The notes under the pieces: generated by a model
What the model was told of the DNA's origin: nothing
Seen by the model: the letters and a program-made list of their open reading frames with translations, nothing else
Database searches by the model: none
Shown here: positions 1-64,000 of the stretch, piece after piece
How positions within the stretch are numbered: position 1 is the first letter of the stretch
How the letters are laid out: each line of letters begins with the position of its first letter
Program-made: the position numbers and the translations under genes
DNA from: an uncultured bacterium
Lineage (GTDB): Bacteria > Patescibacteriota > Minisyncoccia > Moranbacterales > UBA2206
Length of the DNA: 64,000 bases
Direction of reading: 5' to 3'
NCBI GenBank assembly: GCA_903937035.1
Contig: CAIZXS010000004.1
Span: forward strand, 4,693-68,692

Positions 1-56
1 ATTGACCGGTGAATATTCACCTGCTATGATATGGGCATAAGCATTAAGGGAAAAAT

Positions 57-1037
57 ATGGAGAACATGTCCAAAGAGGCAGAGAAAATATTAGAGGCAAT
101 AAAGCGCTATGGGCCCTTGCGGTCGGTCGAACTTGTGAAAATGCTTAGTGTTTCTACGAAAACGATTTATAAACATTTGACGAAATTGCTCGACGAGCAA
201 TTGATAAAAAAAACCGGAATGACTCCCAGGGTTTTTTATGTCGCGCTTGAAAATCATGCGGATGGTTTGGTGGTTTTTGACGAAGGCGATCGGATCATTG
301 AACAAAATTATATTTATGTTTCTCCGAGCGGGGAAATGACGCGGGGCGTGGCTGGATTTCAATTGTGGTGCGAAAGAAATAAATCTGATTTTTCAAAAGA
401 AAAAAAGTTATTTTACCAAAGATTCAAATCGATCCAAAAAATGAAAAGCGGAAAAGTGATTTCCGCAAAAAAAACCATTCTTTCAGGCAAAGGAGCGTTT
501 CATTTGGATGATATTTTTTTCAGTGATTTTTATACATTTGATCATTTTGGAAAAACGAAAATCGGGCAGTTGGTGTATCTAGGAAAAACTTCCCAGAACA
601 AAGAGCTGATTGGAGAAATTGCAAAAAATATCCGACCAGCAATCGAGGGCATTATGGGAAAATATGACATCAAGTTTGTTTGTTTCATTCCACCGACCAT
701 TGATCGCAAAGTGCAATTTTTGGATGTGTTGAAAAAAAGATTGAAGCTCGAATTGCCTGAGGTGATTGCAACAAAAATTCCGAGCGTGACCAGAGTACCG
801 CAAAAGACATTGCGGAAATTGGAAGATAGAATCATGAATGCCAAGACGACGATAGCGATTAATCCCAATCAAAAAATTGATGCGAATGTTCTCATTATCG
901 ATGATGCGACCGGATCGGGGGCGACGCTCAATGAAACCGCCGGAAAACTTAGGAATGTGGCGAAGAAAAAAATAAAAATCATCGGTTACTCGGTAGTGGG
1001 GAGTTATAAGGGATTTGATGTGATTAGTGAAGTTTAG
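57..1037 (+). CDS. winged-helix HTH + type I phosphoribosyltransferase (PRTase) domain protein, PurR-like architecture
   Basis: N-terminal ~70 aa looks like a winged-helix DNA-binding domain (ILEAIKRYGPLRSVELVKMLSVSTKTIYKHLTKL). C-terminal VLIIDDATGSGATLNETAG matches the PRPP-binding loop of type I PRTases. Long uninterrupted ORF. Confidence 0.6.
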   Translation: MENMSKEAEKILEAIKRYGPLRSVELVKMLSVSTKTIYKHLTKLLDEQLIKKTGMTPRVFYVALENHADGLVVFDEGDRIIEQNYIYVSPSGEMTRGVAGFQLWCERNKSDFSKEKKLFYQRFKSIQKMKSGKVISAKKTILSGKGAFHLDDIFFSDFYTFDHFGKTKIGQLVYLGKTSQNKELIGEIAKNIRPAIEGIMGKYDIKFVCFIPPTIDRKVQFLDVLKKRLKLELPEVIATKIPSVTRVPQKTLRKLEDRIMNAKTTIAINPNQKIDANVLIIDDATGSGATLNETAGKLRNVAKKKIKIIGYSVVGSYKGFDVISEV

Positions 1038-1174
1038 CTGAGGCTTAAAACCGCAGCCAGCCGAGTGAGGATGTTTCTTTGGTGAAATCCACCTCACCCT
1101 TTCAATCCCACGCCGGTGGAATTGAAGTCTCCTTATAAAGGAGAGGGGATGGGTGCGGGGGATGATAATATGGA

Positions 1175-1207
1175 AAGCGCTTCGATGAAAATCGGGGCGC
1201 TTTTTTT
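1175..1207 (+). terminator. intrinsic terminator-like hairpin (GCGCUUCGAU..AUCGGGGCGC with G.U wobbles) followed by U7; module copy 1
   Basis: Stem-loop followed by ttttttt directly downstream of the first CDS. A diverged second copy lies at 1447-1479. Confidence 0.5.
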
Positions 1208-1212
1208 ATGCA

Positions 1213-1418
1213 TGTCATCCTCGCGGATGCGGGGATCCAGTGTGAAGGCTTAATAAAAAAAATATCAGCCAGATGTTTTGATAGTTGAAGAAGCACAGAG
1301 AACTAATCAAAAAAGTAGAGCCACCCAGAAAGAGTTACATTCTAATATGGCCTTGAGACTGGATTCCCGCCTTGCTCCACCGCTAAAGCTAAGGCGGCAC
1401 GCGGTCGCGGGAATGACA
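1213..1418. mobile_element. MITE-like element, family A, copy 1 (two ~28-bp hairpin-forming terminal inverted repeats flanking ~130 bp)
   Basis: Left end tgtcatcctcgcggatgcggggatccag. Right end ctggattcccgcc...gcgggaatgaca is its reverse complement, with a 38-bp insertion in the loop. Same architecture recurs at 58956-59144. Confidence 0.6.
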
Positions 1419-1446
1419 CAGAAAAAAGAGGGATGGCACGGGGAAA

Positions 1447-1479
1447 GCGCTTCGATTTCGGTCGGGGCGCTTTATTTTT
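1447..1479 (+). terminator. terminator-like hairpin, module copy 2 (GCGCUUCG..CGGGGCGC + U-rich tail)
   Basis: gggatggcacggggaaagcgcttcgatttcggtcggggcgctttattttt is a diverged duplicate of 1150-1207. Followed by tggtataat. Confidence 0.45.
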
Positions 1480-1489
1480 CCCAAAATAC

Positions 1490-1498
1490 TGGTATAAT
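1490..1498 (+). promoter_or_regulatory. extended -10 promoter element TGgTATAAT upstream of SPFH gene
   Basis: tggtataat lies 30 nt upstream of ATG 1528. The same TGnTATAAT motif recurs upstream of many genes in the window. Confidence 0.4.
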
Positions 1499-1527
1499 AA
1501 AAACATAATAATTTAAAACTTAAACAT

Positions 1528-2301
1528 ATGGTAGTGCTCGCTGCTTTAATGCCAATCATTATTCCCGCCTTTATTTTCTTGGTCTTGCCAGGATTTCGGG
1601 TGGTGCAACAATATGAAAAGGGCGTGGTCTTTCGTTTTGGAAAAATCATTTCCAGTCGTGAGCCGGGATTGAATTGGATTATTCCTTATGTTGACCGGAT
1701 GCGAAAAATTGATTTTCGCACAGTGACCTTGCCAATTCCACCGCAAAAGATTATTACCAAAGACAATGTTTCGGTGGACATCTCGGCTGTGGCTTATTAC
1801 AAAATAGTCGATGCGGAAAAAAGTATTGTGTCGATTGAAGATGTGAGGAGCGCGATCAATCAGATTGCGCAAACAACAGTGCGCAATATTGTTGGTCGTT
1901 TTCAATTGGATGAAGTGCTTTCTGAGCGAGATGAGATTAACAAAGAAATTAGTACGGTGCTTGATAGTAATACTGAGCCATGGGGCGTATTGGTTTCTGT
2001 GGTGGAAATTAAAGATATTGAACTGCCGGAAAATATGCAAAGAGCAATGGCTAAACAAGCGGAAGCGGAAAGAGAGAAGCGGGCAAAAATTATCGCAGCG
2101 GAAGGTGAGCTTTTGGCGAGTCAAAAATTGGCTGAAACGGCTGACGTGATGGCAGCGCATCCGATTGCGCTCCAGCTGCGCAATTTGCAAACAATGGCGG
2201 AAATCTCAGTTGAGAAAAATTCCACCATCATTTTCCCGGCGCAGTTTATGGGAACAGTCAATGATATCCAGGCTTTTCTTGCTAAGGAGAAGATAAAATA
2301 A
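1528..2301 (+). CDS. SPFH/band-7 (stomatin/prohibitin-like) membrane protein
   Basis: N-terminal TM segment, then a band-7 core ([15 protein letters not shown]...[21 protein letters not shown]...[17 protein letters not shown]) and a C-terminal coiled coil ([17 protein letters not shown]). Confidence 0.9.
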
Positions 2302-2413
2302 AGCTTATTTTGAACTTTTAAAAAAGTGTTCTGGTATGAACTGGAGCGCTTTTTTTGTTGACTTTTTGTGCTATAATTCACCCAGAAGTTTTTAATTAAC
2401 TAATAAAAAGCCT

Positions 2414-4249
2414 ATGTGTGGAATTGTTGGTTATATTGGGAAAAGAAATGCTCTGCCGGTCCTGATGGACGGGCTAAAGCGCTTGGAGTATCGTGGGTAT
2501 GACAGTGCGGGAATTTCGCTCGTGCAAAAGAAGCGGATCAAAACTTGGCGTGCGGTTGGGCGGGTGAGTGAGTTGGAAAAGAAAATTAATATAGAAGAAA
2601 TGGGTAATGTGGGAATTGCGCACACTCGTTGGGCGACGCATGGCGAGCCATCGGAAAAGAATGCGCATCCGCACTCGGATTGTGGGAAAAATATCAGTCT
2701 TGTGCATAATGGAATTATTGAAAATTATGCGGAACTGAAAAAACTGCTCAGCAAAAAGGGTCACCGCTTCTCATCAGAGACAGACACGGAAGTGGTGGTG
2801 CATTTGATTGAAGAACTTGCCAAGAAAAAAACTTTTATGGAGGCGCTCACGGAGGCGGTTAGGCTCTTGGAGGGGACTTATGGATTGGCTATCATAACGA
2901 GCAAGGAGCCCGGGAAACTTTATTGTGCGCGAAAAGGCAGCCCGCTGATTTTGGGAGTAGGGACGGATGAGTTTATTGTGGCTTCTGACGCGTCAGCTAT
3001 TGTGAGTCATACTAAAAAAATCGTCTATCTGGAGGACGGAGAGATTGCGGAAATCAGCCCGGATGGTTTCAATATTTTTAATGCTAAAAATCACAAAACA
3101 GCTAAGCAAATCTTTGAGGTTAATCTGACTGACGAGCAAGTGAAAAAACAAGGCTTTCCTCACTTCATGCTCAAGGAAATTTTCCAGCAGCCAGATGCTG
3201 TGCGAAATGCTTTGCGTGGTCGGGTGGAGAAGTTTCTCAGTGAAGATGGTGGGCCGATTCCCGGGGGATTACTCTGCGTGGAAAAGCGTTTGAAAAAAAT
3301 TAGACGCATTGTGATTGTGGCTTGCGGCACTTCCTATTACGCCGGTCTCGCGGGGAAATATCTCTTGGAGGAATTTTCCGGCCTGCCAACCGAAGTGGAG
3401 AGCGCCAGTGAATTTCGTTATCGCAAAAATACGATCGATGAACACACGGCGGTGCTGGCGATTTCTCAATCAGGAGAGACGGCTGATACACTCGAAGCGA
3501 TCCGCGAAGCGAAACTGAAAGGGGCACTTACGCTCGGCATTGTGAACACGGTTGGTTCAACGATTGCGCGGGAAACTGACGCGGGGATTTATTGTCATGC
3601 GGGACCAGAAATTGGCGTTGCTTCGACGAAAGCTTTTTCTTCTCAGCTTTCGATTTTAGTTCTTCTGACACTCACTCTTGGTCGCCAACGAAGATTATCT
3701 TTCTCAGAGTCAAAAGCCTTAGCCACGGAATTGCAGAAAATTCCAGAAAAAATTGAGGCAATTCTCCGTGACAAAAACACAATCAAAAAACTGGCCAAAA
3801 AATATGCGCATTTTAGTGATTGGTTGTATCTGGGGAGAAAATATAGTTTTCCCATTGCGCTTGAAGGCGCTCTGAAGATCAAAGAAATTTCCTATGTGCA
3901 CGCTGAGGGCTATGCGGCCGGGGAGATGAAGCATGGTCCGATTGCTCTCATTGATGAAAAATTCCCTTCTTTTTTTATCGCTCCAACGGATAGTGTTTAT
4001 GAAAAAACGATGAGCGGAATGCAAGAAGTCAAAGCGCGCAAAGGAAAGATTTTGGCTGTGGCAACAGCGGGAAACAAAAAAATCAAGGATTTAGTGGATG
4101 ATGTGGTCTATATTCCAGCTGCGCCTGAGGCTTTTTCCTCATTTCTCAGCGCCACCGTCACCCATCTTTTTGCCTATTATGTCGGGACTGCTAAGGGCTA
4201 TGACGTGGATCGGCCGAGAAATCTGGCCAAAAGCGTGACAGTGGAGTAG
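2414..4249 (+). CDS. glmS: glutamine--fructose-6-phosphate aminotransferase (isomerising)
   Basis: MCGIVGYIG class-II glutamine amidotransferase N-terminus with catalytic Cys2, two SIS domains, 611 aa full length. Confidence 0.95.
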   Translation: MCGIVGYIGKRNALPVLMDGLKRLEYRGYDSAGISLVQKKRIKTWRAVGRVSELEKKINIEEMGNVGIAHTRWATHGEPSEKNAHPHSDCGKNISLVHNGIIENYAELKKLLSKKGHRFSSETDTEVVVHLIEELAKKKTFMEALTEAVRLLEGTYGLAIITSKEPGKLYCARKGSPLILGVGTDEFIVASDASAIVSHTKKIVYLEDGEIAEISPDGFNIFNAKNHKTAKQIFEVNLTDEQVKKQGFPHFMLKEIFQQPDAVRNALRGRVEKFLSEDGGPIPGGLLCVEKRLKKIRRIVIVACGTSYYAGLAGKYLLEEFSGLPTEVESASEFRYRKNTIDEHTAVLAISQSGETADTLEAIREAKLKGALTLGIVNTVGSTIARETDAGIYCHAGPEIGVASTKAFSSQLSILVLLTLTLGRQRRLSFSESKALATELQKIPEKIEAILRDKNTIKKLAKKYAHFSDWLYLGRKYSFPIALEGALKIKEISYVHAEGYAAGEMKHGPIALIDEKFPSFFIAPTDSVYEKTMSGMQEVKARKGKILAVATAGNKKIKDLVDDVVYIPAAPEAFSSFLSATVTHLFAYYVGTAKGYDVDRPRNLAKSVTVE

Positions 4250-4278
4250 AATAGAGGGTGCCTGATTGGAGCGCGAAT

Positions 4279-4307
4279 TTGACAATTTGGCTGATTTGTG
4301 CTAAGAT
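4279..4307 (+). promoter_or_regulatory. sigma70-like promoter (TTGACA-17-TAAGAT) upstream of receiver genes
   Basis: ttgaca atttggctgatttgtgc taagat with exact 17-nt spacer. RBS gaaggaaggag precedes ATG 4427. Confidence 0.45.
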
Positions 4308-4426
4308 TTGGAGTTGTTAGTTCATTCAAGTCAGTTTTTTTGTTGTCCTTTGGGGCAATGAGGAAGCTGATTTGAATGGATTACATGATAAAGTATATTA
4401 ACAATTTGAAGGAAGGAGTTTGATAG

Positions 4427-4789
4427 ATGAAAATTCTAGTAGTGGATGATGAGGCTTTTGGCACGATATTGTTTATGATGCTGGAGTATTTATTTCCAGC
4501 GTGCGTTGACGTTGCCAGTAATTTGGTCGAAGCGCAGGAATATCTGCGGAGTTATCCGTATGATTTTGTCTTGAGTGATCTTAATTTAGGCAAAGGCGCT
4601 GAGCGGGATGGAATTGAAATTCTTCGCGAAGCAAAGAAAAATAACATCGATGTTGTGGCAATCCTTATGTCGGCTGAAAGAATGAAAGCGGAAGAAATTA
4701 CAGCGGCAGGGATCGATCAATTTTTGGAAAAGCCCATTGAGATGGAGCTGATTAAAAAGACAATTCAAAATTTCTGGAAAAGGAGTTGA
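4427..4789 (+). CDS. single-domain response-regulator receiver (CheY-like)
   Basis: VVDDE acidic pocket, phosphoacceptor Asp in FVLSDLNLG, conserved Ser (ILMSAE) and Lys (EKP). No output domain. Confidence 0.85.
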   Translation: MKILVVDDEAFGTILFMMLEYLFPACVDVASNLVEAQEYLRSYPYDFVLSDLNLGKGAERDGIEILREAKKNNIDVVAILMSAERMKAEEITAAGIDQFLEKPIEMELIKKTIQNFWKRS

Positions 4790-4793
4790 AGCG

Positions 4794-5168
4794 ATGAAAT
4801 TTCTTGTTGTTGGCGCAGAATCTTTCGGCCAGCTGATCGCTGGAATGCTCAAGATGCTGCCTGTTGGATGGGATGTTGATTTCGCAAAAACAACAGCAGA
4901 AGCCTTCGAATTGATGGATAGTGGCTGCTATGATTTCGTGATCAGCGAGCTGAACTTTGATGCTGAGGCGAACTGCAATGGAATCGGCATTCTCATCAAG
5001 GAAAAGAGGATAAATCCAAGAGCAGTGGTAATTCTTGTCTCGGCTGAAGATATTCATGTTGAGGCAATCAAAAAGCTCGGGATAGATTACATCCTGGAAA
5101 GGCCAATCACTTCGGATCAAGTTCAGGAAGCTGTGGGAAATTTTCTCGAAAAAATGGAGGAGACGTGA
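4794..5168 (+). CDS. degenerate receiver-domain protein (pseudo-receiver)
   Basis: Paralog of the upstream receiver. VVGAES replaces VVDDE, ISELN has Glu at the phosphoacceptor position, ERP replaces the conserved Lys. Confidence 0.8.
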   Translation: MKFLVVGAESFGQLIAGMLKMLPVGWDVDFAKTTAEAFELMDSGCYDFVISELNFDAEANCNGIGILIKEKRINPRAVVILVSAEDIHVEAIKKLGIDYILERPITSDQVQEAVGNFLEKMEET

Positions 5169-5500
5169 ATAATATCCTTTGGTATCATGAACTGTTGGGG
5201 AGGTTATCTTGGTTGATGGGGTCATTATTTTTGCTTGGTGGGTTCATGCTTCTAGCAAGGGGTACATTATGGAAAAACTTGATTGGAAAAAACGGTCCTC
5301 CGGTGAACCGCCGGAAGACTGCGTCATTGGAGGTGCTGATAATCCTCCCATGAACACCAAGAAGGGTGATGTCGCAGTTATGGTAGTTGTTTTGATAAAT
5401 ACTGTGACAGAGAAAAAGGTAGGAAGAAAATCAGGGATGATTCAGATCCCGATTGATTTTCGAAAGAGCGCTTAATGTCACGCGAAAGGAGGTAGGGATG

Positions 5501-5650
5501 ATGGAAGTCTGTCTGACAATCGTCAGGAGCCCTACTTTCTTTATCGGAGTGGGAGCAGTATTTGTTTTTTTACGGGTAAATGGATTTTTTCGCTTCCGTA
5601 GAAAGAAGAAATTTTCCCTTGAAAGGAGGGGTGTTCCATGGGACGAGTAA
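5501..5650 (+). CDS. small hydrophobic peptide ORF (49 aa), SD-preceded
   Basis: gaaaggagg SD 7 nt upstream of ATG. MEVCLTIVRSPTFFIGVGAVFVFLRV... has one predicted TM and a basic tail RFRRKKK. No similarity recognised. Confidence 0.3.
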   Translation: MEVCLTIVRSPTFFIGVGAVFVFLRVNGFFRFRRKKKFSLERRGVPWDE

Positions 5651-5805
5651 TAAAATTTGTTCTTGTTGGCATAGCAGGGTTGGGGTTGCTTTTCTTGGCG
5701 ATACCAAATCCATTTGTTTCATTGTTCGGTCAGATTTTTGGCACAGTAGCTTTTTCCACTGCTGCCATTAAATTTCTGGATACTGCCGACAAAAATGGCC
5801 AATGA
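5638..5805 (+). CDS. small hydrophobic peptide ORF (55 aa), SD-preceded, overlaps previous ORF by 13 nt
   Basis: gaaaggagggg SD 8 nt upstream of ATG. MGRVIKFVLVGIAGLGLLFLAIPNPFVSLFGQIFGTVAFSTAAIKFLDTADKNGQ has a predicted TM helix. Confidence 0.35.
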   Translation: MGRVIKFVLVGIAGLGLLFLAIPNPFVSLFGQIFGTVAFSTAAIKFLDTADKNGQ

Positions 5806-5952
5806 CTTGGAGGAGTCTTGGCAAAAAGGAATTAGGAGCTGAATTCGCCCCTGGTTCCTTTTTTCTTTGGGAAAAAATAAAATTCATCTCATCTTCGACG
5901 CGGCAAAGATGAAGTGGATTTGGGGATATTTTTGTGGTATTCTTGGGATATC

Positions 5953-6672
5953 ATGGACTATAAATACACCAGCCTAATAATATCCAAAAGAGACATCTCG
6001 GAAGTGGACCGGATCTATAATTGCTATACTTTGGAAGATGGAAAAATCCAAGCTGTTGGGCGTGGTGTGCGTCGTCCAAACGCAAAGTTGGCAGGGAATT
6101 TGGAGCCACTAACGCATTGTGAAATCTATGTTTCCAAGCGGAAAGGTTTGGGTAATATTACCGGTGCGATTGCTGTGAATAACTTTTTATCCATAAAAAA
6201 CGATTTTTCGGCGATTAGTCGGGTCTTTTGGGCGCTTTCCCATTTCGACAAGTTGATCTCTCAGCAAGAGAAAGATGCGTATGTTTTCGAGCTGCTTATT
6301 GCCTACCTAGAAGCAATGGAAAAATTAAGTGGGGAAAAGAAAGCGGAGTATAAATTTGACATTGTTACTTTGGGATTTCTTTTTCGGCTCACTGAAAATT
6401 TGGGGTATAAAATTCGAGTGGAGAATTGTGCCAACTGCGGAAGGAAAATCACAGCGGGGAATGAGAATTTTTTTAGCGCTGAGCGAGGTGGGGCGTTGTG
6501 CGCCATTTGCGCCAAGACAGAAAGAAAAAAAGTCAAAAATAGCGACACGTCAATAAAGCTCGTGAAAATATTTTTAAAAAATAAAATTAGCAGTTTTTCC
6601 AAGCTGGAGGTGGCGGAAAAAGATTTGCGTGAGTTGAAGCTGATTTGGAATGAATTGATTAACTGGGTGTAG
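5953..6672 (+). CDS. recO: DNA repair protein RecO
   Basis: N-terminal OB-fold region (SLIISKRDISEVDRIY...GKIQAVGRGVRRPNAKLAGNLEPL) and C-terminal Cys4 zinc finger (CANCG...CAICA). Start placed at MDYKY, which aligns with RecO N-termini; the ORF track's 5914 start is an upstream extension. Confidence 0.85.
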   Translation: MDYKYTSLIISKRDISEVDRIYNCYTLEDGKIQAVGRGVRRPNAKLAGNLEPLTHCEIYVSKRKGLGNITGAIAVNNFLSIKNDFSAISRVFWALSHFDKLISQQEKDAYVFELLIAYLEAMEKLSGEKKAEYKFDIVTLGFLFRLTENLGYKIRVENCANCGRKITAGNENFFSAERGGALCAICAKTERKKVKNSDTSIKLVKIFLKNKISSFSKLEVAEKDLRELKLIWNELINWV

Positions 6673-6712
6673 GGGCTCTTGCGCGAATGGATTTTTTTGG
6701 TATAATATAAAT

Positions 6713-7462
6713 ATGAAAAAAGAAATCAAAAAAAATAAAAAAGTAGTTACGTTGAATCTGCCGAAAGAAATTCCAGCTGAGAAAAAAATAGTGGGATTGG
6801 GTGAGAAAATGAACAAAGATATTTCCGTCATTTTTGCGTTGGTAGCTGTGATTGTGGTGGTGGTTTTTTTTGGTGGATGGGCGTGGCATCTGAACAATCA
6901 AATAAAAAATTGCTCATCTGCAAATTTCACAAAAAATTTACCTGAAAAAAACGCATTGAAAAAAAAGAATAATTTGCTTGAAAAACAAGTAGTAAGCAAT
7001 GAGGTAGTTTACACTAATAAGGAGCTGGGCTTTGAATTGCTCATACCAAAAGATGGTAAGCGGTTTGCGGTCAAAGAAATTTCTCCCAAGGGCATGAATT
7101 CAGCAGTCACTTTCGGATTGCCCTTTGCTGACAGTGAAGTTAGGAAAGTTAAAAAGGAGGATTATAGTGAGATATTTCGGATAGAATTGGTGCCGGTAGT
7201 CGATTTGGAGAAAGCTAAAAAAACGTGTCGCGATAAAAATAGGCAGTTTCCTCTTTGTGACAATGATGATCGGGAATTGGGGCGAAATGCTCAATTTGTG
7301 TTTGTGTATACGCGGTATGACAAGTTGGACGTAGTGGAAAAGAGCAAAACAAAGCTGATTCCTGATGATTTTGATGAGTCTGTCTTCTCCGAGGCGGATG
7401 ATATTATCAAGAGTTTTCGCTTAATTCCAGTGCAAGTTGGAGTGGGAGATCGTAATTTATAG
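6713..7462 (+). CDS. hypothetical membrane-anchored protein
   Basis: Lys-rich N-terminus, single TM (VIFALVAVIVVVVFFGGWAW), ~180-aa extracytoplasmic domain. TATAAT ends 6 nt before the ATG, so it may be leaderless. Confidence 0.55.
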   Translation: MKKEIKKNKKVVTLNLPKEIPAEKKIVGLGEKMNKDISVIFALVAVIVVVVFFGGWAWHLNNQIKNCSSANFTKNLPEKNALKKKNNLLEKQVVSNEVVYTNKELGFELLIPKDGKRFAVKEISPKGMNSAVTFGLPFADSEVRKVKKEDYSEIFRIELVPVVDLEKAKKTCRDKNRQFPLCDNDDRELGRNAQFVFVYTRYDKLDVVEKSKTKLIPDDFDESVFSEADDIIKSFRLIPVQVGVGDRNL

Positions 7463-7545
7463 ATTTTTTTTGATTTTTTTGGTGGAGACAGAGCTTTTTT
7501 GTCTTCACTTTTATTTTTCTGCGAATGTTGCTATAATATCAAAGT

Positions 7546-8763
7546 ATGAGTTATCAAAAAACAATAAAAAATTTAGCATTAACCATTTTTGTGGTTTGGT
7601 TAATTGTTTTTGATTTCAGGATCTATCAGGAAAAAGCCTTTGCGGCAGATGATGCGGAGGATATTAAGGAGGATATCGAAAAGGTGCAAAGTAAGGCAGA
7701 GAAGGTGAAAAAAGAACTGAATACTTCTCAAACATTGCTTCAAAAAAAGAATGTAGAATTAGGAGTGACAAAAAATTTATTGCAAAAAACACAGAGTGAG
7801 ATTGGAAGAAAGGAAGTTGAGGTTAATAATCTTAATCAGCGGATAAAATTAAGTAGAGAGATGTTAGAAGGCTATATTCTAGAAGCCTATTATGCCGACG
7901 AAGATCCTCTTTCCGGATTACTCTTGGGTGATGTTAGAGATTATGGTATGTCAGGAGATTTCGATCAAATTTTAAATGTGAAAGAAAGGATAGTGCTCAC
8001 GCTTGGTGAAATTAAGAAGGCCAAAGAAGACGTTGCTAAGACTAAAGAGGAATTGGATAGTAAAAAAGAGGATCATGAAAAGTTGATTACTATTCAACAG
8101 AGTCAGCAGGTTGAGATTAAGACTGATATCAATCAAGCGCAGGCGACACTGTCTGAGCTTAATGCTAAGATTGATAAATTGAAAAGCGAATTGTCGAGTC
8201 TGCTCACTACTGCGGTTAGTTTTAAGAATGTAACAGACGCGGCGACTTTTGCGGCCAAGGTAACTGGTATTCGCAAGGACTATCTTCTAGGTGTTTTGGT
8301 TGTGGAGTCTAACCTTGGGCGCTATACCGGAGGCTGTAACTTTAAGGAAAGTCGGATGAGTGGTTATCGGGCATCAGTTTTTAAGGAGATTTGCAATGAG
8401 CTTAAGTATGATTATAATAAGCAAAAAGTTTCTTGCCCACCCAAAGGGTATAAGGGTACTGGTGGTGCGATGGGTGTGGCACAATTCATGCCAGATACTT
8501 GGGCTGGATATAAGAGTTCGATTGCTTCGGTGACTGGGCATAAGACGCCCGATCCATGGAGCTTGACTGACGGTGTGGTGGCGATGGCGCTAAAACTTAC
8601 AAAGGTTGATGGCGTAAAAGAGCACAAAAAATCCGCTGAAGCTAAGGCCTATTGTGTGTATTTGGCTGGTGGCAATTGGCCGGCATATTGCGATTCAAAA
8701 GGGGTTAACTATGGTGAAAAAGTGCTATATTGGGCTGATAATTATGAACGGGTAATGAATTAA
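7546..8763 (+). CDS. membrane-anchored coiled-coil protein with C-terminal lysozyme-like/SLT (lytic transglycosylase-like) domain
   Basis: N-terminal TM, ~200 aa coiled coil, then GIRKDYLLGVLVVESNLG...GAMGVAQFMPDTW, resembling the catalytic Glu-Ser and AQFMP motifs of SLT-family muramidases. Confidence 0.7.
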   Translation: MSYQKTIKNLALTIFVVWLIVFDFRIYQEKAFAADDAEDIKEDIEKVQSKAEKVKKELNTSQTLLQKKNVELGVTKNLLQKTQSEIGRKEVEVNNLNQRIKLSREMLEGYILEAYYADEDPLSGLLLGDVRDYGMSGDFDQILNVKERIVLTLGEIKKAKEDVAKTKEELDSKKEDHEKLITIQQSQQVEIKTDINQAQATLSELNAKIDKLKSELSSLLTTAVSFKNVTDAATFAAKVTGIRKDYLLGVLVVESNLGRYTGGCNFKESRMSGYRASVFKEICNELKYDYNKQKVSCPPKGYKGTGGAMGVAQFMPDTWAGYKSSIASVTGHKTPDPWSLTDGVVAMALKLTKVDGVKEHKKSAEAKAYCVYLAGGNWPAYCDSKGVNYGEKVLYWADNYERVMN

Positions 8764-8777
8764 TTTTAGTATTTTAT

Positions 8778-8921
8778 GACTTACGCCTACCCCAAAAACA
8801 ATCTTCAACGCGCGTGACTGTCTAAGACTTACTTTTGCTTCTTTTAGCTCTCAATACTACTGAAATTTTCCAGACTAATCTTGGCTATAGAGAAGCTTGC
8901 TTTTGGCAAACGCGTAAGGCC
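8778..8921. mobile_element. MITE-like element, family B, copy 1 (~144 bp, imperfect 17-bp terminal inverted repeats)
   Basis: Left end gacttacgcctacccc. Right end ggcaaacgcgtaaggcc is the reverse complement of the family consensus GGACTTACGCGTTTGCC. An internal 12-bp perfect hairpin agagacgctcca/tggagcgtctct lies just 3' at 8933-8965. Confidence 0.55.
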
Positions 8922-9039
8922 TGTATTTATAAAAAGAGACGCTCCACTATGGAGCGTCTCTTCTAATAAAGGTTGCTTTAAAGCCTTGTTTGGTGTATAG
9001 TCGATATATAGGCGAGATATAATATTTAAAACTAAATCA

Positions 9040-10308
9040 ATGGAAACGTTTAAAATATTGGGAGGAAAGAAATTGAAAGGGGAGATTGAGGTCCGTGGTT
9101 CGAAAAATGCGACAACGCCGATTCTTGCTGCGACGCTACTGACTAAGGAAGAGTGTATTATCTCGAATATTCCGCTTATCGAAGACGTTTACCGCATGCT
9201 TGAAATACTAGTGAGTATGGGCTCGGAGATTAGATGGTTGGGAAAAAGAAAGATTAGTATTAAAAATGAGAAAATTGACCCAAGGAAGATGGATCTCATG
9301 ACAGTGAAAAAATTGCGTTCTTCAATTTTGCTTTTGGGCTCTCTTAGCGCGCGCTTTGATAAGTTTGAATTTTATCGTCCCGGTGGCTGTGTAATTGGTG
9401 CGAGGCCACTTGGCACGCATTTTGAAGCTTTGCGGAAGATGGGAGTGGATATCTTGCAGAGCGAGCAGGGCTATTCGGTGATGGCAAAAAATAGAAAATG
9501 CGCAAAATTTACGTTAGGAGAGATGTCTGTGACTGCGACGGAAAATGCGATGATGCTTGCTGCTGCTCTTCCAGGAAAAACGATAATCAAAGTGACAGCC
9601 TGCGAGCCGCATGTTGAGGACTTGGGAAGATTTTTGGTGTCACTTGGTGCAAAAATTAAAGGCTTGGGAACGCATAGCTTGGAAATTACTGGCGCGAAAA
9701 AAACACATAAAACAAGCCATGTGATTATTCCGGATGCTAATGAGGCAGCTACTTTTCTTATCTTAGGTGTAACAACGGGGAGTAATATTGTGGTGAAAAA
9801 TGCCAGGGAGGAGCATCTTGATTTGGTTTTAGAAAAATTACGTGAGTTTGGAGCAGATTTTAAGATTAGCAAAAATGCTATTGAGGTTATTCCAGCAAAA
9901 AAACTAAAGGCGGTATCCAAAGTGGACACAAGAACGTATCCTGGCGTTCCTTCAGATGTTCAAGCTCCTTTTGGTGTTTTGGCCACACAGGCCCAAGGGG
10001 AGACACTCATCCATGACTCACTCTATGAAAGTCGCTTCAACTATGTAGGGGAGCTAAAAAAGATGGGGGCCAAGGCAAAAATTCTTGATCCACATCGGGT
10101 GCTTATCAGTGGTCCAACGCAATTGAAGGGCAAAACGATTACAAGTTTTGATCTGCGAGCTGGCGCAACATTAATTATTGCAGCGCTTATTGCCGACGGT
10201 GAAACTACGATAAAGGAAATTTATCAGGTCGACAGGGGTTATGAAAAAATTGAAGAGCGGTTGCAAAAGTTGGGCGCTGATATCAAAAGAATCGCTGAAA
10301 AAAAGTAG
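9040..10308 (+). CDS. murA: UDP-N-acetylglucosamine 1-carboxyvinyltransferase
   Basis: METFKILGGKKLKGEIEVRGSKNATTPILAATLLT N-terminus and EPSP-synthase fold length (422 aa). Confidence 0.95.
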   Translation: METFKILGGKKLKGEIEVRGSKNATTPILAATLLTKEECIISNIPLIEDVYRMLEILVSMGSEIRWLGKRKISIKNEKIDPRKMDLMTVKKLRSSILLLGSLSARFDKFEFYRPGGCVIGARPLGTHFEALRKMGVDILQSEQGYSVMAKNRKCAKFTLGEMSVTATENAMMLAAALPGKTIIKVTACEPHVEDLGRFLVSLGAKIKGLGTHSLEITGAKKTHKTSHVIIPDANEAATFLILGVTTGSNIVVKNAREEHLDLVLEKLREFGADFKISKNAIEVIPAKKLKAVSKVDTRTYPGVPSDVQAPFGVLATQAQGETLIHDSLYESRFNYVGELKKMGAKAKILDPHRVLISGPTQLKGKTITSFDLRAGATLIIAALIADGETTIKEIYQVDRGYEKIEERLQKLGADIKRIAEKK

Positions 10309-10324
10309 CAAGTAATATGAATCT

Positions 10325-10780
10325 ATGCTTACAGAAAAATCTAAGCTAAAACCTGGGAGAGACTATATCGGAGTTGGCGGTGGAATTTTAATATTCAATG
10401 ATAAGAAGGAGGTTCTTCTCGCAAGAAGAAAGGGGACAAAAAATGAAGACGGTTTGTGGTCAAAGCCAGGAGGAGGAATTGATTATGGGGAGAAAGTTGA
10501 GGTGGCACTGAAGAGAGAGATTAAAGAAGAGGTTGGAATTGCTGTTGATATTTGGGGATACTCGCTACATACTGATCACATTATTAAAAAGGATAAACAG
10601 CACTGGGTGGCATTTAATTATTTGGCCAAAATTAAATCAGGTGTGCCAAAAAATCGGGAACCAGAAAAATGTGACAGAGTCGAATGGTTTAGTCTGGAAA
10701 AACTTCCGAGAAAGCTCAATCAGACAACGAGAGAAACAATTAAAAATTATCTAGCTGGGAAATATATTAAGTTAAAATAA
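10325..10780 (+). CDS. NUDIX hydrolase
   Basis: Nudix box GGGIDYGEKVEVALKREIKEEVGI (GX5EX7REUXEEXGU). Confidence 0.85.
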   Translation: MLTEKSKLKPGRDYIGVGGGILIFNDKKEVLLARRKGTKNEDGLWSKPGGGIDYGEKVEVALKREIKEEVGIAVDIWGYSLHTDHIIKKDKQHWVAFNYLAKIKSGVPKNREPEKCDRVEWFSLEKLPRKLNQTTRETIKNYLAGKYIKLK

Positions 10781-10790
10781 GGAAATTATC

Positions 10791-11798
10791 ATGCTTGTAC
10801 GAAAAATAGGAATAGATTTGGGCACAGCTAATGTTTTAGTTTTTGTCCCTGGCAAGGGCATTGTTTCTAATGAGCCATCAGTAGTGGCGATATCGCTTTT
10901 GGAGAATAAGGTTCTTGCGATTGGCAATGAGGCGAAAGAAATGCTCGGGAGAACACCAGACACTATTGTGGCGAGTCGTCCGATGCGTGACGGTGTGATT
11001 GCGGATTATAAAATCACTGAGGCGATGCTTAAGTATTTTATCAACAAGGTCAGTGGAAGATTCCGTTTGATTCGTCCCGAGGTGATGGTGTCTATTCCGG
11101 CAGGCGTAACTTCAACAGAAAGAAGGGCAGTGATTGACGCAACAATCAGGGCGGGAGCGAAAATGGCCTATGTTGTGAAAGAGCCAATCCTAGCGGCAAT
11201 TGGGGCGGGGATTCCGATTAACAATGCAGCGGGCAATATGATTATTGATATTGGGGGAGGAACATCAGAGGTGGCCGTGGTATCTCTCGGTGGTGTTGTT
11301 TCCGCGCATAGCGCACGGGTTGGTGGAAACAAGATTGATCAAGCTATCGCAGATTATATCAAGCGAAAATACAGTCTTTCAATTGGAGACCGTACGGCGG
11401 AAGACGTGAAGATTAAGATCGGCTCAGCTTTGCCTCAGGTCAAGGAGGATTATATGGATGTGCGGGGGCGTGATTTGACTGGGGGGCTTCCGCGGACGGT
11501 ACGCATTTCCTCTAATGAAGTGACGGAAGCGATTCAAGATGAACTGAGAGAAGTTATCAATGCGATAAAAAAGGTATTACAAGAAACTCCTCCAGAGTTG
11601 GCGGCCGATATTATGGATAAGGGCATGGTCCTTTCTGGTGGCGGGGCGCTTCTTCGCAATCTCGATCAATTGATTACTAAAACCATTGGTGTCCCGTGTT
11701 ATGTTGCAGATGACGCACTTTATTGCGTGATCAAAGGAATTGGGATTGCTTTGGAAAATCTGGATATGTATAAGAGGACAATGATGCTTTCGAAATAG
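10791..11798 (+). CDS. mreB: rod-shape-determining actin homologue MreB
   Basis: IGIDLGTANVLVFV phosphate-1 motif, DIGGGTSEVAV phosphate-2 motif, 335 aa. Confidence 0.95.
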   Translation: MLVRKIGIDLGTANVLVFVPGKGIVSNEPSVVAISLLENKVLAIGNEAKEMLGRTPDTIVASRPMRDGVIADYKITEAMLKYFINKVSGRFRLIRPEVMVSIPAGVTSTERRAVIDATIRAGAKMAYVVKEPILAAIGAGIPINNAAGNMIIDIGGGTSEVAVVSLGGVVSAHSARVGGNKIDQAIADYIKRKYSLSIGDRTAEDVKIKIGSALPQVKEDYMDVRGRDLTGGLPRTVRISSNEVTEAIQDELREVINAIKKVLQETPPELAADIMDKGMVLSGGGALLRNLDQLITKTIGVPCYVADDALYCVIKGIGIALENLDMYKRTMMLSK

Positions 11799-11809
11799 CG
11801 GACGTTTGT

Positions 11810-11918
11810 TTTCGGCGCATTTCTTCGTTAAAACCTCCGCTACTCGTTCGTCGTAGCAGTAATTACGTCTCACTCACTGCTCGATTTTGCCTCGAACTGC
11901 ACTCAAAAACAAACGTCC
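11810..11918. mobile_element. MITE-like element related to family B (109 bp, 13-bp perfect terminal inverted repeats GGACGTTTGTTTT / AAAACAAACGTCC)
   Basis: Perfect inverted termini immediately after the mreB stop. Internal hairpin gctac..gtagc. Shares GGAC..GTCC termini with family B. Confidence 0.5.
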
Positions 11919-11954
11919 TTAGTCTTATAATAAAACTAAAGTTCAAAAACTCTT

Positions 11955-13037
11955 ATGAAAATCGGTATTGATGGCTCGCGGGCTTTTTTAAAACAAAGAA
12001 CGGGTGTTGAAGAGTATTCCTATCAGGTGATTAGGCAGTTACGTACGCGCTTGAAAGAGCATCGCGTTATTCTTTATCTGCGAGGGACACAGAGGGTGGA
12101 TTTTTCTGTGCCAAAAAATTGGCAGATTAAAAAGATTCGATTTCCGCGCCTTTGGACGCAAATCGGACTATCCATGGAACTTTTTCTTCATCCAATCGAT
12201 GTCCTTTTTGTCCCGGCACACACTGTGCCGGTTTTTCATCCTAAAAAAACTGTTGTGACAATCCATGGCTTGGAATATGAAATTATGCCAGAGGCGTATT
12301 CTCCTTTCGAGCGATTTTATATGCGCTTCTCGATTAAAAATTCTTGTCGTTGGGCAACTAAGATTATTTGTGTTTCCAAAAACACTAAAAGAGATTTAAT
12401 GAATCTCTACGAGGTTCCGGAAGATAAAATTAATATTGTCTATGAGGGTTATGAAGATAAAACGGGAGAGCTTGATTGGGAAGATGGCAGCGAGGTTGAG
12501 GAAATGAAGCCATATTTATTCTTCATGGGACGCTTGGAAAAACGCAAAAATATTTTAGGCATAGTAGAAGCCTTTGATTTATTCAAAAAAAAGACCAAGG
12601 CTAAGCATAAATTGGTCTTAGGTGGTAAATTTGGTTTTGGAGAGGCTGAGATACGAGAGCGCATCGAAAAGTCCGAGTATAGAAAAGATATTATTATATT
12701 GGGCTATGTGAAGGATGTCAAAAAATGGCAATTGTTTAAAAACGCAGCTGTTTTTCTTTTCCCCACGCTCTACGAAGGTTTTGGCTTGCCTGTCTTGGAA
12801 GCGCAAAGTCAGGGCGTTCCAGTTGTCACTTCCAATACATCATCACTTCCCGAAGTGGCCAATGGGAGCGCGTATTTAGTTGATCCAACAGAGCCAGAAA
12901 TGATTTCTGAGGCGATGATTACTCTCGTACAGAATGAGAAGATGGCTAAGGATATGATTAAAAGAGGCTATGAAAATATCAAGCGGTTCAGTTGGAAAAA
13001 CTGTGCCGATTTGATTGCGACGGTCTTGACGGAATAA
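11955..13037 (+). CDS. glycosyltransferase family 4 (GT-B, GT1-like)
   Basis: C-terminal EGFGLPVLEAQSQGVPVVTS motif typical of GT4 retaining glycosyltransferases. Confidence 0.85.
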   Translation: MKIGIDGSRAFLKQRTGVEEYSYQVIRQLRTRLKEHRVILYLRGTQRVDFSVPKNWQIKKIRFPRLWTQIGLSMELFLHPIDVLFVPAHTVPVFHPKKTVVTIHGLEYEIMPEAYSPFERFYMRFSIKNSCRWATKIICVSKNTKRDLMNLYEVPEDKINIVYEGYEDKTGELDWEDGSEVEEMKPYLFFMGRLEKRKNILGIVEAFDLFKKKTKAKHKLVLGGKFGFGEAEIRERIEKSEYRKDIIILGYVKDVKKWQLFKNAAVFLFPTLYEGFGLPVLEAQSQGVPVVTSNTSSLPEVANGSAYLVDPTEPEMISEAMITLVQNEKMAKDMIKRGYENIKRFSWKNCADLIATVLTE

Positions 13038-13082
13038 TTTTTTGTGTGATTTTTGAGTGGGGTCTTGATCCAGCGAGATGGC

Positions 13083-13478
13083 TTATGTTTCAAATATTTC
13101 GAGATCAGCTTTTGTAGCTTTTTTTCTGCTCGATAAAGTCTCTAGCTCAGTTTTTAATTTTAAAATAGTGGCAGAATTAGACGCTTCATCTTGCTTTGTG
13201 GTGGGTTGGCCTGCTAGTTGTTTTATGCTTTTGGCTATGCGATTTTCCTCTTCTTCGATTTTACTGAGCTCTTCATTTATTGCAGCGGCCTCCGCCTGCG
13301 CAACATCAACTTTCGAAAGTTTATTTTTTCTCAGTAATTGATCCATTATTGGGCGACTATCATTGTGGATATTTGCCACAAGCGCATTCCTGTCATCTTC
13401 AATCATTCTTAAATCTCTTTTCGTGAAATCATCTTTAGGCTTAGTGGTGGCCTCTCTTCTTTGAGAATTAGGATTCAA
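13083..13478 (-). CDS. hypothetical coiled-coil protein
   Basis: 131-aa ORF, charged and coiled-coil-like. Preferred over the overlapping + strand 87-aa ORF, which is Ser/Phe-rich low-complexity. Confidence 0.35.
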   Translation of the reverse strand: MNPNSQRREATTKPKDDFTKRDLRMIEDDRNALVANIHNDSRPIMDQLLRKNKLSKVDVAQAEAAAINEELSKIEEEENRIAKSIKQLAGQPTTKQDEASNSATILKLKTELETLSSRKKATKADLEIFET

Positions 13479-13716
13479 TTCCTTAGTGCTTGGTGCATGT
13501 TAGGAAAACATATTTTTTCTATCGATTAATTATTTAGTTGCTTTTGCATTGAAAACGTATAAATATGGTCAGGAGATGCTTTGCTTTATGTCGGGGGGAG
13601 AACTTATTGAGCACATTTTAGCATGTCCCCGGTTTTGGTGCAAAAACTGTTGATTTATGCTAGAATTGGAATTACTGAAATATTTACTAAAATGACTAAT
13701 TTGGGTCTCAAATGAT

Positions 13717-14880
13717 ATGTTTGATAAAAAAGAATTGAAAGTTGCTTTGGTGCACGATTTTCTTGTTGAATTTGGCGGGGCAGAGCGAGTCCTGAAAACG
13801 CTTTCAGAAATGTTTCCAAATGCGCCAATCTATACCTTACTTTCAGAGAAAGATAAATTTCCCGATTGGCTGAAGAATAAAAAAGTGGAAGTTTCCTTTT
13901 TGCAAAAGTGGCCCAGGTTCTTGCGTAATAGAAAAAAGTGGCTTTTGCCATTTTTGCCAGTAGCACCAGAAACTTTCAATTTGCGTGATTTCGATCTGAT
14001 CATCTCCAGCTCCGGGGCATGGTCCAAGGGAATTGTGACTCGTCTTGATACGATCCATATCTCCTATCTGCATAGTCCGATGCGTTTTGCTTGGGATATG
14101 AATGGGGAGTATTTGCGTCAGCAAAATAAAGGTGGAATCATTAATTTTTTCAGTCGATATATGTTGAATTATATCCGTCTTTGGGATTTTGCTGCTGCAG
14201 ATCGACCAGAATATTTAATTGCTAATTCTCATTATACGAAAGACAGGATTAAAAAATACTATAATCGTGAAGCCCCTGTGATTTATCCGCCCGTATCGTT
14301 ATGCGAAACGTTACGGACAAATCCTCCAGTTTCTGCTAATGAGTCTGGTGGATCTAAGCTTGCAGAAAAGAAATACTTTCTTGTTGTTTCACGACTTTCT
14401 GCTTATAAAAAAATTGATGTAGTTGTGGAGGCATTTAATAAATTGGAACTACCATTGGTGATTGTGGGTACCGGTGAGCAAGAAAAATATCTCAAATCAA
14501 TAGCGGGGAAAAATATTAAGTTTTTAGGTTTTCAGTCTGACATGGAATTGTCAAAAATCTACGCTGGAGCATGGGGCTTTATTTTTCCAGCACTTGATGA
14601 TTTTGGCATTGCGCCAGTGGAGGCGATGTTGCATGGTGTTCCTGTGATAGGTCTTAGGATGGGCGGAATGAGGGAGATCTTGCTTGAGGGAAAGACAGGC
14701 GAGTTCTTCGACAGTGTTACTTCGGAGATTATTGCTGATGGCGTGCGTAGATTTAGGGAAAAAGAAAGTACCTATAGCAAGGAAGTGATTGTCGCGCGAG
14801 CCAAAGAATTTAGCGAAGAAAGATTCGTGAGGGAATTGGAGCTGTTTATTAATAATATATATGAAAATCCTGGGAAATAA
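13717..14880 (+). CDS. glycosyltransferase family 4
   Basis: GIAPVEAMLHGVPVIG motif and GT-B architecture. Confidence 0.85.
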   Translation: MFDKKELKVALVHDFLVEFGGAERVLKTLSEMFPNAPIYTLLSEKDKFPDWLKNKKVEVSFLQKWPRFLRNRKKWLLPFLPVAPETFNLRDFDLIISSSGAWSKGIVTRLDTIHISYLHSPMRFAWDMNGEYLRQQNKGGIINFFSRYMLNYIRLWDFAAADRPEYLIANSHYTKDRIKKYYNREAPVIYPPVSLCETLRTNPPVSANESGGSKLAEKKYFLVVSRLSAYKKIDVVVEAFNKLELPLVIVGTGEQEKYLKSIAGKNIKFLGFQSDMELSKIYAGAWGFIFPALDDFGIAPVEAMLHGVPVIGLRMGGMREILLEGKTGEFFDSVTSEIIADGVRRFREKESTYSKEVIVARAKEFSEERFVRELELFINNIYENPGK

Positions 14881-15742
14881 GAAAATCGTTGATTCGCTGA
14901 ATAGAGCGATAGAGAAGAAAGTTTTTGTGCAAAGTTATCTTTTTTGTGGTCCTGAGGCGCTTGGGAAATTTCTAGTGGCCAAGGAATTTGCAGAAAAGCT
15001 GACCGGAAATGGGGATGGAGCGGTAGATCTGAATCTTCTTGTAATCGAGCCGGAAATTGAAGAAAAAGACGACATTTTAAAAGAAAAAGAAATTAAATTA
15101 GAATCAATCAAGAAATTGCAAAAAGAATTCAGTCTAACTTCTTTTTCGAAAAATCATCGCGTGGCAATTATTCGCAGTGCGCAGAAGTTAAATATATCAG
15201 CACAAAATTCATTATTGAAAATACTTGAAGAGCCACCTGAAAATACGATCATCATCCTTATCGCTGAAGACGAGAAAAAGCTTCTGCCAACAATTATCTC
15301 TCGTTGTCAGATCAAGCGGTTTAGTCTTTTGTCCGAAGCTGAATTGAGCGGAATGATCGATGAGGCGTTACCTAATAGAGAAGAATTAATTTTTTGGTCA
15401 CTTGGTCGTCCAGGCTTAGCGTGTAATTTGTTAGACAAAAAGGTTGGACTGGAAGAAAAGCGAGAGCTGGTCAGGGAATTGCAATCACTGTTTTCTATGA
15501 GCGGAAATGAAAAACTACTTTGCGCCGAAGCTTTGAGCAAAAATACGCCACTGCTCTTGGAAAAAATGGATTTCTGGATTATTCTTTTGCGCGGCGTGAT
15601 TTTGGGTCAAAAAAGCTTAATTACGAGCTCTCCAGTGAAAGCATTGAAATTAATAGAAAGGATAGAGGGGAGTAAACGGACAATTAAAAGCACAAATTCT
15701 AATGTGCGTTTGGTGGTAGAAAACTTGGTTTTGGCTTTCTGA
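14861..15742 (+). CDS. holB: DNA polymerase III delta-prime subunit
   Basis: AAA+ clamp-loader fold: LFCGPEALGKF P-loop-like, ILEEPPENTIIILIAEDEKKLLPTIISRCQ sensor/SRC motif. Confidence 0.8.
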   Translation: MKILGNKKIVDSLNRAIEKKVFVQSYLFCGPEALGKFLVAKEFAEKLTGNGDGAVDLNLLVIEPEIEEKDDILKEKEIKLESIKKLQKEFSLTSFSKNHRVAIIRSAQKLNISAQNSLLKILEEPPENTIIILIAEDEKKLLPTIISRCQIKRFSLLSEAELSGMIDEALPNREELIFWSLGRPGLACNLLDKKVGLEEKRELVRELQSLFSMSGNEKLLCAEALSKNTPLLLEKMDFWIILLRGVILGQKSLITSSPVKALKLIERIEGSKRTIKSTNSNVRLVVENLVLAF

Positions 15743-15794
15743 TTGGTGTTAATTTTATGGCGCTGGTGCTGGTGCGTTGAAGTGAGGTTTCTTT

Positions 15795-16763
15795 TTGAGT
15801 GAGTGGAGTTGTGATACGAGATTTTTTGTTAAGGCGAGCGTTAGTATGTTCAAAATCATTAATCACAAGGAACGTCGAAAAAAGGTCGATTTGCCACGGA
15901 GTAAAAAGCCGTTTTCCGGCAAATGGGTTTATCGTCTAGTGGCGGTATTGTTTTTTGCAACCGTAATTTTTACGCTATTTTTTTCTGACTATTTGACAAT
16001 AATAGACATGAGAATTTCCGGTTTAAATAAATTGGAAGAGGCGCTAATCCGAAATGCGATTGAAAATGAGTTGCGGGGTAAATATGCAGGATCAGTCCGC
16101 AGGGATAATTTGATTGTATTTAGCGGGAAAAAAACGACGGAGATGCTTTTGGCTAACTTCAAGCGAATAAAAGCCGCACGGATTGAGAAGAATTTTCCAA
16201 ATGGCTTGAGTGTGACAATCGAAAAGAGGAAGCTCACAATGTTGTTTTGTAGTTTGGGCAACTGTTATGTTTTGAATGAGAAGGGCGAAACATATGGAGC
16301 TTTAAATTTCACTGCAGAAGAGTTGGAAAAGGAAAATATTGTAACCCTTAACGATTCAGGCGGTGTGCAAATTGATGCAGAAACCAGCCCTCTCGAAAGC
16401 TCTTTTCAGGAATTTATCTTGAAACTAGAAAAGGCGGTCTTTGATGGTACCGGAATTGTACTCAAAAAGCAATATGAAACACCAAGTCGGATGTCGGGTG
16501 ATTTGAAGGTGGAAACAGAAGATGGTTGGAAAATCTATTTTAGCGAGTCTGTGGGAATAGAGCGGGAAATATTGATGCTGAGGACTGCAGTTATTGATAA
16601 AATTGAAAAAGAGCGCCAAAAAGATCTTGAATACGTGGATTTACGCATCGCTAACAAGGTTTTCTATAAATTTAAAGAGGGGCTTGAGCAGTCCCAAGCA
16701 GTGGAAAATGTCGTGGTGCCAGAGGTGAAAAAGGAGGAAAAGAAAGAAAAGAAAAAGAAATAA
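15795..16763 (+). CDS. FtsQ/DivIB-like cell division protein (TM + POTRA-like) with Lys/Glu-rich C-terminal tail
   Basis: Single TM (LVAVLFFATVIFTLFF) followed by a region resembling the POTRA/FtsQ beta domain (RIEKNFPNGLSVTIEKRKLTMLF..YVLNEKG). Tail is KKEEKKEKKKK. Confidence 0.5.
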   Translation: MSEWSCDTRFFVKASVSMFKIINHKERRKKVDLPRSKKPFSGKWVYRLVAVLFFATVIFTLFFSDYLTIIDMRISGLNKLEEALIRNAIENELRGKYAGSVRRDNLIVFSGKKTTEMLLANFKRIKAARIEKNFPNGLSVTIEKRKLTMLFCSLGNCYVLNEKGETYGALNFTAEELEKENIVTLNDSGGVQIDAETSPLESSFQEFILKLEKAVFDGTGIVLKKQYETPSRMSGDLKVETEDGWKIYFSESVGIEREILMLRTAVIDKIEKERQKDLEYVDLRIANKVFYKFKEGLEQSQAVENVVVPEVKKEEKKEKKKK

Positions 16764-18620
16764 TTAGTTCAAGTTTTTCAAATCATTCTCATTGACTCGA
16801 TAGATGAGAAGAGATGTGCCTACTTGATATGTGGGTTTAAGTTTTTGAGTCCAGCGATAAGTTTCCTGGTCTTTTTTTGTTGCGTCATAGATACTACCCT
16901 GGAGGAAATTAGTTGAGATGGCATACCAACCAGCTTCGATGGGGCGCTTGGAATCGTACCACATAATATATTTATCTTTGACGTAGTATTTTATATCTGC
17001 TCCACCAAAATAATCAACACGGATTTTATCAATTTCTGGGTGTTCGTCAAGAAATGGTTGTAGTCTTTTCAAATCTTGTCCCCAATCAGCATTGGAATCT
17101 GTGACAAAATTATAGCCATTTTTCGGTCCACCAGCGGTTTGATTGAAATAGGACATATAATAGGGGTAGGCGGTCACAGTCTCGACGATAAGTAGTAGTG
17201 AAAAAATAAGTACGATTGACAGCGATAGTATTTTTGCGGGAATATTTCTTCTTTTTTCACAAAAGTCGATGATGATTTTAGCAGTAAGGATGTAGGCAAA
17301 GGGCAAGATTGGAAAGAGATGGCGAAAGCCAATATTGAGGTTTCCAGTAATGCTGATGTAGGCATAGAGTAGGATGAAAGCGAACATCGCTAGTGTTTCA
17401 ATGTTGTGCCTAAGATAGTCTCTGAACGCCGTGAGCCATGGTGATTTTTGGGCAGATTCTTTGAAGCGATCAAAGAATGCTTTAATATTATTCCAAAAAC
17501 CGATGACGGCAGCAAATAGCATCAGCAGTAACATTATTATCGGTTCTTTAAGCGCGAAAACTGTTGGGAAATAGGCAGGAAAGGCAGCATTGGAAACTTG
17601 ACCCATGAAATAGGCGCCATTGCCACCAGCTACTCTTTTGAAAACCATAGCGATGCCAAGGAAATATTCTGATAGCGGGCGTAATAGGGCTGTTTCATTG
17701 AGAACAAGGAGTGTTTTATTGGTGTAGATGTTTTTGATGTTTTCTGTGTCCGTAGGACTAAAATAGAAGTTGATTGTTTCAGCCAATTTTTCTTTGGGCA
17801 TATCAAAGTTATTGAAGGCATAGAATAGCCAAACAATAAGGAGGGAAAAAGCGATAGCGACAAGGCTTTTTCCTAGGTATTCTCCTAATTTTTTTAGCTT
17901 AAAAAGCCAGGCGCTTTTCTCTTCGGGAGGAATTTTTTTGACCAGAGGGTAGATGATTGCGATAAGACCGAAAATGGGAAAGAGCATGATGGAAGAAAAT
18001 TTCGTCAGTTGGACAAGAGCAAGGAAGAGTCCGCCGAGCGCGACATTTTTCCAGGAAGGGTCTTTGATGAATTTCAAAAAATAATAAAATGACAGCATCA
18101 TGAATCCAGCAATGCCAAGGTCGGTTGTAACGAAATGATTATGGCCCAAAATATTGGGATCAAATGCGTAGAGGGTTAGGGCGAGGAGTCCGCCGATTGT
18201 TCCTGCAAGTTCTTTGCTCCATTTGAAAATGAATAGGCCAAAAAGCAGAGAAAGTAGGACAAATGGAATGCGCGCCCAAAAAATAAGTAGATCAGGATCG
18301 TTACCATTTAGCCAGAAAAGATTGTGACCAGCCACCCATTGACCATTAACATCGGTGGTCCAAAAATTTTGCGTGGTATCAAAGTTTAAGTTTAAAAAAA
18401 GCAAAGGAAATGCGGCGAGGTCTTTCAGCAGTGGCGGATGTTCTGGGTTAAGGCGCATGTCATGCATCGTCAGGTAGGAATAGCCGGCAGGGATGTGGGC
18501 AGTTTCATCGAAAATGGCACTGTCCCACCAAGCATTCAGGACGGAAACCGTAAAGATGAAAGCGAGGATGACTCCAATAACTAGCTTGTAGTTTTTTTCC
18601 AAAAATTTTTGGATTGACAT
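16764..18620 (-). CDS. GT-C family membrane glycosyltransferase (GT39/ArnT/PMT-like, polyprenyl-phosphate-sugar dependent)
   Basis: 618 aa with >10 TMs. First loop FDETAHIPAGYSYL..RLNPEHPPLLKDLAAFP resembles the PMT/ArnT DE-loop. Confidence 0.75.
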   Translation of the reverse strand: MSIQKFLEKNYKLVIGVILAFIFTVSVLNAWWDSAIFDETAHIPAGYSYLTMHDMRLNPEHPPLLKDLAAFPLLFLNLNFDTTQNFWTTDVNGQWVAGHNLFWLNGNDPDLLIFWARIPFVLLSLLFGLFIFKWSKELAGTIGGLLALTLYAFDPNILGHNHFVTTDLGIAGFMMLSFYYFLKFIKDPSWKNVALGGLFLALVQLTKFSSIMLFPIFGLIAIIYPLVKKIPPEEKSAWLFKLKKLGEYLGKSLVAIAFSLLIVWLFYAFNNFDMPKEKLAETINFYFSPTDTENIKNIYTNKTLLVLNETALLRPLSEYFLGIAMVFKRVAGGNGAYFMGQVSNAAFPAYFPTVFALKEPIIMLLLMLFAAVIGFWNNIKAFFDRFKESAQKSPWLTAFRDYLRHNIETLAMFAFILLYAYISITGNLNIGFRHLFPILPFAYILTAKIIIDFCEKRRNIPAKILSLSIVLIFSLLLIVETVTAYPYYMSYFNQTAGGPKNGYNFVTDSNADWGQDLKRLQPFLDEHPEIDKIRVDYFGGADIKYYVKDKYIMWYDSKRPIEAGWYAISTNFLQGSIYDATKKDQETYRWTQKLKPTYQVGTSLLIYRVNENDLKNLN

Positions 18621-18814
18621 AGGTTTAGTATGTTTAGTTTATTATCATTTTTTAAGCTTTAAATTCATCGTAAGATTAGTATATCATATTTTTATGTTAT
18701 CCACAGCAGGAAGTCATTTGGCTTGTAGCAAGAATTGTTTTTTTGTTGTATAATTTAAACAAGAGAAAGTTTTAGTTATCTTTTTAATATTTATAATAAA
18801 TTAGAAATAAAAAA

Positions 18815-21634
18815 ATGAAAGAAAGTTTTGCATTTAATAATCAACCAGCAGCTAAAAAAAATAAAATAATTGAGTTCCCTCAAACTGAGGAAAAAAGAAA
18901 GCAGCTTGAACTTGCTAAGGCAAAATCTGGAATGGCTAGCGGTGAAAAAAAACACATTGGCGTCGATGCAGAAACTGATATGATTAGAAAAAAAGGTGAT
19001 GAGGTTCAAGAAGGTGCTTTCGCGGCTTATCAAGGAGAGGACACGCAGGAAGTGGCAGTCGAGCCAGTTTCAAAAGGCATTGACGCAAAGACGGATCACA
19101 TCAGGAGAGATGCTGATGATATGCAGGAAAATGCTTTCGCAGCTTATCAGGTGGAGGATGCTGAAAATGGGACAAAAACTGATCCAGTTTCGAGAGGTAT
19201 CGATGCGAAGGCAGATATCATTAGAAGAGAGGATGATGAAATGCAAGGAAGCGCTTTTGCGGCCTATCAAGAAGAGGCTGGCGATACTGGCAAGAAAAAA
19301 ACTGATGGTGTTAAGCCTGAAGCAGATATCATTAGAAGAGAGGATGATGAAATGCAGGAGGGTGCTTTTGCAGCTTATCGAGGGGAGGTTGGTGATATTA
19401 TTCCTGCTGGAGAAAAAGAGAAGACTGACGCCAAGAGAGAGGCTCGGAAAGATATGGGCAGAAAAATTGGCAAGAGCATGGAGGAAAAGGACGATGGTCG
19501 GTTTAAGATGGGCGAAGAAAAAGAGTATAGCCCTGAAGAGCAAGAAAAGCTTGGCAAGCTCGAAGAGCTGACGATTTTAGTGGAAGAAAAAAGAAAGGCC
19601 TATGCCGCTGAGGATTATAGGACAACAAATATTTTCACAAAGCTCAAAAGCGTGCTGGGCATGAAGACTGAAAATTTACCGACTGGTGCCAAGGATTCAT
19701 TTGCTTATCAGCAATATCAGGGAGCATTGAATGAGTTGCGAAATTTACAAATCCAGACGCTGCGAGATAAATATGCCAACATGGATAATTTGCCACCAAC
19801 TGAAAAAGCGGCGGCGATGACGGAAATGAAAAAAGAGATGGGCGAGATGGCGACATATTTTGGATTCACCGAGAAACTTGATTTAGCGGGAGCAAGGACG
19901 GATGCGCGAACAGCAGCTTGGTCAGAAACGAAGATGGGAAGATTTGGAGAGAAAGCTTTGAAATGGAGCGCTGAACGGATTAACGAATACCGCAAGTTGG
20001 ATCCAAAAATTAAAATGGCTATTGCGATAACTCTTTTCTCGGTTGGAGGTATCGCCGCATTTACGGGATCAGCTGGTGTAGTGGCTGGTGTGGCTGGTGT
20101 GAACTTAGTTCGCAGATGGCTTGGCGGTGCGGCACTTGGCGCTGGAATAACAGAGGGCATGGAGGCACGTTCAAGGAACAAGGTGAGCAAAAAAGCAGAA
20201 AAAGACAAGCATGAAATGACGGGAAATGTGGAAAGAAGTTTGCAAGAGCAAATTCAGGCGCTTAATGAATATTGTGGTAAGGAAATGAAGACCTATCATG
20301 ATGGTTTGCAAAAAGAGAAGAGTCAAGCGAGAAACAGAAAATTAATTGGAATGAGCGCTGGTGTTGCAGTGGGATCGGGGGCAGCCGGGTGGCTTATCGG
20401 GAAGGGATTTGGTCTCGTGAAAGATGGGGCAACTAGTCTTTGGGAGCATGTGAATGTGGGTGGCGCAGATGAATCTGGAGGGCTAGCTTTTGCTAGTGAA
20501 CCGGCGCCGGTCGAAGTCAGCACGAATCCTATCGACCATGCAGATTCTGCTCATGAAGCGACGCATGCTGGGGCGTCTGATGGTGACAGGTTTGGTTCGG
20601 CTGAGGTGCCAGTGTCAACACATGGGGCCTCTGAGTATGTCGCAGCAAAGGGCGATAGTGTTGAGAGGATAATGATAAATCAGAAAATTGCCGAAGGCAT
20701 GAGCCCTCATGACGCAGAAACATTGGCTCATCAGATAGCGTCAAATCCTGATAATGAAGAAACTCTTAAAGAGCTGGGTAAAATTAAACCGGGACAGAAG
20801 GTTATCGTTGATTGGGAAAAGGGAACTGTTAAGGTGGATCGCATCCTTAGTGCTCATATCAACAATCCAGATGCGCATGCAGAAGGAGCAGGGGTTCATC
20901 AGCCTTCGGTTGAAAAAGCGATTCCGGTTGGGCCAGATGTCAGCGCCACTTCAGAAGCACCAATCTCCGCAGGTGTAGGGCCAGATGTGGAACCTCATTC
21001 CAGTTCGGTTGACAGTGGTGTGGGTACGCAAGAGGGAGTAGAAAATGGTAGTCCGGACTCAAGTGCACAATCACATGCTTCGGCTGATGGAGATCGAATG
21101 CATCAAGAATTAAGCAATGAGTATCAAAAAGTTTACGGCAAGGGTGGCGCTGAAATATTAAGAAATATTCAGTCGATGCCGGAATCTATGCAAGCCCACA
21201 GAGAGGAACTACTAGATCTTGGTAGATTAAAGGTTGCAGCGGAAGAGGCATACACAAGAGCTGTGGGTGATACTAGTGATGTCAGTGGCGCAAGAGCGGC
21301 AGCGCTCGAATCAGCTAAAGTTGGTTATGAAAAGGCTTACGCGAAGGCCTTTAATTCACTTGCCAGAGAGACTTTTGCTGGACAGCAGATTGAAGGTGGG
21401 GTAGCGGGGCTAAAAGCTGTTGGGGCGGCTGAATTTTTGAGTAGCGAAAATGGACAGAGTTCAAAGCTCGTAGAATTGAAGGGCTATGTGGCCAAGCAAT
21501 TTGGAACTAATTTTTCTAATCCACGTCCCGGAGAGAATATGTTTTCTTGGACAACTAGAATGATTAAGTCATCGCTCGAAGCTGGCGGCGTAGAATATAA
21601 AAACTTTAAGTTGTTAGATCGTGGCGGGAAATAG
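18815..21634 (+). CDS. large hypothetical protein with N-terminal tandem 40-aa repeats, central hydrophobic/Gly-Ala-rich segments and acidic C-terminal region
   Basis: 939-aa ORF. Four to five repeats of D..IRR[ED]DDEMQEGAFAAYQ.E. TM-like segments AIAITLFSVGGIAAFTGSAGVVAGVAGV and LIGMSAGVAVGSGAAGWLIG. Confidence 0.7.
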   Translation: MKESFAFNNQPAAKKNKIIEFPQTEEKRKQLELAKAKSGMASGEKKHIGVDAETDMIRKKGDEVQEGAFAAYQGEDTQEVAVEPVSKGIDAKTDHIRRDADDMQENAFAAYQVEDAENGTKTDPVSRGIDAKADIIRREDDEMQGSAFAAYQEEAGDTGKKKTDGVKPEADIIRREDDEMQEGAFAAYRGEVGDIIPAGEKEKTDAKREARKDMGRKIGKSMEEKDDGRFKMGEEKEYSPEEQEKLGKLEELTILVEEKRKAYAAEDYRTTNIFTKLKSVLGMKTENLPTGAKDSFAYQQYQGALNELRNLQIQTLRDKYANMDNLPPTEKAAAMTEMKKEMGEMATYFGFTEKLDLAGARTDARTAAWSETKMGRFGEKALKWSAERINEYRKLDPKIKMAIAITLFSVGGIAAFTGSAGVVAGVAGVNLVRRWLGGAALGAGITEGMEARSRNKVSKKAEKDKHEMTGNVERSLQEQIQALNEYCGKEMKTYHDGLQKEKSQARNRKLIGMSAGVAVGSGAAGWLIGKGFGLVKDGATSLWEHVNVGGADESGGLAFASEPAPVEVSTNPIDHADSAHEATHAGASDGDRFGSAEVPVSTHGASEYVAAKGDSVERIMINQKIAEGMSPHDAETLAHQIASNPDNEETLKELGKIKPGQKVIVDWEKGTVKVDRILSAHINNPDAHAEGAGVHQPSVEKAIPVGPDVSATSEAPISAGVGPDVEPHSSSVDSGVGTQEGVENGSPDSSAQSHASADGDRMHQELSNEYQKVYGKGGAEILRNIQSMPESMQAHREELLDLGRLKVAAEEAYTRAVGDTSDVSGARAAALESAKVGYEKAYAKAFNSLARETFAGQQIEGGVAGLKAVGAAEFLSSENGQSSKLVELKGYVAKQFGTNFSNPRPGENMFSWTTRMIKSSLEAGGVEYKNFKLLDRGGK

Positions 21635-21714
21635 GCTTTTTTGCTAAAAAATAAAAAGTTCAATTTAAAAAATTAATCTTACTCGCCGAATTATTTGGCG
21701 GTAACAAAAATAAG

Positions 21715-22014
21715 ATGACAGATCAAGCGCAATTGCAAAAGGAGTTGTTAGAAGAATTGGGACTGGCGAGTCTTCCGCCAGACAAGCAAGAAGAGATTCT
21801 GATTAAAATGACGGAAGTCCTGTTGAAGCGAATTTTCGTGGAAACAATGGAGAAGTTGAGTGAGGCAGATCGTGAGATGTACGAGAAGATGGTTGATGAA
21901 AAAAGCGAACCAGAAAAGATTGGTGAATTTCTAAAGGAAAAAGTATTAAATTATGATGAAATGGTGCAAAAGATTATTGCTGATTTTAAAGAAGAAATGA
22001 AGAAAGTGGAGTAG
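21715..22014 (+). CDS. hypothetical acidic protein
   Basis: 99-aa ORF, Glu/Lys-rich, no recognisable motif. Confidence 0.45.
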   Translation: MTDQAQLQKELLEELGLASLPPDKQEEILIKMTEVLLKRIFVETMEKLSEADREMYEKMVDEKSEPEKIGEFLKEKVLNYDEMVQKIIADFKEEMKKVE

Positions 22015-22039
22015 CTAATATTTTTTTAAGTATAATTTT

Positions 22040-22480
22040 ATGTTAGAGCCAATTGAAGATGGAGATTTGGATTTGAAAAATAAGTTCATAAAAGGTGGGA
22101 TTGAGGGTGAAAAGAGAGTTGTGTCAAACTTACCTAAAGATGATTCGGAAATTATTCCAACTCCAGAAGCGCCAGAAAGAAAAGAGGGAAGGGTGGAGCG
22201 GGATGATACCTATGCCAAGATTCTTGCTAAGGTGAAGAGCTCTAATCCTGCGGCCCAGAGTGATGTTTCGGCGGATGCCAAAATAGCTGGTGAAGGAACG
22301 GACTATGAAAATAAAATTATAAAATTAGTTGAATTAGCTGAGGCAAAGGGTGTTGTGCACGCAGTCAAGGTGGCACAACACATGGAGGATAATTATTTGC
22401 TTGACGAATTGCATGATCGACTTCTAGCGACAGATTTGCATGACGCGTTGGTAAAGAAAGGGATGATTGTGGAAGAATAA
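22040..22480 (+). CDS. hypothetical protein
   Basis: 146-aa ORF, no recognisable motif. Confidence 0.45.
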   Translation: MLEPIEDGDLDLKNKFIKGGIEGEKRVVSNLPKDDSEIIPTPEAPERKEGRVERDDTYAKILAKVKSSNPAAQSDVSADAKIAGEGTDYENKIIKLVELAEAKGVVHAVKVAQHMEDNYLLDELHDRLLATDLHDALVKKGMIVEE

Positions 22481-22533
22481 CTTCCGAACCATGATTCGTC
22501 TGATTAATTGAGGGGCTATGATTTTTCAAGGGA

Positions 22534-22929
22534 ATGATTATTGAGGAGAAATATAAATATTCGGATTTGACGGGTAAAATTATCGGCGCAGCAATGGAGG
22601 TGCACAAGATTTTGGGTAATGGTTTCCAGGAGGTTATCTATCAAAGAGCGCTAGCAATTGAATTAGATAATCAGAATTTGTCTTTCGTTCGAGAACAAGA
22701 AATGCAAATTGAGTATAAATGCCAAGAAATTGGGCTAAGAAGAGTTGATTTTTTTGTTGAAAAGAAGGTGATGGTGGAAATTAAAGCGTTAATTCAGCTT
22801 GAGGATGTGCATTTGGCTCAAGCGATTAATTATCTGGAGGCGTACAATCTGGAAATAGGTTTGCTTATAAATTTTGGTTCAAAAAGTTTACAGTTTAAGA
22901 GGCTGATGAGAAAAATTAAGAAATCATAG
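22534..22929 (+). CDS. GxxExxY family protein (PD-(D/E)XK-like)
   Basis: LGNGFQEVIYQRALAIEL carries the G-x-x-E-x-x-Y signature; the downstream ..RVDFFVE..VMVEIKA.. pattern also fits this family. Confidence 0.75.
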   Translation: MIIEEKYKYSDLTGKIIGAAMEVHKILGNGFQEVIYQRALAIELDNQNLSFVREQEMQIEYKCQEIGLRRVDFFVEKKVMVEIKALIQLEDVHLAQAINYLEAYNLEIGLLINFGSKSLQFKRLMRKIKKS

Positions 22930-22968
22930 CCTATCAAATAATCATTTTAATCATAGTTCAAGATAATT

Positions 22969-25428
22969 ATGGATTACGCATGGCTTATTAGTAGTGTGCT
23001 TTTGGTTTCAGGAATAGCGACTTTGCTTAGTGGCGCTTGGCTTGTTGTAGCAAGCTTTTTGGGTTTTCGCGCTCAGGTCAATCAATCAATGAATCTGGAT
23101 CTTGATGTGATTCGCGTTTCAAAAATCAATAAGAGTGAGGAGGAAAAAACCAAAGAAGGGGAAAATTGGAAAGGCGAGATTGGAGCGATGGAGCAAATGC
23201 TTACGGCTTTTTCCTCAATTAGGGACACGCGGAGTTTTTTCAAAAAGCTGCTCTATGGTTCGCCTGCAATCTCATTGGAGATTGCTAATTCTTCCAAGAG
23301 TGAGGAAATCGTTTTTTTTATTGCGGTGCCAAGAAAATTTAGGGAAAATATCGAAAAACAGATTCATAGTTTTTTCCCATATGCATCTTTGGAAAAGACA
23401 ACTGATTTCAATATTTTTTTTCCTGGGAGTAAGACTGAGGCGTCAATTATTAAGTTGAAAAATAAATTCGCTTTGCCGATTCGTACCTATGAAAATCAAG
23501 AAATGGATCCGCTAAATGCCATTGCTAATGCACTTAGCAAGCTTGATACCGTGAGCGAGGGAGCAGCAATTCAATTAGTCTTGCGGCCAGCTGGAACGGC
23601 TTGGCGCGGAGAAGGGCGGCGCATTGCTCATGAGATGCAGCAAGGGAAAAGACTGCGCGATGTTGATAAATCTTTTATGGCAAAAGTGGGAAGTGAGCTT
23701 GGTTCTGCGGCGCTATCCGTTATCACTCCTACAAAAAAAGACGATCCAATGTCGGGGGATAAAAAAAATGTGCAGCTTACTCCAGAAGAACAAGAGTTGG
23801 TGAAGGGAATTGAAAAAAAAGCCTCAAAAACCGGATTTGAAACTAATATTCGTTTAGTGACGTCGGCTGCGACAAGCGAGCGAGCTCAGGAAATTTTAGC
23901 GCATCTTGAAAATGCTTTTGCGCAATATGAAAATGCGGATATAAATTGTTTCCAAGTGCAAAGAAAGAACAAGAAGGTAATTGCTTTTGATTTTATCTTC
24001 CGCAACTTTAAATCGGAAGAAAAAATGATTCTGGGAGTCGAGGAGATTTCTAGCATTTTTCATATTCCAATCTCCACCACTGAAGCGCCAAAAATTAAAT
24101 GGCTCAAAGCGAACGCTGCTCCACCTCCAGTTGGTATTCCTACTGAAGGGATACTTATTGGTTTTAATGAATATCGCGGAGCAAAAACAGACATTCGCCT
24201 AACAGAGAATGATCGAAGAAGACATCTCTATGCCATTGGCCAGACTGGAACGGGAAAGACAACCATTTTACAGGAAATGGCCAAGCAGGATGCCAAGGAA
24301 GGACGAGGATTTTGTTTTATTGATCCGCACGGTGATGCGATTGAGGATATTTTGGCTTGCATTCCCAAGGAGCGCGCCCAGGATGTGGTCGTATTTGATC
24401 CATCGGATGTTGAGCGGCCATTTGGGCTTAATATGCTCGAATATGACCCAGCCTTTCCAGAACAGATGACTTTTGTGATTAATGAAATGATTGGCATTTT
24501 CGATCAGCTCTATGACCTCAAAGCGACAGGCGGACCGATGTTTGAGCAATATATGCGCAATGCGATGTTTCTTGTGATGAGTGACCCGGATTCAGGATCG
24601 ACTTTAATGGAAATTTCCAAAGTGATGGCGGATGAGGATTTTCGTGCAATGAAACTTTCCAAATGTACCAATCAAACAGTGATAGATTTTTGGACCAAGG
24701 AAGCGGAGAAAGCCGGCGGTGAAGCGGCACTGGCTAATATGGTGCCCTACATCACCTCCAAGCTGACGCCGTTTATTTCCAATGACATGATGCGTCCGAT
24801 TATCTCTCAACAAAAAAGCACGATCAATTTTCGCGATATCATGGATAATAAGAAAATTTTGCTTGTTGCTCTTTCTAAGGGAAAAATCGGGGAAATTAAT
24901 GCGCGACTTTTAGGCATGGTGATTGTGGGAAAAATTTTGATGTCAGCGCTTGCGCGTACAAATATTCCGGAAAATGATCGTGTTGATTTTTATTTATATC
25001 TCGATGAGTTTCAAAATGTCACAACGAATTCTATCGCGCAAATTCTATCCGAGGCGAGAAAATATCGACTCTGTCTTAATATTGCCCATCAATTTATTGC
25101 TCAGCTCAAGGAAGAGATTTCAAAGGCTGTGTTTGGGAATATTGGTTCTATGATTCTTTATCGTGTTGGCCCGGAAGATGCGGAATTCCTAGAGAAGCAA
25201 GTGGCGCCGACTTTTACGCGGAATGATTTGGTGAATGTGGATAATCACAAGGGATTTGCCAAGGTTCTGATTGATGGCGTGCTTACTAAGCCTTTTAATA
25301 TTCAGGGTTTTCCTCCGACCAGAGGTGACCAGGAAGTGGCTAATGCTATCAAGGAACTCTCGCGACTCACCTATGGTCGCGACCGGCACGTTGTCAATCA
25401 AGAGATTATCGCTCGGACGAGATTTTAG
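22969..25428 (+). CDS. membrane-anchored VirD4/TraG/TraD-like (type IV coupling protein family) FtsK/HerA-superfamily ATPase
   Basis: N-terminal TM. HLYAIGQTGTGKTT Walker A, then CFIDPHGDAIEDIL and VVVFDPSD...FGLNMLEY as in T4CP nucleotide-binding domains. Walker B YLYLDEFQNV. Confidence 0.7.
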   Translation: MDYAWLISSVLLVSGIATLLSGAWLVVASFLGFRAQVNQSMNLDLDVIRVSKINKSEEEKTKEGENWKGEIGAMEQMLTAFSSIRDTRSFFKKLLYGSPAISLEIANSSKSEEIVFFIAVPRKFRENIEKQIHSFFPYASLEKTTDFNIFFPGSKTEASIIKLKNKFALPIRTYENQEMDPLNAIANALSKLDTVSEGAAIQLVLRPAGTAWRGEGRRIAHEMQQGKRLRDVDKSFMAKVGSELGSAALSVITPTKKDDPMSGDKKNVQLTPEEQELVKGIEKKASKTGFETNIRLVTSAATSERAQEILAHLENAFAQYENADINCFQVQRKNKKVIAFDFIFRNFKSEEKMILGVEEISSIFHIPISTTEAPKIKWLKANAAPPPVGIPTEGILIGFNEYRGAKTDIRLTENDRRRHLYAIGQTGTGKTTILQEMAKQDAKEGRGFCFIDPHGDAIEDILACIPKERAQDVVVFDPSDVERPFGLNMLEYDPAFPEQMTFVINEMIGIFDQLYDLKATGGPMFEQYMRNAMFLVMSDPDSGSTLMEISKVMADEDFRAMKLSKCTNQTVIDFWTKEAEKAGGEAALANMVPYITSKLTPFISNDMMRPIISQQKSTINFRDIMDNKKILLVALSKGKIGEINARLLGMVIVGKILMSALARTNIPENDRVDFYLYLDEFQNVTTNSIAQILSEARKYRLCLNIAHQFIAQLKEEISKAVFGNIGSMILYRVGPEDAEFLEKQVAPTFTRNDLVNVDNHKGFAKVLIDGVLTKPFNIQGFPPTRGDQEVANAIKELSRLTYGRDRHVVNQEIIARTRF

Positions 25429-25464
25429 AAAATGTTTATTTTTAGTCGGTTATTTATAGACATA

Positions 25465-25601
25465 GGACTTACGTGTTTGCCAAATAATTATTATTGAAAG
25501 CGACACTTTTCCCTTTTAGTTAGTTTGTTGCTGGTTTACCAAAAGCTTTTTCAGCTAAATAAGCTATGCGTGCGAATAATTCTTCGATAAGCGCGTAAGT
25601 C
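25465..25601. mobile_element. MITE-like element, family B, copy 2 (137 bp)
   Basis: Left end ggacttacgtgtttgcc, right end gataagcgcgtaagtc (reverse complement gacttacgcgcttatc). Sits between convergent genes. Confidence 0.6.
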
Positions 25602-25623
25602 GTGAGATAAAAATAAAACTAAT

Positions 25624-25667
25624 GAAAAAACAGGAACGAGCTATGAGCTCCGTTCCTGTTTTTTTAA
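25624..25667. terminator. bidirectional intrinsic terminator (A6-hairpin-T7) between convergent genes
   Basis: aaaaaacaggaacgagctatgagctccgttcctgttttttt has a 9+4 bp stem with A-tract upstream and T-tract downstream. Confidence 0.7.
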
Positions 25668-25677
25668 AAGATGCTAA

Positions 25678-28167
25678 TTACTGATTTATTGCGAAACTCT
25701 TTATTCCGTTCGTATCTGAGAGGTAAACCAAGTTAGTCTTTTCGCTGACTGAGAAGTTGATTGTATCGGCAATACTCGCATTATAGTATTGGGCGAGGAT
25801 TTTTCCGTCACCATCTAACTTTATTATTCTTGCGTTGGTTTTGTCTAGGATATATAGGTTGGTGCTCGTATTTTGGGCGTAGAGTTTATCTGGTGAGATT
25901 GGTGTTACAGTTTTTTCTGGTGTGTAGGGCTGATTTTTTCCGCGGAATAATTTTAGGATATTTTGGCCGTTTATGACGAAGATATTTTCATTAATGGCGA
26001 GGCTTTTGGCACCGGATAGGTCTAGGGTTTCTTTTAGCCAGGTGCTTTTTTCGCCAAAGCCACCTTCAGCTCTTGGGTAGCGATAAATTTGATTATTATT
26101 TCCATCAAGAAGGTATAGGTAGGTGAGGTAGGTCTTAGCATCAGCTATTTTGGCTTTTTCGGGAAAAGCGATGGAATTAGCTTGGAATTTCCCTGAAGTA
26201 GGCGCGAGAGATGTGACTTTATTATTTTTAACAATAAAAATTAAATTTAAATCGTCCATTCCGAGCGATAATTCCGGATTTTGGAAGTTTGAAGAAAGCG
26301 GAAAACTTTTCTTCGTTTCCAGGTCAATAATTTCTGAGTCTTTTTGGGCGAAAAATTTATCGTTGAGATTTATGATTTGCGCGACGTTTCCGACATAGAT
26401 CTCATTTAATGTTTCAATGCGCTGGACGTTCAAATCATTTTCTAGCGGTAGGATGATTACTGGGATTTCTTCGACAATTTCTGGTTTTTTCTCGACTTTT
26501 CTGTTTTCCAATTTCACAATCCAATATGGGACAACTAGGAGGATGACTAGTGCTGCCAAGGCTGATAGCTTTTGTTTTCGATCAAGGCTTTTTGAAATTT
26601 GTTTTAGACGAGAAAAATTTGGCAGAATTTTTTTTGGCTCAATGAATTGCCCGAGATTTGTGGTCTTTTGCACCGGTGTGGTTGTGATTTTTTGGGGTTC
26701 TGTGTCGGATGAAGTTGGCGAGTTCTCCCAGGGGTATCTTTGATTTTTCGTTTCGTTTTGGTTTTTAATTTTGTGATCGCGCCACTTGTTTTTTAATGAT
26801 TCAATTAGCTGTATGGTGAGATTGGTGGGCTTTCTTAGGATAAAAATTAAGCCATCAGCAGTTTTTTCTTCTAGCCACTCAACTCCTGGCTTTATTTTTT
26901 TTATAAGCGATTCTGCCCTTGCTTTGATTTCTAATTTGGAATATGCATGATTTAATCTTTCTAGTGGGGTGATTCCTGGTTCAGTCTGGTCGAATACTAT
27001 TTTTGATTCATCGAGTTTTGCAGTTTTTTGGTCCAAAAATCCAATTTCTGGAGGAGTTTTTTTAATTTTAATCTGGGAAATTTTAGTGCGGCTCTTCTCC
27101 CAAAATAAGATAGATTGATCTTTTATTGTGCCTGTCGCACTTTTGAGTAACTTTGCAGTTGATTGCCCCAAGTTAGAGAGCTTTTCTTTGAAAAGGGGGA
27201 GTGGGTCAAATTCAATTTTCTCAGCATGATTTTCTTCAGGCGCATTGTGAGTTTCTTTTATATAGATATGTCCAGTTTTTTTATCAACGAAATCTTTTGC
27301 CTCATCTTTGAGCTCTTGGATTATTTCTTGTCTTTCCTTTCTTAAAATATCTTCCTTGGCTCTTTCTTTCTCTAGCATTTTTGGAGAAGATTCTTTTTGA
27401 AAGGCGGTTTGGCTAAAAACATTCACATCTTCCCTTCTTGTAGCTGTTGGGACCTCGGGAAGCTCATCGGTTTTTTCGTCTATATCGATAACGAGAGAGG
27501 CCACCTGGTCAAGTTCGTTGACGAGAGCGGTATTTAGGAACTGGATGAAATTTTCACGTGAAAATTTGAGTGCGCTTTTTTTGATTTCTTCTAGGGAAAA
27601 GATGTCAAAAATTTCTTTTGTAGTGAGCAGTAGTTTGTCATTTTTTTCGATTTTCCCCGAAATGACATCCTGAAAGGTTTTTAAGGGGTTGGAATCGATG
27701 TTTTCATCTTGAATTTCCGTAATCTCGGTGAAGGTATTTCCGCGCAAAAGAAAAGCTGAGGCATTTCCAGTTTGAGAAAGGAGGATGTTATTTTTTTCGA
27801 TTACAGCGCAAATAGCATTGATGCGCCCGATCCAGCCGATATTTTCATGTGTGGCGAGTTTAGCGAGAGCGAGGTTGGCTTTATGCAAGGCTGATTCGAA
27901 GTTTTCAACAGGACCGCGGTTGGCACGGGAAAAATACTCCTTCTTGATGATGGAGATTAGGTAATTTACGACATACGAGGAATCTTCACTTCTGTCGTCA
28001 ATCTGGAAAATTCCCACCAGAGTCCCAAGACTATGATGTGAAATATTTTCTGGCTCTTCGATTAGTATTTCAAGAAATGGTCGACAATCATTTTTTTTGC
28101 AGATTAAAATATCATGAAAGTTTGGTTCCAGATGAGGCATTCTTTTGTCGATTTTTTTTCTGGTCAT
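25678..28167 (-). CDS. large hypothetical membrane protein (possible PP2C/SpoIIE-like N-terminal domain, central TM, C-terminal beta-propeller-like domain)
   Basis: 829 aa. N-terminal GRINAICAVIEKNNILLSQTGNASAFLLRGNTF resembles PPM phosphatase core strands (weak). TM is LSALAALVILLVVPYWIV. C-terminus has repeated ..NQIYRYP..IFVINGQNILKLF..NLYILDKTNARIIKLDGDGK. Confidence 0.6.
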   Translation of the reverse strand: MTRKKIDKRMPHLEPNFHDILICKKNDCRPFLEILIEEPENISHHSLGTLVGIFQIDDRSEDSSYVVNYLISIIKKEYFSRANRGPVENFESALHKANLALAKLATHENIGWIGRINAICAVIEKNNILLSQTGNASAFLLRGNTFTEITEIQDENIDSNPLKTFQDVISGKIEKNDKLLLTTKEIFDIFSLEEIKKSALKFSRENFIQFLNTALVNELDQVASLVIDIDEKTDELPEVPTATRREDVNVFSQTAFQKESSPKMLEKERAKEDILRKERQEIIQELKDEAKDFVDKKTGHIYIKETHNAPEENHAEKIEFDPLPLFKEKLSNLGQSTAKLLKSATGTIKDQSILFWEKSRTKISQIKIKKTPPEIGFLDQKTAKLDESKIVFDQTEPGITPLERLNHAYSKLEIKARAESLIKKIKPGVEWLEEKTADGLIFILRKPTNLTIQLIESLKNKWRDHKIKNQNETKNQRYPWENSPTSSDTEPQKITTTPVQKTTNLGQFIEPKKILPNFSRLKQISKSLDRKQKLSALAALVILLVVPYWIVKLENRKVEKKPEIVEEIPVIILPLENDLNVQRIETLNEIYVGNVAQIINLNDKFFAQKDSEIIDLETKKSFPLSSNFQNPELSLGMDDLNLIFIVKNNKVTSLAPTSGKFQANSIAFPEKAKIADAKTYLTYLYLLDGNNNQIYRYPRAEGGFGEKSTWLKETLDLSGAKSLAINENIFVINGQNILKLFRGKNQPYTPEKTVTPISPDKLYAQNTSTNLYILDKTNARIIKLDGDGKILAQYYNASIADTINFSVSEKTNLVYLSDTNGIKSFAINQ

Positions 28168-28398
28168 ATTGAAAACTAACAGGAGGCTTGTCTATTAATA
28201 TAATTTAGCATAATTTGGCAAAAAATAGAAATAGCGAGGTAGCCAGAATGAATATTTGGAAGTTTTTGCATTTTATGATATTATGTAGTCATAAGAATGC
28301 GCACTTTTTAGGGTGGGGAATTTCTAGGTGAAGTCAAAAAATAATATAACTTATTATTCGGTATGAAGTTGGGGGGCAACTTCTAGTAAAACAAAAAG

Positions 28399-31300
28399 AT
28401 GAAAAAAAAATTAAATGGAGGCTTGATAATCGTGTGTATAGTGTCTTTTATTTTCTCTGGACAGTTGGTAACCGCTGCAGAACCTTCAGCGGACATTTCC
28501 CCCGATAAGGCTTTGGAAACACGGCGTGAGCCAGGAGGGTCTGCAGGAGGGGCAATTGCGTCAGAACAGATGGATGTTGTCGCTGATATCAATTTTCGCA
28601 GCCCCCTTCTTTTAAAGCAAGAAAGTAATAAGCTGGAGCTTTTTTTTCGCCTGGAAAATAATTATTCCAAAAGCGAAGCCGGCATTCGTTATGGCGTTCG
28701 ATTGATTAAGGATGAGACGTTGTATGACGAGAGAGTGTATTCCGCTGATGTGCTTTCAATTGAGGGAAATAGCTCTACTCAAAAAGTGTTTTCTTACCAG
28801 GCTCCAAGTTATCTCGCTGGTGATTTTGAGTTGTGGCTAGTAGCTAAAAATGAAAGTGGTCTGCCGCTAGCTGTTTTAAAATTAGAAAAGCCTATAGCGC
28901 TTAGTGGTTCTGGTGAGTATTTGGAAATCAATACCGATGCTTGCGGATTAAAAATCGAGGGAGGTGGGAATAGTAAGGTTTATTCATTACCTCAAGGGGC
29001 ACCGCTTAAGCCAGAAGAAGACTTGACATTTAGTTGCGAAGTTATCAGTCATTTCAAGGAAGCTGCTTCGATCTATCCTTTGCTGAGTACTTTTAAGTAT
29101 TCTCTCTATGGCAGTTCAGCCGACAATGATCAGCGAGGGGCGGAGCTAGTTCTCCAACCGGGAGAGAAGAAATTTGTCGATTTGACGATTGATAAGCCCG
29201 CCGCGCCTCAGACATATGAAGCGAGGGTTATTTTTTTGAAAAGTAATGCCCTGGCAGTTGTTTCTCGTCCAGTAATTTTGCGCTATGTTGTTTCCGGCGA
29301 AAGTGCCATGATCCAAAAATTAGATTTAGACAAAATTAGTTATCAGAAAGGAGAAATAATTGACGCTACTTTATTGTGGTCTGGTTCAGTGGGCAATTCT
29401 GATGATTCGCACATTGTCAATGCAGCTAGGAAAAAGGTAACAGCTGATTTGGCGATAACCAATCAGGGCAATCAACTCTGCGCGCAAATTCAGGGACAAG
29501 CCTTGGATCAAAATTCAAACACAGCTAAGTTTGAGCTTAAATCTGATATTGATTGCCCTAATCTGAATGTTAAAATAATCCTCAAAGATGAGCAAGGCAA
29601 AGTCTTGGCGGAAAGAGACTTGCATTTTCAAAAAAATAAAATCAGCGAAGGTGGAGCTCAAAAAAGTAGTCCAAATAATATCAAAAAAACAGTGTTATTG
29701 ATAGTATTCATAATTCTGTTATTTTTAGTAATTGCCATTGTTGCTAAAATACTTTTTTCTTACAAAAAAAACAAAACTGAAAATTTATTATTACTTTTGC
29801 TTTTGTTCGGGGCTTTGTTTAATTGGAGATTACAAAATGTGGGAGCTCTTACACTTTCTAAGCCATTTAATAGTTGGGGAGCTTTTAGTTATTCTGTAAA
29901 TTTAAATAAAGGATCAGGAATCTACAACCCAGGAGAGGAGATATCCGTGATATATGACGGAAGTGCAGCCCTCACTGGTTGCGTTAATTATTCTGGTGGG
30001 AATACTACACTATTAGCTGCAACGAACACATCGGGTAGCTGGTCTGGTTTTGGCTGGAAGGGCAATGACCAGTTCACTGATGCGAACGGTTGTACCGTTA
30101 GCAATTTTGGTTCTTGGAGTGCTGGTAATGCGCCATCGTCAAGTGGTGTCATTTCTCTCAAGGCTTGTATAACTGGAGAAGGCTCTGGGGGTGTTGCCGC
30201 TAATTGCTCCGGCACAACATCTGGTGGTGGCAATTTTGATTTAGCGACTGGTGATATTTATTACACGGTTGCCCCTCCCTCCAATCCTACTTGTGAAATT
30301 CATTTTAGCGATAGTTCTTATACTGTCAATAATTGGGGGCCTTTGACTTGGTCGACTTATGATTCAACAGGAGGGACGCTTTATTGTACCGGTCTTTCGC
30401 CGATATTAAATGATCCTAATACTGCTACGAGTTATACTAATTATGGTATTTATTTAAATCAAACAGGTGCGGTTTATTGCACATTTACTCCTTATAATGG
30501 GACAAATGCCGGAACGCCTTGTTATGCTTCTGCGGTAGTTAGCGCGGTAATTCCCACTCCTACGTGTACTGTTTCATTTTCTGACACAGACATTCAAGCT
30601 CCTGGTACGGTATATCTTACCTGGAATTCTTCCAATGCGGATAAGACAATCGGTTCTTGCTCTGGTATTGGAAGTCCGGTTCCAGCGGCTGATTATGGCT
30701 TGGCTTATAGTAATTATCCTGTTGCTTTTGTTGCGACGGATAGTGGGACAGAGACTTGTACTTTCACGCCATATATTGGCGCAACTGCTGGAACTCCTTG
30801 TTCGGCGAGTGTGCTGGTGAGGCCACGAGGGGTTTGTGGTATTGCCAATGGAACATCCTCATGCACGCAGCCGACTACTGGCCTTTGTGATTCATCGAGT
30901 ACTGCTTCTACAGTTGCTGGCTCTGGTCCATGGATTTGGACTTGTGCGGGAGCTAATGGTGGTGGCAGTGTGAGTTGTTCCGCTACTAAGAGTTGCGCGC
31001 CAGCTTCATGTCATGCTTCATTTTCTCCTTCTAGTATAACCACTACATTAGCCACTCCCGCTGCTTCTGTTCTTGCGTGGGATTCCACGGGTGATTCAAT
31101 GACGGTTTCCTGCACAGGGCCAATGCCGATTAGCCCTGCGGTGAATGTTACTAATCCTGCGAGTGGTTCTGGATCTGTTCCCTTTACTGTCGATCAAACT
31201 GGAACAGAGACATGCACATTTACTCCATATAATGGAGCAACTCCAGGCACTACTTGCGAAGCGACCGTTTCCGTTAAGGCTGATGCAGTCTGCGGTTCTT

Positions 31301-32475
31301 CAAATGGAGGCACTTCCTGTTTGGCGCCAACTAGCAATCTTTGCACCTTGGGCACATTGCAAGGAGCTCCGGTGGTATATTCTGGTACATGGTGGGGATG
31401 GACATGCTTGGGATTGAACGGTGGTGCTAATAAGGTTTGTAGTACAATAATAAACTGCACTAGTCCTTCTTGTGTTGCGAATTTTTCACCAACGAGCTTG
31501 ACTGCTCCGGGAACTTCTTATCTTACATGGACTCCTTCTAATGCTGATAAGATGCTTGGTACATGCTTTGGAATTGGCGCAACAATTCCGGAGGGTGATT
31601 ATGGACTGTCCAATACTGTTGGTTATCCTTTCGCTTTTACTGCCTTGCAAACTGGAACAGAAACTTGTACGTTCACTCCATATATGGGAGCAGTAAAAGG
31701 CGCCCCTTGCTCTGCTAGTGTAGTAGTTAATGATACTTGTGAATGCAGCACGATATTCAGCGGTGGGACACCTTGTCCATCGGGATCAACTTGTGACGGT
31801 TGCCATTGTATTCCCGCTACTTCATATACTTGTATGCCAGTAGCTCCACCTGTTGGTACAACAAAGTGTCCCTTGACTAGAGAAACAGGTTTTAGTTCTG
31901 CTCAGCCATGGACGAATCGCGGAACCTTTTCTGTTTGCACCGGAGCGCTTGGAATATGTGAGTATTATATTCCTAGTGGAACATTCGGTTGTAATCCGGT
32001 CGCTCCACCGGTAGGAACAATAAAATGCCCTGGAACGAGAGAGTCAGGTTTTAGCTCTGCTCAACCATGGACTCCCGTGGGAGCAGTTTCTTCTTGCAAT
32101 GGATTGAGTGGTATATGTGAATATTATACCCCAGCTGGAACATTTGGTTGTAATCCAATAGCGCCACCGGCAGGAGCAACAAAATGCCCCGGAACTCAAG
32201 AGGCGGGTTTTAGTTCTTTGCAACCATGGACAAATAGGGTGACTTTTGGTGCTTGCACTGGTGCAAGCGGAGTTTGTGAATATTATTCTTGTCCATCAGT
32301 GCCTCAATGTTACTATCCAACCACTTGCACTCCTGGTATTTGCGGAACTCAAAATGAAGAATGTCTCCCTGTCTCTCCACCTGGATGCGCTGTTCCAGCT
32401 TGCCTCGCAACTTCTTGCACAGGAACGGTGTATTGTCCTTGCAATTCGGGAGGATGGCAGGAGATTTCTCATTAA
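28399..32475 (+). CDS. giant Cys/Thr/Gly-rich modular surface protein (signal peptide, central TM, tandem Cys-bearing modules)
   Basis: 1358 aa. Signal peptide MKKKLNGGLIIVCIVSFIFSGQLVTAAEP. TM TVLLIVFIILLFLVIAIVAKILF near residue 440. Four ~150-aa modules ending ETCTFTPY.GA.GTPC.ASV, two CG..NG.TSC..PT..LC modules, and three 51-aa C-terminal repeats CNPVAPPVGT.KCPGTRESGFSSAQPWT. Confidence 0.8.
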   Translation: MKKKLNGGLIIVCIVSFIFSGQLVTAAEPSADISPDKALETRREPGGSAGGAIASEQMDVVADINFRSPLLLKQESNKLELFFRLENNYSKSEAGIRYGVRLIKDETLYDERVYSADVLSIEGNSSTQKVFSYQAPSYLAGDFELWLVAKNESGLPLAVLKLEKPIALSGSGEYLEINTDACGLKIEGGGNSKVYSLPQGAPLKPEEDLTFSCEVISHFKEAASIYPLLSTFKYSLYGSSADNDQRGAELVLQPGEKKFVDLTIDKPAAPQTYEARVIFLKSNALAVVSRPVILRYVVSGESAMIQKLDLDKISYQKGEIIDATLLWSGSVGNSDDSHIVNAARKKVTADLAITNQGNQLCAQIQGQALDQNSNTAKFELKSDIDCPNLNVKIILKDEQGKVLAERDLHFQKNKISEGGAQKSSPNNIKKTVLLIVFIILLFLVIAIVAKILFSYKKNKTENLLLLLLLFGALFNWRLQNVGALTLSKPFNSWGAFSYSVNLNKGSGIYNPGEEISVIYDGSAALTGCVNYSGGNTTLLAATNTSGSWSGFGWKGNDQFTDANGCTVSNFGSWSAGNAPSSSGVISLKACITGEGSGGVAANCSGTTSGGGNFDLATGDIYYTVAPPSNPTCEIHFSDSSYTVNNWGPLTWSTYDSTGGTLYCTGLSPILNDPNTATSYTNYGIYLNQTGAVYCTFTPYNGTNAGTPCYASAVVSAVIPTPTCTVSFSDTDIQAPGTVYLTWNSSNADKTIGSCSGIGSPVPAADYGLAYSNYPVAFVATDSGTETCTFTPYIGATAGTPCSASVLVRPRGVCGIANGTSSCTQPTTGLCDSSSTASTVAGSGPWIWTCAGANGGGSVSCSATKSCAPASCHASFSPSSITTTLATPAASVLAWDSTGDSMTVSCTGPMPISPAVNVTNPASGSGSVPFTVDQTGTETCTFTPYNGATPGTTCEATVSVKADAVCGSSNGGTSCLAPTSNLCTLGTLQGAPVVYSGTWWGWTCLGLNGGANKVCSTIINCTSPSCVANFSPTSLTAPGTSYLTWTPSNADKMLGTCFGIGATIPEGDYGLSNTVGYPFAFTALQTGTETCTFTPYMGAVKGAPCSASVVVNDTCECSTIFSGGTPCPSGSTCDGCHCIPATSYTCMPVAPPVGTTKCPLTRETGFSSAQPWTNRGTFSVCTGALGICEYYIPSGTFGCNPVAPPVGTIKCPGTRESGFSSAQPWTPVGAVSSCNGLSGICEYYTPAGTFGCNPIAPPAGATKCPGTQEAGFSSLQPWTNRVTFGACTGASGVCEYYSCPSVPQCYYPTTCTPGICGTQNEECLPVSPPGCAVPACLATSCTGTVYCPCNSGGWQEISH

Positions 32476-32508
32476 AAAAGTAACTTATCGAAATAATTAA
32501 ATAATTCT

Positions 32509-32946
32509 ATGGATAGAAAAAAAATTCTTATTTTATGTTTCGCGCTTTTCATGCTCCTGGTTGGACTTTTTGTGGTAGCTAAAAGCAGCAATAAGAAGGA
32601 TGAAAAAACAAGTTCTCCTCAAAAAATGATTGCTGAAAAAAAAGAAGTTAATGTCTCATCAAAACAAGATGCTGGTAATGTAAAACGAGACGATACCGTG
32701 AGTATTATGGGCAGTATCAGTGCGATTGATGAAAAAACCTTGAGCATAAGACAGATGAGAGAGGCGGTGTCTGTCAACATTAATAGCTCAATCGCCGTGT
32801 CGAATGTTGATCTTGATGGAAAAAAATTGGGAGCTGCTAAATTGTCCGATCTTAAGACGGGTGACTCTGTCAGGGTGACTTATGATAGGGCCACGAAGAA
32901 TGCGACAGAGATTTTCATAACAAGAGTTCAGACGCAAGAGAAATAG
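32509..32946 (+). CDS. hypothetical membrane-anchored/secreted protein
   Basis: N-terminal TM/signal sequence ILILCFALFMLLVGLFVVA, 145 aa. Confidence 0.5.
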   Translation: MDRKKILILCFALFMLLVGLFVVAKSSNKKDEKTSSPQKMIAEKKEVNVSSKQDAGNVKRDDTVSIMGSISAIDEKTLSIRQMREAVSVNINSSIAVSNVDLDGKKLGAAKLSDLKTGDSVRVTYDRATKNATEIFITRVQTQEK

Positions 32947-33057
32947 AAATTAGGCCGGAATAGGCAATAAAAAAAAGTTGAGCTGGACAAAAAATTGACA
33001 TATATTTCTAGCTTATATTCTCAGGGATGAATTTCGTATTTGTTTTTTTGAAAAGTA

Positions 33058-33066
33058 TGGTATAAT
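33058..33066 (+). promoter_or_regulatory. extended -10 promoter TGGTATAAT upstream of pilM
   Basis: tttgaaaagtatggtataataaa is nearly identical to the motif upstream of pilC (38837-38845). Confidence 0.45.
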
Positions 33067-33106
33067 AAATTTAAGGAAAGATAAAAAGCAAAAATTACTT
33101 ATAACA

Positions 33107-34240
33107 ATGTTTGATTTTAGTTTCAAAAAAAATGTGTTTGTTGGTGTCGACATTGGAACAGCTGCTATTAAAGTAGTTGAGCTTACTGTTGTGGAGGGAA
33201 AACCGATACTTTCAAATTACGCCTGGATGTCTCTTGATGGGAATAATATTGGAAAAGGAGACGAAAACGTTGAATATTTTCAGGTTATTCTTCCGCAATG
33301 CTTAAAGAGAATCATCAAAAAGGCTAAGTTTTCAGGGCGAGATGCCTATGTTTCTTTGCCAGCTTTTGGAGGGCTCATAACACTTATTGATTTTCCCGAA
33401 ATGGCTGATAATGACATGGAGCAAGCAATCAAGTTTGAGGCGCACAAATATATTCCAACCTCACTAGATGAAGTGGTGATTAGTTGGGAGATTGTGGAGA
33501 GGGAAAATCGTTCTGCGTCTTTGATTAAAGAGATTCCTGTTTCTGGTAATTCTGGAGATGCCAAGGAGACTGATTCTGGCGTACGGGTCAAGGTTTTGCT
33601 CGTAGCTGCTTCACGAAAAAAGGTTTTGAAATATGAAAATCTAGTCAAGCTTTCTGGATTGGACTTGAAATCGATTGATATTGAAACATTTTCAGTTGTG
33701 CGCTCGCTGGTGGGTAATGATATGGGTAGTTTTGTTATTGTGGATATTGGTGCGCGAGTTTGCAATATTATCCTGGTTGAAAAAGGGGTGATTAGGATTA
33801 ATCGAAATATTGATGCGGGTGGAGCGGAAATGACCAAGACAATTGCCAAAGCCATGGGAATTGATACAGAAAGAGCAGAAGCGCTCAAGGTTTCTGGTAA
33901 GAATTTTTTTGAAACTGAATCAGCGATTAGTTTTTTCACACTTGAGCTGATTACGGGTGAAGTGGAACGAATGATTCGTGCATATTGCAAAGATGGTGAA
34001 CGGGACAAAATTGAGGAGATTATCCTTTCTGGCGGAACATCAAGGCTGACAGGTATTGAGGATTATTTTTCCAATAAGTTGAAAATAAAAACAACGGTTG
34101 GTAATCCTTTTGCACGAATCAGCTATGACAGTCGGCTGAAATCAACCATCGCAGATATTCAAAATAATCTGAATATTGCAGTAGGATTGGCATTGAAAGG
34201 TGTGGATGAATATTTGAAAGATAATTTAAATAAAAAATAG
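33107..34240 (+). CDS. pilM: type IV pilus assembly protein PilM (actin-like ATPase fold)
   Basis: VGVDIGTAAIKVVEL N-terminal actin-fold phosphate motif, DIGARVCNI second motif, 377 aa. Confidence 0.85.
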   Translation: MFDFSFKKNVFVGVDIGTAAIKVVELTVVEGKPILSNYAWMSLDGNNIGKGDENVEYFQVILPQCLKRIIKKAKFSGRDAYVSLPAFGGLITLIDFPEMADNDMEQAIKFEAHKYIPTSLDEVVISWEIVERENRSASLIKEIPVSGNSGDAKETDSGVRVKVLLVAASRKKVLKYENLVKLSGLDLKSIDIETFSVVRSLVGNDMGSFVIVDIGARVCNIILVEKGVIRINRNIDAGGAEMTKTIAKAMGIDTERAEALKVSGKNFFETESAISFFTLELITGEVERMIRAYCKDGERDKIEEIILSGGTSRLTGIEDYFSNKLKIKTTVGNPFARISYDSRLKSTIADIQNNLNIAVGLALKGVDEYLKDNLNKK

Positions 34241-34329
34241 TTAAAACAATTTAAAATATTTCGCTGAGCTTGCTTTTAAGCAGGGTCGTCTAGGATGATG
34301 GACGAATCTAGCGAAGTAGGAATAAAAAA

Positions 34330-34842
34330 ATGGCAAATATAAATTTAGTTACAGACAGAGAAAATGCGAGAATGCTTGGAACCGGCACTACAGTGCTTCT
34401 GGTAGCATTCTTTGTTGTCATACTGATTTATGGAGGACTGATTTTCTATGGAAATAAGCTGGGGACTGATTTGACAACAGCTAAGGAAGAATATGCAGCT
34501 AAATTCAATATTTTCGCTATTGGTGATTCTAAAAAAGTTTTAGATTTTCAAAGCAGATTAACAATTTCAAATGAGCTTCTTGCGACGGAACGGGACAATG
34601 GAAAGGACCTGGAAAACATTGAAAGCGTAATGATTGATGGTGTATATCTTGATTCCTATGTCTACGATGAGTCAACTAAATCAATTAAGATTGATTGCTT
34701 TGCCGACAGTTATGAAACGGTGGCAAAGCAAATTTTGAGTTTCAAGGGTGATGACTATTTCTCAACCGTACTTGCAGGCGAGACTAAGATTGATACGAGA
34801 AGAAAGATGATTAATTTCCCCGTTGTTTTAACGATTAAATAA
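34330..34842 (+). CDS. pilN: type IV pilus assembly protein PilN-like
   Basis: Short cytoplasmic N-terminus, single TM (TTVLLVAFFVVILIYGGLIFYG), periplasmic domain. Position between pilM and pilO. Confidence 0.65.
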   Translation: MANINLVTDRENARMLGTGTTVLLVAFFVVILIYGGLIFYGNKLGTDLTTAKEEYAAKFNIFAIGDSKKVLDFQSRLTISNELLATERDNGKDLENIESVMIDGVYLDSYVYDESTKSIKIDCFADSYETVAKQILSFKGDDYFSTVLAGETKIDTRRKMINFPVVLTIK

Positions 34843-34847
34843 AAAAT

Positions 34848-35639
34848 ATGAAAATAAAAATACTATTAGCTCCGGGACTAATCGTTGTTATCGTAGTTGC
34901 AATTATCTGGTATGTCTATCCGGCCTATGATGGTGTGGATGGTGTTAGAGAGAGGGGTGCGAAAATGGCAGGTCAGGAAGCGCTTATGGCTAAATTGGAT
35001 GGTAATATTAGTAACGCGGAAAAATTAGGAGCAGAATTGAGTGCTAATGCTACTCAAAATGCAGTTGTTTTTGATTATATTCCCAAGAGTAAAGAGGAGG
35101 AGAAAATTATTGAAAATCTGAACTTGCAAGCAACAGGAAGCACTTTGGCTGTATTGGAAATTTCGGTTTCCGAGTTGTCGGATGTTGCCGCTGCCGCAGA
35201 GGTTAGTACGCTTTCAATTGCGCCGCCCATTACTGATCCTGTTACAGGAGCTGTTGTGCCCGAAGCGCCAAAATTGGTGCCTAAGAAATTGAAAGTAAAG
35301 TATTCCGTTGTTGGTGATTATGCGAATATTAAAGTTTTAATAGGAAAAATCCAAAAGCTGAAAAGATTTAACAAGTTCTTGGGACTGGACATAAAAACAC
35401 TAATGACGGAAGGGCAGGAGGTAAGTAATTCCTTGCAAGCGAATATGATGCTAGAGTTTAACTATTTAAATGAACCAAAGCGACTGACCGATGCTGATTT
35501 GGGTAATGAGATTTTTTCAGCCACAGAAGGTTTTGATAAGCAGATTATTGGAAAAATACGTGAGAGTAGAAATGTTGAAGTTAATAATGTTATGCCGGGA
35601 CAAAAAAGAGGGAATAATCCTTTTATCATTACAAAATAA
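34848..35639 (+). CDS. pilO: type IV pilus assembly protein PilO-like
   Basis: N-terminal TM (LLAPGLIVVIVVAIIWYV), coiled coil plus ferredoxin-like region. Stop overlaps the pilB start (TAATG). Confidence 0.6.
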   Translation: MKIKILLAPGLIVVIVVAIIWYVYPAYDGVDGVRERGAKMAGQEALMAKLDGNISNAEKLGAELSANATQNAVVFDYIPKSKEEEKIIENLNLQATGSTLAVLEISVSELSDVAAAAEVSTLSIAPPITDPVTGAVVPEAPKLVPKKLKVKYSVVGDYANIKVLIGKIQKLKRFNKFLGLDIKTLMTEGQEVSNSLQANMMLEFNYLNEPKRLTDADLGNEIFSATEGFDKQIIGKIRESRNVEVNNVMPGQKRGNNPFIITK

Positions 35640-37303
35640 TGACTCCGAAAGATGATGATGTAAAAAAAGAAGAAGCGGTTGCTGCGGAGGGACTTCGGCA
35701 GAATATTTTGCGTGAGGCGCCGAAAACTGTTGCGGGCAGTCTTGTTAATATGCTTCCCAAGGAAGTTGCGGAGAAATATAGCATGATGGTTTTTGACAAG
35801 GTAGGAGATGTTTTGAAGGTGGCAATGGCTGATCCAGAAGATGCGCAAGCCTTGAATACTTTGAATTTTGTAGCGGAAAAAGAGAGGGCCAGAATCGAAA
35901 CTTATGCGGTTTCGCAAAAAGTATTTGCTGATTTATTTGCTTTCTATAACGAAACGAACGAAGCACTAAAGGAAGCAGTTGATTCTTTTGAAGATGAGAA
36001 GGATCAATTGGCGATTGAGGATAGTAATAATGATTCACTGGGAAAGAAGAAGGAGGCGGAAGTGTTGAAAGATGCTCCTGTTACGAAGTTGGTCGAGGTG
36101 ATCATCAGCCATGCTGTAGAGGGAAAGGCGAGTGACATCCACATTGAACCGATGGACAAGGATTATCGCGTGCGTTTTCGAGTGGACGGCGTGTTGCATG
36201 TTAGTTTGATTTTTCCAATTGAGATTGGTCCGGTGGTGATTTCTCGCATAAAGATTTTGGCTAATTTAAAAATTGATGAAAAGAGAAAACCGCAAGATGG
36301 TCGGTTCCGACTGAATTTTAACAAAAAAGATATTGACTTTCGCGTCTCATCCTTGCCTGTTGTTGGTGGAGAAAAGATTGTAATGAGAATCTTAGATAAG
36401 GATAGCGGCACAAGTAGCATTGAGAATCTTGGACTCGTGGGGATGGCAAAACATGATATTAGCGTAGCAATTCATGAGACATACGGGATGATTTTGATGA
36501 CTGGGCCGACTGGTAGTGGAAAATCAACCACGCTCTACACTCTTTTGAAAATTTTGAATAACGAGGAGCGCAATATCATCACACTGGAGGATCCGGTGGA
36601 GTATTTCATTGAAGGACTAAATCAAAGCCAGATCAAGCCGGAAATCGGCTATACTTTTGCTTCAGGTTTGCGAACTGTTTTGCGTCAAGATCCCAATGTA
36701 ATTATGGTAGGAGAAATTCGTGACGCGGAAACGGCAGAACTGGCGGTTCACGCCGCTCTCACAGGACATTTGATGTTTTCTACGTTGCATACGAACACGG
36801 CGATTGGCGCTATTCCGCGTCTAATTGACATGAAAATTGAGCCATTCTTGCTTTCTTCGTCACTTCGAATGGTGATTGCTCAACGTTTGGTGAGGCGAAT
36901 TTGTGAAAAATGCAAAAAAGAGATTACGGTTTCTCCTGTGGTCAGCGGGGGGATAGCGGAAAAAATAAAGAATATCAACGAGAAAGAATTGGAAAGCTAC
37001 GGAATAAAGTTGGAGGATGGACTTAAATTTTATCATGGCGACGGATGTGACGCTTGTAATGGAACGGGGCTCAAAGGGCGCGTGGCAATCTATGAGGCAG
37101 TGCCGGTGACAGAGGAAATTAGGAATATCATTATCGAAAAAAGAGGCAGCGAGGAATTGATCAAAAAAGAACGCGATCGGATGGGAGTGATTACAATCGA
37201 GCAAGATGGCATCTTGAAGATTATCCAAGGTCTCACAACGATCGAAGAGGTGGAACGAGTAACGGAGTGTAACTTCACAACTCTGACCGAGGAAAATGAC
37301 TAA
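35639..37303 (+). CDS. pilB: type IV pilus assembly ATPase PilB (GspE family)
   Basis: N-terminal GspII_E_N-like domain, Walker A LMTGPTGSGKSTTLYT, Asp/His boxes, C-terminal tetracysteine CEKC...CDAC. Confidence 0.95.
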   Translation: MTPKDDDVKKEEAVAAEGLRQNILREAPKTVAGSLVNMLPKEVAEKYSMMVFDKVGDVLKVAMADPEDAQALNTLNFVAEKERARIETYAVSQKVFADLFAFYNETNEALKEAVDSFEDEKDQLAIEDSNNDSLGKKKEAEVLKDAPVTKLVEVIISHAVEGKASDIHIEPMDKDYRVRFRVDGVLHVSLIFPIEIGPVVISRIKILANLKIDEKRKPQDGRFRLNFNKKDIDFRVSSLPVVGGEKIVMRILDKDSGTSSIENLGLVGMAKHDISVAIHETYGMILMTGPTGSGKSTTLYTLLKILNNEERNIITLEDPVEYFIEGLNQSQIKPEIGYTFASGLRTVLRQDPNVIMVGEIRDAETAELAVHAALTGHLMFSTLHTNTAIGAIPRLIDMKIEPFLLSSSLRMVIAQRLVRRICEKCKKEITVSPVVSGGIAEKIKNINEKELESYGIKLEDGLKFYHGDGCDACNGTGLKGRVAIYEAVPVTEEIRNIIIEKRGSEELIKKERDRMGVITIEQDGILKIIQGLTTIEEVERVTECNFTTLTEEND

Positions 37304-37332
37304 GTATATTTTTTATTTTTAATTATAATTTT

Positions 37333-37722
37333 ATGGAAGAGCAGAAAAAGAAGATCATGATTATCGAAGATGACTATTTTGTTATGGACATCTATCACAC
37401 AAAACTTACACAGTCCGGCTTTGATGTGATTAGTGCAAATAACGGACTTGACGCGTTAAAAAAGTTACAAGAAGAAAAACAAATTCCCGATTTGATTTTG
37501 CTAGACATTATCATGCCCTATCTTGGCGGATTGGAAGTTTTGGAGCGGATCAAAGCCGATGAGCAATTAAAAAGTATCCCAGTAATTTTGCTCACCAATT
37601 TGAGTCAAAAAGCTGAGATTGATAAGGGAATGGGGTTGGGAGCAAAAGATTATTTAATCAAATCTCATTTCACGCCATCAGAAGTTTTGGAAAAAATAAA
37701 TTTACTCATTGGTAATGCTTAA
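37333..37722 (+). CDS. single-domain response-regulator receiver (CheY/PilH-like) embedded between pilB and pilT
   Basis: IEDD, LLDIIMP (phosphoacceptor Asp), LLTNLS and KDYLIK are all canonical. Confidence 0.85.
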   Translation: MEEQKKKIMIIEDDYFVMDIYHTKLTQSGFDVISANNGLDALKKLQEEKQIPDLILLDIIMPYLGGLEVLERIKADEQLKSIPVILLTNLSQKAEIDKGMGLGAKDYLIKSHFTPSEVLEKINLLIGNA

Positions 37723-37728
37723 ACATTT

Positions 37729-38799
37729 ATGTTACGAACTGAACAAAAAATAAAAAATTTGCTAAGAATTGCCGCGCAACGCGGGGCTTCAGATTTACAT
37801 TTGGTGGTTGGTCGCTATCCGACCTATCGAATTGACGGAAAACTCATCTCGCTCAATCAAGATGAGATTATTACGCCTGAGGTTACGCGTGAAATTTGCG
37901 ATGTTGTTTTGAATGAAGAGAAAAAAAAGCAACTGGAAAAGGAAGGGCAAGTTGACCTGTCCTATAATTTTGAAGACAAGGTGCGTTTTCGTGTCAATGC
38001 TTTTTTTCAACAGGGCTATACGAGCATGGCATTTCGTCTGATTTCCAAAGATATCCGGACACTAGAGGAATTGGGTGTACCAGAAATTCTTTATGATTTC
38101 ACCAGAGTTTCCCAAGGATTATTTTTAATGGTGGGGCCGGTGGGACATGGAAAGTCGACGACGCTAGCAGCCATGATTGATGACATTAATCATAACCAAG
38201 AAAAGCATATTTTGACCATTGAAGATCCAATCGAATATGTCTATGAACAAGATCGTTCAATCATCAATCAAAGAGAGGTCTACCAGGATACGAATTCTTT
38301 TCAATTGGCACTTAAGGGGCTGTTTCGGGAAGATGCCAATGTGGTGCTTATTGGTGAGCTGCGAGACCTGGACACGATTTCTGCGGCAATGACGGCTGCT
38401 GAAACAGGGCATTTGATTTTTGGGACACTTCACACTAATGATGCTCCGCAAACTATTGATCGGATCGTAGATGTCTTTCCGGCTCATCAGCAAAATCAAG
38501 TTAGAGCGCAATTGGCCAGCGTGCTTTTGGCCGTTGTCTCTCAGCGCTTGATTCCCAGAGTTGATGAGGGTCGGTCTCCAGCGGTCGAGATTATGATTAA
38601 AAATCACGCGGTGGAAAACTTGATTCGAGAGAATAAAAGTTATCAAATCGGCAATGTGATTGAAACAAGTTCACAAGAGGGGATGGTGACAATGGACCGT
38701 TCACTGGCAGATTTAGTTAGGCGGGGCTTGGTTTCACTTGAAATTGCTTCGGCCTATGCAAGGGACACAAAAAATTTCGAAACGCTGCTCAGATACTAG
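37729..38799 (+). CDS. pilT: twitching-motility/retraction ATPase PilT
   Basis: LMVGPVGHGKSTTLAAMI Walker A, 356 aa, lacks the GspE N-domain. Confidence 0.9.
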   Translation: MLRTEQKIKNLLRIAAQRGASDLHLVVGRYPTYRIDGKLISLNQDEIITPEVTREICDVVLNEEKKKQLEKEGQVDLSYNFEDKVRFRVNAFFQQGYTSMAFRLISKDIRTLEELGVPEILYDFTRVSQGLFLMVGPVGHGKSTTLAAMIDDINHNQEKHILTIEDPIEYVYEQDRSIINQREVYQDTNSFQLALKGLFREDANVVLIGELRDLDTISAAMTAAETGHLIFGTLHTNDAPQTIDRIVDVFPAHQQNQVRAQLASVLLAVVSQRLIPRVDEGRSPAVEIMIKNHAVENLIRENKSYQIGNVIETSSQEGMVTMDRSLADLVRRGLVSLEIASAYARDTKNFETLLRY

Positions 38800-38836
38800 T
38801 TGGAAATTTGCTAAATTTTCTATTTATTTGAAATGA

Positions 38837-38845
38837 TGGTATAAT
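38837..38845 (+). promoter_or_regulatory. extended -10 promoter TGGTATAAT upstream of pilC
   Basis: tttgaaatgatggtataataaaa. Internal promoter within the pilus cluster. Confidence 0.4.
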
Positions 38846-38905
38846 AAAAAAGTTGTAGAGTTGGAAATTTTGAAAAAATAAAAAAAATGATTGAGGGTGA
38901 AAAAT

Positions 38906-40114
38906 ATGAAATTTAAGTTTAAGGCTAAAACAAAAACCGGAGAAGTGAGCACTGGCTACATCAGCGCTGCTAGTCGCGATTTAGCTGCGGCTATTTTGCA
39001 AAAAAATGAACTTTTTCCAATCAGTCTCGAAGAAGAAGTGGGAAATTCAGTTAAGAAGGTGGTTGCTCAATATTTTGACAAAGTCACAAGCAAAGAATTG
39101 GTGATCTTTTTTCGACAATTGGCAATTTTGATTGAAGCAAGGGTGCCGATTGTGGTGGCTCTCACAGCTATTGGCGAGCAAACAACGAGCAGTTTTTTGA
39201 AAATCATTTTGGCTGAAGCGATGAAAGACATTGAGGATGGCGTTCCACTATCTGATGCTTTTGCGAAACATAAGGAAGTTTTTTCTGATTTGGTTATTAA
39301 TATTATAAAAGCCGGTGAAGCCTCGGGAAATTTGAAAAAATCGGTGGAATATGTGGCGGATAATATTGAGAAAAACTATAATCTGACCAACAAAGTGAAA
39401 TCGGCCATGCTCTATCCGGCAATAATTATGATAGTGTTTTTCATTATTGGTTTTTTAGTGATTACGCTTATTATCCCTAAACTTACAGTAATGATTAAGG
39501 AACTAGATGCAGCTGTTCCTTGGTATACGAATGTGCTCATCAAAACCGGAGATTTCATGGTGAACTATTGGTGGGCAGTGCTTGTGCTTATTTTTGGCTT
39601 CATTGCCGGTATCGCCTATTATCTGAATACGCCAGAGGGGAAAAAAGAATGGGACCAGATAAAATTAAAGTTACCAATCATGGGAACGCTGTTTCGCTAT
39701 GTCTATATTACAAGATTTTCTGAAAACTTAGCCGTGCTCTTAGCTGGTGGTATTCCGATTATTAAGGCACTCACGATTGTGAGCGCGGTGATTGGAAATT
39801 CGGCTTACGAGGAATTACTTTTGCGCACGGCGGAAAATGTGAAAAGAGGGGAGACAATGAGTGATATTTTGCGCAGAAGCCCACTTTTCCCACCGATGGT
39901 TTCGCATATGATCAAGATTGGTGAAGATTCCGGTCAGGTTGATGCGGTGCTTGGACATATCACCAAATTTTACAGTCAAGAAGTGGAACTGATGGCAAAA
40001 AACATGTCCACATTGATTGAACCGGTTTTAATGATTATGATTGGGCTCGGTGTCGGCTTTATGGCTGTGGGAGTTCTCATGCCGATATATAATATTGCGG
40101 GACAGATAAAATAG
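38906..40114 (+). CDS. pilC: type IV pilus inner-membrane platform protein PilC (GspF family)
   Basis: Two T2SSF repeats and three TMs. Start set at ATG 38906, with gaggg SD 10 nt upstream; the track's 38891 start is a TTG extension. Confidence 0.9.
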   Translation: MKFKFKAKTKTGEVSTGYISAASRDLAAAILQKNELFPISLEEEVGNSVKKVVAQYFDKVTSKELVIFFRQLAILIEARVPIVVALTAIGEQTTSSFLKIILAEAMKDIEDGVPLSDAFAKHKEVFSDLVINIIKAGEASGNLKKSVEYVADNIEKNYNLTNKVKSAMLYPAIIMIVFFIIGFLVITLIIPKLTVMIKELDAAVPWYTNVLIKTGDFMVNYWWAVLVLIFGFIAGIAYYLNTPEGKKEWDQIKLKLPIMGTLFRYVYITRFSENLAVLLAGGIPIIKALTIVSAVIGNSAYEELLLRTAENVKRGETMSDILRRSPLFPPMVSHMIKIGEDSGQVDAVLGHITKFYSQEVELMAKNMSTLIEPVLMIMIGLGVGFMAVGVLMPIYNIAGQIK

Positions 40115-40148
40115 AAAAAATTTTAAAAACTAGAAAGGCGGGTGAAAT

Positions 40149-40544
40149 ATGAAAAATAAAAACAAAAAAGGTTTTACGCTGATTGAACTTTTGATCGTGA
40201 TTGCGATTATCGGAATTTTGGCTTCAATTGTGCTCGTTAGTTTGAATAGTGCGAGAACTAAGGCTAAATATGCTTCATTTGAGGCATCGGTTTCGTCTAT
40301 AAAGGGTGTGGCGGTTGTATGTGTTGATGGCGGAGGAGCTCCTAGCACTGCAGCCGCGGGAGCAGCAATTTGCGATGATACTGCAATTACGGACGCTGTT
40401 TATCCAACTTTGCCAATTGGATGTACTAGCGCGGGAGATTTTACTGTAGGCGGAAGTGGTGATGATTGGACAATTACTCAATCATGCGATGCAACGTGTT
40501 CCGGTGTTTGCAGTTCTACTGGTTGCGTTTACACTGGATGCTAG
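40149..40544 (+). CDS. type IV major pilin (prepilin, class III signal peptide)
   Basis: MKNKNKKGFTLIELLIVIAIIGILASIV has G/FTLIE with Glu+5. Cys-rich C-terminal domain (8 Cys). Confidence 0.9.
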   Translation: MKNKNKKGFTLIELLIVIAIIGILASIVLVSLNSARTKAKYASFEASVSSIKGVAVVCVDGGGAPSTAAAGAAICDDTAITDAVYPTLPIGCTSAGDFTVGGSGDDWTITQSCDATCSGVCSSTGCVYTGC

Positions 40545-40611
40545 GGTTATGAAAAATAATGATGGATATGTAATATAAAAAATTTATATAACTAGAAGGA
40601 GAGGTGAATTT

Positions 40612-41067
40612 ATGAAAAATAAAAAATTAAAAGGTTTTACACTGATTGAGCTTTTGATCGTAATCGCGATCATCGGAATTTTGGCTTCGATTGTGTTGGT
40701 TAGTTTGAATGCAGCTAGAGCGAAAGCAAAATCGGCAGCGTTTAAGGCTGGTCTATCCAGTATGATGCCCGCCCTTGCTATGTGTGAGGATATCGGAAGT
40801 ACGGTTACTACTCCGACCGTAGCGAGTCTTACATCTGGAACCGTTAACGTTTGTGCTGGTATTACTACGTCAAAAGTTCCCATGTTGATACCTAAGACAT
40901 GCTCTACTATCGCCGCTGCGAGTATCGTTGGTACTGGTATTGGCGCTGCAGATGCAACTAATTCTGATGGCCTATATTCATTAAGTATGATATGTAATGT
41001 TGGAACAGGAACTGTTTCTGCTGCTTGTACCGAGGCTGGATGTACATATACTGAAGTCGGACTATAG
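40612..41067 (+). CDS. type IV pilin paralog 2
   Basis: MKNKKLKGFTLIELLIVIAIIGILASIVLVSLNAAR is near-identical at the N-terminus to the upstream pilin. Divergent C-terminal domain. Confidence 0.9.
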   Translation: MKNKKLKGFTLIELLIVIAIIGILASIVLVSLNAARAKAKSAAFKAGLSSMMPALAMCEDIGSTVTTPTVASLTSGTVNVCAGITTSKVPMLIPKTCSTIAAASIVGTGIGAADATNSDGLYSLSMICNVGTGTVSAACTEAGCTYTEVGL

Positions 41068-41111
41068 CTCGCTTAGGGAAGTTGATTATCTTACTGATTG
41101 AAAATGTTGTC

Positions 41112-41145
41112 TCCCGCTCCGTTTAGCTTGATTGCGCGGAGCGGG
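41112..41145 (+). terminator. hairpin (9-bp stem CCCGCTCCG/CGGAGCGGG) downstream of pilin genes
   Basis: ctcccgctccgtttagcttgattgcgcggagcggg followed by ttggtatatt. May attenuate read-through from the pilin genes. Confidence 0.4.
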
Positions 41146-41232
41146 TTGGTATATTGATGAGTTTTTTAATTTGTTAAAAAAGCGAATTGCTAACCGTTTT
41201 TTCTGTTTATAATTTTTTCTGGTTGTCTTCTT

Positions 41233-42930
41233 ATGCCTTCTTTTCTTTCCGTCTTGCTAGGTAAAGTTAAATCTACATATTCGAATTATCCGGCACTTAT
41301 TTCCATTGGTGTTTTTTTGGTTGTTGCGTTTTTTTATTCATTGGTATATTTGGATAATTCGGGGATATCAACGATTGATGACCATTTTTTCTATTTTGAA
41401 TATGCAAAAATGGTAAAAAATGAAGGATGGGACGGAGTAAAAACTTTCGAAGGGGGCTATCTGACGAAAAAGGAAAATGGTCAAAGTAAATTTGGACTTT
41501 CTTTATTTAATATCGTCAACATTCCTTTTACGTATATTAAGAATGAAATAGATGGATTGAAATTGAGTGATATATTTGTTGCCTCTAGCGCATTGGCGCT
41601 TTTCTATTACGTATTAAGAAAAGCAAAAATTAATTATCCTTTATTTTTTACTTTTTTTCTCATTGTTTCTCCTTTTTTCATGCATCGATTATTAATGGGT
41701 AGGCCTTATGTATTGACGACTAGCTTGATTTTTTTAGAAATTTTTCTGGCAAGCAGGAAAGAATATAGAATATTGTTTTTGGTGACCCTGGTGCATCTTT
41801 TTTGGCACAATTCGACTTTTTGGCTCCCGCTTGTTATGGTTGGTGCGGTTGAAATGGCAAGATTTTTGGTTGTGCAAAAGTTTTTTTATAAAAATATTTT
41901 TGCAGTTTCAGTCGCGACTATCTTGGGAATGGCTTTTTTGCCTAATTTTTTTAATCTTTGGACTTGGCTTAGAACGATTTTTATTGTGCAAGAGGGAATA
42001 ATGGATAATTCCCTGAAGGTGTCAGGCGTGGAATTGCAAACCAGTGATGCTTTCAGTGGCCGTTTTATTGGAATTGACATTTTTTTTATTGTGGCTGTGG
42101 CGAGTATCACAATCGTCATATTTTTATATTTGAGACAGCGGAAGATATTGAGTGATGATATGAAGAGAGATTCTGCATTGGCGGAATACTATATTATGGC
42201 ATATGCCTCTTTTATATTTTTTCTGATCGTTGTGTTTGGAACAATGATTATTTCTGGAAGATTTTATGATTATTATCAGACAACGCTAGTTTTTTTATTT
42301 GCGGTTGTTGTGACGATATTGCAAAAAGAAAGATTGATTATTTTTAAGGATGTGTTGCATAAATACATTATTGTTGGCTCAACAGTTTTTATTTTATTGG
42401 TTTTATTGAATAATTTCATTGAATTGAAGAAGACGATTGGTAATATACAGTATGGAAATCTAATCGAGGCGGCAAAATGGATAGAATTGAATTCGGATGG
42501 GAAGGAGTCGGTTTTTATCCACAATTGGAGTGACTTTCCTAGACTGTTTTTTGGTAGCAGTAAAAATGTTTATACTGCAGGGATGGAACCTACGGCCCTC
42601 AAGCAATATAATGAGGTGCTCTATTGGCGATGGTATAATATGTATAGGTATAATTTTTATTGCGAGGAGTTGAGGGACTGTGAAGATAATTTGAGAATGG
42701 TTAGCGATAAATTGGCCAAGCAGAAGCCGGAATTGGGCAAGGAATATGCCAAGGAAAGTGGTCGGAAAATGATCGTCTCGATTAGAAAAGAATTTGGCTC
42801 TCGTTTTATTGTTTCTGATAATGAAAATTTTAGTCGAATAATTGATTCAAATCCAGATTTGATTGAAGAGCATTTTGAGGCAAAGTCTGGCGAAGATGTT
42901 AGCAATGTGGATGTATTTAAGCTCAAATAA
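41233..42930 (+). CDS. polytopic membrane protein, candidate GT-C-type glycosyltransferase / oligosaccharyltransferase-like
   Basis: 565 aa, ~12 predicted TMs. DD in the first extracytoplasmic loop (STIDDHFFYFEY). ~130-aa soluble C-terminal domain. First gene of the glycosylation island next to the pilins. Confidence 0.6.
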   Translation: MPSFLSVLLGKVKSTYSNYPALISIGVFLVVAFFYSLVYLDNSGISTIDDHFFYFEYAKMVKNEGWDGVKTFEGGYLTKKENGQSKFGLSLFNIVNIPFTYIKNEIDGLKLSDIFVASSALALFYYVLRKAKINYPLFFTFFLIVSPFFMHRLLMGRPYVLTTSLIFLEIFLASRKEYRILFLVTLVHLFWHNSTFWLPLVMVGAVEMARFLVVQKFFYKNIFAVSVATILGMAFLPNFFNLWTWLRTIFIVQEGIMDNSLKVSGVELQTSDAFSGRFIGIDIFFIVAVASITIVIFLYLRQRKILSDDMKRDSALAEYYIMAYASFIFFLIVVFGTMIISGRFYDYYQTTLVFLFAVVVTILQKERLIIFKDVLHKYIIVGSTVFILLVLLNNFIELKKTIGNIQYGNLIEAAKWIELNSDGKESVFIHNWSDFPRLFFGSSKNVYTAGMEPTALKQYNEVLYWRWYNMYRYNFYCEELRDCEDNLRMVSDKLAKQKPELGKEYAKESGRKMIVSIRKEFGSRFIVSDNENFSRIIDSNPDLIEEHFEAKSGEDVSNVDVFKLK

Positions 42931-43845
42931 ATGAATGATAAAATTGTAGTAGCAATTCCTTGCTACAATGAAGAACTGACAATTAGTAAGGTGATAGTGG
43001 ATTTTAAAAGAGAGCTGTCAGAAGCGAAAATTTTGGTTGTGGATAATAATTCGAAAGATCAAACGGCGCGTGTAGCAAGGGAAGCTGGGGCGGAGGTCAT
43101 TAGTGAAAAAAGACAGGGCAAGGGTTTTGCTGTGCAAAAAATATTTGATGAGTTTTGTGGTGACGTACTTATTTTGGTTGATGGTGATGATACTTATGAT
43201 GCTAGAAATGTGCAAAGCCTATTACTGCCGGTATTAAATGATGAAGCTGATATGACGGTGGGGAATCGAATTCATTCAAAAAATGAAGGCGCTTTTACTG
43301 GTAGTCATTGGCTGGGAAATAAATTTCTCACTAAATCGCTGAACTTCTTGTTTGGAACAAAACTCCGTGACATGGAATCAGGCTTTCGAGTAATTGATAA
43401 GAAATTCGTGAATTCAAGTGCGCTTTTGGCTGGTGGCTTTGGAATTGAACCAGAATTAACCATCCAAGCTTTAGAAAGAGGGATGCGAATAAGGGAGGTT
43501 CCGATAAAGCTTTATCCAAGAAAAGAAGGAAGCCATTCAAAACTTAACGCTGTGAGAGATGGGACAATAGTTTTATACACAATTGTCTCGTTATTTCGGG
43601 ATTATAAGCCATTGCAATTTTTTACTTTGTTAGCATCCATCTTTTTTTTGATAGGCGTACTGTTGGGCTGGTTTAGTATCCGGGATTACGTGCATACGGG
43701 TATTGTTTCGCGCATCCCGACGTTGATTGTTTCTGGGTTATCTATGATTTCGGCATTTATTAGTTTCATTGCTGGGTTGATTTTAAGTTCGATTAAGCGG
43801 AGACACGAAGAGTTGCTGGTGATTTTAAGGAGAAGCTCTAAATAA
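42931..43845 (+). CDS. GT2 polyprenyl-phosphate glycosyltransferase (GtrB/ArnC/DPM1-like)
   Basis: VAIPCYNEELTI...VVDNNSKDQT...VDGDDTYD GT-A motifs plus two C-terminal TMs characteristic of GtrB-like enzymes. Confidence 0.85.
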   Translation: MNDKIVVAIPCYNEELTISKVIVDFKRELSEAKILVVDNNSKDQTARVAREAGAEVISEKRQGKGFAVQKIFDEFCGDVLILVDGDDTYDARNVQSLLLPVLNDEADMTVGNRIHSKNEGAFTGSHWLGNKFLTKSLNFLFGTKLRDMESGFRVIDKKFVNSSALLAGGFGIEPELTIQALERGMRIREVPIKLYPRKEGSHSKLNAVRDGTIVLYTIVSLFRDYKPLQFFTLLASIFFLIGVLLGWFSIRDYVHTGIVSRIPTLIVSGLSMISAFISFIAGLILSSIKRRHEELLVILRRSSK

Positions 43846-43865
43846 TTTATTAAAACTTCCTGTGT

Positions 43866-44789
43866 ATGGAAAAAATCAGTTGTCCTATCTGTGGTGGCGA
43901 TGGTTTTGACTTACTGTTTAAAGCGCAAGATAATATTTGTCATATTGATGGTGAATTCGATATTGTTAAATGCGAGAAGTGCTCGCTTATTATTACCAAT
44001 CCAAGGCCCGACAAAGAAGAGATTAATCGTTATTATCCCAAGGAATATCAATGCTATAATTTGAATCATAGCAGAACTGAGTTGGTGGTTAAGTTGAGAA
44101 GATTCCTTGGAAGATTTACTGACCTATTCTATAGCGAAACAATCATCTTGCCATTAGAAGAAACAACGCCGATTATTCTTGAAATTGGTTGTGGCGGCGG
44201 GAATTTTTTGTATGAGTATAGTCGTCTGAATCCACAACATAAAATTATAGGTTCGGATTTCAATCTAGAGGTCATAAAAGCTTTGAAAAAACAAAATCTA
44301 GATGTTTTCCAGTCTGATTTGACCTCAATAGCATTGGAGACAGGCCATGTTGATTGTGTATATGGCTGGATGGTTTTGGAGCATGTGCACGACATCAATA
44401 AGGCTCTTGGTGAAATTGGCCGAGTTTTGAAAAAGCAGGGTAAATTTATTTTCTCAATACCTAACGCGGCAAGTTGGGAATTTAAGTTATTTCGGGGTGA
44501 TTGCTATTCAAATCATGTGCCTAACCACTTATATCATTTCACGCCAAAGACAATCAAACAGCTTTTGAAAAAAAATGGATTTAGGATTGAGCGAATCTTA
44601 TACCAAAAAACTTTGCGAGATGCCGTTGAAAGCTTCAGGCTTGTATGCGCGAGAAAGAAATACTATAGATTGGAGTCTGTTTTGAGTTGGAATTTGGTGC
44701 TATTTGTGCTTACTTATCCTTTGGCATTTGTATTGTCAATTTTCCATAAATCTTCCCGAATGACTATTATTGCTAAAAAATATGACTAA
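43866..44789 (+). CDS. class I SAM-dependent methyltransferase with N-terminal Cys4 zinc ribbon
   Basis: CPICGG...CEKCS zinc ribbon; ILEIGCGGGNF motif I. Confidence 0.8.
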   Translation: MEKISCPICGGDGFDLLFKAQDNICHIDGEFDIVKCEKCSLIITNPRPDKEEINRYYPKEYQCYNLNHSRTELVVKLRRFLGRFTDLFYSETIILPLEETTPIILEIGCGGGNFLYEYSRLNPQHKIIGSDFNLEVIKALKKQNLDVFQSDLTSIALETGHVDCVYGWMVLEHVHDINKALGEIGRVLKKQGKFIFSIPNAASWEFKLFRGDCYSNHVPNHLYHFTPKTIKQLLKKNGFRIERILYQKTLRDAVESFRLVCARKKYYRLESVLSWNLVLFVLTYPLAFVLSIFHKSSRMTIIAKKYD

Positions 44790-45600
44790 TGGACTTGTGA
44801 GTATTCTTATCGTGGCCTATAATGCTGAAAAGTATATCAAAGACACGATAGTAAGTTGCCTGAATCAGACATATGAGAAAACTGAGTTATTAATTTTGGA
44901 TAATAATTCTTCCGACAAAACTATTGAGATTATTAGATCAATGAAAGATAGTCGGATCAAGCTGTTCATTGGGAGTGAGAATCTCGGACCATTTGCTGGC
45001 TTGAATTATTTATTGGATAGGGCAGCAGGAGAATATGTGGCCATACAGGACCATGATGATTTGTGGTTTCCTGAAAAAATTAAAAAGCAAATTACATTAC
45101 TTAGTCGAAACAAAGACATTATTGCTTGCGGAGCTAGAACCTTCTATTTTTACGAAAATTTCGGCTTATTTATTTTGAATAATAAGAAATTTTTGGTCGA
45201 TTGCTATGATCACACATCCCTTTTCTTTAGGAATATGGGTTTTCGTTATCAATATAAGCACGTCTTGCCGGATCAGCATTTTCAAAAAGTTATTTTGAGT
45301 GAGAAAGGAAAAAGGGTCTGTTTGCAGGAGATCCTCGCTATTCATCGTATTAGAGATGATGGCAAAAATTATTCGCGATACATATTTAAATTTACATTAA
45401 AAAATATTCGAGATTTAATTGAGATGAATGGCGTGAGCGTGAAAAATCTATTTTTTTTTCTTACTTTGGTTGTGAATAGAATCTTTCCCCCATCTCTGTC
45501 TTATCGTCTGGCGTTTAGGATTTTCAAATCCAATTTGATTCAGTTGACCATGGAAGAATTCAAAATGGATTATCCTGATTCTAATCTTTTTATTCGGTAG
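44770..45600 (+). CDS. glycosyltransferase family 2
   Basis: VSILIVAYNAEKYIKDTIVSCLNQTY, LILDNNSSDKT and DHDD fit the GT-A fold. Confidence 0.85.
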   Translation: MLKNMTNGLVSILIVAYNAEKYIKDTIVSCLNQTYEKTELLILDNNSSDKTIEIIRSMKDSRIKLFIGSENLGPFAGLNYLLDRAAGEYVAIQDHDDLWFPEKIKKQITLLSRNKDIIACGARTFYFYENFGLFILNNKKFLVDCYDHTSLFFRNMGFRYQYKHVLPDQHFQKVILSEKGKRVCLQEILAIHRIRDDGKNYSRYIFKFTLKNIRDLIEMNGVSVKNLFFFLTLVVNRIFPPSLSYRLAFRIFKSNLIQLTMEEFKMDYPDSNLFIR

Positions 45601-45622
45601 GAAAGTGATGATTCGCACGTAG

Positions 45623-46768
45623 CTAAATGATGAGTTTTTTGTAGGTATTGATTGATTTATCCCAGCTAAATTTCTTAATTACATTGCCTCTCATTTTTTT
45701 CCCAAGAAGAACTCTTTTTTCTTTATCAGAAGCGATATTTTCTAGCACTTCCTTTATTCTGGTTATATTTGGTATTTCCATAAGAGTATCCTCTCTTAGG
45801 TCAATAACTTCATCCGCTCCTTCATTTGGCGTGGCGATGACTGCGCAGCTGCAATACATTGCTTCTAAAAGGGACGTGGAAAGTCCGCCACCGTGCAGGG
45901 CGGAATGAATGTATATGTCCGACACCTTCATTATCCCAATTGCTTTTTCTCTCGACATGCTTCCAAGTAGGATGGTTGATTCATCGCATAATTTTTGTAG
46001 TCTAGAGAAATCTTCTCCATCACCAATGACAATAAAAATTATTTGTTTTTTTATATTTTCCGAGAGGTTTTTGATTGCCTCTATGCTGTATTCAATCCCT
46101 TTCCATTTATAAAGTCTGGCTACGGTCAGGATGATTATTTTATCTTTAAATCTGTTTTTGAAATCAATATCGGGATGGATGGAATCTATCGAGTCTAAAT
46201 TTAGTCCGCGGTAAATTATTGGAGAATGTCTTTTGTCAAACTTATGGACAAATTTCTGAACTGCCCTTGAGATGGAGATATTTAAATCTGATGATCGGAA
46301 AATGAGTCTACCGATCGTTAGGTCATATATTTTTGCGATGAATGATTTTAGTGGGCTTGATAGGATAGTGAAGTTGGAAGTGTGCTCGATGTGGATCCAT
46401 CTGATTCTTTTGATTTTGGCGAGCAACATGGCCAGAAGCGATGTGTTGAAAAATCTAATACGTGAGATGATAAGCTCGTAGTCTGTTTTGAATAGGCCAA
46501 GATATAGTTTCCAAAACTTAAATTTCCAAAATTTTGGCAGGGGATAGTTGGGAACAATTTCAAAGGCCGGAAATCTGATGATGTCTAGGTGTTCATTGAT
46601 TTTTTCATATTCGGCCGAGTCTTTGATGAGTAGGCAGGTAAAAACAGTGATTTTTGTATTTTCACTAGCTAGGTGTCTATTGAACTCATCGGCATGACTG
46701 CCTAGCCCTCCAATGCAGGGGGGGTATATCGCAGTAAAAACAAGTATTTTCATGGTATTTTTAGTCAA
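45623..46768 (-). CDS. glycosyltransferase family 4
   Basis: HGGGLSTSLLEAMYCSCAVIAT C-terminal GT4 motif. Confidence 0.85.
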   Translation of the reverse strand: MTKNTMKILVFTAIYPPCIGGLGSHADEFNRHLASENTKITVFTCLLIKDSAEYEKINEHLDIIRFPAFEIVPNYPLPKFWKFKFWKLYLGLFKTDYELIISRIRFFNTSLLAMLLAKIKRIRWIHIEHTSNFTILSSPLKSFIAKIYDLTIGRLIFRSSDLNISISRAVQKFVHKFDKRHSPIIYRGLNLDSIDSIHPDIDFKNRFKDKIIILTVARLYKWKGIEYSIEAIKNLSENIKKQIIFIVIGDGEDFSRLQKLCDESTILLGSMSREKAIGIMKVSDIYIHSALHGGGLSTSLLEAMYCSCAVIATPNEGADEVIDLREDTLMEIPNITRIKEVLENIASDKEKRVLLGKKMRGNVIKKFSWDKSINTYKKLII

Positions 46769-48653
46769 AATATTTTCTAAACCAATTTTCTAAAATTATC
46801 ATCGACCAGATTTTATGGGATAGGTCAACCGAGGTATTCTGTTGAATATGGAGCAGCTTTTTCACAGTAGCTTCGTTGAAGATATTTCTATTTCTAGTTC
46901 TTTCGGAAAGTAATAGGTCATTAGAATAATCTTTCATCTGATTTTTAAGCCAAATATTCAGGGGTGTTTCAAAGCCTTTTTTGGACCGGTTAATTATTTG
47001 ATCAGGCAAGAGGTCTTTCAACGCTTCCTTCAAAATCCATTTTGTTTGATTGAAGTTTTTAATCTTTAGGTTGGACGGGATCTTGGCTGTTAGCTCAATA
47101 AACTCATGGTCTAGAAAGGGCGATCGTGTTTCCAGGGCAACAGACATGCTGGCAAGATCCACTTTTGTCATTAGGTCGTCTGGTAGATAGGTGGCGAAAT
47201 CGGCATAGAGAGTTTGATCTAATTTGTTTTCAGTTGCCGATTCATTGAATTTATCGACTATCAGATCAAGACTATTTTCTCTCGATGTGATTTTTTGAAA
47301 GTTTTCGGTGAATAAATTATTTTCAATATGATTATTTTGGCGATACATGTAGCTTGCATAGCGCTTTCGATAAGCTAGTGGCAGATAACTTAAGAAAAGA
47401 AATATCTTAGACAGTAGTTCGCTTTTTATATTTTCAAGGGGAATCCTGGCAATAATATTGGCCGGGAGTTTGTTAAAAAAACGCAAGTAATCAAGTTGAA
47501 GGGACAGTTTTTGGATGGTGTGTCTGAAATATCCGGCGAAGTTTTCATCTCCGCCGTCTCCTGACATAGCAACTGTGACGTGTTCGCGGGTTAATTTGCT
47601 TAAATAATATGTTGGGATGGCGCTGGAATCAGCAAAGGGTTCTTCGTAGAGACGGACAAGTTCAGGTAGGATTTCCATCGCCTCGGGCTTGACGATAAAC
47701 TCGGTGTGATCAGTTTTGAATTTATGGGCTACTATTTTTGCGTACTCCAGCTCATCATATTTTTTTTCCGAAAATCCAATGGAAAAAGTTTTGATTGGCG
47801 TGGGGCTGAATTTGCTCATCATTCCAATGATGGCGCTAGAGTCAATTCCTCCCGAGAGGAAAGCACCCAGAGGAACATCGGCGATCATGCGCAGTTTCAC
47901 GGATTCCTCCAATTTATTGATAATTTTTTCTTTCCAGCCGCCGATAGATAGGTCTAATTTTTCGGAATAATCTAGTTTCCAATAGCGCTCAAGCTTGGTC
48001 TGGTTTGTTTTGAGATCGATTAATAAATAGTGGGCTGGTTCAAGTTTTTTGATATTTTTAAATCCAGTAAATGGCGCTGGACAATATTGAAACGTTAAAT
48101 AATGGCGGATAGCCACGTAGTCTGGTTCTTTTTTGTAATCCGTTTGGGTTAGGATTGCCTTGAGCTCTGATGCGAAAATGAAGATCTTGTCATCAAGGTA
48201 ATATTTGAAGGGTTTTTTTCCGACTCTATCTCTGGCGCAGAATAGGGTTTTTTCTTTGTCGTCATAGATGGCGAAAGAAAACATCCCTCGTAGATGTTGG
48301 AGACAATCGGTGCCGTATTTGTGATATAGCGCCATGATTACCTCTGTGTCTGTATCTGATTTGAAGGTGTATATTTTTTCTTTTTGTAGATTTTTTTTTA
48401 AGGCTTGAAAATTATATATTTCGCCATTGAATACAATCCAATAGCGATTCATGTAGTTCATTGGCTGATGTCCGAAATGAGAGAGGTCAATGATGGATAA
48501 TCTTTGATGTCCGAGTCCAATTTTTTGGTTAGGGGAGATGTATGTTCCACTATCATCTGGTCCGCGATGGGCGATAGCCAAATTCATTTTTTCCATATCT
48601 CCAGCTGAAACAGTCCCAGTGTTAAGATAAATTTTTCCTGTGATTCCACACAT
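46761..48653 (-). CDS. asnB: asparagine synthetase B-type glutamine amidotransferase
   Basis: MCGITGKI N-terminal nucleophile, SGGIDSS PP-loop, 630 aa. Embedded in the glycosylation cluster, so likely a sugar/glycan amidotransferase paralog. Confidence 0.85.
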   Translation of the reverse strand: MCGITGKIYLNTGTVSAGDMEKMNLAIAHRGPDDSGTYISPNQKIGLGHQRLSIIDLSHFGHQPMNYMNRYWIVFNGEIYNFQALKKNLQKEKIYTFKSDTDTEVIMALYHKYGTDCLQHLRGMFSFAIYDDKEKTLFCARDRVGKKPFKYYLDDKIFIFASELKAILTQTDYKKEPDYVAIRHYLTFQYCPAPFTGFKNIKKLEPAHYLLIDLKTNQTKLERYWKLDYSEKLDLSIGGWKEKIINKLEESVKLRMIADVPLGAFLSGGIDSSAIIGMMSKFSPTPIKTFSIGFSEKKYDELEYAKIVAHKFKTDHTEFIVKPEAMEILPELVRLYEEPFADSSAIPTYYLSKLTREHVTVAMSGDGGDENFAGYFRHTIQKLSLQLDYLRFFNKLPANIIARIPLENIKSELLSKIFLFLSYLPLAYRKRYASYMYRQNNHIENNLFTENFQKITSRENSLDLIVDKFNESATENKLDQTLYADFATYLPDDLMTKVDLASMSVALETRSPFLDHEFIELTAKIPSNLKIKNFNQTKWILKEALKDLLPDQIINRSKKGFETPLNIWLKNQMKDYSNDLLLSERTRNRNIFNEATVKKLLHIQQNTSVDLSHKIWSMIILENWFRKYFD

Positions 48654-48728
48654 AGAATGATCGAATTATGCTATACTGAAGATATTGTTTAGCTTATATG
48701 TAATTAGTCTATCAACTCTGTCGCTTTT

Positions 48729-49520
48729 ATGCAAAATAATACAATCGATATCGAGGTATGCGAGGGTTTGGTTGTGAAAAGAACTATTAAAGAAATCATC
48801 TCCGAGAGAATGAATCCGCGAATATGGCAGTGGGCATATTTAAGCCTTCGGGCGTTGCTTAGGGAAGTGAAGATTTTTTCCGGGATGCTTGAGCGAGAGA
48901 GAGCTGAAAAAATTCTTGATCTGGGCTGTGGGGTGAAGCCGTACCGGTCTCTATTCCCAGAGGTAAAAGCGTATGTTGGTTTCGACGTTAGCAAGAATAG
49001 TAGTGCAGATTTTTTTGGGTATAACTGGGACCTTCCTTTTGGTGAGAGCGAATTCGATGCTCTGATTTCGACTCAAGTATTGGAGCATACATCAAAAATA
49101 TCTGAGACTATCAAGGAAATTGGGCGGGTTGTGAAAAATGATGGGCTGATTTTTATTTCGGCGCCGCTGGCCTTTCCTGAACATGAAATTCCTCATGATT
49201 ATTATCGGTTTACTCAATATGGGCTCAGGGAGTTGTTTAAAGGTTTCGAGGTGATTCGGATTGTTCCGCTTAGTGGTTACATTAAAACTCTCATAATTCT
49301 TTGGAATAATTTTTTGCATTATTTACCAGGATCAAAATATTGGCTTTCCCCCCTTTTTATTATTAATAATTTATTGGCTCTTGTGATTGACAATGTTGCT
49401 TTATTGGTCTCGTCTATGTCGTCCAAAATGAGCGGTGGGGCAGTTATTAAGGAAATTTATGCCAAGTATTATGCTAGCTTCACTGAAAGTTATGTGATTG
49501 TCTTGAGAAATAAAAAATAA
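48729..49520 (+). CDS. class I SAM-dependent methyltransferase with C-terminal TM
   Basis: ILDLGCGVKPY motif I, FISAPLAFPE motif, C-terminal hydrophobic segment. Confidence 0.75.
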   Translation: MQNNTIDIEVCEGLVVKRTIKEIISERMNPRIWQWAYLSLRALLREVKIFSGMLERERAEKILDLGCGVKPYRSLFPEVKAYVGFDVSKNSSADFFGYNWDLPFGESEFDALISTQVLEHTSKISETIKEIGRVVKNDGLIFISAPLAFPEHEIPHDYYRFTQYGLRELFKGFEVIRIVPLSGYIKTLIILWNNFLHYLPGSKYWLSPLFIINNLLALVIDNVALLVSSMSSKMSGGAVIKEIYAKYYASFTESYVIVLRNKK

Positions 49521-49666
49521 TACGTTTGCAAAAAAAAGGAAGAAGCTTTGCTCTATCACGAAAATTATGCTATTCTTAGGACAAGATTATATGGAGAAGC
49601 AAGGAATCTTTTAAATGGAGATAAATAATGCTAGTGGTGTTTGAATAAAAAATTAATCCAAAAATA

Positions 49667-50452
49667 ATGCTTATCATTTTTTTTCTTTTTGGTCTGATTA
49701 TTGGCAGTTTTCTCAATGTCGTTGTTTATCGTATTCGCACGGCAGAAACAATAATGGGGCGCTCCCATTGTCGGCAATGCAAAAAAACTATCCGTTGGTA
49801 TGATAATATCCCGGTTTTGAGTTTTGTCCTTTTGAAATTTAAATGTCGTGATTGTGGGGAAAAGATTTCTTGGCAATATCCTTTGGTGGAGTTGCTCACG
49901 GGCGTTGTTTTTGCGCTTTTGGCAAATCAATACTTTATTCTAGAAAATCCTGTTACCTGGCTTATCACTGGTGTGATGATTGCTCTTGCTAGCGCGCTCT
50001 TGGTAATTTTCATCTACGACATATTATACATGGAGATTCCCAATTTAGTTCTTTGGCCAGCGATCATTTTGGCTTTGATTTTCAATCTCTACCTTGATTT
50101 TGGACAAATATTTTCAACTGTCTGGGAGCGAATGTCAGTTTCTGGGGTTATGGCTAGCGGAGGCGCATTTTTGTTTTTTTTCTCCTTGTCCTATTTTTCA
50201 AAAGAAAAATGGATGGGAATGGGTGATGCTTATCTCGTGATCCTGCTCGGGCTCATTTTGGGTTGGCCGAAAATTCTTCTGGGACTTTTTCTGGCTTTTG
50301 CGATTGGTGCTATTTATGGTATAATTCTTATTGGAATGAAGAAGAAAGATATGAAGAGTCAGCTTCCCTTTGCTCCATTTTTAATTGTCGGAACATTTTT
50401 TGCTCTTTTTTACTATGCTCCAATTGTGGGCTGGTATCTGGGCTTATTTTAG
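49667..50452 (+). CDS. pilD: prepilin peptidase (A24 family)
   Basis: N-terminal GSFLNVVVYRI, tetracysteine CRQC...CRDC, polytopic, conserved Asp-containing GMGDAYL. Confidence 0.9.
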   Translation: MLIIFFLFGLIIGSFLNVVVYRIRTAETIMGRSHCRQCKKTIRWYDNIPVLSFVLLKFKCRDCGEKISWQYPLVELLTGVVFALLANQYFILENPVTWLITGVMIALASALLVIFIYDILYMEIPNLVLWPAIILALIFNLYLDFGQIFSTVWERMSVSGVMASGGAFLFFFSLSYFSKEKWMGMGDAYLVILLGLILGWPKILLGLFLAFAIGAIYGIILIGMKKKDMKSQLPFAPFLIVGTFFALFYYAPIVGWYLGLF

Positions 50453-50464
50453 TACCACTTTTGT

Positions 50465-50980
50465 ATGTCTGATAATTTATTTTCAAAAAAAGAAGTGACA
50501 CCTGGAGACGAGCCTACCTGTGACGCGGTTGTTTCGGGCAATCAAGGATTTACAGTCTTAGAGCTGATTGTGATTATCGCTGTTGTGGCTATAATCACAG
50601 GAATGTCTTGGAGTGCGCTGAGCGGTATGAAAAATAGGGCAAGTGTGAATAACGCTTGTGGTCAGGTATCGGCAATGATTAATAAGACGCGGAACTATGC
50701 TTTGTCTGGGAAAATGGTTAGTGGAAGCGTTCCCGTTTCTTTTGCGATTATTATAAATGGATCTATAATTCAGATATCATCAAGTGCTGGTGGAACAATG
50801 GAATCATTTAGTATCCCCGGTGGTGTGAATTGTGCTTCTCCGGCATGGTCAGCTACATATACCACTCCTAATGCTATTGGCGCTCTCCCTGGTGGTGTTG
50901 CAACCTCGACTATCACTTGTTCTGGTTATGGAGGAAGTCGAAATATCGAAGTTACTCCTTATCAGGCAATATGCAAATAG
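50465..50980 (+). CDS. minor pilin / pseudopilin (prepilin-type N-terminus)
   Basis: GFTVLELIVIIAVVAIITGM class III signal with Glu+5. The long leader suggests the real start may be internal. Confidence 0.75.
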   Translation: MSDNLFSKKEVTPGDEPTCDAVVSGNQGFTVLELIVIIAVVAIITGMSWSALSGMKNRASVNNACGQVSAMINKTRNYALSGKMVSGSVPVSFAIIINGSIIQISSSAGGTMESFSIPGGVNCASPAWSATYTTPNAIGALPGGVATSTITCSGYGGSRNIEVTPYQAICK

Positions 50981-51112
50981 TTTTTTTGTTTGAATCCTCC
51001 TGCGCTGAAGCTTCGGCGGACGAGCTAATATTGAGTAAATTTTCTGTGGCTTGCCACAAATAAAGTACAGAACTCTCCCTGTGGTTAATGCCCTTAATTA
51101 AAAAAAGATAAA

Positions 51113-51703
51113 ATGCGAAAACGAGTTTTGGAAAATAAAAAAAACAAGTCTGCCTGCCCGAAGTTGCTACATCGTTGCAGTCGGGGCTATATGTTGATTG
51201 AGGCAGTGATCGCTACTTTCATTGTGGGAATTGTGCTTGTCACATTTTTGACTGTAATGGCGGCTTCATATCGTACGGAATTTTCCAAGCGAGATATTAT
51301 CATCGCTTCAAATTTGGCTCAGGAGGGGATTGAAATCGTTAGGAATATCCGGGATAATAATTGGAAAACTTGTGTCGTTGGCAATATACCTCCGTGTAAT
51401 GATGGGTTTCAGAGTCCTCCTTTTCCTGCTCCTGCTTCTGCAAATCTTTGTAATATTGCGTATAATTATAATTATAGTGGTGCCACAATGCCAGTGGCTG
51501 GTTGCGCCGAGACTGGACTAAGAAAGAGTGGTGATTTTTATACAATTGGCGGTGGTGGGACGGTGACAAAATTTTATAGAACAGTTAGTATTTCTGGAGC
51601 TGGTGAATCCAGAACGATAACTAGTCGGATAAGATGGGGCACTACTAGTGATAAGATTCTGACTATGACTGATACTATTTATTCATGGGGAAATACAGAA
51701 TAA
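51113..51703 (+). CDS. minor pilin / pseudopilin
   Basis: GYMLIEAVIATFIVGIVLV prepilin motif. Confidence 0.75.
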   Translation: MRKRVLENKKNKSACPKLLHRCSRGYMLIEAVIATFIVGIVLVTFLTVMAASYRTEFSKRDIIIASNLAQEGIEIVRNIRDNNWKTCVVGNIPPCNDGFQSPPFPAPASANLCNIAYNYNYSGATMPVAGCAETGLRKSGDFYTIGGGGTVTKFYRTVSISGAGESRTITSRIRWGTTSDKILTMTDTIYSWGNTE

Positions 51704-52287
51704 TGCAAAAAACTAAAATGAAAAATATTTCAAATAAAAACAAAAAATACTCTGCTGTTTGTAACGCCAAAGCTTTGATTGAGCCTGCAGGAAGACGAGG
51801 GTTGACTTTTATTGAGATGCTCATCGCGATTGCAATCATGAGTATTTTGACCATGGCGATTGTGGCGGTCACTATTTCTTACCTCAATAATCGCACGGCA
51901 GTTAAGCGATATCAGGCAAATAATGAAGAATTGTCGCTAGCTTTGAATTCTTTGGCGAAAGATATTCGTATGAGCGATTTTGCACCAGCACCAGCACCAG
52001 CACCAGTGCTTGGCAGTGCCATAAATAATATCTATTTAAAAAATAATGCTACTGGCAGTGCGGTAACATATATATTCGATCCTGCAGCTAGAACCCTATC
52101 GAGAGCTGAGACTCCAACAGCAGGAGCGTCAACGAACTATGTGATTGCGAGCGATGTCGCGGGAAATTTTTATGTGAGAGGAACTCCGATTGGCAGGATT
52201 ACGACGGTGCTTGTGAAGGTCGGGCCTCCGGGGATGACGGCGCAGACGACTGTTTCAATGCGAGCTAAGTATAAGGATGAAAATTAA
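51685..52287 (+). CDS. minor pilin / pseudopilin with APAPAPAP linker
   Basis: GLTFIEMLIAIAIMSIL prepilin motif. Contains (GCACCA)4 encoding APAPAPAP. Start probably internal (MQKTKMK). Confidence 0.75.
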   Translation: MGKYRIMQKTKMKNISNKNKKYSAVCNAKALIEPAGRRGLTFIEMLIAIAIMSILTMAIVAVTISYLNNRTAVKRYQANNEELSLALNSLAKDIRMSDFAPAPAPAPVLGSAINNIYLKNNATGSAVTYIFDPAARTLSRAETPTAGASTNYVIASDVAGNFYVRGTPIGRITTVLVKVGPPGMTAQTTVSMRAKYKDEN

Positions 52288-52316
52288 GAAGATTTTTAGC
52301 AATAATTTTTGAAAAA

Positions 52317-55187
52317 ATGAAGATTCAAAAAAACAAACGAGGAAGTTTCATGATTGGGGTTCTAATCATGCTTTTGGTGATTTCAGCGATTTCAATTGCG
52401 ATTGTCAACCGCGCAATTCAAGGAACGACCCTTGCGCTTGATTCCAAAAAAGGCTATAGCGCCTATCAGGCTTCAGACGCTGCTGCAGAATTATTTTTGA
52501 ATAATCTGAAGGCATTGGACAATGAGCTGACCGCAAGAATTCCCGAAAACGCGCGTTACAATGAAGCGGGTTTTTGTGATGGGACTACTATAAAATGTTT
52601 TGATGCAACCTCTCCTGTGCCATCGCAAGTCACCGCTGGCTATCTCTCGGAAGTATATAAGCTCCAAAGTCAAAGCGTGGATGGTAGTGGTGGTTTAAAT
52701 CGTAAGATTCAAGCGGACTTAAGTGATCGGATCAATAGTGGATTGGGAAGTGGTAATTTTACTGTAGCAAATTGTGGGGATGGCGTCGCTCCTTGCACAT
52801 GGAATAAGTGTGATATAAAGCTGACCGTCAATCCCAATGCTGACGCAGCTGTAGTGAAAAAAATTAAAGATTATGAAGTGAGAAAGTCAATGCAGGGAAG
52901 TTTGAGGGCTGATTATACTATTCCCGGTAATGGCTGGTGGATAACAACGAATAGGGATGCTTTCGATGTATTTGTTCCGTTCAGATTATCTGCCACAACG
53001 CCTAATATAATACTTAAAAACGGAGATGAGAAAATTAGTGGAGCGCTTTTTGGTTCTCCTGGCTCATTGGCTAATTCTGGGGGGCAATATGGTGAGGATT
53101 ATTTTTTCACAATCAAAGCGCGAAATAAATATCCATTGAGCCTTGATTCGCTTTATTTGGATACGAGTGGAACTGGAGTCGGAACAACAGATAAGAAGGT
53201 GACGATTTCGACCTTTGATTGTGACACAGGCGATCTTTTAGGTGGACTTAAATGTGTCAAGCTCTGTACTAGCCCCGGGCAAGTTAATTGTCAACCGGTG
53301 GGAACCATAACAGCGACACAATCATATAATTGCTGTAATGGCACCGAGTGTTTTCAGCCTGATCCTAATTGGACGCCAGAACCAGGAGAAAATTGTGCAT
53401 TGCAAAAATGTGTTAACAGAGAGGGCTATTTAACACCTTCTTCTACTCCTTATCCAAGCGTTACTGATACTGTGGGAATTGGTTTCGCTGCTGGTAGTGG
53501 GGTGGTATCAGGGCTTAATGAAGGTATTACTACCGGTCTTGGTTGGTGTAAAACAGCGCAGGCTTGTGTGCCTGGAGATGCTTGCTTGCATCCATATCGA
53601 ACGGTAGGGTATTGCTTGACTTGTCCCACGGCAGCTGAAGGTTCTGATCCATCAATAAAACTCAATTCTAGTTCATGGTCGCCACAGAATAAAATAGATG
53701 TTGATATGAATCCGGCAAATGGTCGTTATAATGGAGTGTTATTTACCTCTTATCATACAACTGAGTCAAATCCATCACAACCCCGATGTTGCAAGCAGGA
53801 ATGCCCAGTTCCGTCTGGTTCGCCAACTACGATTGTGGAATCTCCAGACACATATTGCGCGCTGAATCCTTTTAAGAAGGCTACTTGGGATACTCATGAT
53901 ACGACTTGCGCAAATACTAATAATTGTGGGCCATATACTATAACAAAGAGATGTGAATTAACGTGTGCGGCAAATTATAATCCTTTTATCGAGGCTGCTG
54001 ACCCTGAATATCCGAGTGGTAAATGTTGTTCTGAAACTTGTTCTTCTGCAGCAAACCCTCCATTTGTATCGCATGATAATGCGCCGACTGTTACGGAGGG
54101 AGATTGTGATTATGAATTAGATCCCTATCATGGAACGAGTTGGACCAATACTAGTACTTGTGCGTCTGATACAAAATGTGCAGCAGCGGGTGTTCCTGGG
54201 TATACCGTTACGGAGCGTTGTAGCTTAGTTTGCGATTATGATTTTGTAAAATATGGCGTTACGAATGCTGATCATTTTGTTGCTCCTAACAAGGCTTGCT
54301 GTTATCATAAATGCTCGGACTGGACTGAACCAGCTTGTACCCAGGCTATCCCGGAGCATAGTACTCGTATTGGCAAATATTCCTGTACTCCTCAAAGTTG
54401 TGGGGATTATGTTATAACTAATAACTGTGACTTTCTGTGTGATTATAACTATACTCGTTCAGGTTCAAGCTGTGTTCCTAATACTCGATCTGCGAGTTGC
54501 TCCTCTCAGCCTTCAAATACCGTCTGGAATACCACTTCAACATTTACTCAGACATGGAACGGGCATACGGCTGCATGGGAGCCTGCCACTAAGACTGCTG
54601 TGTATGATATAAATCCGACGGTAGGTGACTGTCATGTTAGGTGTGCGACCAATTATACTTGGGATGGCTGGAATTGTATTGGCAATACCCAAACATATAC
54701 GTGCTCTGCATCTAAACCTAGTAACACAGTCTGGAACCCATCTTCCTATGCTCAAACTTGGTATGGATATTGGAGTCCTGCTGCTGACCCTTGGCCGAGA
54801 TATAGCGTACCAGCATGTAGTGGTGAATGTTGTTATAAGTGCGCGTCGGGGTATACTTGGGATACATGGAATAGTATTTGTGCTTCAAGTACGCCTACGT
54901 GCACATATAGTTGGAATCCTACAACTATCACTACGAGTCAAGGCGTGACGTATACTTGGACATCTACAGTTGCGCTGGGACTAAAATCTGAGTGCTTTAA
55001 GAAGGTTAGTGGCGCATGGTCATCGCTTGGCGTCCCTGCGCCTATGGGCGCTCTTTCCGGGAGTGGATATATTCCCCCTGCCACACTTGGTGTTGGTTCA
55101 TATTATTGCCGCATGGACGCGTATTTAGATGCTGTATATAATTCATATGCTACGAGTTGTTATACTCAAGAATTAATTGTTAACTAG
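52317..55187 (+). CDS. large Cys-rich pilin-like protein (GspK/PilX-like N-terminus lacking Glu+5; candidate pilus-tip adhesin)
   Basis: 956 aa. N-terminus KRGSFMIGVLIMLLVISAISIAIV is pilin-like with Gly at +5. C-terminal ~600 aa has >60 Cys in repeated Trp/Thr-rich modules (SNTVWN..TW.G.W, C..Y.IT..C.L.C.YN). Confidence 0.75.
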   Translation: MKIQKNKRGSFMIGVLIMLLVISAISIAIVNRAIQGTTLALDSKKGYSAYQASDAAAELFLNNLKALDNELTARIPENARYNEAGFCDGTTIKCFDATSPVPSQVTAGYLSEVYKLQSQSVDGSGGLNRKIQADLSDRINSGLGSGNFTVANCGDGVAPCTWNKCDIKLTVNPNADAAVVKKIKDYEVRKSMQGSLRADYTIPGNGWWITTNRDAFDVFVPFRLSATTPNIILKNGDEKISGALFGSPGSLANSGGQYGEDYFFTIKARNKYPLSLDSLYLDTSGTGVGTTDKKVTISTFDCDTGDLLGGLKCVKLCTSPGQVNCQPVGTITATQSYNCCNGTECFQPDPNWTPEPGENCALQKCVNREGYLTPSSTPYPSVTDTVGIGFAAGSGVVSGLNEGITTGLGWCKTAQACVPGDACLHPYRTVGYCLTCPTAAEGSDPSIKLNSSSWSPQNKIDVDMNPANGRYNGVLFTSYHTTESNPSQPRCCKQECPVPSGSPTTIVESPDTYCALNPFKKATWDTHDTTCANTNNCGPYTITKRCELTCAANYNPFIEAADPEYPSGKCCSETCSSAANPPFVSHDNAPTVTEGDCDYELDPYHGTSWTNTSTCASDTKCAAAGVPGYTVTERCSLVCDYDFVKYGVTNADHFVAPNKACCYHKCSDWTEPACTQAIPEHSTRIGKYSCTPQSCGDYVITNNCDFLCDYNYTRSGSSCVPNTRSASCSSQPSNTVWNTTSTFTQTWNGHTAAWEPATKTAVYDINPTVGDCHVRCATNYTWDGWNCIGNTQTYTCSASKPSNTVWNPSSYAQTWYGYWSPAADPWPRYSVPACSGECCYKCASGYTWDTWNSICASSTPTCTYSWNPTTITTSQGVTYTWTSTVALGLKSECFKKVSGAWSSLGVPAPMGALSGSGYIPPATLGVGSYYCRMDAYLDAVYNSYATSCYTQELIVN

Positions 55188-55229
55188 CTAGTTTTAAGTT
55201 AAATTTATTTTTTCTATTAAATTATAAAA

Positions 55230-56450
55230 ATGATACAAATTAAATCAAATCAAAAATTACTTGCTTTCATCGGGTTATTTTTGGTTTTTGCTTTGGTGCT
55301 AACTGGATTATTTGAGCTTAAAAAAGGGATTTTATTTGGAGGCGGGAATAGTCGCGAGAAGGGGAACGGCATTGTTTTTACAAAGGATGTTTCTTTCGTG
55401 CGTTTTATTGACAATGAGCCGCACCTGATTAGTGATGGAAAAGATGTTGGAGGATTGGCTAATCGATATTTTGAGTTTTCCAATGGAAGACTGGTTTTTG
55501 AAAGAGATGTTGACGGCGAGAATCACGTTTTTTTTAACGGAAAAGACGTTGGCGTGGGTTTTAGACCGATGATCTCAGCTGATAATCTGGCTTTTTATCG
55601 TAAAATTGGTGATGACACTCACCTGATTTATAATGACATTGACTTGGGAGTTGTTTTTGCTGCAGAAGGCCATTACTCAGCTAGGATTGCTGGTAGCAAT
55701 ATTGCTTATGAGAAGCTAATTGATGGAGTGGTTCATGTTATCTATAACGACAAAGACTTGGGTGATGGACATAGCTTTGTTTTATCGGAAGATGGAAATG
55801 ATATTGCGTTTGAACGCGATAGCGATAAAGGTAGCGTGGTTATTTATAAGGGAAATATTTTTGCTCCCGGTGGCCTGATTTATGCCGTGAGTAATGATTC
55901 GGTTTGGTATGCATCAGCTGCAGCTTCTTCTATTTTTTCTTCGACCCATGCTAATGGTATTATTGGTCTGTCGGGTATTTCAAAAAATAGTGAAAGGATA
56001 GGCGAAGGCATCGGTTTTAGTTGTCTTGAAAAAAAATGTGCCTATCAAGCAATTGTGGAGGGTAAGCTGCATTTCATCTATGACGGAAAAGATTTTGGTG
56101 AAATCTGGAACACGGGCAATGCCTTTGGGATTGCAAAAAACAATTTCTTCTTCATGCGATTAAATGAGGCTGGGGAGATCATCGTTGTGCATAATGGAAA
56201 AGAATTGGGCGTTGGCTCTGATCCGGTGATTGGGGGCGAAGGCTTTGCTTATGTCAAAATGGTGAGTGGTAAAAAGCATGTGATTTATAATGAAAAAGAT
56301 TTAGGTGAAGGGGCTAAGCCGATTATTTCTGCTGATGGGAAGAGTATCGCTTTTGTGCGAGAGGTTGATGGGAAAAAACATGCCTTCGTGGGAACGGATG
56401 ATTTAGGTGAAATTGGCGGCGATGAGCTTATTTTGAAGTTTTCTAATTAG
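55230..56450 (+). CDS. secreted repeat protein (8-9 copies of a ~40-aa H[VLF]IYN.KD[LV]G module; beta-propeller-like)
   Basis: Signal/TM LLAFIGLFLVFALVLTGLF. Repeats HLISDGKDVG, HVFFNGKDVG, HLIYNDIDLG, HVIYNDKDLG, HFIYDGKDFG, IVVHNGKELG, HVIYNEKDLG. Confidence 0.75.
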   Translation: MIQIKSNQKLLAFIGLFLVFALVLTGLFELKKGILFGGGNSREKGNGIVFTKDVSFVRFIDNEPHLISDGKDVGGLANRYFEFSNGRLVFERDVDGENHVFFNGKDVGVGFRPMISADNLAFYRKIGDDTHLIYNDIDLGVVFAAEGHYSARIAGSNIAYEKLIDGVVHVIYNDKDLGDGHSFVLSEDGNDIAFERDSDKGSVVIYKGNIFAPGGLIYAVSNDSVWYASAAASSIFSSTHANGIIGLSGISKNSERIGEGIGFSCLEKKCAYQAIVEGKLHFIYDGKDFGEIWNTGNAFGIAKNNFFFMRLNEAGEIIVVHNGKELGVGSDPVIGGEGFAYVKMVSGKKHVIYNEKDLGEGAKPIISADGKSIAFVREVDGKKHAFVGTDDLGEIGGDELILKFSN

Positions 56451-56474
56451 AAATTGATTGATAGTCCACAGTAA

Positions 56475-58646
<2,172 letters not shown>

Positions 58647-58662
58647 GCTTAGAATTAATATT

Positions 58663-58944
58663 ATGTTAATCGCGGAAGAGGTAAAACATATTGCAGCTTT
58701 GGCTCGAGTGGGCCTGGAAGAAAAGGAGATTGAAAAATTCTCCCATGATTTGTCGTCTATTTTGGATTGGATCGCTCAACTTGACGAGGTGGATGTTGCT
58801 GGAGTTCTTCCGACAGCGCACATCACAGGGATGAATAATATCAGTCGTGAAGATCGGATGGAAGATTTTTTAAATAAAGAGAAAATTGTTGAATTGTTTC
58901 CGGAGGGTAAAAATGGGTATGATAAAGTTAAAAGTGTTTTGTAA
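58663..58944 (+). CDS. gatC: Asp/Glu-tRNA(Asn/Gln) amidotransferase subunit C
   Basis: MLIAEEVKHIAALARVGLEEKEIEKFSHDLSSILDWIAQLDEVDV is a typical GatC. Confidence 0.9.
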   Translation: MLIAEEVKHIAALARVGLEEKEIEKFSHDLSSILDWIAQLDEVDVAGVLPTAHITGMNNISREDRMEDFLNKEKIVELFPEGKNGYDKVKSVL

Positions 58945-58955
58945 TCTTCTCTTTG

Positions 58956-59144
58956 TGTCATCCCCGCACCCGTTTCACGAGCATAAACTCCGGCGGGGAT
59001 CCAGGCACCTTGAGTTGAAAATATAGAGAAGGCGAAATATTAAGGGATAGGCTAGTTAAAATATTAAGCCAGGATATTTATAAGCTCGATTTTCAAGAGT
59101 TTATAAATAGTGGAACCTGGATTCCCGCCTTCGCGGGAATGACA
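58956..59144. mobile_element. MITE-like element, family A, copy 2 (inverted hairpin termini, inserted between gatC and gatA)
   Basis: Left end tgtcatccccgc...gcggggatccag (with loop insertion). Right end ctggattcccgccttcgcgggaatgaca is its reverse complement. Same architecture as 1213-1418. Confidence 0.6.
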
Positions 59145-59193
59145 CTTGTTTTTCGTTTTTTTATGTAAAACTCGTAATTCGTAGAGAACCGAC

Positions 59194-60648
59194 ATGATTA
59201 GAGAACTCCACAATAAATTAATATCAGGTGAAATAACTTCAGTGAAATTGACGGAAGAATATTTTGCACGCATCGAAGAAAAAGATAAAGATATTTTTGC
59301 TTATCTGACTTTGACTAAAGACTTGGCGTTGGAGCAAGCCCGCAAAGTGGACGCAAAAATTGCCCGAGGTGAAAAAATTGAACTCTTGGAGGGAATTCCA
59401 GGGGCAATCAAGGATAATCTTTGTATTTCTGGTGTGAGAACAACGGCTGCTTCTAAAATTTTAGACAACTACATTGCCCCTTACGACGCGACAGTGATTG
59501 AAAGATTGAAAGAAGTTGGGGCAGTATTTTTGGGAAAAACCAATCTGGACGAATTTGCCATGGGATCATCGACAGAAAACAGTGCCTATGGTGTTACAAA
59601 AAATCCATTAGATTTGACTCGTGTATCTGGTGGTTCATCTGGCGGTTCAGCGGCAGCGATAGCTGCGGGCGAAGCTGTCTGGGCATTAGGGACAGATACG
59701 GGCGGTTCGATTCGTGAGCCAGCTTCTTTCTGTGGAGTGGTCGGTTTGAAGCCAACCTATGGTCGCGTTTCGCGCCATGGAGCAATTGCGATGGCATCAA
59801 GTCTTGACCAAATTGGACCAATAACAAAAAGCGTAGAAGACGCAGCAATTGTTCTTAGTGTGATTGCCGGACAGGATAAGCTGGACGCTACCTCAGCCCA
59901 TAGCTCAGGGAAGGATTATACAAAATATTTGACTGGAGAAGTCCAGGGACTTAGGGTTGGAATTGTGGCTGAATATATTGATGGACTGGATGAAAAAGAG
60001 AAGAAATCCATTCTTGAGGTTATCGAAACTTATAAGAAATTAGGGGCAGAAATTGTAGAGATTGATTTGCCACATTCAAAATATTCCTTAGCGACATACT
60101 ATATCATTCAGCCTTGCGAAGTCAGTTCAAATCTGGCAAGGTATGACGGAATTAGATATGGACTTAATGTTGATGACAAGAAGAACTCTGGTGTGAAGGA
60201 GGATGGTATGTCTAAAAAACTTCTGGAGACCTATCTCGATTCTCGTCAATATGGTTTTGGCAAGGAGGTGAAGAGAAGGATTATGCTTGGAACATACGCA
60301 CTTTCATCTGGTTATTATGATGCCTATTATCTCAAAGCGCAAAAAGTGCGAACGCTGATCAAAAGAGACTTTGAAAAAGCATTTGAAAAAGTTGATTTGA
60401 TTCTTGCTCCCACTGCGCCTACCCCAGCCTTTAGGATAGGAGAAAAAACCGAAGACCCCTTGAAAATGTATCTGGCTGATATGTTTTCCATTACAGCTAA
60501 TATTGTCGGTGTGCCAGCGATTTCTGTTCCGGGGCCGGAGGTTGAAGTTGATGGGAAGAAGCTTCCTTTCGGATTTCAGTTAATGGCAAAATGGTTTGAT
60601 GAAGAAAATATGTTGCGCGCGGCGCATGCTTATGAGATTAGTAAATAA
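59194..60648 (+). CDS. gatA: Asp/Glu-tRNA(Asn/Gln) amidotransferase subunit A
   Basis: Amidase signature GGSSGGSAAAIA and the Ser-cisSer-Lys region, 484 aa. Confidence 0.95.
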   Translation: MIRELHNKLISGEITSVKLTEEYFARIEEKDKDIFAYLTLTKDLALEQARKVDAKIARGEKIELLEGIPGAIKDNLCISGVRTTAASKILDNYIAPYDATVIERLKEVGAVFLGKTNLDEFAMGSSTENSAYGVTKNPLDLTRVSGGSSGGSAAAIAAGEAVWALGTDTGGSIREPASFCGVVGLKPTYGRVSRHGAIAMASSLDQIGPITKSVEDAAIVLSVIAGQDKLDATSAHSSGKDYTKYLTGEVQGLRVGIVAEYIDGLDEKEKKSILEVIETYKKLGAEIVEIDLPHSKYSLATYYIIQPCEVSSNLARYDGIRYGLNVDDKKNSGVKEDGMSKKLLETYLDSRQYGFGKEVKRRIMLGTYALSSGYYDAYYLKAQKVRTLIKRDFEKAFEKVDLILAPTAPTPAFRIGEKTEDPLKMYLADMFSITANIVGVPAISVPGPEVEVDGKKLPFGFQLMAKWFDEENMLRAAHAYEISK

Positions 60649-60694
60649 TTTTCGCTAAAATAAAAATTAAAAATTGGCGAAAGGTAGCTAAAAA

Positions 60695-61234
60695 ATGGAC
60701 GTTTTTTTAGAAAATTTTATCACCGGAATATTGTCTCTGGCAAAAGCGTTTTATGCTTCGCTCACTTTTTCTTTTTTGAAATTTTTCTTGGAAGTGTATG
60801 TGATCGTGATGTTTATTGATCTTGTACTGATGCTCAAGCAGCGTGGCTTGGGTGCTGATATCCGCGACACGCTTGTGGGAATGAATATCCCACCAGAGCT
60901 TGCGTATCGCAAGGGAAAATTGCGTGTGAAGTGGGCTAAGGTGAAAAGGAGGTTTGATAGTAAAAATGAATCGGATTATAAGGTGGCGATCATTGAAGCG
61001 GATAAGATTGTTGATGATCTTATCGCTGAGATGAATTATAAGGGTGAGAATATGACAGAGCGCTTGGATAATATTACTCCTGGTCAAATTGATAACATTG
61101 AAGAGCTGCGACGTGCGCATGAGACTCGGAACCTCATTATTCATGATGACAGCTTTGTGCTCACTCGAGAAGAGGCCCTAAAGACATTTGATTGTTATGA
61201 GGAATTTTTGAGATTTTTCTTGGTATTTGATTAG
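60695..61234 (+). CDS. hypothetical membrane protein
   Basis: 179 aa, two N-terminal hydrophobic segments, charged C-terminal domain. Confidence 0.5.
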   Translation: MDVFLENFITGILSLAKAFYASLTFSFLKFFLEVYVIVMFIDLVLMLKQRGLGADIRDTLVGMNIPPELAYRKGKLRVKWAKVKRRFDSKNESDYKVAIIEADKIVDDLIAEMNYKGENMTERLDNITPGQIDNIEELRRAHETRNLIIHDDSFVLTREEALKTFDCYEEFLRFFLVFD

Positions 61235-61239
61235 TTTTT

Positions 61240-61376
61240 GGACTTACGCATTTACCTTAAAAAGCTCCTAAAAGCACGGTTCCCTTGTTTTGATTGAGCC
61301 CCTCCTTGTTTACCGGAAATTCAGTGTGCTAGCAAAAATAATCGTGCAGAGCATTTTTCGGCAAACGCATAAGTCC
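61240..61376. mobile_element. MITE-like element, family B, copy 3 (137 bp)
   Basis: Left end ggacttacgcatttacc, right end cggcaaacgcataagtcc. Termini are reverse complements in 15 of 17 positions. Confidence 0.6.
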
Positions 61377-61454
61377 TAAGTTTTTGACAAGTTTTTGGGA
61401 ATAATTGACGTTTCAGATTTTTTGAGTTAGAATAGGGAATAGTTCAAAAAGATA

Positions 61455-61524
61455 GCGGGATGGAGCAATGGCAGCTCGTCTGGCTCATAACCAGAAGGTT
61501 CCAGGTTCGAATCCTGGTCCCGCA
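61455..61524 (+). tRNA. tRNA-Met (anticodon CAU; could also be tRNA-Ile2 if lysidinylated)
   Basis: Cloverleaf: acceptor GCGGGAU/GUCCCGC, anticodon stem UCUGG/CCAGA with loop CUCAUAA, T-arm CCAGG-UUCGAAU-CCUGG. G1-C72 paired, so elongator-type. No encoded CCA. Confidence 0.8.
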
Positions 61525-61658
61525 ACACTTCGACTCGCTGATGCTCGCTCAGTGCAGGCACAGCAAGCGTAGTAGTTTAAAAAAGAATCAAAATAATAAT
61601 ATCGTCGAAGTGTTGCCCTGAGCTTGTCGAAGGACAATTTTTCAAGTTTTTGCTCTAG

Positions 61659-62070
<412 letters not shown>

Positions 62071-62151
62071 CAAAAAACATACAGCATGTAGCATAAAACA
62101 TGTAACAAGCGAGTAGTTGTTATATGTTTCATGTTATATGTAACATGAATT

Positions 62152-62225
62152 GGGGGCGTAGCTCAGTTGGTTAGAGCGACTGCCTGTCACGCAGTAGGTC
62201 ACCGGTTCGAGTCCGGCCGTCCCCG
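62152..62225 (+). tRNA. tRNA-Asp (anticodon GUC)
   Basis: Acceptor GGGGGCG/CGUCCCC (one G.U), D-arm GCUC-AGUUGGUUA-GAGC, anticodon stem ACUGC/GCAGU with loop CUGUCAC, T-loop UUCGAGU, discriminator G. Confidence 0.85.
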
Positions 62226-62268
62226 CATCATAAGTCATCCCGCCAAGGCGGGACCGTCCCCGCAAACT

Positions 62269-62296
62269 ATACGGCTTTTATAGGCCGTATTTTTTA
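62269..62296 (+). terminator. intrinsic terminator after tRNA cluster (ATACGGC-loop-GCCGTAT + T6)
   Basis: tatacggcttttataggccgtatttttt. Confidence 0.6.
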
Positions 62297-62347
62297 TGTG
62301 CAAAAATATAATCTAACTGTGATATAATAAAACAGAGGAATATTGGA

Positions 62348-62998
62348 TTGAAGGGTATTGGTACAATAAATATGAAACTATTAAAAAAAGTGAAAAGTCT
62401 AGAGGTCAAGAGGTGTTTTGTGATTTCCAATAGGTTTACGTCAAAAAAAATGCGTAAAGACGCGTTAAAAAAACATATCACGACGCCAGCCAAAGAAACA
62501 TTTTCAAAAAATATAGCGATAAATAAAGATGCTGTTTTAAAGTTAGAAGAAGCTGCCCTTGATTTAATTATCTCTACGGAGTATAGAAAAAGGCTGAAAG
62601 TTTATGATAGCGTTGACTGGCATATTGGCTTTGTTGATTTGTCTGAAGTGGGTCTTTGGAAGGGTGCTGGTGGCATCCCGAAAACATGGACGCATGGCTC
62701 ACTCAGCGACTCGGCCAAGAAAATGTCTTCTGAACTGAAAAAGATTGATTTCAGGCTATCGAGAATTAGAGCAAGGAAAGTTGTGTCGGAAATAATAAGT
62801 TTAAGGACAATCATAAAAAAAGAAAAATATTTGTTGCCGATAATTCTTCCGGGCGGAACTATTTCAACTTGTCGCAAGGGTATGCTTAAAATGAAAGGGG
62901 ATATTGATGATGGATGCATGCGATCGTTAGCGTTTGCCATAAACGGAGACAAAAAAATAAAAGCCTATATTGGGACTAAGCGTGAAGAGAATGCCTAG
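62348..62998 (+). CDS. hypothetical protein
   Basis: 216-aa ORF downstream of the tRNA cluster. No recognisable motif. Confidence 0.45.
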   Translation: MKGIGTINMKLLKKVKSLEVKRCFVISNRFTSKKMRKDALKKHITTPAKETFSKNIAINKDAVLKLEEAALDLIISTEYRKRLKVYDSVDWHIGFVDLSEVGLWKGAGGIPKTWTHGSLSDSAKKMSSELKKIDFRLSRIRARKVVSEIISLRTIIKKEKYLLPIILPGGTISTCRKGMLKMKGDIDDGCMRSLAFAINGDKKIKAYIGTKREENA

Positions 62999-63086
62999 CG
63001 GCTGTATAGTTTTGGTAATTGATAGAATTGCATAGCATTTATGGTATACTAAAGCAGATAATTCAAAGAACTGAAGCATAATATAT

Positions 63087-63755
63087 ATGGCAGAATCTAA
63101 TGCTGGGTTTTTCGAGAGATCAACCGAAGCGAAGAAAAAATCTGAAATAGAATGTGCTCCGAAAAGGGAGCTTGTTGATTTTCAAAAATTGTCCCAAAAG
63201 CAGGAGGAATGGCTGAGGGAGCGAATTGAAAAGAGTAAGGGAGGGATAATTGTTTTTATACATCCATATTATCCCGAAAAAGAATCAGTTCATACTGATA
63301 TAGGATTTGCGAGTGCGGATAGCTTGAGGGGTATGCGGGAAGCATTAAAGAGATTACTTGCTGGTCAAAAAGAAGGCTATCCTCCAATTTTTATTTTCCA
63401 TGATGCGCAAAAGATGGCAGAGCTGGAAAGTTTATTGAAGGAAAGTTTATCCACATCCGCATTCGTTGTGGGAACACATACTGATGATCCCACTCCAGAG
63501 CAGGGCAATTGGGAAGAGCTTCTTAGAAAATTAAAATCCGTTGGTACGAGAAAAGTTACTTTGGCGGGAATGAACCTCGTTATTAGTTGGCCGGATGGTG
63601 ATGGCGAGCCTGAGTTGGCGGGTTGCGTGATGGAGGCAGCGAAGGAATTTTCGAAGGAATTCCAGGTGAGTGTATCAAGACGGGTTTATCCAAATTCACG
63701 TGAGGATTATTACTCTTATGGCGGTCCGACTGGAATAAAAAGGTGGGCGGATTAA
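63087..63755 (+). CDS. hypothetical protein
   Basis: 222-aa ORF. No recognisable motif. Confidence 0.45.
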   Translation: MAESNAGFFERSTEAKKKSEIECAPKRELVDFQKLSQKQEEWLRERIEKSKGGIIVFIHPYYPEKESVHTDIGFASADSLRGMREALKRLLAGQKEGYPPIFIFHDAQKMAELESLLKESLSTSAFVVGTHTDDPTPEQGNWEELLRKLKSVGTRKVTLAGMNLVISWPDGDGEPELAGCVMEAAKEFSKEFQVSVSRRVYPNSREDYYSYGGPTGIKRWAD

Positions 63756-63815
63756 TTGTGTTTAGCCAGAATTGTTGGATATTTTTTTAAGTAGTCCTAT
63801 TTAAAGTTAACAATA

Positions 63816-64000
63816 TGCAAAAATATTCTCGCATTTTTGAAAATGATAATGCGTCCCCAATTTACTTTATTGTTCCAGGGTTTTTGGGTAATTATTCCGA
63901 AGATTTTATTGGGAGGCTCTATGCTTTTCTGATTGAAAATAATTTTAGCGTGCAAGGTGTGACTTTTCGCGGACATGAAAAAGATGAGACCGAGCTCGCC
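63816..64000 (+). CDS. alpha/beta-hydrolase-like protein (5' partial, runs off window)
   Basis: MQKYSRIFENDNASPIYFIVPGFLGNYSEDFIGRLYAFLIEN resembles the N-terminus of alpha/beta hydrolases. Truncated by the window end. Confidence 0.4.

Follow-up and report, generated by a model that had tools for sequence, protein, structure and literature searches.

A GT-C-fold glycosyltransferase and a polyprenyl-phosphate-type GT2 encoded between pilin genes and pilD of an uncultured CPR bacterium: a candidate pilin O-glycosylation module

The region bounded upstream by two type IV prepilin genes and downstream by pilD (positions 41233-49520 of the window, the 64,000-nt stretch of DNA analysed here) encodes a membrane protein with a predicted GT-C fold followed by a polyprenyl-phosphate-type GT2 (GT2a), and this GT-C and GT2a pair is the conserved core of the module. 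It is proposed to be a lipid-phosphate-sugar-dependent extracytoplasmic module within the type IV pilus (T4P) operon which, on balance, most likely O-glycosylates the adjacent pilins. Genes for a GT-C and a donor enzyme placed after pilin genes make pilus glycosylation in CPR bacteria a concrete, testable proposal. The host is a Moraniibacteriota-like (CPR), ultra-small uncultured bacterium.

The original prediction had placed a set of glycosylation genes between the pilins and pilD, and all seven ORFs were recovered at the same positions and with the same domain content by ORF check and domain searches (Table 1). Domain searches and TM predictions likewise agreed with the Zn-ribbon methyltransferase, the second GT2, the opposite-strand GT4 and AsnB genes and the membrane-tethered methyltransferase that it had listed. 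The G+C content of the region (34-39%) was modestly below that of the flanks (~40-43%). Neither an initiating phosphoglycosyltransferase nor a flippase candidate was found in the window. Elsewhere in the window, the further GT4 genes described at 11955 and 13717 were found, and the gene that had been called GT39/ArnT-like encodes a PMT_2-type GT-C (16764-18620, minus strand).

Table 1. Features in and around the glycosylation region (window coordinates)
Feature	Position	Strand	Evidence
Type IV prepilin 1, 131 aa, candidate acceptor	40149..40544	+	PF07963 3.9e-11, TIGR02532
Type IV prepilin 2, 151 aa, candidate acceptor	40612..41067	+	PF07963 2.7e-09
GT-C-fold membrane glycosyltransferase (predicted), unmodelled family, 565 aa	41233..42930	+	AF2 model, Foldseek
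Polyprenyl-phosphate hexose synthase-type GT2 (GT2a; DPM1/AglJ/GtrB-like), 304 aa	42931..43845	+	PF00535 1.5e-21
SAM methyltransferase MT1 (Methyltransf_23), 307 aa	43866..44789	+	PF13489 8.4e-23
Soluble GT2 (GT2b), 276 aa	44770..45600	+	PF00535 3.5e-31
GT4 glycosyltransferase, 381 aa	45623..46768	-	PF00534 4.9e-27, PF13439
AsnB-type glutamine-dependent amidotransferase, 630 aa	46761..48653	-	PF00733 6.7e-102, TIGR01536 495 bits
SAM methyltransferase, second, 263 aa	48729..49520	+	PF13489 4e-10, PF08241 7.1e-10
Prepilin peptidase PilD, downstream limit of glycosylation region	49667..50452	+	PF06750 (A24_N_bact) 1.4e-33, PF01478 (Peptidase_A24) 1e-13
Fast-diverging block: pilins, GT-C, GT2a, MT1, GT2b	40265..45647		blastn vs L001, L009; per-protein identities

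The membrane protein matched no Pfam or NCBIfam model, STT3 and AglB included. It was modelled with AF2 (pLDDT 93.1, pTM 0.93), and in a Foldseek search of the PDB with this model the top 22 matches were all GT-C enzymes (TMq 0.40-0.59), with STT3, PglB, DPY19, ALG12, ALG9, AftA, ArnT and Pmt4 among them and STT3 as the best match (1.7e-7, TMq 0.58); an earlier model built from 6 sequences gave the same answer. The modelling supports a GT-C fold, as had been suggested, and the oligosaccharyltransferase likeness that had been offered beside it holds at the level of fold only. A transporter or flippase fold, named at the outset as the outcome that would overturn this assignment, was absent from the Foldseek results, in which transporters gave TM values of ~0.1. 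Of the 12-TM architecture first described, with a DD motif and a soluble C-terminal domain, the motif and the domain were retained. A layout of 11 TM segments and an interfacial helix (239-257), with the N-terminus inside and the C-terminus outside, agreed better than 12 TM with the AF2 helices, with hydropathy and with the positive-inside rule. In this predicted topology the DDH motif (D49-D50-H51, after TM1) lies in external loop 1 and a soluble external alpha/beta domain of ~160 aa (about 405-565), containing an invariant Cys pair (C477/C483), forms the C-terminus. The DDH motif is invariant in close homologues, at least 90% of the 85 family members compared retain D50, and the conserved residues R157, E267 and R343 sit on the predicted outer face. 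The family comprises 1941 representatives at E<=1e-3, and the window protein is not a member of the STT3, PglL/TfpO, PMT or ArnT families.

The assignment of GT2a to the polyprenyl-phosphate type is supported by sequence comparison: it aligned full-length to the AglJ model TIGR04182 (7e-67, residues 5-295; 226 bits, below the cut-off of 325), also matched the Dol-P-hexose transferase, PpgS and ArnC models, and carries two predicted C-terminal TM helices (230-248 and 266-284), in line with the GtrB-like enzyme originally proposed. Its closest solved relative is the Dol-P-Man synthase of P. furiosus (PDB 5mlz, 7.6e-9). The GT-C stop codon directly abuts the GT2a start codon at 42930/42931, a GT2a gene is adjacent to or near the GT-C gene in nearly all of the ~20 related contexts, and four relatives are natural GT2a-type/GT-C fusions (P0058, P0065, P0094 and P0124). 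GT2a most likely makes the lipid-linked sugar donor of the GT-C.

Linkage to the pilins was examined by context comparison of ~20 distinct related GT-C loci. Eleven of them have the GT-C gene in the interval from the pilin genes to pilD, at identities down to 25-40%. It usually follows the last pilin directly, and the accessory genes all turn over; conservation of the linkage down to ~30% identity is supported. T4P-linked members belong mostly to one clade, so that the 11 contexts are not independent. In the minimal locus L007, GT-C and GT2 are the sole genes before pilD and are preceded by a C-terminal fragment resembling the end of window pilin 2, and in L017 a GT-C without any GT2 is one of just two genes between pilin and pilD. 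Relative to the closest relatives, protein identity is 92-99% for the pilus machinery, 65% for the GT-C and 46-68% for the pilins (only 46-47% for prepilin 1, 68% for prepilin 2), and blastn against L001 and L009 gave 72% DNA identity over pilin 2, GT-C and GT2a vs 87-94% in the flanks, the fast-diverging block as a whole showing DNA identity of about 72% or none at all. In its rate of divergence the GT-C matches the pilins, and the trend was repeated in two further locus pairs and less clear in a third. Surface-glycan transferases are fast-evolving in general, and the rapid divergence is therefore not specific to pilin recognition.

The same enzymology may instead serve a non-pilin acceptor, such as an envelope glycopolymer, a lipoglycan or an S-layer protein, with the position in the pilus operon being incidental; this is a rather unlikely reading. 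Its logic would be like that of side-chain glycosylation of the Gtr or CsbB/YfhO type, or that of the actinobacterial lipomannan pathway of GT4, Ppm1 and GT-C, and glycans are the normal target of three-component GT-C systems (PMC11127046). No pilus gene was found within ~10 kb in 7 of the ~20 contexts, some of them on short contigs; a sister subfamily (L015, L016 and L019) holds a GT-C/GT2a/GT4 triad without pilus genes; and the closest PDB chain to the window GT4 is the PIM mannosyltransferase PimB' (3oka, 3.6e-10, C-terminal half only). L001 carries unrelated cargo, e.g. toxin-antitoxin pairs, between the glycosylation genes and pilD, so that the pilin linkage could partly reflect a permissive insertion site. 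Against an incidental position stand the persistence of the GT-C between pilin genes and pilD across deep divergence, the L007 interval with GT-C and GT2 as its sole genes, the L017 interval with the GT-C as one of just two, and the divergence of GT-C and pilins in step as one block.

The original prediction had spoken of an inserted island; this applies to the accessory genes, which are variable, and not to the GT-C and GT2a pair, which is a conserved, clade-wide resident of the position. MT1 has an N-terminal zinc-ribbon-like CxxC...CxxC (Cys 6/9/36/39) and one C-terminal TM helix (272-290), and its homologues adjoin the GT-C in L012 and L027. GT2b is of a type known from pathways for polysaccharides and teichuronic acid (TuaG, EpsE and PglI models, all well below cut-offs) and has a homologue in L019. 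The MT1-GT2b stretch (43824-45647) shared no DNA similarity with L001 or L009, neither of which had a match to GT2b, and the two genes form a replaceable cassette that the closest relatives lack. The GT4 gene lies downstream of the AsnB gene on the same strand and overlaps or nearly abuts its end; GT4 homologues occur beside the GT-C in L004, L015, L016 and L019 (1e-104 to 1e-111). The AsnB-type protein scored above the cut-off of 267 bits against TIGR01536 and below the cut-off of 817 bits against the EPS-associated TIGR03108 (584 bits). It is found together with the GT-C in no loci other than the window, L001, L009 and L024; its occurrence is confined to the three closest loci and one truncated contig of the same kind. 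It possibly amidates a uronic acid, or it could be the cell's asparagine synthetase instead. The second methyltransferase has one C-terminal TM helix (209-227) and is 85-90% identical in L001 and L009. Membership of the accessory genes in the pathway of GT-C and GT2a is uncertain, and the joint building of one methylated, amidated glycan by all seven genes is unproven; the invariant part is GT-C and GT2a. The overall interpretation first put forward is partly supported.

Alternatively, the GT-C could act as a genuine oligosaccharyltransferase within a scheme like the archaeal Agl pathway, with GT2a initiating on polyprenyl monophosphate, GT2b and GT4 extending, the methyltransferases and AsnB tailoring, and the glycan being transferred en bloc to pilin. 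This is improbable. Besides STT3 and PglB as the best structural matches and AglJ as the best model for GT2a, it is favoured by the cytoplasmic GT2b and GT4 in an island lacking a phosphoglycosyltransferase partner, by the membrane tether of both methyltransferases, by a Wzx-like flippase in L014, and by partial matches to archaeo_STT3 (TIGR04154) in 6 of 85 family members (best 1.2e-10). The archaeo_STT3 score, however, is 40 bits in one relative vs a cut-off of 450 and covers only profile positions 391-532; the WWDYG motif is absent from the window GT-C, the matching conserved stretch being W-S-x-F-P; and both the GT2/GT-C fusions and the minimal locus L007 suggest that the basal donor carried a monosaccharide. 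The pilins also argue against it. Prepilin 1 (leader MKNKNKKG/FTLIEL; 20.6% Ser+Thr, 8 Cys) and prepilin 2 (21.9% Ser+Thr, 6 Cys) contain no N-x-S/T sequon, and across 20 pilins encoded next to a GT-C there was no sequon enrichment (29 observed vs 25.4 +/- 4.2 expected). With ~21% Ser+Thr and no sequon, any modification of the window pilins would be O-linked. That the membrane protein is a Wzy/EpsG-like repeat-unit polymerase, a flippase or a transporter rather than a final-acceptor transferase is very improbable: weak EpsG (PF14897) matches were obtained in 14 of 85 family members (best 8.5e-9), but the window protein itself has none, the island has no phosphoglycosyltransferase or Wzx, Foldseek returned only GT-C enzymes using lipid-linked donors, and a conserved loop-1 DDH motif with a 160-aa external domain is, to our knowledge, not typical of Wzy.

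In the favoured scheme of pilin O-glycosylation, GT2a would move a hexose from a nucleotide sugar onto polyprenyl phosphate at the cytoplasmic face, by the DPM1/AglJ/GtrB chemistry of its family. The lipid-linked sugar may then be modified or extended at the membrane, an optional step for which the two membrane-tethered methyltransferases, the soluble GT2, the GT4 and the AsnB-type amidotransferase are candidates, and would be flipped to the outer face by a protein for which the window holds no recognised gene. Outside the membrane, the GT-C would pass the sugar to its acceptor, most likely Ser/Thr of the two upstream pilins, modified in the membrane before assembly. Synteny and co-divergence suggest the pilins as acceptor, and the hexose and the roles of the accessory genes are likewise presumptive.

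Several known systems share parts of this arrangement. In the Agl pathway of Haloferax volcanii (AglJ, AglG, AglP, AglB), the glycan is begun on polyprenyl monophosphate by an AglJ-type GT2 and tailored by additional GTs and a SAM methyltransferase, after which a GT-C transfers it to surface proteins; archaeal pilins and archaellins are among the AglB substrates. Unlike the window module, Agl is N-linked to sequons via a true GT66, and its AglJ cut-off is not reached by the window GT2a. STT3/PglB/AglB (GT66) and DPY19, all of which glycosylate proteins, are the best structural matches of the window GT-C (TMq 0.5-0.6), and some members of its family show remote partial sequence similarity to archaeo_STT3; one weak Dpy19 match was also obtained. 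The conserved loop-1 acidic residue is followed by E267, which lies in the long external loop, and then by R343, in what appears to be the order of the PglB catalytic residues. In contrast to GT66, the window GT-C has no WWDYG and no Pfam STT3 match, has ~11 rather than 13 TM helices, and lies beside sequon-free pilins. PglL/TfpO (PilO) also glycosylate pilin, with tfpO likewise directly downstream of pilA; as members of the Wzy_C family they draw on oligosaccharides linked to Und-PP, whereas neither the window GT-C nor 85 relatives matched Wzy_C at E<=0.1.

The three-component systems (GtrA/GtrB/Gtr*, ArnC/ArnE-F/ArnT; GT136) combine a polyprenyl-P-sugar synthase with an extracytoplasmic GT-C (PMC11127046). 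The window GT2a has the GtrB-like C-terminal TM anchor, and some relatives carry an EamA/SMR-like small 4-TM protein (L004, L020) or the Wzx-like protein (L014); these systems differ in modifying glycans or lipid A rather than pilins, no flippase gene was found in the window, and the window GT-C fits no modelled family. [quoted passage not shown] It has ~11 predicted TM helices, a DDX motif in periplasmic loop 1 that is essential for function, and a large C-terminal domain outside the membrane; its gene lies immediately 3' of pilA, and its D-Araf donor is made by proteins homologous to those of the decaprenyl-phosphate pathway in mycobacteria (10.1101/2020.04.19.049825). Compared with TfpW by description only, the window protein is similarly a polytopic GT-C with a loop-1 acidic motif, an external C-terminal domain and a gene after pilin. 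It differs in length (565 vs 646 aa), in having an alpha/beta domain with a Cys pair where TfpW has a C-terminal TPR domain (no TPR match in the window protein), in its donor route (a neighbouring DPM1/GtrB-type GT2 rather than a PRPP-transferase and DprE1/E2), and in its host, a CPR bacterium with presumably a single membrane. With these differences, the arrangement may be a functional analogue of Pseudomonas aeruginosa pilA-tfpW.

A complete type IV pilus (T4P) cluster runs along the + strand of the window, and the seven genes of 41233-49520 lie between its two prepilin genes and the prepilin peptidase gene pilD (see table). The nearest relatives in public data are MAGs under the label Candidatus Moraniibacteriota (Parcubacteria group, Patescibacteria/CPR). 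The island genes named in the original prediction, in which a candidate pilin O-glycosylation island was proposed, were all present with the claimed domain content by Pfam and NCBIfam, and its side remarks on two GT4 genes and a PMT_2-type GT-C elsewhere in the window were borne out. The AsnB product exceeded the cut-off of TIGR01536 (494.9 bits versus 267.1), matched PF00733 (6.7e-102) and PF13537 (2.2e-42), and is judged from these matches to be a bona fide member of the asparagine synthase B family; its nearest model was the exopolysaccharide (EPS)-associated TIGR03108, with a score below the cut-off of that model.

Features of the window and of related loci
Feature	Locus	Position	Strand	Remark
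GT4 genes	window	11955, 13717
Second GT-C	window	16764-18620	-	PMT_2, PF13231; adjoins FtsQ-type POTRA gene and DNA polymerase III delta' gene
Large ORF	window	25678-28167	-	829 aa; just 5′ of pilus cluster; no Pfam match
Large ORF	window	28399-32475	+	1358 aa; just 5′ of pilus cluster; no Pfam match
pilM	window	33107	+	two small pilN/O-like genes next in order
pilB	window	35639	+	T4P cluster
Response regulator, stand-alone receiver	window	37333-37722	+	between pilB and pilT
pilT	window	37729	+	T4P cluster
pilC	window	38891	+	T4P cluster
Two prepilins (pilin 1, pilin 2)	window	40149, 40612	+	ahead of region 41233-49520
GT-C	window	41233-42930	+	565-aa membrane protein
GT2a	window	42931-43845	+	GtrB-like GT2
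MT1, methyltransferase	window	43866-44789	+	N-terminal four-Cys motif, C-terminal TM helix
GT2b, soluble GT2	window	44770-45600	+	domain match
GT4	window	45623-46768	-	domain match
AsnB-family amidotransferase	window	46761-48653	-	TIGR01536, PF00733, PF13537
MT2, methyltransferase	window	48729-49520	+	C-terminal TM helix
pilD	window	49667	+	followed by three minor-pilin-like genes and the Cys-rich protein
Cys-rich protein	window	52317-55187	+	956 aa, 58 Cys; directly 3′ of minor-pilin genes; no Pfam match
Two HepT/MNT (Polbeta nucleotidyltransferase) toxin-antitoxin pairs and AAA/DUF4143 ATPase	L001	17222-20482		also in L002, L010
Two tandem paralogous GT-C copies and further genes of the pilin-to-pilD interval	L014	9965-13449, 17721-18974		after four pilin genes
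Sulfotransferase	L018	3868-4539	+	in GT-C cluster
GT2-methyltransferase fusion	L020	8312-9853	-	adjoins GT-C

Two other genes of the cluster recur in genomic loci of relatives (numbered with the prefix L, L001 and L009 being the closest). The receiver gene between pilB and pilT was also observed in the pilus clusters of L001, L009, L012, L014, L017, L020 and L025. The Cys-rich protein, which may be a pilus-associated adhesin, has a counterpart of ~80% identity in L009 and a related gene at the same position in L027.

No Pfam or NCBIfam model matched the GT-C sequence, and PDB sequence searches with its 6-sequence and 85-sequence profiles returned nothing meaningful. Six homologues were obtained by word-indexed search; an exhaustive HMM search revealed a large family, with 1941 cluster representatives at E<=1e-3, of which 195 also passed E<=1e-30, and a second word-indexed search using the 85-sequence profile returned already known close homologues only. 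The AlphaFold model built from six sequences was mediocre (pLDDT 70.7), that built from 85 family members reached pLDDT 93.1 and pTM 0.93, and both gave the same answer in Foldseek. For the latter model, the top 22 PDB matches were all GT-C (E 1.7e-7 to 5.6e-2, TMq 0.40-0.59), the best being yeast and human STT3 (E 1.7e-7, TMq 0.58), accompanied by PglB, DPY19 (TMq 0.59), ALG12, ALG9, AftA, ArnT and Pmt4. The modelled product has the GT-C fold that was originally proposed, and since the best matches are all of this kind, identity as a transporter or flippase falls away; transporters were reached only at TM ~0.1.

By fold, the nearest structures to the modelled GT-C are STT3, PglB and DPY19. 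Profile matches point weakly the same way, and none of them amounts to family membership: EpsG (PF14897) was matched weakly by 14 of the 85 relatives (best 8.5e-9; also by the family members P0003, P0004 and P0006) and not by the GT-C itself, the Dpy19 model weakly by one relative, and archaeo_STT3 (NCBIfam TIGR04154) partially by 6 of the 85. The best archaeo_STT3 match, P0091 (1.2e-10), scored 40 bits versus a cut-off of 450 and covered profile positions 391-532 only; in the NCBIfam scans of relatives, a batch of ten had given no archaeo_STT3 match and a second, cluster-guided batch gave one. The description as oligosaccharyltransferase-like is thus upheld for the fold and not for the sequence. 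The GT-C matched neither the Pfam STT3 nor the NCBIfam OST models of GT66, the scores of its relatives lying far below the cut-offs, WWDYG is absent from it (the conserved stretch being NWSxFP), and the window pilins contain no N-x-S/T sequons; assignment to GT66 was rejected on these grounds. A PglL/TfpO-type protein was likewise rejected, no Wzy_C domain being detected in the GT-C or its 85 relatives at Pfam E<=0.1, as was a GT39 PMT or GT83 ArnT enzyme, since no PMT or PMT_2 domain was found in the GT-C or its relatives and hhalign of the family profile with the PMT_2 protein of the window gave a probability of 0.3%, i.e., no similarity.

Directly after TM1, the GT-C carries D49-D50-H51, which is invariant in close homologues, D50 being kept in >=90% of 85 sequences. 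R157, E267 (in the flexible loop 258-281) and R343 (in the motif SGRFYD) are near-invariant, as are W416, W432, F435, W465 and C477 of the C-terminal domain, which in the AlphaFold model is mixed alpha/beta with an invariant Cys pair, C477/C483. From hydropathy, the positive-inside rule and the AF2 helices, we infer 11 TM helices with the N-terminus inside and the C-terminus outside, helix 239-257 being interfacial. This topology would place all conserved polar residues, the C-terminal domain and C477/C483 outside the cell, with the DDH motif in external loop 1 by the positive-inside analysis. The 12-TM arrangement first proposed, in which three Lys/Arg-rich loops would fall outside and the Cys pair inside, fits less well than 11 TM helices; the DD motif that was noted along with it is conserved after TM1 and is predicted, as proposed, to be external.

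The next gene encodes GT2a, which aligned end-to-end with AglJ (TIGR04182, 7e-67) at 225.9 bits versus a cut-off of 325, and also matched the Dol-P-hexose transferase model (NF041391, 96.5 bits versus a cut-off of 375) and the PpgS and ArnC models. Below these equivalog cut-offs, GT2a resembles AglJ and Dol-P-hexose synthases at the family level only. Its sole solved sequence relative is the Pyrococcus Dol-P-Man synthase, and it has two C-terminal TM helices, as do GtrB and DPM1-type enzymes; the model matches, this relative and the C-terminal TM anchor agree with the earlier description of a GtrB-like polyprenyl-phosphate GT2. The GT-C stop codon abuts the GT2a start codon (42930/42931). A GT2a-type enzyme adjoins or sits near the GT-C in nearly all of the ~20 distinct contexts collected across the family (members of 25-66% identity), and in four family representatives (P0058, P0065, P0094 and P0124; 729-810 aa) the GT-C is naturally fused to a GT2 at its N-terminus, which phmmer (1e-18 to 1e-34) places with GT2a and not with GT2b. 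The conserved adjacency, abutting codons and four fusions are strong evidence that GT2a and GT-C work together. Because enzymes of the DPM1/GtrB/AglJ type make polyprenyl-phosphate sugars (PMC11127046), such a sugar is the most likely predicted donor of the GT-C, and with high confidence we regard GT2a and GT-C as a module using a lipid-linked donor.

The GT-C gene of the window shares its strand with pilin 2 and begins 166 bp beyond it, and a scan for terminators and promoters between the two genes gave counts at chance level. In 11 of the ~20 contexts (the window, L001, L009, L007, L004, L012, L014, L017, L020, L025 and L027) the GT-C gene lies between the pilin genes and pilD, two further contexts adjoin a T4P cluster, and seven have no pilus genes in reach. 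In all of the 11 except L020, where an opposite-strand GT2-methyltransferase gene intervenes, and L027, where the GT-C is the last gene ahead of pilD, it directly follows the last pilin gene, on the same strand. In L007 the interval contains just a GT-C and a GT2 gene (the pilin of this locus being a C-terminal fragment that resembles the end of window pilin 2), and in L017 it contains the GT-C gene and a single small unassigned gene. Because T4P-embedded members fall mostly into one clade of the distance tree, the 11 contexts do not count as independent events. The interval 5′ of pilD also acts as an insertion hotspot, since L001 carries unrelated insertions there, its toxin-antitoxin pairs and ATPase sitting between the last methyltransferase and pilD.

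Compared with L001 and L009, protein identity was 92-99% for PilM, PilB, PilT, PilC and PilD, 85-92% for AsnB, GT4 and MT2, 84% for GT2a, 65% for GT-C, and 46% and 68% for the pilins, and neither MT1 nor GT2b had a counterpart. DNA identity was 87-90% in pilC, ~72% in pilin 2, GT-C and GT2a, and 87-94% from GT4 onward. The segment 43824-45647 (MT1 and GT2b) showed no DNA similarity to L001 or L009 and is a cassette swap within an otherwise 87-94% identical region; a different methyltransferase (~199 aa) was observed at this place in L001 and L009. The divergence of GT-C is evenly spread (56-73% per region), and so looks like whole-block replacement, not local adaptation. The ranking recurred between L012 and L014 (machinery 78-93%, pilins 52-77%, GT-C 60%), between L017 and L012 (62-85%, 45-48% and 32%, respectively), and, less clearly, between L025 and L012. 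This co-divergence resembles the allele-specific groups of pilA plus accessory gene in P. aeruginosa, a likeness that is not proof. Enzymes of serotype-determining glycans also evolve fast. Co-divergence and placement between pilin and pilD are, together, not proof of pilin glycosylation.

Besides the GT-C and its GT2a-type partner, the content of the loci is variable. Methyltransferases are frequent in GT-C contexts, GT4 homologues recur in L004, L015, L016 and L019, and AsnB was found only in the window, L001, L009 and L024, a truncated contig resembling them. L004 additionally encodes nucleotide-sugar enzymes, and both L004 and L020 encode small EamA-like proteins with four TM helices, which are candidate ArnE/F-type flippases. 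Alongside the tandem GT-C copies, the pilin-to-pilD interval of L014 encodes a Wzx-like (Polysacc_synt) membrane protein, one methyltransferase and three GT2s. The GT2-methyltransferase fusion of L020 and the sulfotransferase of L018 hint at methylated or sulfated sugars in products of the GT-C family.

The window pilins consist of ~21% Ser+Thr. Among 20 GT-C-linked pilins, sequons numbered 29 versus 25.4 +/- 4.2 in shuffles (P = 0.22) and were not enriched; in the pilins of many relatives (L012, L014, L004, L017 and L025) they recur at about mature positions 54-62, within the loop that joins the first Cys to the second. N-glycosylation was rejected for the window on this count and on the absence of sequons from its own pilins, which leaves O-linkage as the only straightforward option there. 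Between the first and second Cys of pilin 1 lies a Gly/Ala/Ser/Thr-rich stretch, VDGGGAPSTAAAGAAI, which is hypervariable among relatives and is a reasonable candidate for the glycosylation site.

In the proposed mechanism, GT2a would make a polyprenyl-P-hexose at the cytoplasmic face, and this lipid-linked sugar may be modified or lengthened by GT2b, GT4, AsnB and the membrane-tethered MT1 and MT2. A putative flippase would export it; none of the GtrA/SMR type was found in the island, and nothing in the 64-kb window was matched by phmmer when the relatives' EamA-like, Wzx-like and DUF2304 proteins served as queries. The GT-C would then pass the sugar to Ser/Thr of pilin outside the membrane. 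We lean slightly towards the pilins as the acceptor, or as one among the acceptors, and are less sure that all seven island genes serve one glycan than we are of this or of the GT2a and GT-C module. Were the acceptor an envelope glycan, the locus would still add a new family to the GT-C enzymes, and one whose donor partner is clear, though this outcome would be more ordinary. If pilins are glycosylated, their block-wise co-divergence with GT-C points to a pilus surface that varies much as serotypes do, which would bear on phage evasion and host recognition. More tentatively, and with rather more doubt than belief, the unmodelled GT-C family (~1900 representatives, with a remotely STT3/DPY19-like fold) might include a dedicated pilin-glycosyltransferase clade of Parcubacteria-group CPR, inherited or exchanged with pilin alleles as one cassette of pilins, GT-C, polyprenyl-P-sugar synthase and swappable tailoring genes. 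Such a clade would be a second, independent recruitment of GT-C for pilin glycosylation, and pilus glycan diversity would track pilin diversity in organisms with a pilus-dependent episymbiotic lifestyle.

CPR/Patescibacteria have few conserved surface machines, of which type IV pili are one; in cultivated Saccharibacteria these pili serve host binding and motility. In a study of Saccharibacteria T4P, confirmation of pilin glycosylation was left to future studies (PMC11623550), and our literature search for a pilin-linked GT-C in CPR bacteria found no description in the literature covered. That a GT-C encoded beside pilin can draw on a lipid-linked donor is an established principle; what is new here is the unmodelled GT-C family, which joins the enzymes that may glycosylate proteins, a lineage in which the question is open, and the cassette-like pattern of co-divergence. 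The conserved pair of GT-C and donor synthase between pilin genes and pilD provides a specific enzyme-substrate hypothesis that, though not astonishing to a glycobiologist, is well defined and testable for CPR surface biology.

Among known systems, STT3, PglB and AglB of GT66 are like the GT-C in fold and unlike it in sequence, in WWDYG and in sequons. The Gtr/Arn-type three-component systems (PMC11127046) share a GtrB-like GT2 with a C-terminal TM anchor and a GT-C, but differ in that no flippase was found in the window and the proposed acceptor is a protein. TfpW, whose gene directly follows pilA, is a GT-C that attaches arabinose to pilin in O-linkage; it combines a DDX motif in loop 1 with a C-terminal domain that is large and external, and its donor comes from homologues of the mycobacterial pathway for decaprenyl-phosphate arabinose (10.1101/2020.04.19.049825). 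Its C-terminal domain is TPR, whereas that of the window GT-C is an alpha/beta Cys-pair domain with no TPR match; its donor genes are DprE1/E2 and PRPP transferase, whereas the island has no DprE-like genes and has a GtrB/DPM1-type GT2; and its host, P. aeruginosa, differs from the CPR host here. Compared through the description of TfpW (AAM52060.1), the window GT-C is alike in being encoded immediately 3′ of a pilin gene and in bearing DDH in loop 1, and by this analogy TfpW would be its closest functional precedent.

Follow-up and report, generated by a model that had tools for sequence, protein, structure and literature searches.

A modular, Cys-rich pilin-like protein in the fourth minor-pilin slot of a Moraniibacteriota type IV pilus locus is a candidate tip adhesin

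Results

Gene content of the locus

The window (the whole stretch of 64,000 nucleotides analysed here, GCA_903937035.1 CAIZXS010000004.1:4693-68692) comes most likely from an ultrasmall bacterium of the Moraniibacteriota (CPR/Patescibacteria). It encodes a complete type IV pilus (T4P) set consisting of pilMNO, pilB, pilT, pilC, the major pilin, pilD and three minor pilins (Table 1). ORF 52317..55187 (+), a genuine gene whose coordinates include the stop codon, encodes a protein of 956 residues. The gene order is pilD, H-like, I-like, J-like and this ORF, with the upstream minor pilins matching their models in that order; the ORF is the last pilin-like gene of the series, as the initial annotation had it in placing the protein at the distal end of a minor-pilin operon. 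N_methyl matches are found in the products of the genes at 50465 and 51685 and in the major pilin.

Table 1. Features of the 956-aa protein and of the pilus locus. Positions are those of the window; the slash marks the putative cleavage site.
Feature	Position	Strand	Evidence
T4P machinery other than that listed below: pilM, pilN, pilO, pilB, pilT, pilC (with the major pilin)	33107..41067	+	Pfam PilM_2, PilN, PilO, T2SSE (twice), T2SSF, N_methyl
Major pilin, G/FTLIE	40612-41067	+	N_methyl
PilD prepilin peptidase	49667..50452	+	Pfam A24_N_bact 1.4e-33, Peptidase_A24 1e-13
Minor pilin 1, GspH/ComGD-like, G/FTVLE	50465..50980	+	Weak N_methyl and NCBIfam gspG/gspH/ComGD matches; N-terminus
Minor pilin 2, PilV/ComGE-like, G/YMLIE	51113..51703	+	NCBIfam ComGE 9.4e-5, PilV 0.0049; N-terminus
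Minor pilin 3, GspJ/ComGF-like, G/LTFIE	51685..52287	+	N_methyl 2.4e-6; NCBIfam gspJ 4.2e-6
Putative class III (prepilin) leader MKIQKNKRG, ending in Gly(-1)	52317..52343	+	Size and charge similar to major pilin leader MKNKKLKG; Gly(-1) in 31/31 relatives with intact N-terminus
Hydrophobic α1-N segment SFMIGVLIMLLVISAISIAIV (Ser +1, Gly +5)	52344..52406	+	Hydropathy; AF2 helix 5-34
Conserved N-terminal 'pilin-like' module, residues 1-300	52317..53216	+	Alignments, AF2 model; stands alone as 240-370 aa proteins elsewhere
Conserved Cys-rich domain, residues 301-489, signature YNCCNGTEC	53217..53783	+	Invariant or near-invariant Cys in alignments; AF2 poor here
Module A copy 1, residues 490-557	53784..53987	+	HMM domain E = 4.8e-22, alignment
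Module A copy 2, residues 569-645	54021..54251	+	HMM domain E = 7.4e-21
Module A copy 3, residues 660-714	54294..54458	+	HMM domain E = 1.2e-17
Module B copy 1, residues 719-784, ~65-aa extracellular Cys/Trp repeat	54471..54668	+	HMM domain E = 4e-20; AF2 pLDDT >90, all-β
Module B copy 2, residues 787-855 (also bounded 787-849)	54675..54881	+	HMM domain E = 1.4e-12
Distal C-terminal Ig/PKD-like β-sandwich, residues 857-956	54885..55184	+	AF2 pLDDT ~65-88; weak Ig-V and PKD-like Foldseek matches

The order pilD, H-, I- and J-like pilins and a homologue of the 956-aa protein recurs in 16 of the 16 related loci for which upstream DNA is available, the homologues being 30-81% identical to the protein studied here. 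The initial annotation had named an ordinary Sec signal peptide and a lack of relation to pilus genes in other genomes as what would count against a pilus role; on the second point, every one of these loci is syntenic.

With 58 Cys (6.1%) and 23 Trp the protein is indeed Cys-rich: 12.3 Cys would be expected from the 31 other proteins of the window, which average 1.29% Cys (binomial P = 1.5e-21). The initial count of >60 Cys in the C-terminal ~600 aa was too high, as 46 lie in the last 600 residues and 53 after residue 300. Paralogy with the other Cys-rich giant of the window (28399-32475) was considered and dropped, only the Ig-like domains of the two being weakly alike (E ~0.02).

A prepilin-like N-terminus without Glu+5

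The protein begins MKIQKNKRG/SFMIGVLIMLLVISAISIAIV, so that cleavage after Gly9, which we infer from sequence, would leave Ser at +1 and Gly at +5. Residues 11-30 are hydrophobic, with a best 19-residue hydropathy window of 2.97 (2.6-3.2 in the neighbouring pilins). The short basic leader and Gly(-1) recur in every one of the 31 relatives whose N-terminus is intact, followed by a hydrophobic helix of ~20 residues; +1 is Ser in 29 of them, Thr in one and Ala in one, while +5 is occupied by Gly in 30 and by Pro in one. Glu at +5, a feature of type IV pilins, is absent both from the 956-aa protein and from the 31 relatives. The prepilin-like, Glu+5-less start noted at the outset is in this way a property of the whole family, and the search for a prepilin peptidase site proposed with it ends in a putative site kept throughout. 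The pilin set of the window contains no other subunit lacking Glu5.

Glu5 of pilins normally neutralises the N-terminus of the subunit above. Its absence is a known hallmark of the cap subunit, and in known systems the fourth minor-pilin slot is that of a Glu5-less cap subunit (GspK/PilK/ComGG) (PMC10191384).

The N-module and the Cys-rich domain

In the AF2 model the N-module has helices at residues 5-34 and 47-68, followed by a β-rich region. Invariant residues in the family alignments include Y47, Y50, Q51, D54, E58, the IPEN motif (75-78) and LDSLY (276-280). The model of residues 1-490 is of low confidence (pLDDT 58) and shows a long N-terminal helix and then β structure; in this weak model the helix is broken at residues 35-46, unlike the continuous α1 of classical pilins, and a large helical insertion of the GspK α-domain type is not visible. 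A Foldseek search of the N-domain model against the PDB gave marginal matches to tandem FN3/Ig-like domains and no pilin or GspK fold; because of the pLDDT of 58 these matches were taken as uninformative. The Cys-rich domain that follows has invariant or near-invariant Cys at positions 302, 313, 339, 340, 345, 360, 365, 411, 417, 423 and 433.

Repeated modules and a variable distal domain

HMMs and pairwise alignments confirm that the C-terminal region is built of repeated modules, three of type A and two of type B. The modules stand as first described, and the motif strings originally given for them (C..Y.[IV]T.[RN]C.L.C.Y[ND] and S.PSNTVWN....TW.G.W) fit only approximately: the three A modules have CCxxxC at their start and G.Y.[IV]T..C...C at their end, and both B copies, 51% identical to each other, contain PSNTVWN. 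BLASTP self-comparison of the protein did not report the repeats, although the HMMs and alignments show them.

Structure prediction, suggested initially as a check of the modules, gives a confident all-β model of module B (pLDDT 88) and an Ig/PKD-like sandwich for the distal domain. When the confident C-terminal model was run through Foldseek (PDB and BFVD), the terminal sandwich alone was weakly matched; module B had no structural neighbour at E ≤ 1e-3. Identity to the two closest relatives falls from 96% and 90% in α1 to 46% and 31% in the distal domain, which by this comparison is the fastest-evolving part of the protein.

One search returned 399 representatives at E ≤ 1e-3, many via module B. 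Carriers elsewhere have the repeat 10-42 times and possess lipoprotein signals, Lcl_C or SBBP domains; module B is therefore an extracellular repeat. A three-copy consensus derived from 837 related B repeats scores 42.3 bits against Pfam DUF5874 (PF19202; threshold 27.1) and P0022, with 18 B copies, scores 56.7 bits; the two copies of the window itself match neither DUF5874 nor any other Pfam family at threshold. Module B is a widespread repeat related to DUF5874, on which literature searches gave nothing specific.

An unannotated family with short and long forms

The initial annotation recognised no homologue, which proves wrong. About 40 relatives exist, and module B has hundreds of matches. 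The relatives all belong to Moraniibacteriota or unclassified MAGs; a single search gave 19 of them, the N-domain is carried by 42 sequences and 10 loci lie in GTDB species genomes. No relative in the N-terminal family carries a functional annotation. A word-index search with residues 704-956 found no relatives where HMMER found hundreds, which we read as a limitation of the tool.

In its short forms (L017, L007 (P0160), L006 and L013), proteins of 240-370 aa, the family has the N-module and nothing else. The longer ones join it to 0-3 A and 0-4 B modules and in some cases to an Ig-like domain, so that the cross-genome comparison of module number proposed earlier does reveal variation. Some genomes hold a short and a long paralogue together. 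The family thus combines an N-terminal pilin-like module with modules of non-pilin fold, as modular pilins do; the pilin nature of the N-module is suggested by motif and synteny, not by IPR012902.

Comparison with known pilin models

The whole protein, 13 family N-domains and the C-terminal segments gave no significant family in Pfam or NCBIfam, the sole match being sub-threshold, to ComGG_2 (NF041014; 12.8-16.3 bits, E 0.011-0.14, cut-off 40 bits). Residues ~5-65 line up in register with profile positions 1-60 for the 956-aa protein and for four of the 13 family members, and the match recurs in all three proteins of a second scan, namely two short forms and a 143-aa Glu5-less pilin of locus L003. 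The family profile (residues 4-64) aligns with this 143-aa pilin at an hhalign E of 0.0011, with a probability of only 21%.

N_methyl (PF07963/TIGR02532) does not match the protein at E ≤ 1 in Pfam and NCBIfam, nor do Pfam PilX_N (PF14341) and T2SSK (PF03934) match the 13 N-domains at E ≤ 10. Against E. coli K-12 GspK the family profile shows no similarity (hhalign probability 0.45%), and a search of PDB chain sequences with the N-domain profile gave 0 matches. Of the GspK/PilX-type identity first put forward, the fourth slot and the Glu5-less N-terminus hold; membership of GspK, PilX_N or ComGG by sequence does not. The domains typical of PilY1 (vWA and the C-terminal β-propeller, PF05567) have no Pfam match at E ≤ 1, and homology to PilY1 was rejected on that ground.

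Discussion

We think it likely that the 956-aa protein is the fourth, cap-forming minor pilin of the Moraniibacteriota T4P, the counterpart of GspK, PilK/PilX and ComGG, with its stalk as a tip adhesin. GspK/PulK, PilK/PilX and ComGG, whose expected place is the top of the tip complex, also come fourth after H-, I- and J-type pilins, have a basic leader ending in Gly and lack Glu+5 (E. coli GspK starts MNNEQRG/VALLIVL). The protein differs from these in being three times larger, in its Cys content and in carrying its extra modules at the C-terminus rather than as an insertion; its low-confidence model displays no GspK α-domain.

In the mechanism we propose, the 9-residue basic leader would be cut after Gly9 by PilD, encoded four genes upstream, and the α1-N helix would join the three Glu5-bearing upstream minor pilins in a priming complex. 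Because it lacks Glu5 and is too bulky for the shaft, the protein would cap this complex and end at the distal tip of the filament. Evolution may have grafted the Cys-rich domain (NCCNGTEC), three family-specific A modules, two B repeats and the terminal Ig-like domain onto a pilin-like core of ~300 aa; the added parts would form a disulfide-stabilised stalk presenting the fast-evolving distal domain to a host cell or surface ligand. This long stalk probably acts as a pilus-tip adhesin.

Against the cap reading stands the lack of a significant match to any pilin model. The same finding, together with an N-domain fold that is not demonstrably pilin-like, would suit a bitopic surface protein that keeps its signal anchor uncleaved and stays in the cytoplasmic membrane, where it would be either a pilus-associated factor, for example a sensor or a platform for assembly or priming, or a plain surface adhesin outside the filament. 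SignalP saw no PilD signal in the closest analogues, PilX1 and PilX2 of Nanosynbacter lyticus TM7x (PMC11623550). We nevertheless consider a bitopic protein unlikely: a plain anchor would not need the Gly(-1), small +1 residue and short basic leader kept in 31/31 relatives, the gene invariably comes directly behind pilD and three pilins as the fourth of the minor-pilin series, and the set encoded in the window would otherwise be without a Glu5-less subunit.

PilX1 and PilX2 exceed the other pilins of their loci in size, bear accessory domains at the C-terminus and have non-canonical signal peptides; efficient host binding depends on PilX2 (PMC11623550). The resemblance to the 956-aa protein is one of architecture. 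Each is the largest pilin-like protein of a T4P locus in a CPR bacterium, with an N-terminal lollipop or helix, one or more C-terminal accessory domains and a non-GFxxxE signal peptide, and each is a proposed tip adhesin. They differ in lineage (Saccharibacteria for TM7x, Moraniibacteriota here) and in what they carry, a β-jelly-roll lectin-like domain or a seven-bladed RCC1 propeller in TM7x as against A/B modules and an Ig-like domain.

DNA uptake has also been put forward as a role of CPR pili, and an essential pilin of TM7x adjoins recA (PMC11623550). Together with ComGG being the only recurrent, though sub-threshold, model match, this would fit a pseudopilus for DNA uptake (Com-like) or secretion with the 956-aa protein at its tip, the Cys-rich modules providing a rigid spacer or a receptor for DNA or cargo and not a host adhesin. 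We hold this to be improbable. Both pilT and pilMNO, which typify retractile T4aP-like pili, are present in the locus; surface lipoproteins and adhesin-like proteins (Lcl_C, SBBP) are among the carriers of module B; the quickly diverging distal domain suits variable ligands better than DNA; and no DNA-binding motif was found.

PilY1/PilC of T4aP is similarly large and its gene, too, closes a minor-pilin operon, with a tip-associated and adhesive role for PilY1; it has a Sec signal, vWA and C-terminal β-propeller domains and is not a pilin, whereas the 956-aa protein has none of those domains and a pilin-like N-terminus of its own. That the latter is nonetheless a Sec-secreted, PilY1-like non-pilin tip adhesin, freed from a type I signal peptide and docked non-covalently onto the minor-pilin complex, strikes us as very improbable: its size and operon-end position recall PilY1 and a small-x-small site (ISA/I, residues 22-24) lies within the hydrophobic stretch, but this stretch (~20 residues, conserved to residue 30) is long for a Sec h-region, a mature protein cut at ISA would begin with hydrophobic residues, the Sec-type protein of the window itself (28399, ending ...VTA/AEPS) is quite unlike it, the PilY1 domains are absent and the operon would then have no Glu5-less cap subunit.

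As a cap-forming minor pilin, the protein can be read as a variant of known modular tip pilins; the family is new and unannotated, its design already known. Modular pilins are widespread, including in CPR phyla (PMC8179133). Streptococcus sanguinis PilB (vWA) and PilC (lectin) and CofB/TcpB of T4bP share with the 956-aa protein bulky C-terminal modules on a small pilin, a size that fits the tip only and a link to adhesion or ligand binding (PMC8179133, PMC9934059). Their class III signal is canonical and seen by IPR012902, which does not recognise the present family, and their grafted modules are vWA, lectin or β-repeat where ours are novel Cys-rich repeats. The ~65-aa Cys/Trp repeat of large bacterial surface proteins, related to DUF5874, is attached here to a pilin-like module. 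With ~650 added residues and 53 Cys, the protein is an extreme of module-on-pilin grafting.

For annotation, the protein yields at least three domains that Pfam lacks (N-module, Cys domain and module A) and ties module B, a widespread repeat, to DUF5874. If the cap assignment is right, present pilin models would miss a whole class of cap subunits. Members of the family can be recognised by the N-terminal signature [KR]xG-S-x-L-[IV]-G and the motifs IPEN, LDSLY and NCCNGTEC.

Life in attachment to host microbes is the presumed habit of CPR/Patescibacteria, whose most conserved surface appendage is the type IV pilus. To our knowledge, the CPR tip pilins studied so far are from Saccharibacteria only, and we found nothing specific on Moranbacteria pili in the literature. 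The differing module numbers and the steep fall in identity towards the distal domain point to a possible seat of ligand specificity. Short and long paralogues coexist in some genomes, so the Cys-rich long form may serve as an accessory or alternative subunit and not be the essential cap. A more tentative idea, which we offer as speculation, is that the family merges a Glu5-less cap pilin (the PilX/GspK/ComGG role) with a large tip adhesin (the PilY1 role), that the modules and distal Ig-like domain determine the host range of Moraniibacteriota episymbionts and that a tandem of short 'plain cap' and long 'adhesin cap' could switch between the two. The 956-aa protein is a candidate, from a second CPR lineage, for a host-binding tip subunit, recognisable by its sequence and by its fixed position after pilD and the minor pilins.

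Genomic context

The 956-residue ORF is real and begins 29 nt past the third of three minor-pilin genes, among + strand genes that together make a complete type IV pilus set (see Table). The best model matches of these minor pilins are, in order, GspG/GspH/ComGD, ComGE/PilV and GspJ/ComGF. No convincing terminator-like hairpin was found in the gaps from pilD to the gene downstream of the large ORF; the sole good one (56474–56501) lies beyond that gene. This arrangement matches an H-I-J-K minor-pilin operon, the 956-residue protein taking the fourth (K) slot. Cys is also moderately frequent in the first two minor pilins (2.9% and 3.1%; 5 and 6 residues), suggesting that the tip complex as a whole makes use of disulfides.

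Table. Features of the pilus locus and modules of the 956-residue protein (↓, predicted cleavage position).
Feature	Position	Strand	Remarks
Second giant Cys-rich protein	28399–32475	+	1358 aa; 65 Cys (4.8%)
pilM	33107	+	
pilN	34330	+	
pilO	34848	+	
pilB	35639	+	extension ATPase
pilT	37729	+	retraction ATPase
pilC	38891	+	
Major pilin	40612	+	canonical N-terminus MKNKKLKG↓FTLIE
Glycosyl-/methyltransferase block	41233–49520		~8.3 kb
pilD	49667	+	A24_N_bact 1.4e-33
H-like minor pilin	50465–50980	+	canonical N-terminus G↓FTVLE
I-like minor pilin	51113–51703	+	canonical N-terminus G↓YMLIE
J-like minor pilin	51685	+	canonical N-terminus G↓LTFIE
956-residue protein	52317–55187	+	
A modules	residues 490–557, 569–645, 660–714		start CCxxxC, end G.Y.[IV]T..C...C
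B modules (B1, B2)	residues 719–784, 787–849/855		PSNTVWN in both
Terminal domain	residues 857–956		separate
PD40-type protein	55230–56450	+	406 aa

The PD40-type gene starts 42 nt past the large ORF. Its product combines a hydrophobic helix at the N-terminus with a beta-propeller repeat of PD40 type (Pfam, 3.6e-6), occupies the equivalent position at three related loci in other genomes (L006, L008, L009) and could be a co-transcribed, pilus-associated partner. The second giant protein, encoded directly upstream of pilM, starts with a signal peptide of Sec type (…VTA↓AEPS) and contains another hydrophobic segment inside the chain, near residue 450. Its repeated Ig-like domains (TPTCT.SFS…TW.SSNAD…ETCTFTPY) weakly resemble the terminal domain of the 956-residue protein (BLASTP E 0.018–0.025); a Pfam scan of this second protein gave no match.

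The transferase block separates the major pilin from pilD, whereas pilD directly follows the pilins at L001, L003, L005 and L006. Among its products are a 565-aa protein of unassigned family and GT2 glycosyltransferase(s) (Pfam scan, at 42931), with other ORFs that by eye only are methyltransferase-like, glycosyltransferase-like and asparagine synthase-like. Its GC content is 36–38% (flanks, 40–43%). The block was probably inserted as a glycosylation island, which may serve to glycosylate pilins.

Composition and repeats

Of the 956 residues, 58 are Cys (6.1%) and 23 are Trp (2.4%); Thr, Ser, Gly and Asn are also abundant. The mean Cys content of the 31 other proteins of the window (1.29%) predicts 12.3 Cys at this length, so chance cannot account for the enrichment (binomial P = 1.5e-21). 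Five Cys precede residue 300 and 53 follow it; the last 600 residues hold 46, the initial annotation having overcounted them as >60. The repeats it described are genuine, namely three A modules sharing 25–28% identity with conserved Cys, and two B modules (51% identity).

Among the collected proteins module A is confined to this family. Module B (consensus CVAATRTAECTGLPANAEWNTVSSITQTWNGSEWLPSTTGEYNETASTTECRFKCKENYTWNG) is a widespread repeat of ~65 aa, with 970 copies across 148 collected proteins and a maximum of 42 per protein. Among those that carry it are a 4790-aa protein in which Lcl_C (DUF1566) occurs six times, an SBBP beta-propeller protein and others with lipoprotein signal peptides, and one carrier is from Paludibacteraceae; module B is thus a generic extracellular repeat which the pilin family has recruited. 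A three-copy consensus matches Pfam DUF5874 (42.3 bits, cut-off 27.1) and has a weakly EGF-like tail, CxFxCxxxYxWxGxxC; the two B copies in the window fall below every Pfam threshold.

The model of residues 704–956 (41-sequence alignment) is confident and all-beta with a pLDDT of 88, rising above 90 through both B modules. Foldseek matched only its last ~110 residues to Ig-V-like sandwiches in the PDB (E about 1.5e-3, TM about 0.5) and found PKD/Ig-like phage proteins in BFVD (E ≥ 2e-4), module B having no structural neighbour in either. The model of residues 1–490 (13 sequences) reached a pLDDT of only 58; at this low confidence it has helices at 5–34 and 47–68 and beta strands, of moderate confidence, to residue ~300, the Cys-rich domain being essentially unmodelled. 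A Foldseek search with it returned no pilin, only marginal tandem FN3/Ig matches.

Relatives and gene order

The protein had been described as without recognisable homologue, which is wrong: a word-index search gave 19 relatives (567–956 aa), the named ones all 'hypothetical protein' of Candidatus Moraniibacteriota MAGs. Exhaustive HMMER search added more, and 42 sequences of the collected set carry the N-domain. Scanning one genome per GTDB species gave 10 loci, all from Moraniibacteriota or unclassified MAGs. The architecture, conservation, synteny and variability of the family are directly observed in these sequences. Seventeen related loci were retrieved, one of which begins inside the gene neighbourhood; at all 16 others pilD, the H-, I- and J-like pilins and then a family member (30–81% identity) occur in this order. 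The initial annotation named two things that would overturn it, an ordinary Sec signal peptide and the lack of any tie to pilus genes elsewhere; on the second, this gene order at 16 of 16 loci bears it out. Across the lineage (window 49667–58646; L001–L017) pilD and the minor pilins are followed by ligA-gatC-gatA, a conserved order which makes ligA a handy anchor for finding the locus in fragmented MAGs.

The N-terminus and family membership

The N-terminus, MKIQKNKRG↓SFMIGVLIMLLVISAISIAIV, has a leader similar to that of the major pilin in length and charge, Gly at the prepilin peptidase cut position and then ~20 hydrophobic residues, in the style of E. coli GspK (MNNEQRG↓VALLIVL). All 31 relatives with an intact N-terminus have Gly(-1), followed at +1 by Ser (29), Thr (1) or Ala (1); at +5, 30 of them have Gly and one has Pro, and Glu never occurs. 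This conservation fits the needs of a class III signal and exceeds those of a plain membrane anchor; an uncleaved surface protein anchored by the hydrophobic segment is an unlikely alternative reading.

N_methyl/TIGR02532, PilX_N and T2SSK do not match the family, the PDB sequences searched include no relative, and hhalign against E. coli GspK gave a probability of 0.45%; judged by sequence, membership fails for each named family. The sole recurring model signal is NCBIfam ComGG_2 (13–16 bits, cut-off 40), always aligning residues ~5–65 with profile positions 1–60. It is seen in the 956-residue protein, 4 of 13 family members, two short forms and a 143-aa pilin of L003 (E 0.03). The latter, an unrelated pilin that also lacks Glu5, takes the fourth minor-pilin place in a second complete group of four small pilin-like genes, which follows the family member (L003, 9825–11902); hhalign aligned it with family residues 4–64 at E 0.0011 but a probability of just 21%. 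These signals hint at common ancestry of the alpha1 region, short of membership; as we take them for such a hint only, the claim is limited to a protein that probably works like a GspK/PilK/ComGG-type cap pilin, as opposed to being a GspK.

Architecture and its variation

The conserved N-terminal region (~490 residues, beyond which the family alignment collapses) has two parts. Residues 1–300 contain invariant Y47, Y50, Q51, D54, E58, IPEN 75–78, C87/C94, C153/C160/C165 and LDSLY 276–280, and residues 301–489 form the Cys-rich domain with the signature YNCCNGTEC. HMM-based domain counts show that the N-module alone makes up proteins of 240–370 aa, that larger members add 0–3 A and 0–4 B modules, and that the terminal Ig-like domain is limited to the closest relatives. 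Some of the short forms, at least, are whole genes: one of 351 aa (P0160, in L007) has another gene after it, and the sole form in L017, of 262 aa, lies directly ahead of ligA. Four genomes (L005, L006, L007, L013) carry tandem paralogues, one short (240–370 aa) with few Cys, the other long (640–800 aa) and Cys-rich. This is the pattern of modular pilins as defined by Raynaud et al., a pilin module with grafted modules (PMC8179133).

Identity to the closest relative (P0002) declines along the chain: 96% for the leader and alpha1, ~80% for the middle part, 66% for B2 and 46% for the terminal domain. For a second relative (P0003) it falls from 90% to 31%. The part predicted to lie farthest from the filament evolves fastest, as expected of an exposed ligand-binding tip, relaxed constraint being an alternative.

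Discussion

We infer PilD cleavage, tip location, disulfides and adhesion for the 956-residue protein, in the following scheme. PilD would cut after Gly9, and the alpha1-N helix would form a priming complex with the three Glu5-bearing minor pilins. Lacking Glu5 and very bulky, the protein would sit on top and be carried to the filament tip, where the A and B modules would form an extracellular disulfide-braced stalk and the distal Ig-like domain, possibly with the B repeats, would bind a ligand on a host cell or surface. The key functional steps are inferred by analogy with TM7x PilX2, required for host binding (PMC11623550), and S. sanguinis PilB and PilC (PMC8179133, PMC9934059). That the protein instead tips a DNA-uptake or secretion pseudopilus, to which its ComGG_2 signal might speak, we consider improbable; pilT and pilMNO at the locus are typical of retractile T4aP-like pili. 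A Sec-secreted PilY1-like adhesin is highly improbable.

Large modular tip pilins are already known, and there is a CPR precedent with experimental support, so the concept is not new. What is new is an unannotated family, restricted to Moraniibacteriota and recognisable by its signature; it brings three domains that Pfam lacks and a Cys-rich module array of unusual length, and offers clear evidence for module gain and loss and for pairs of short and long paralogues.
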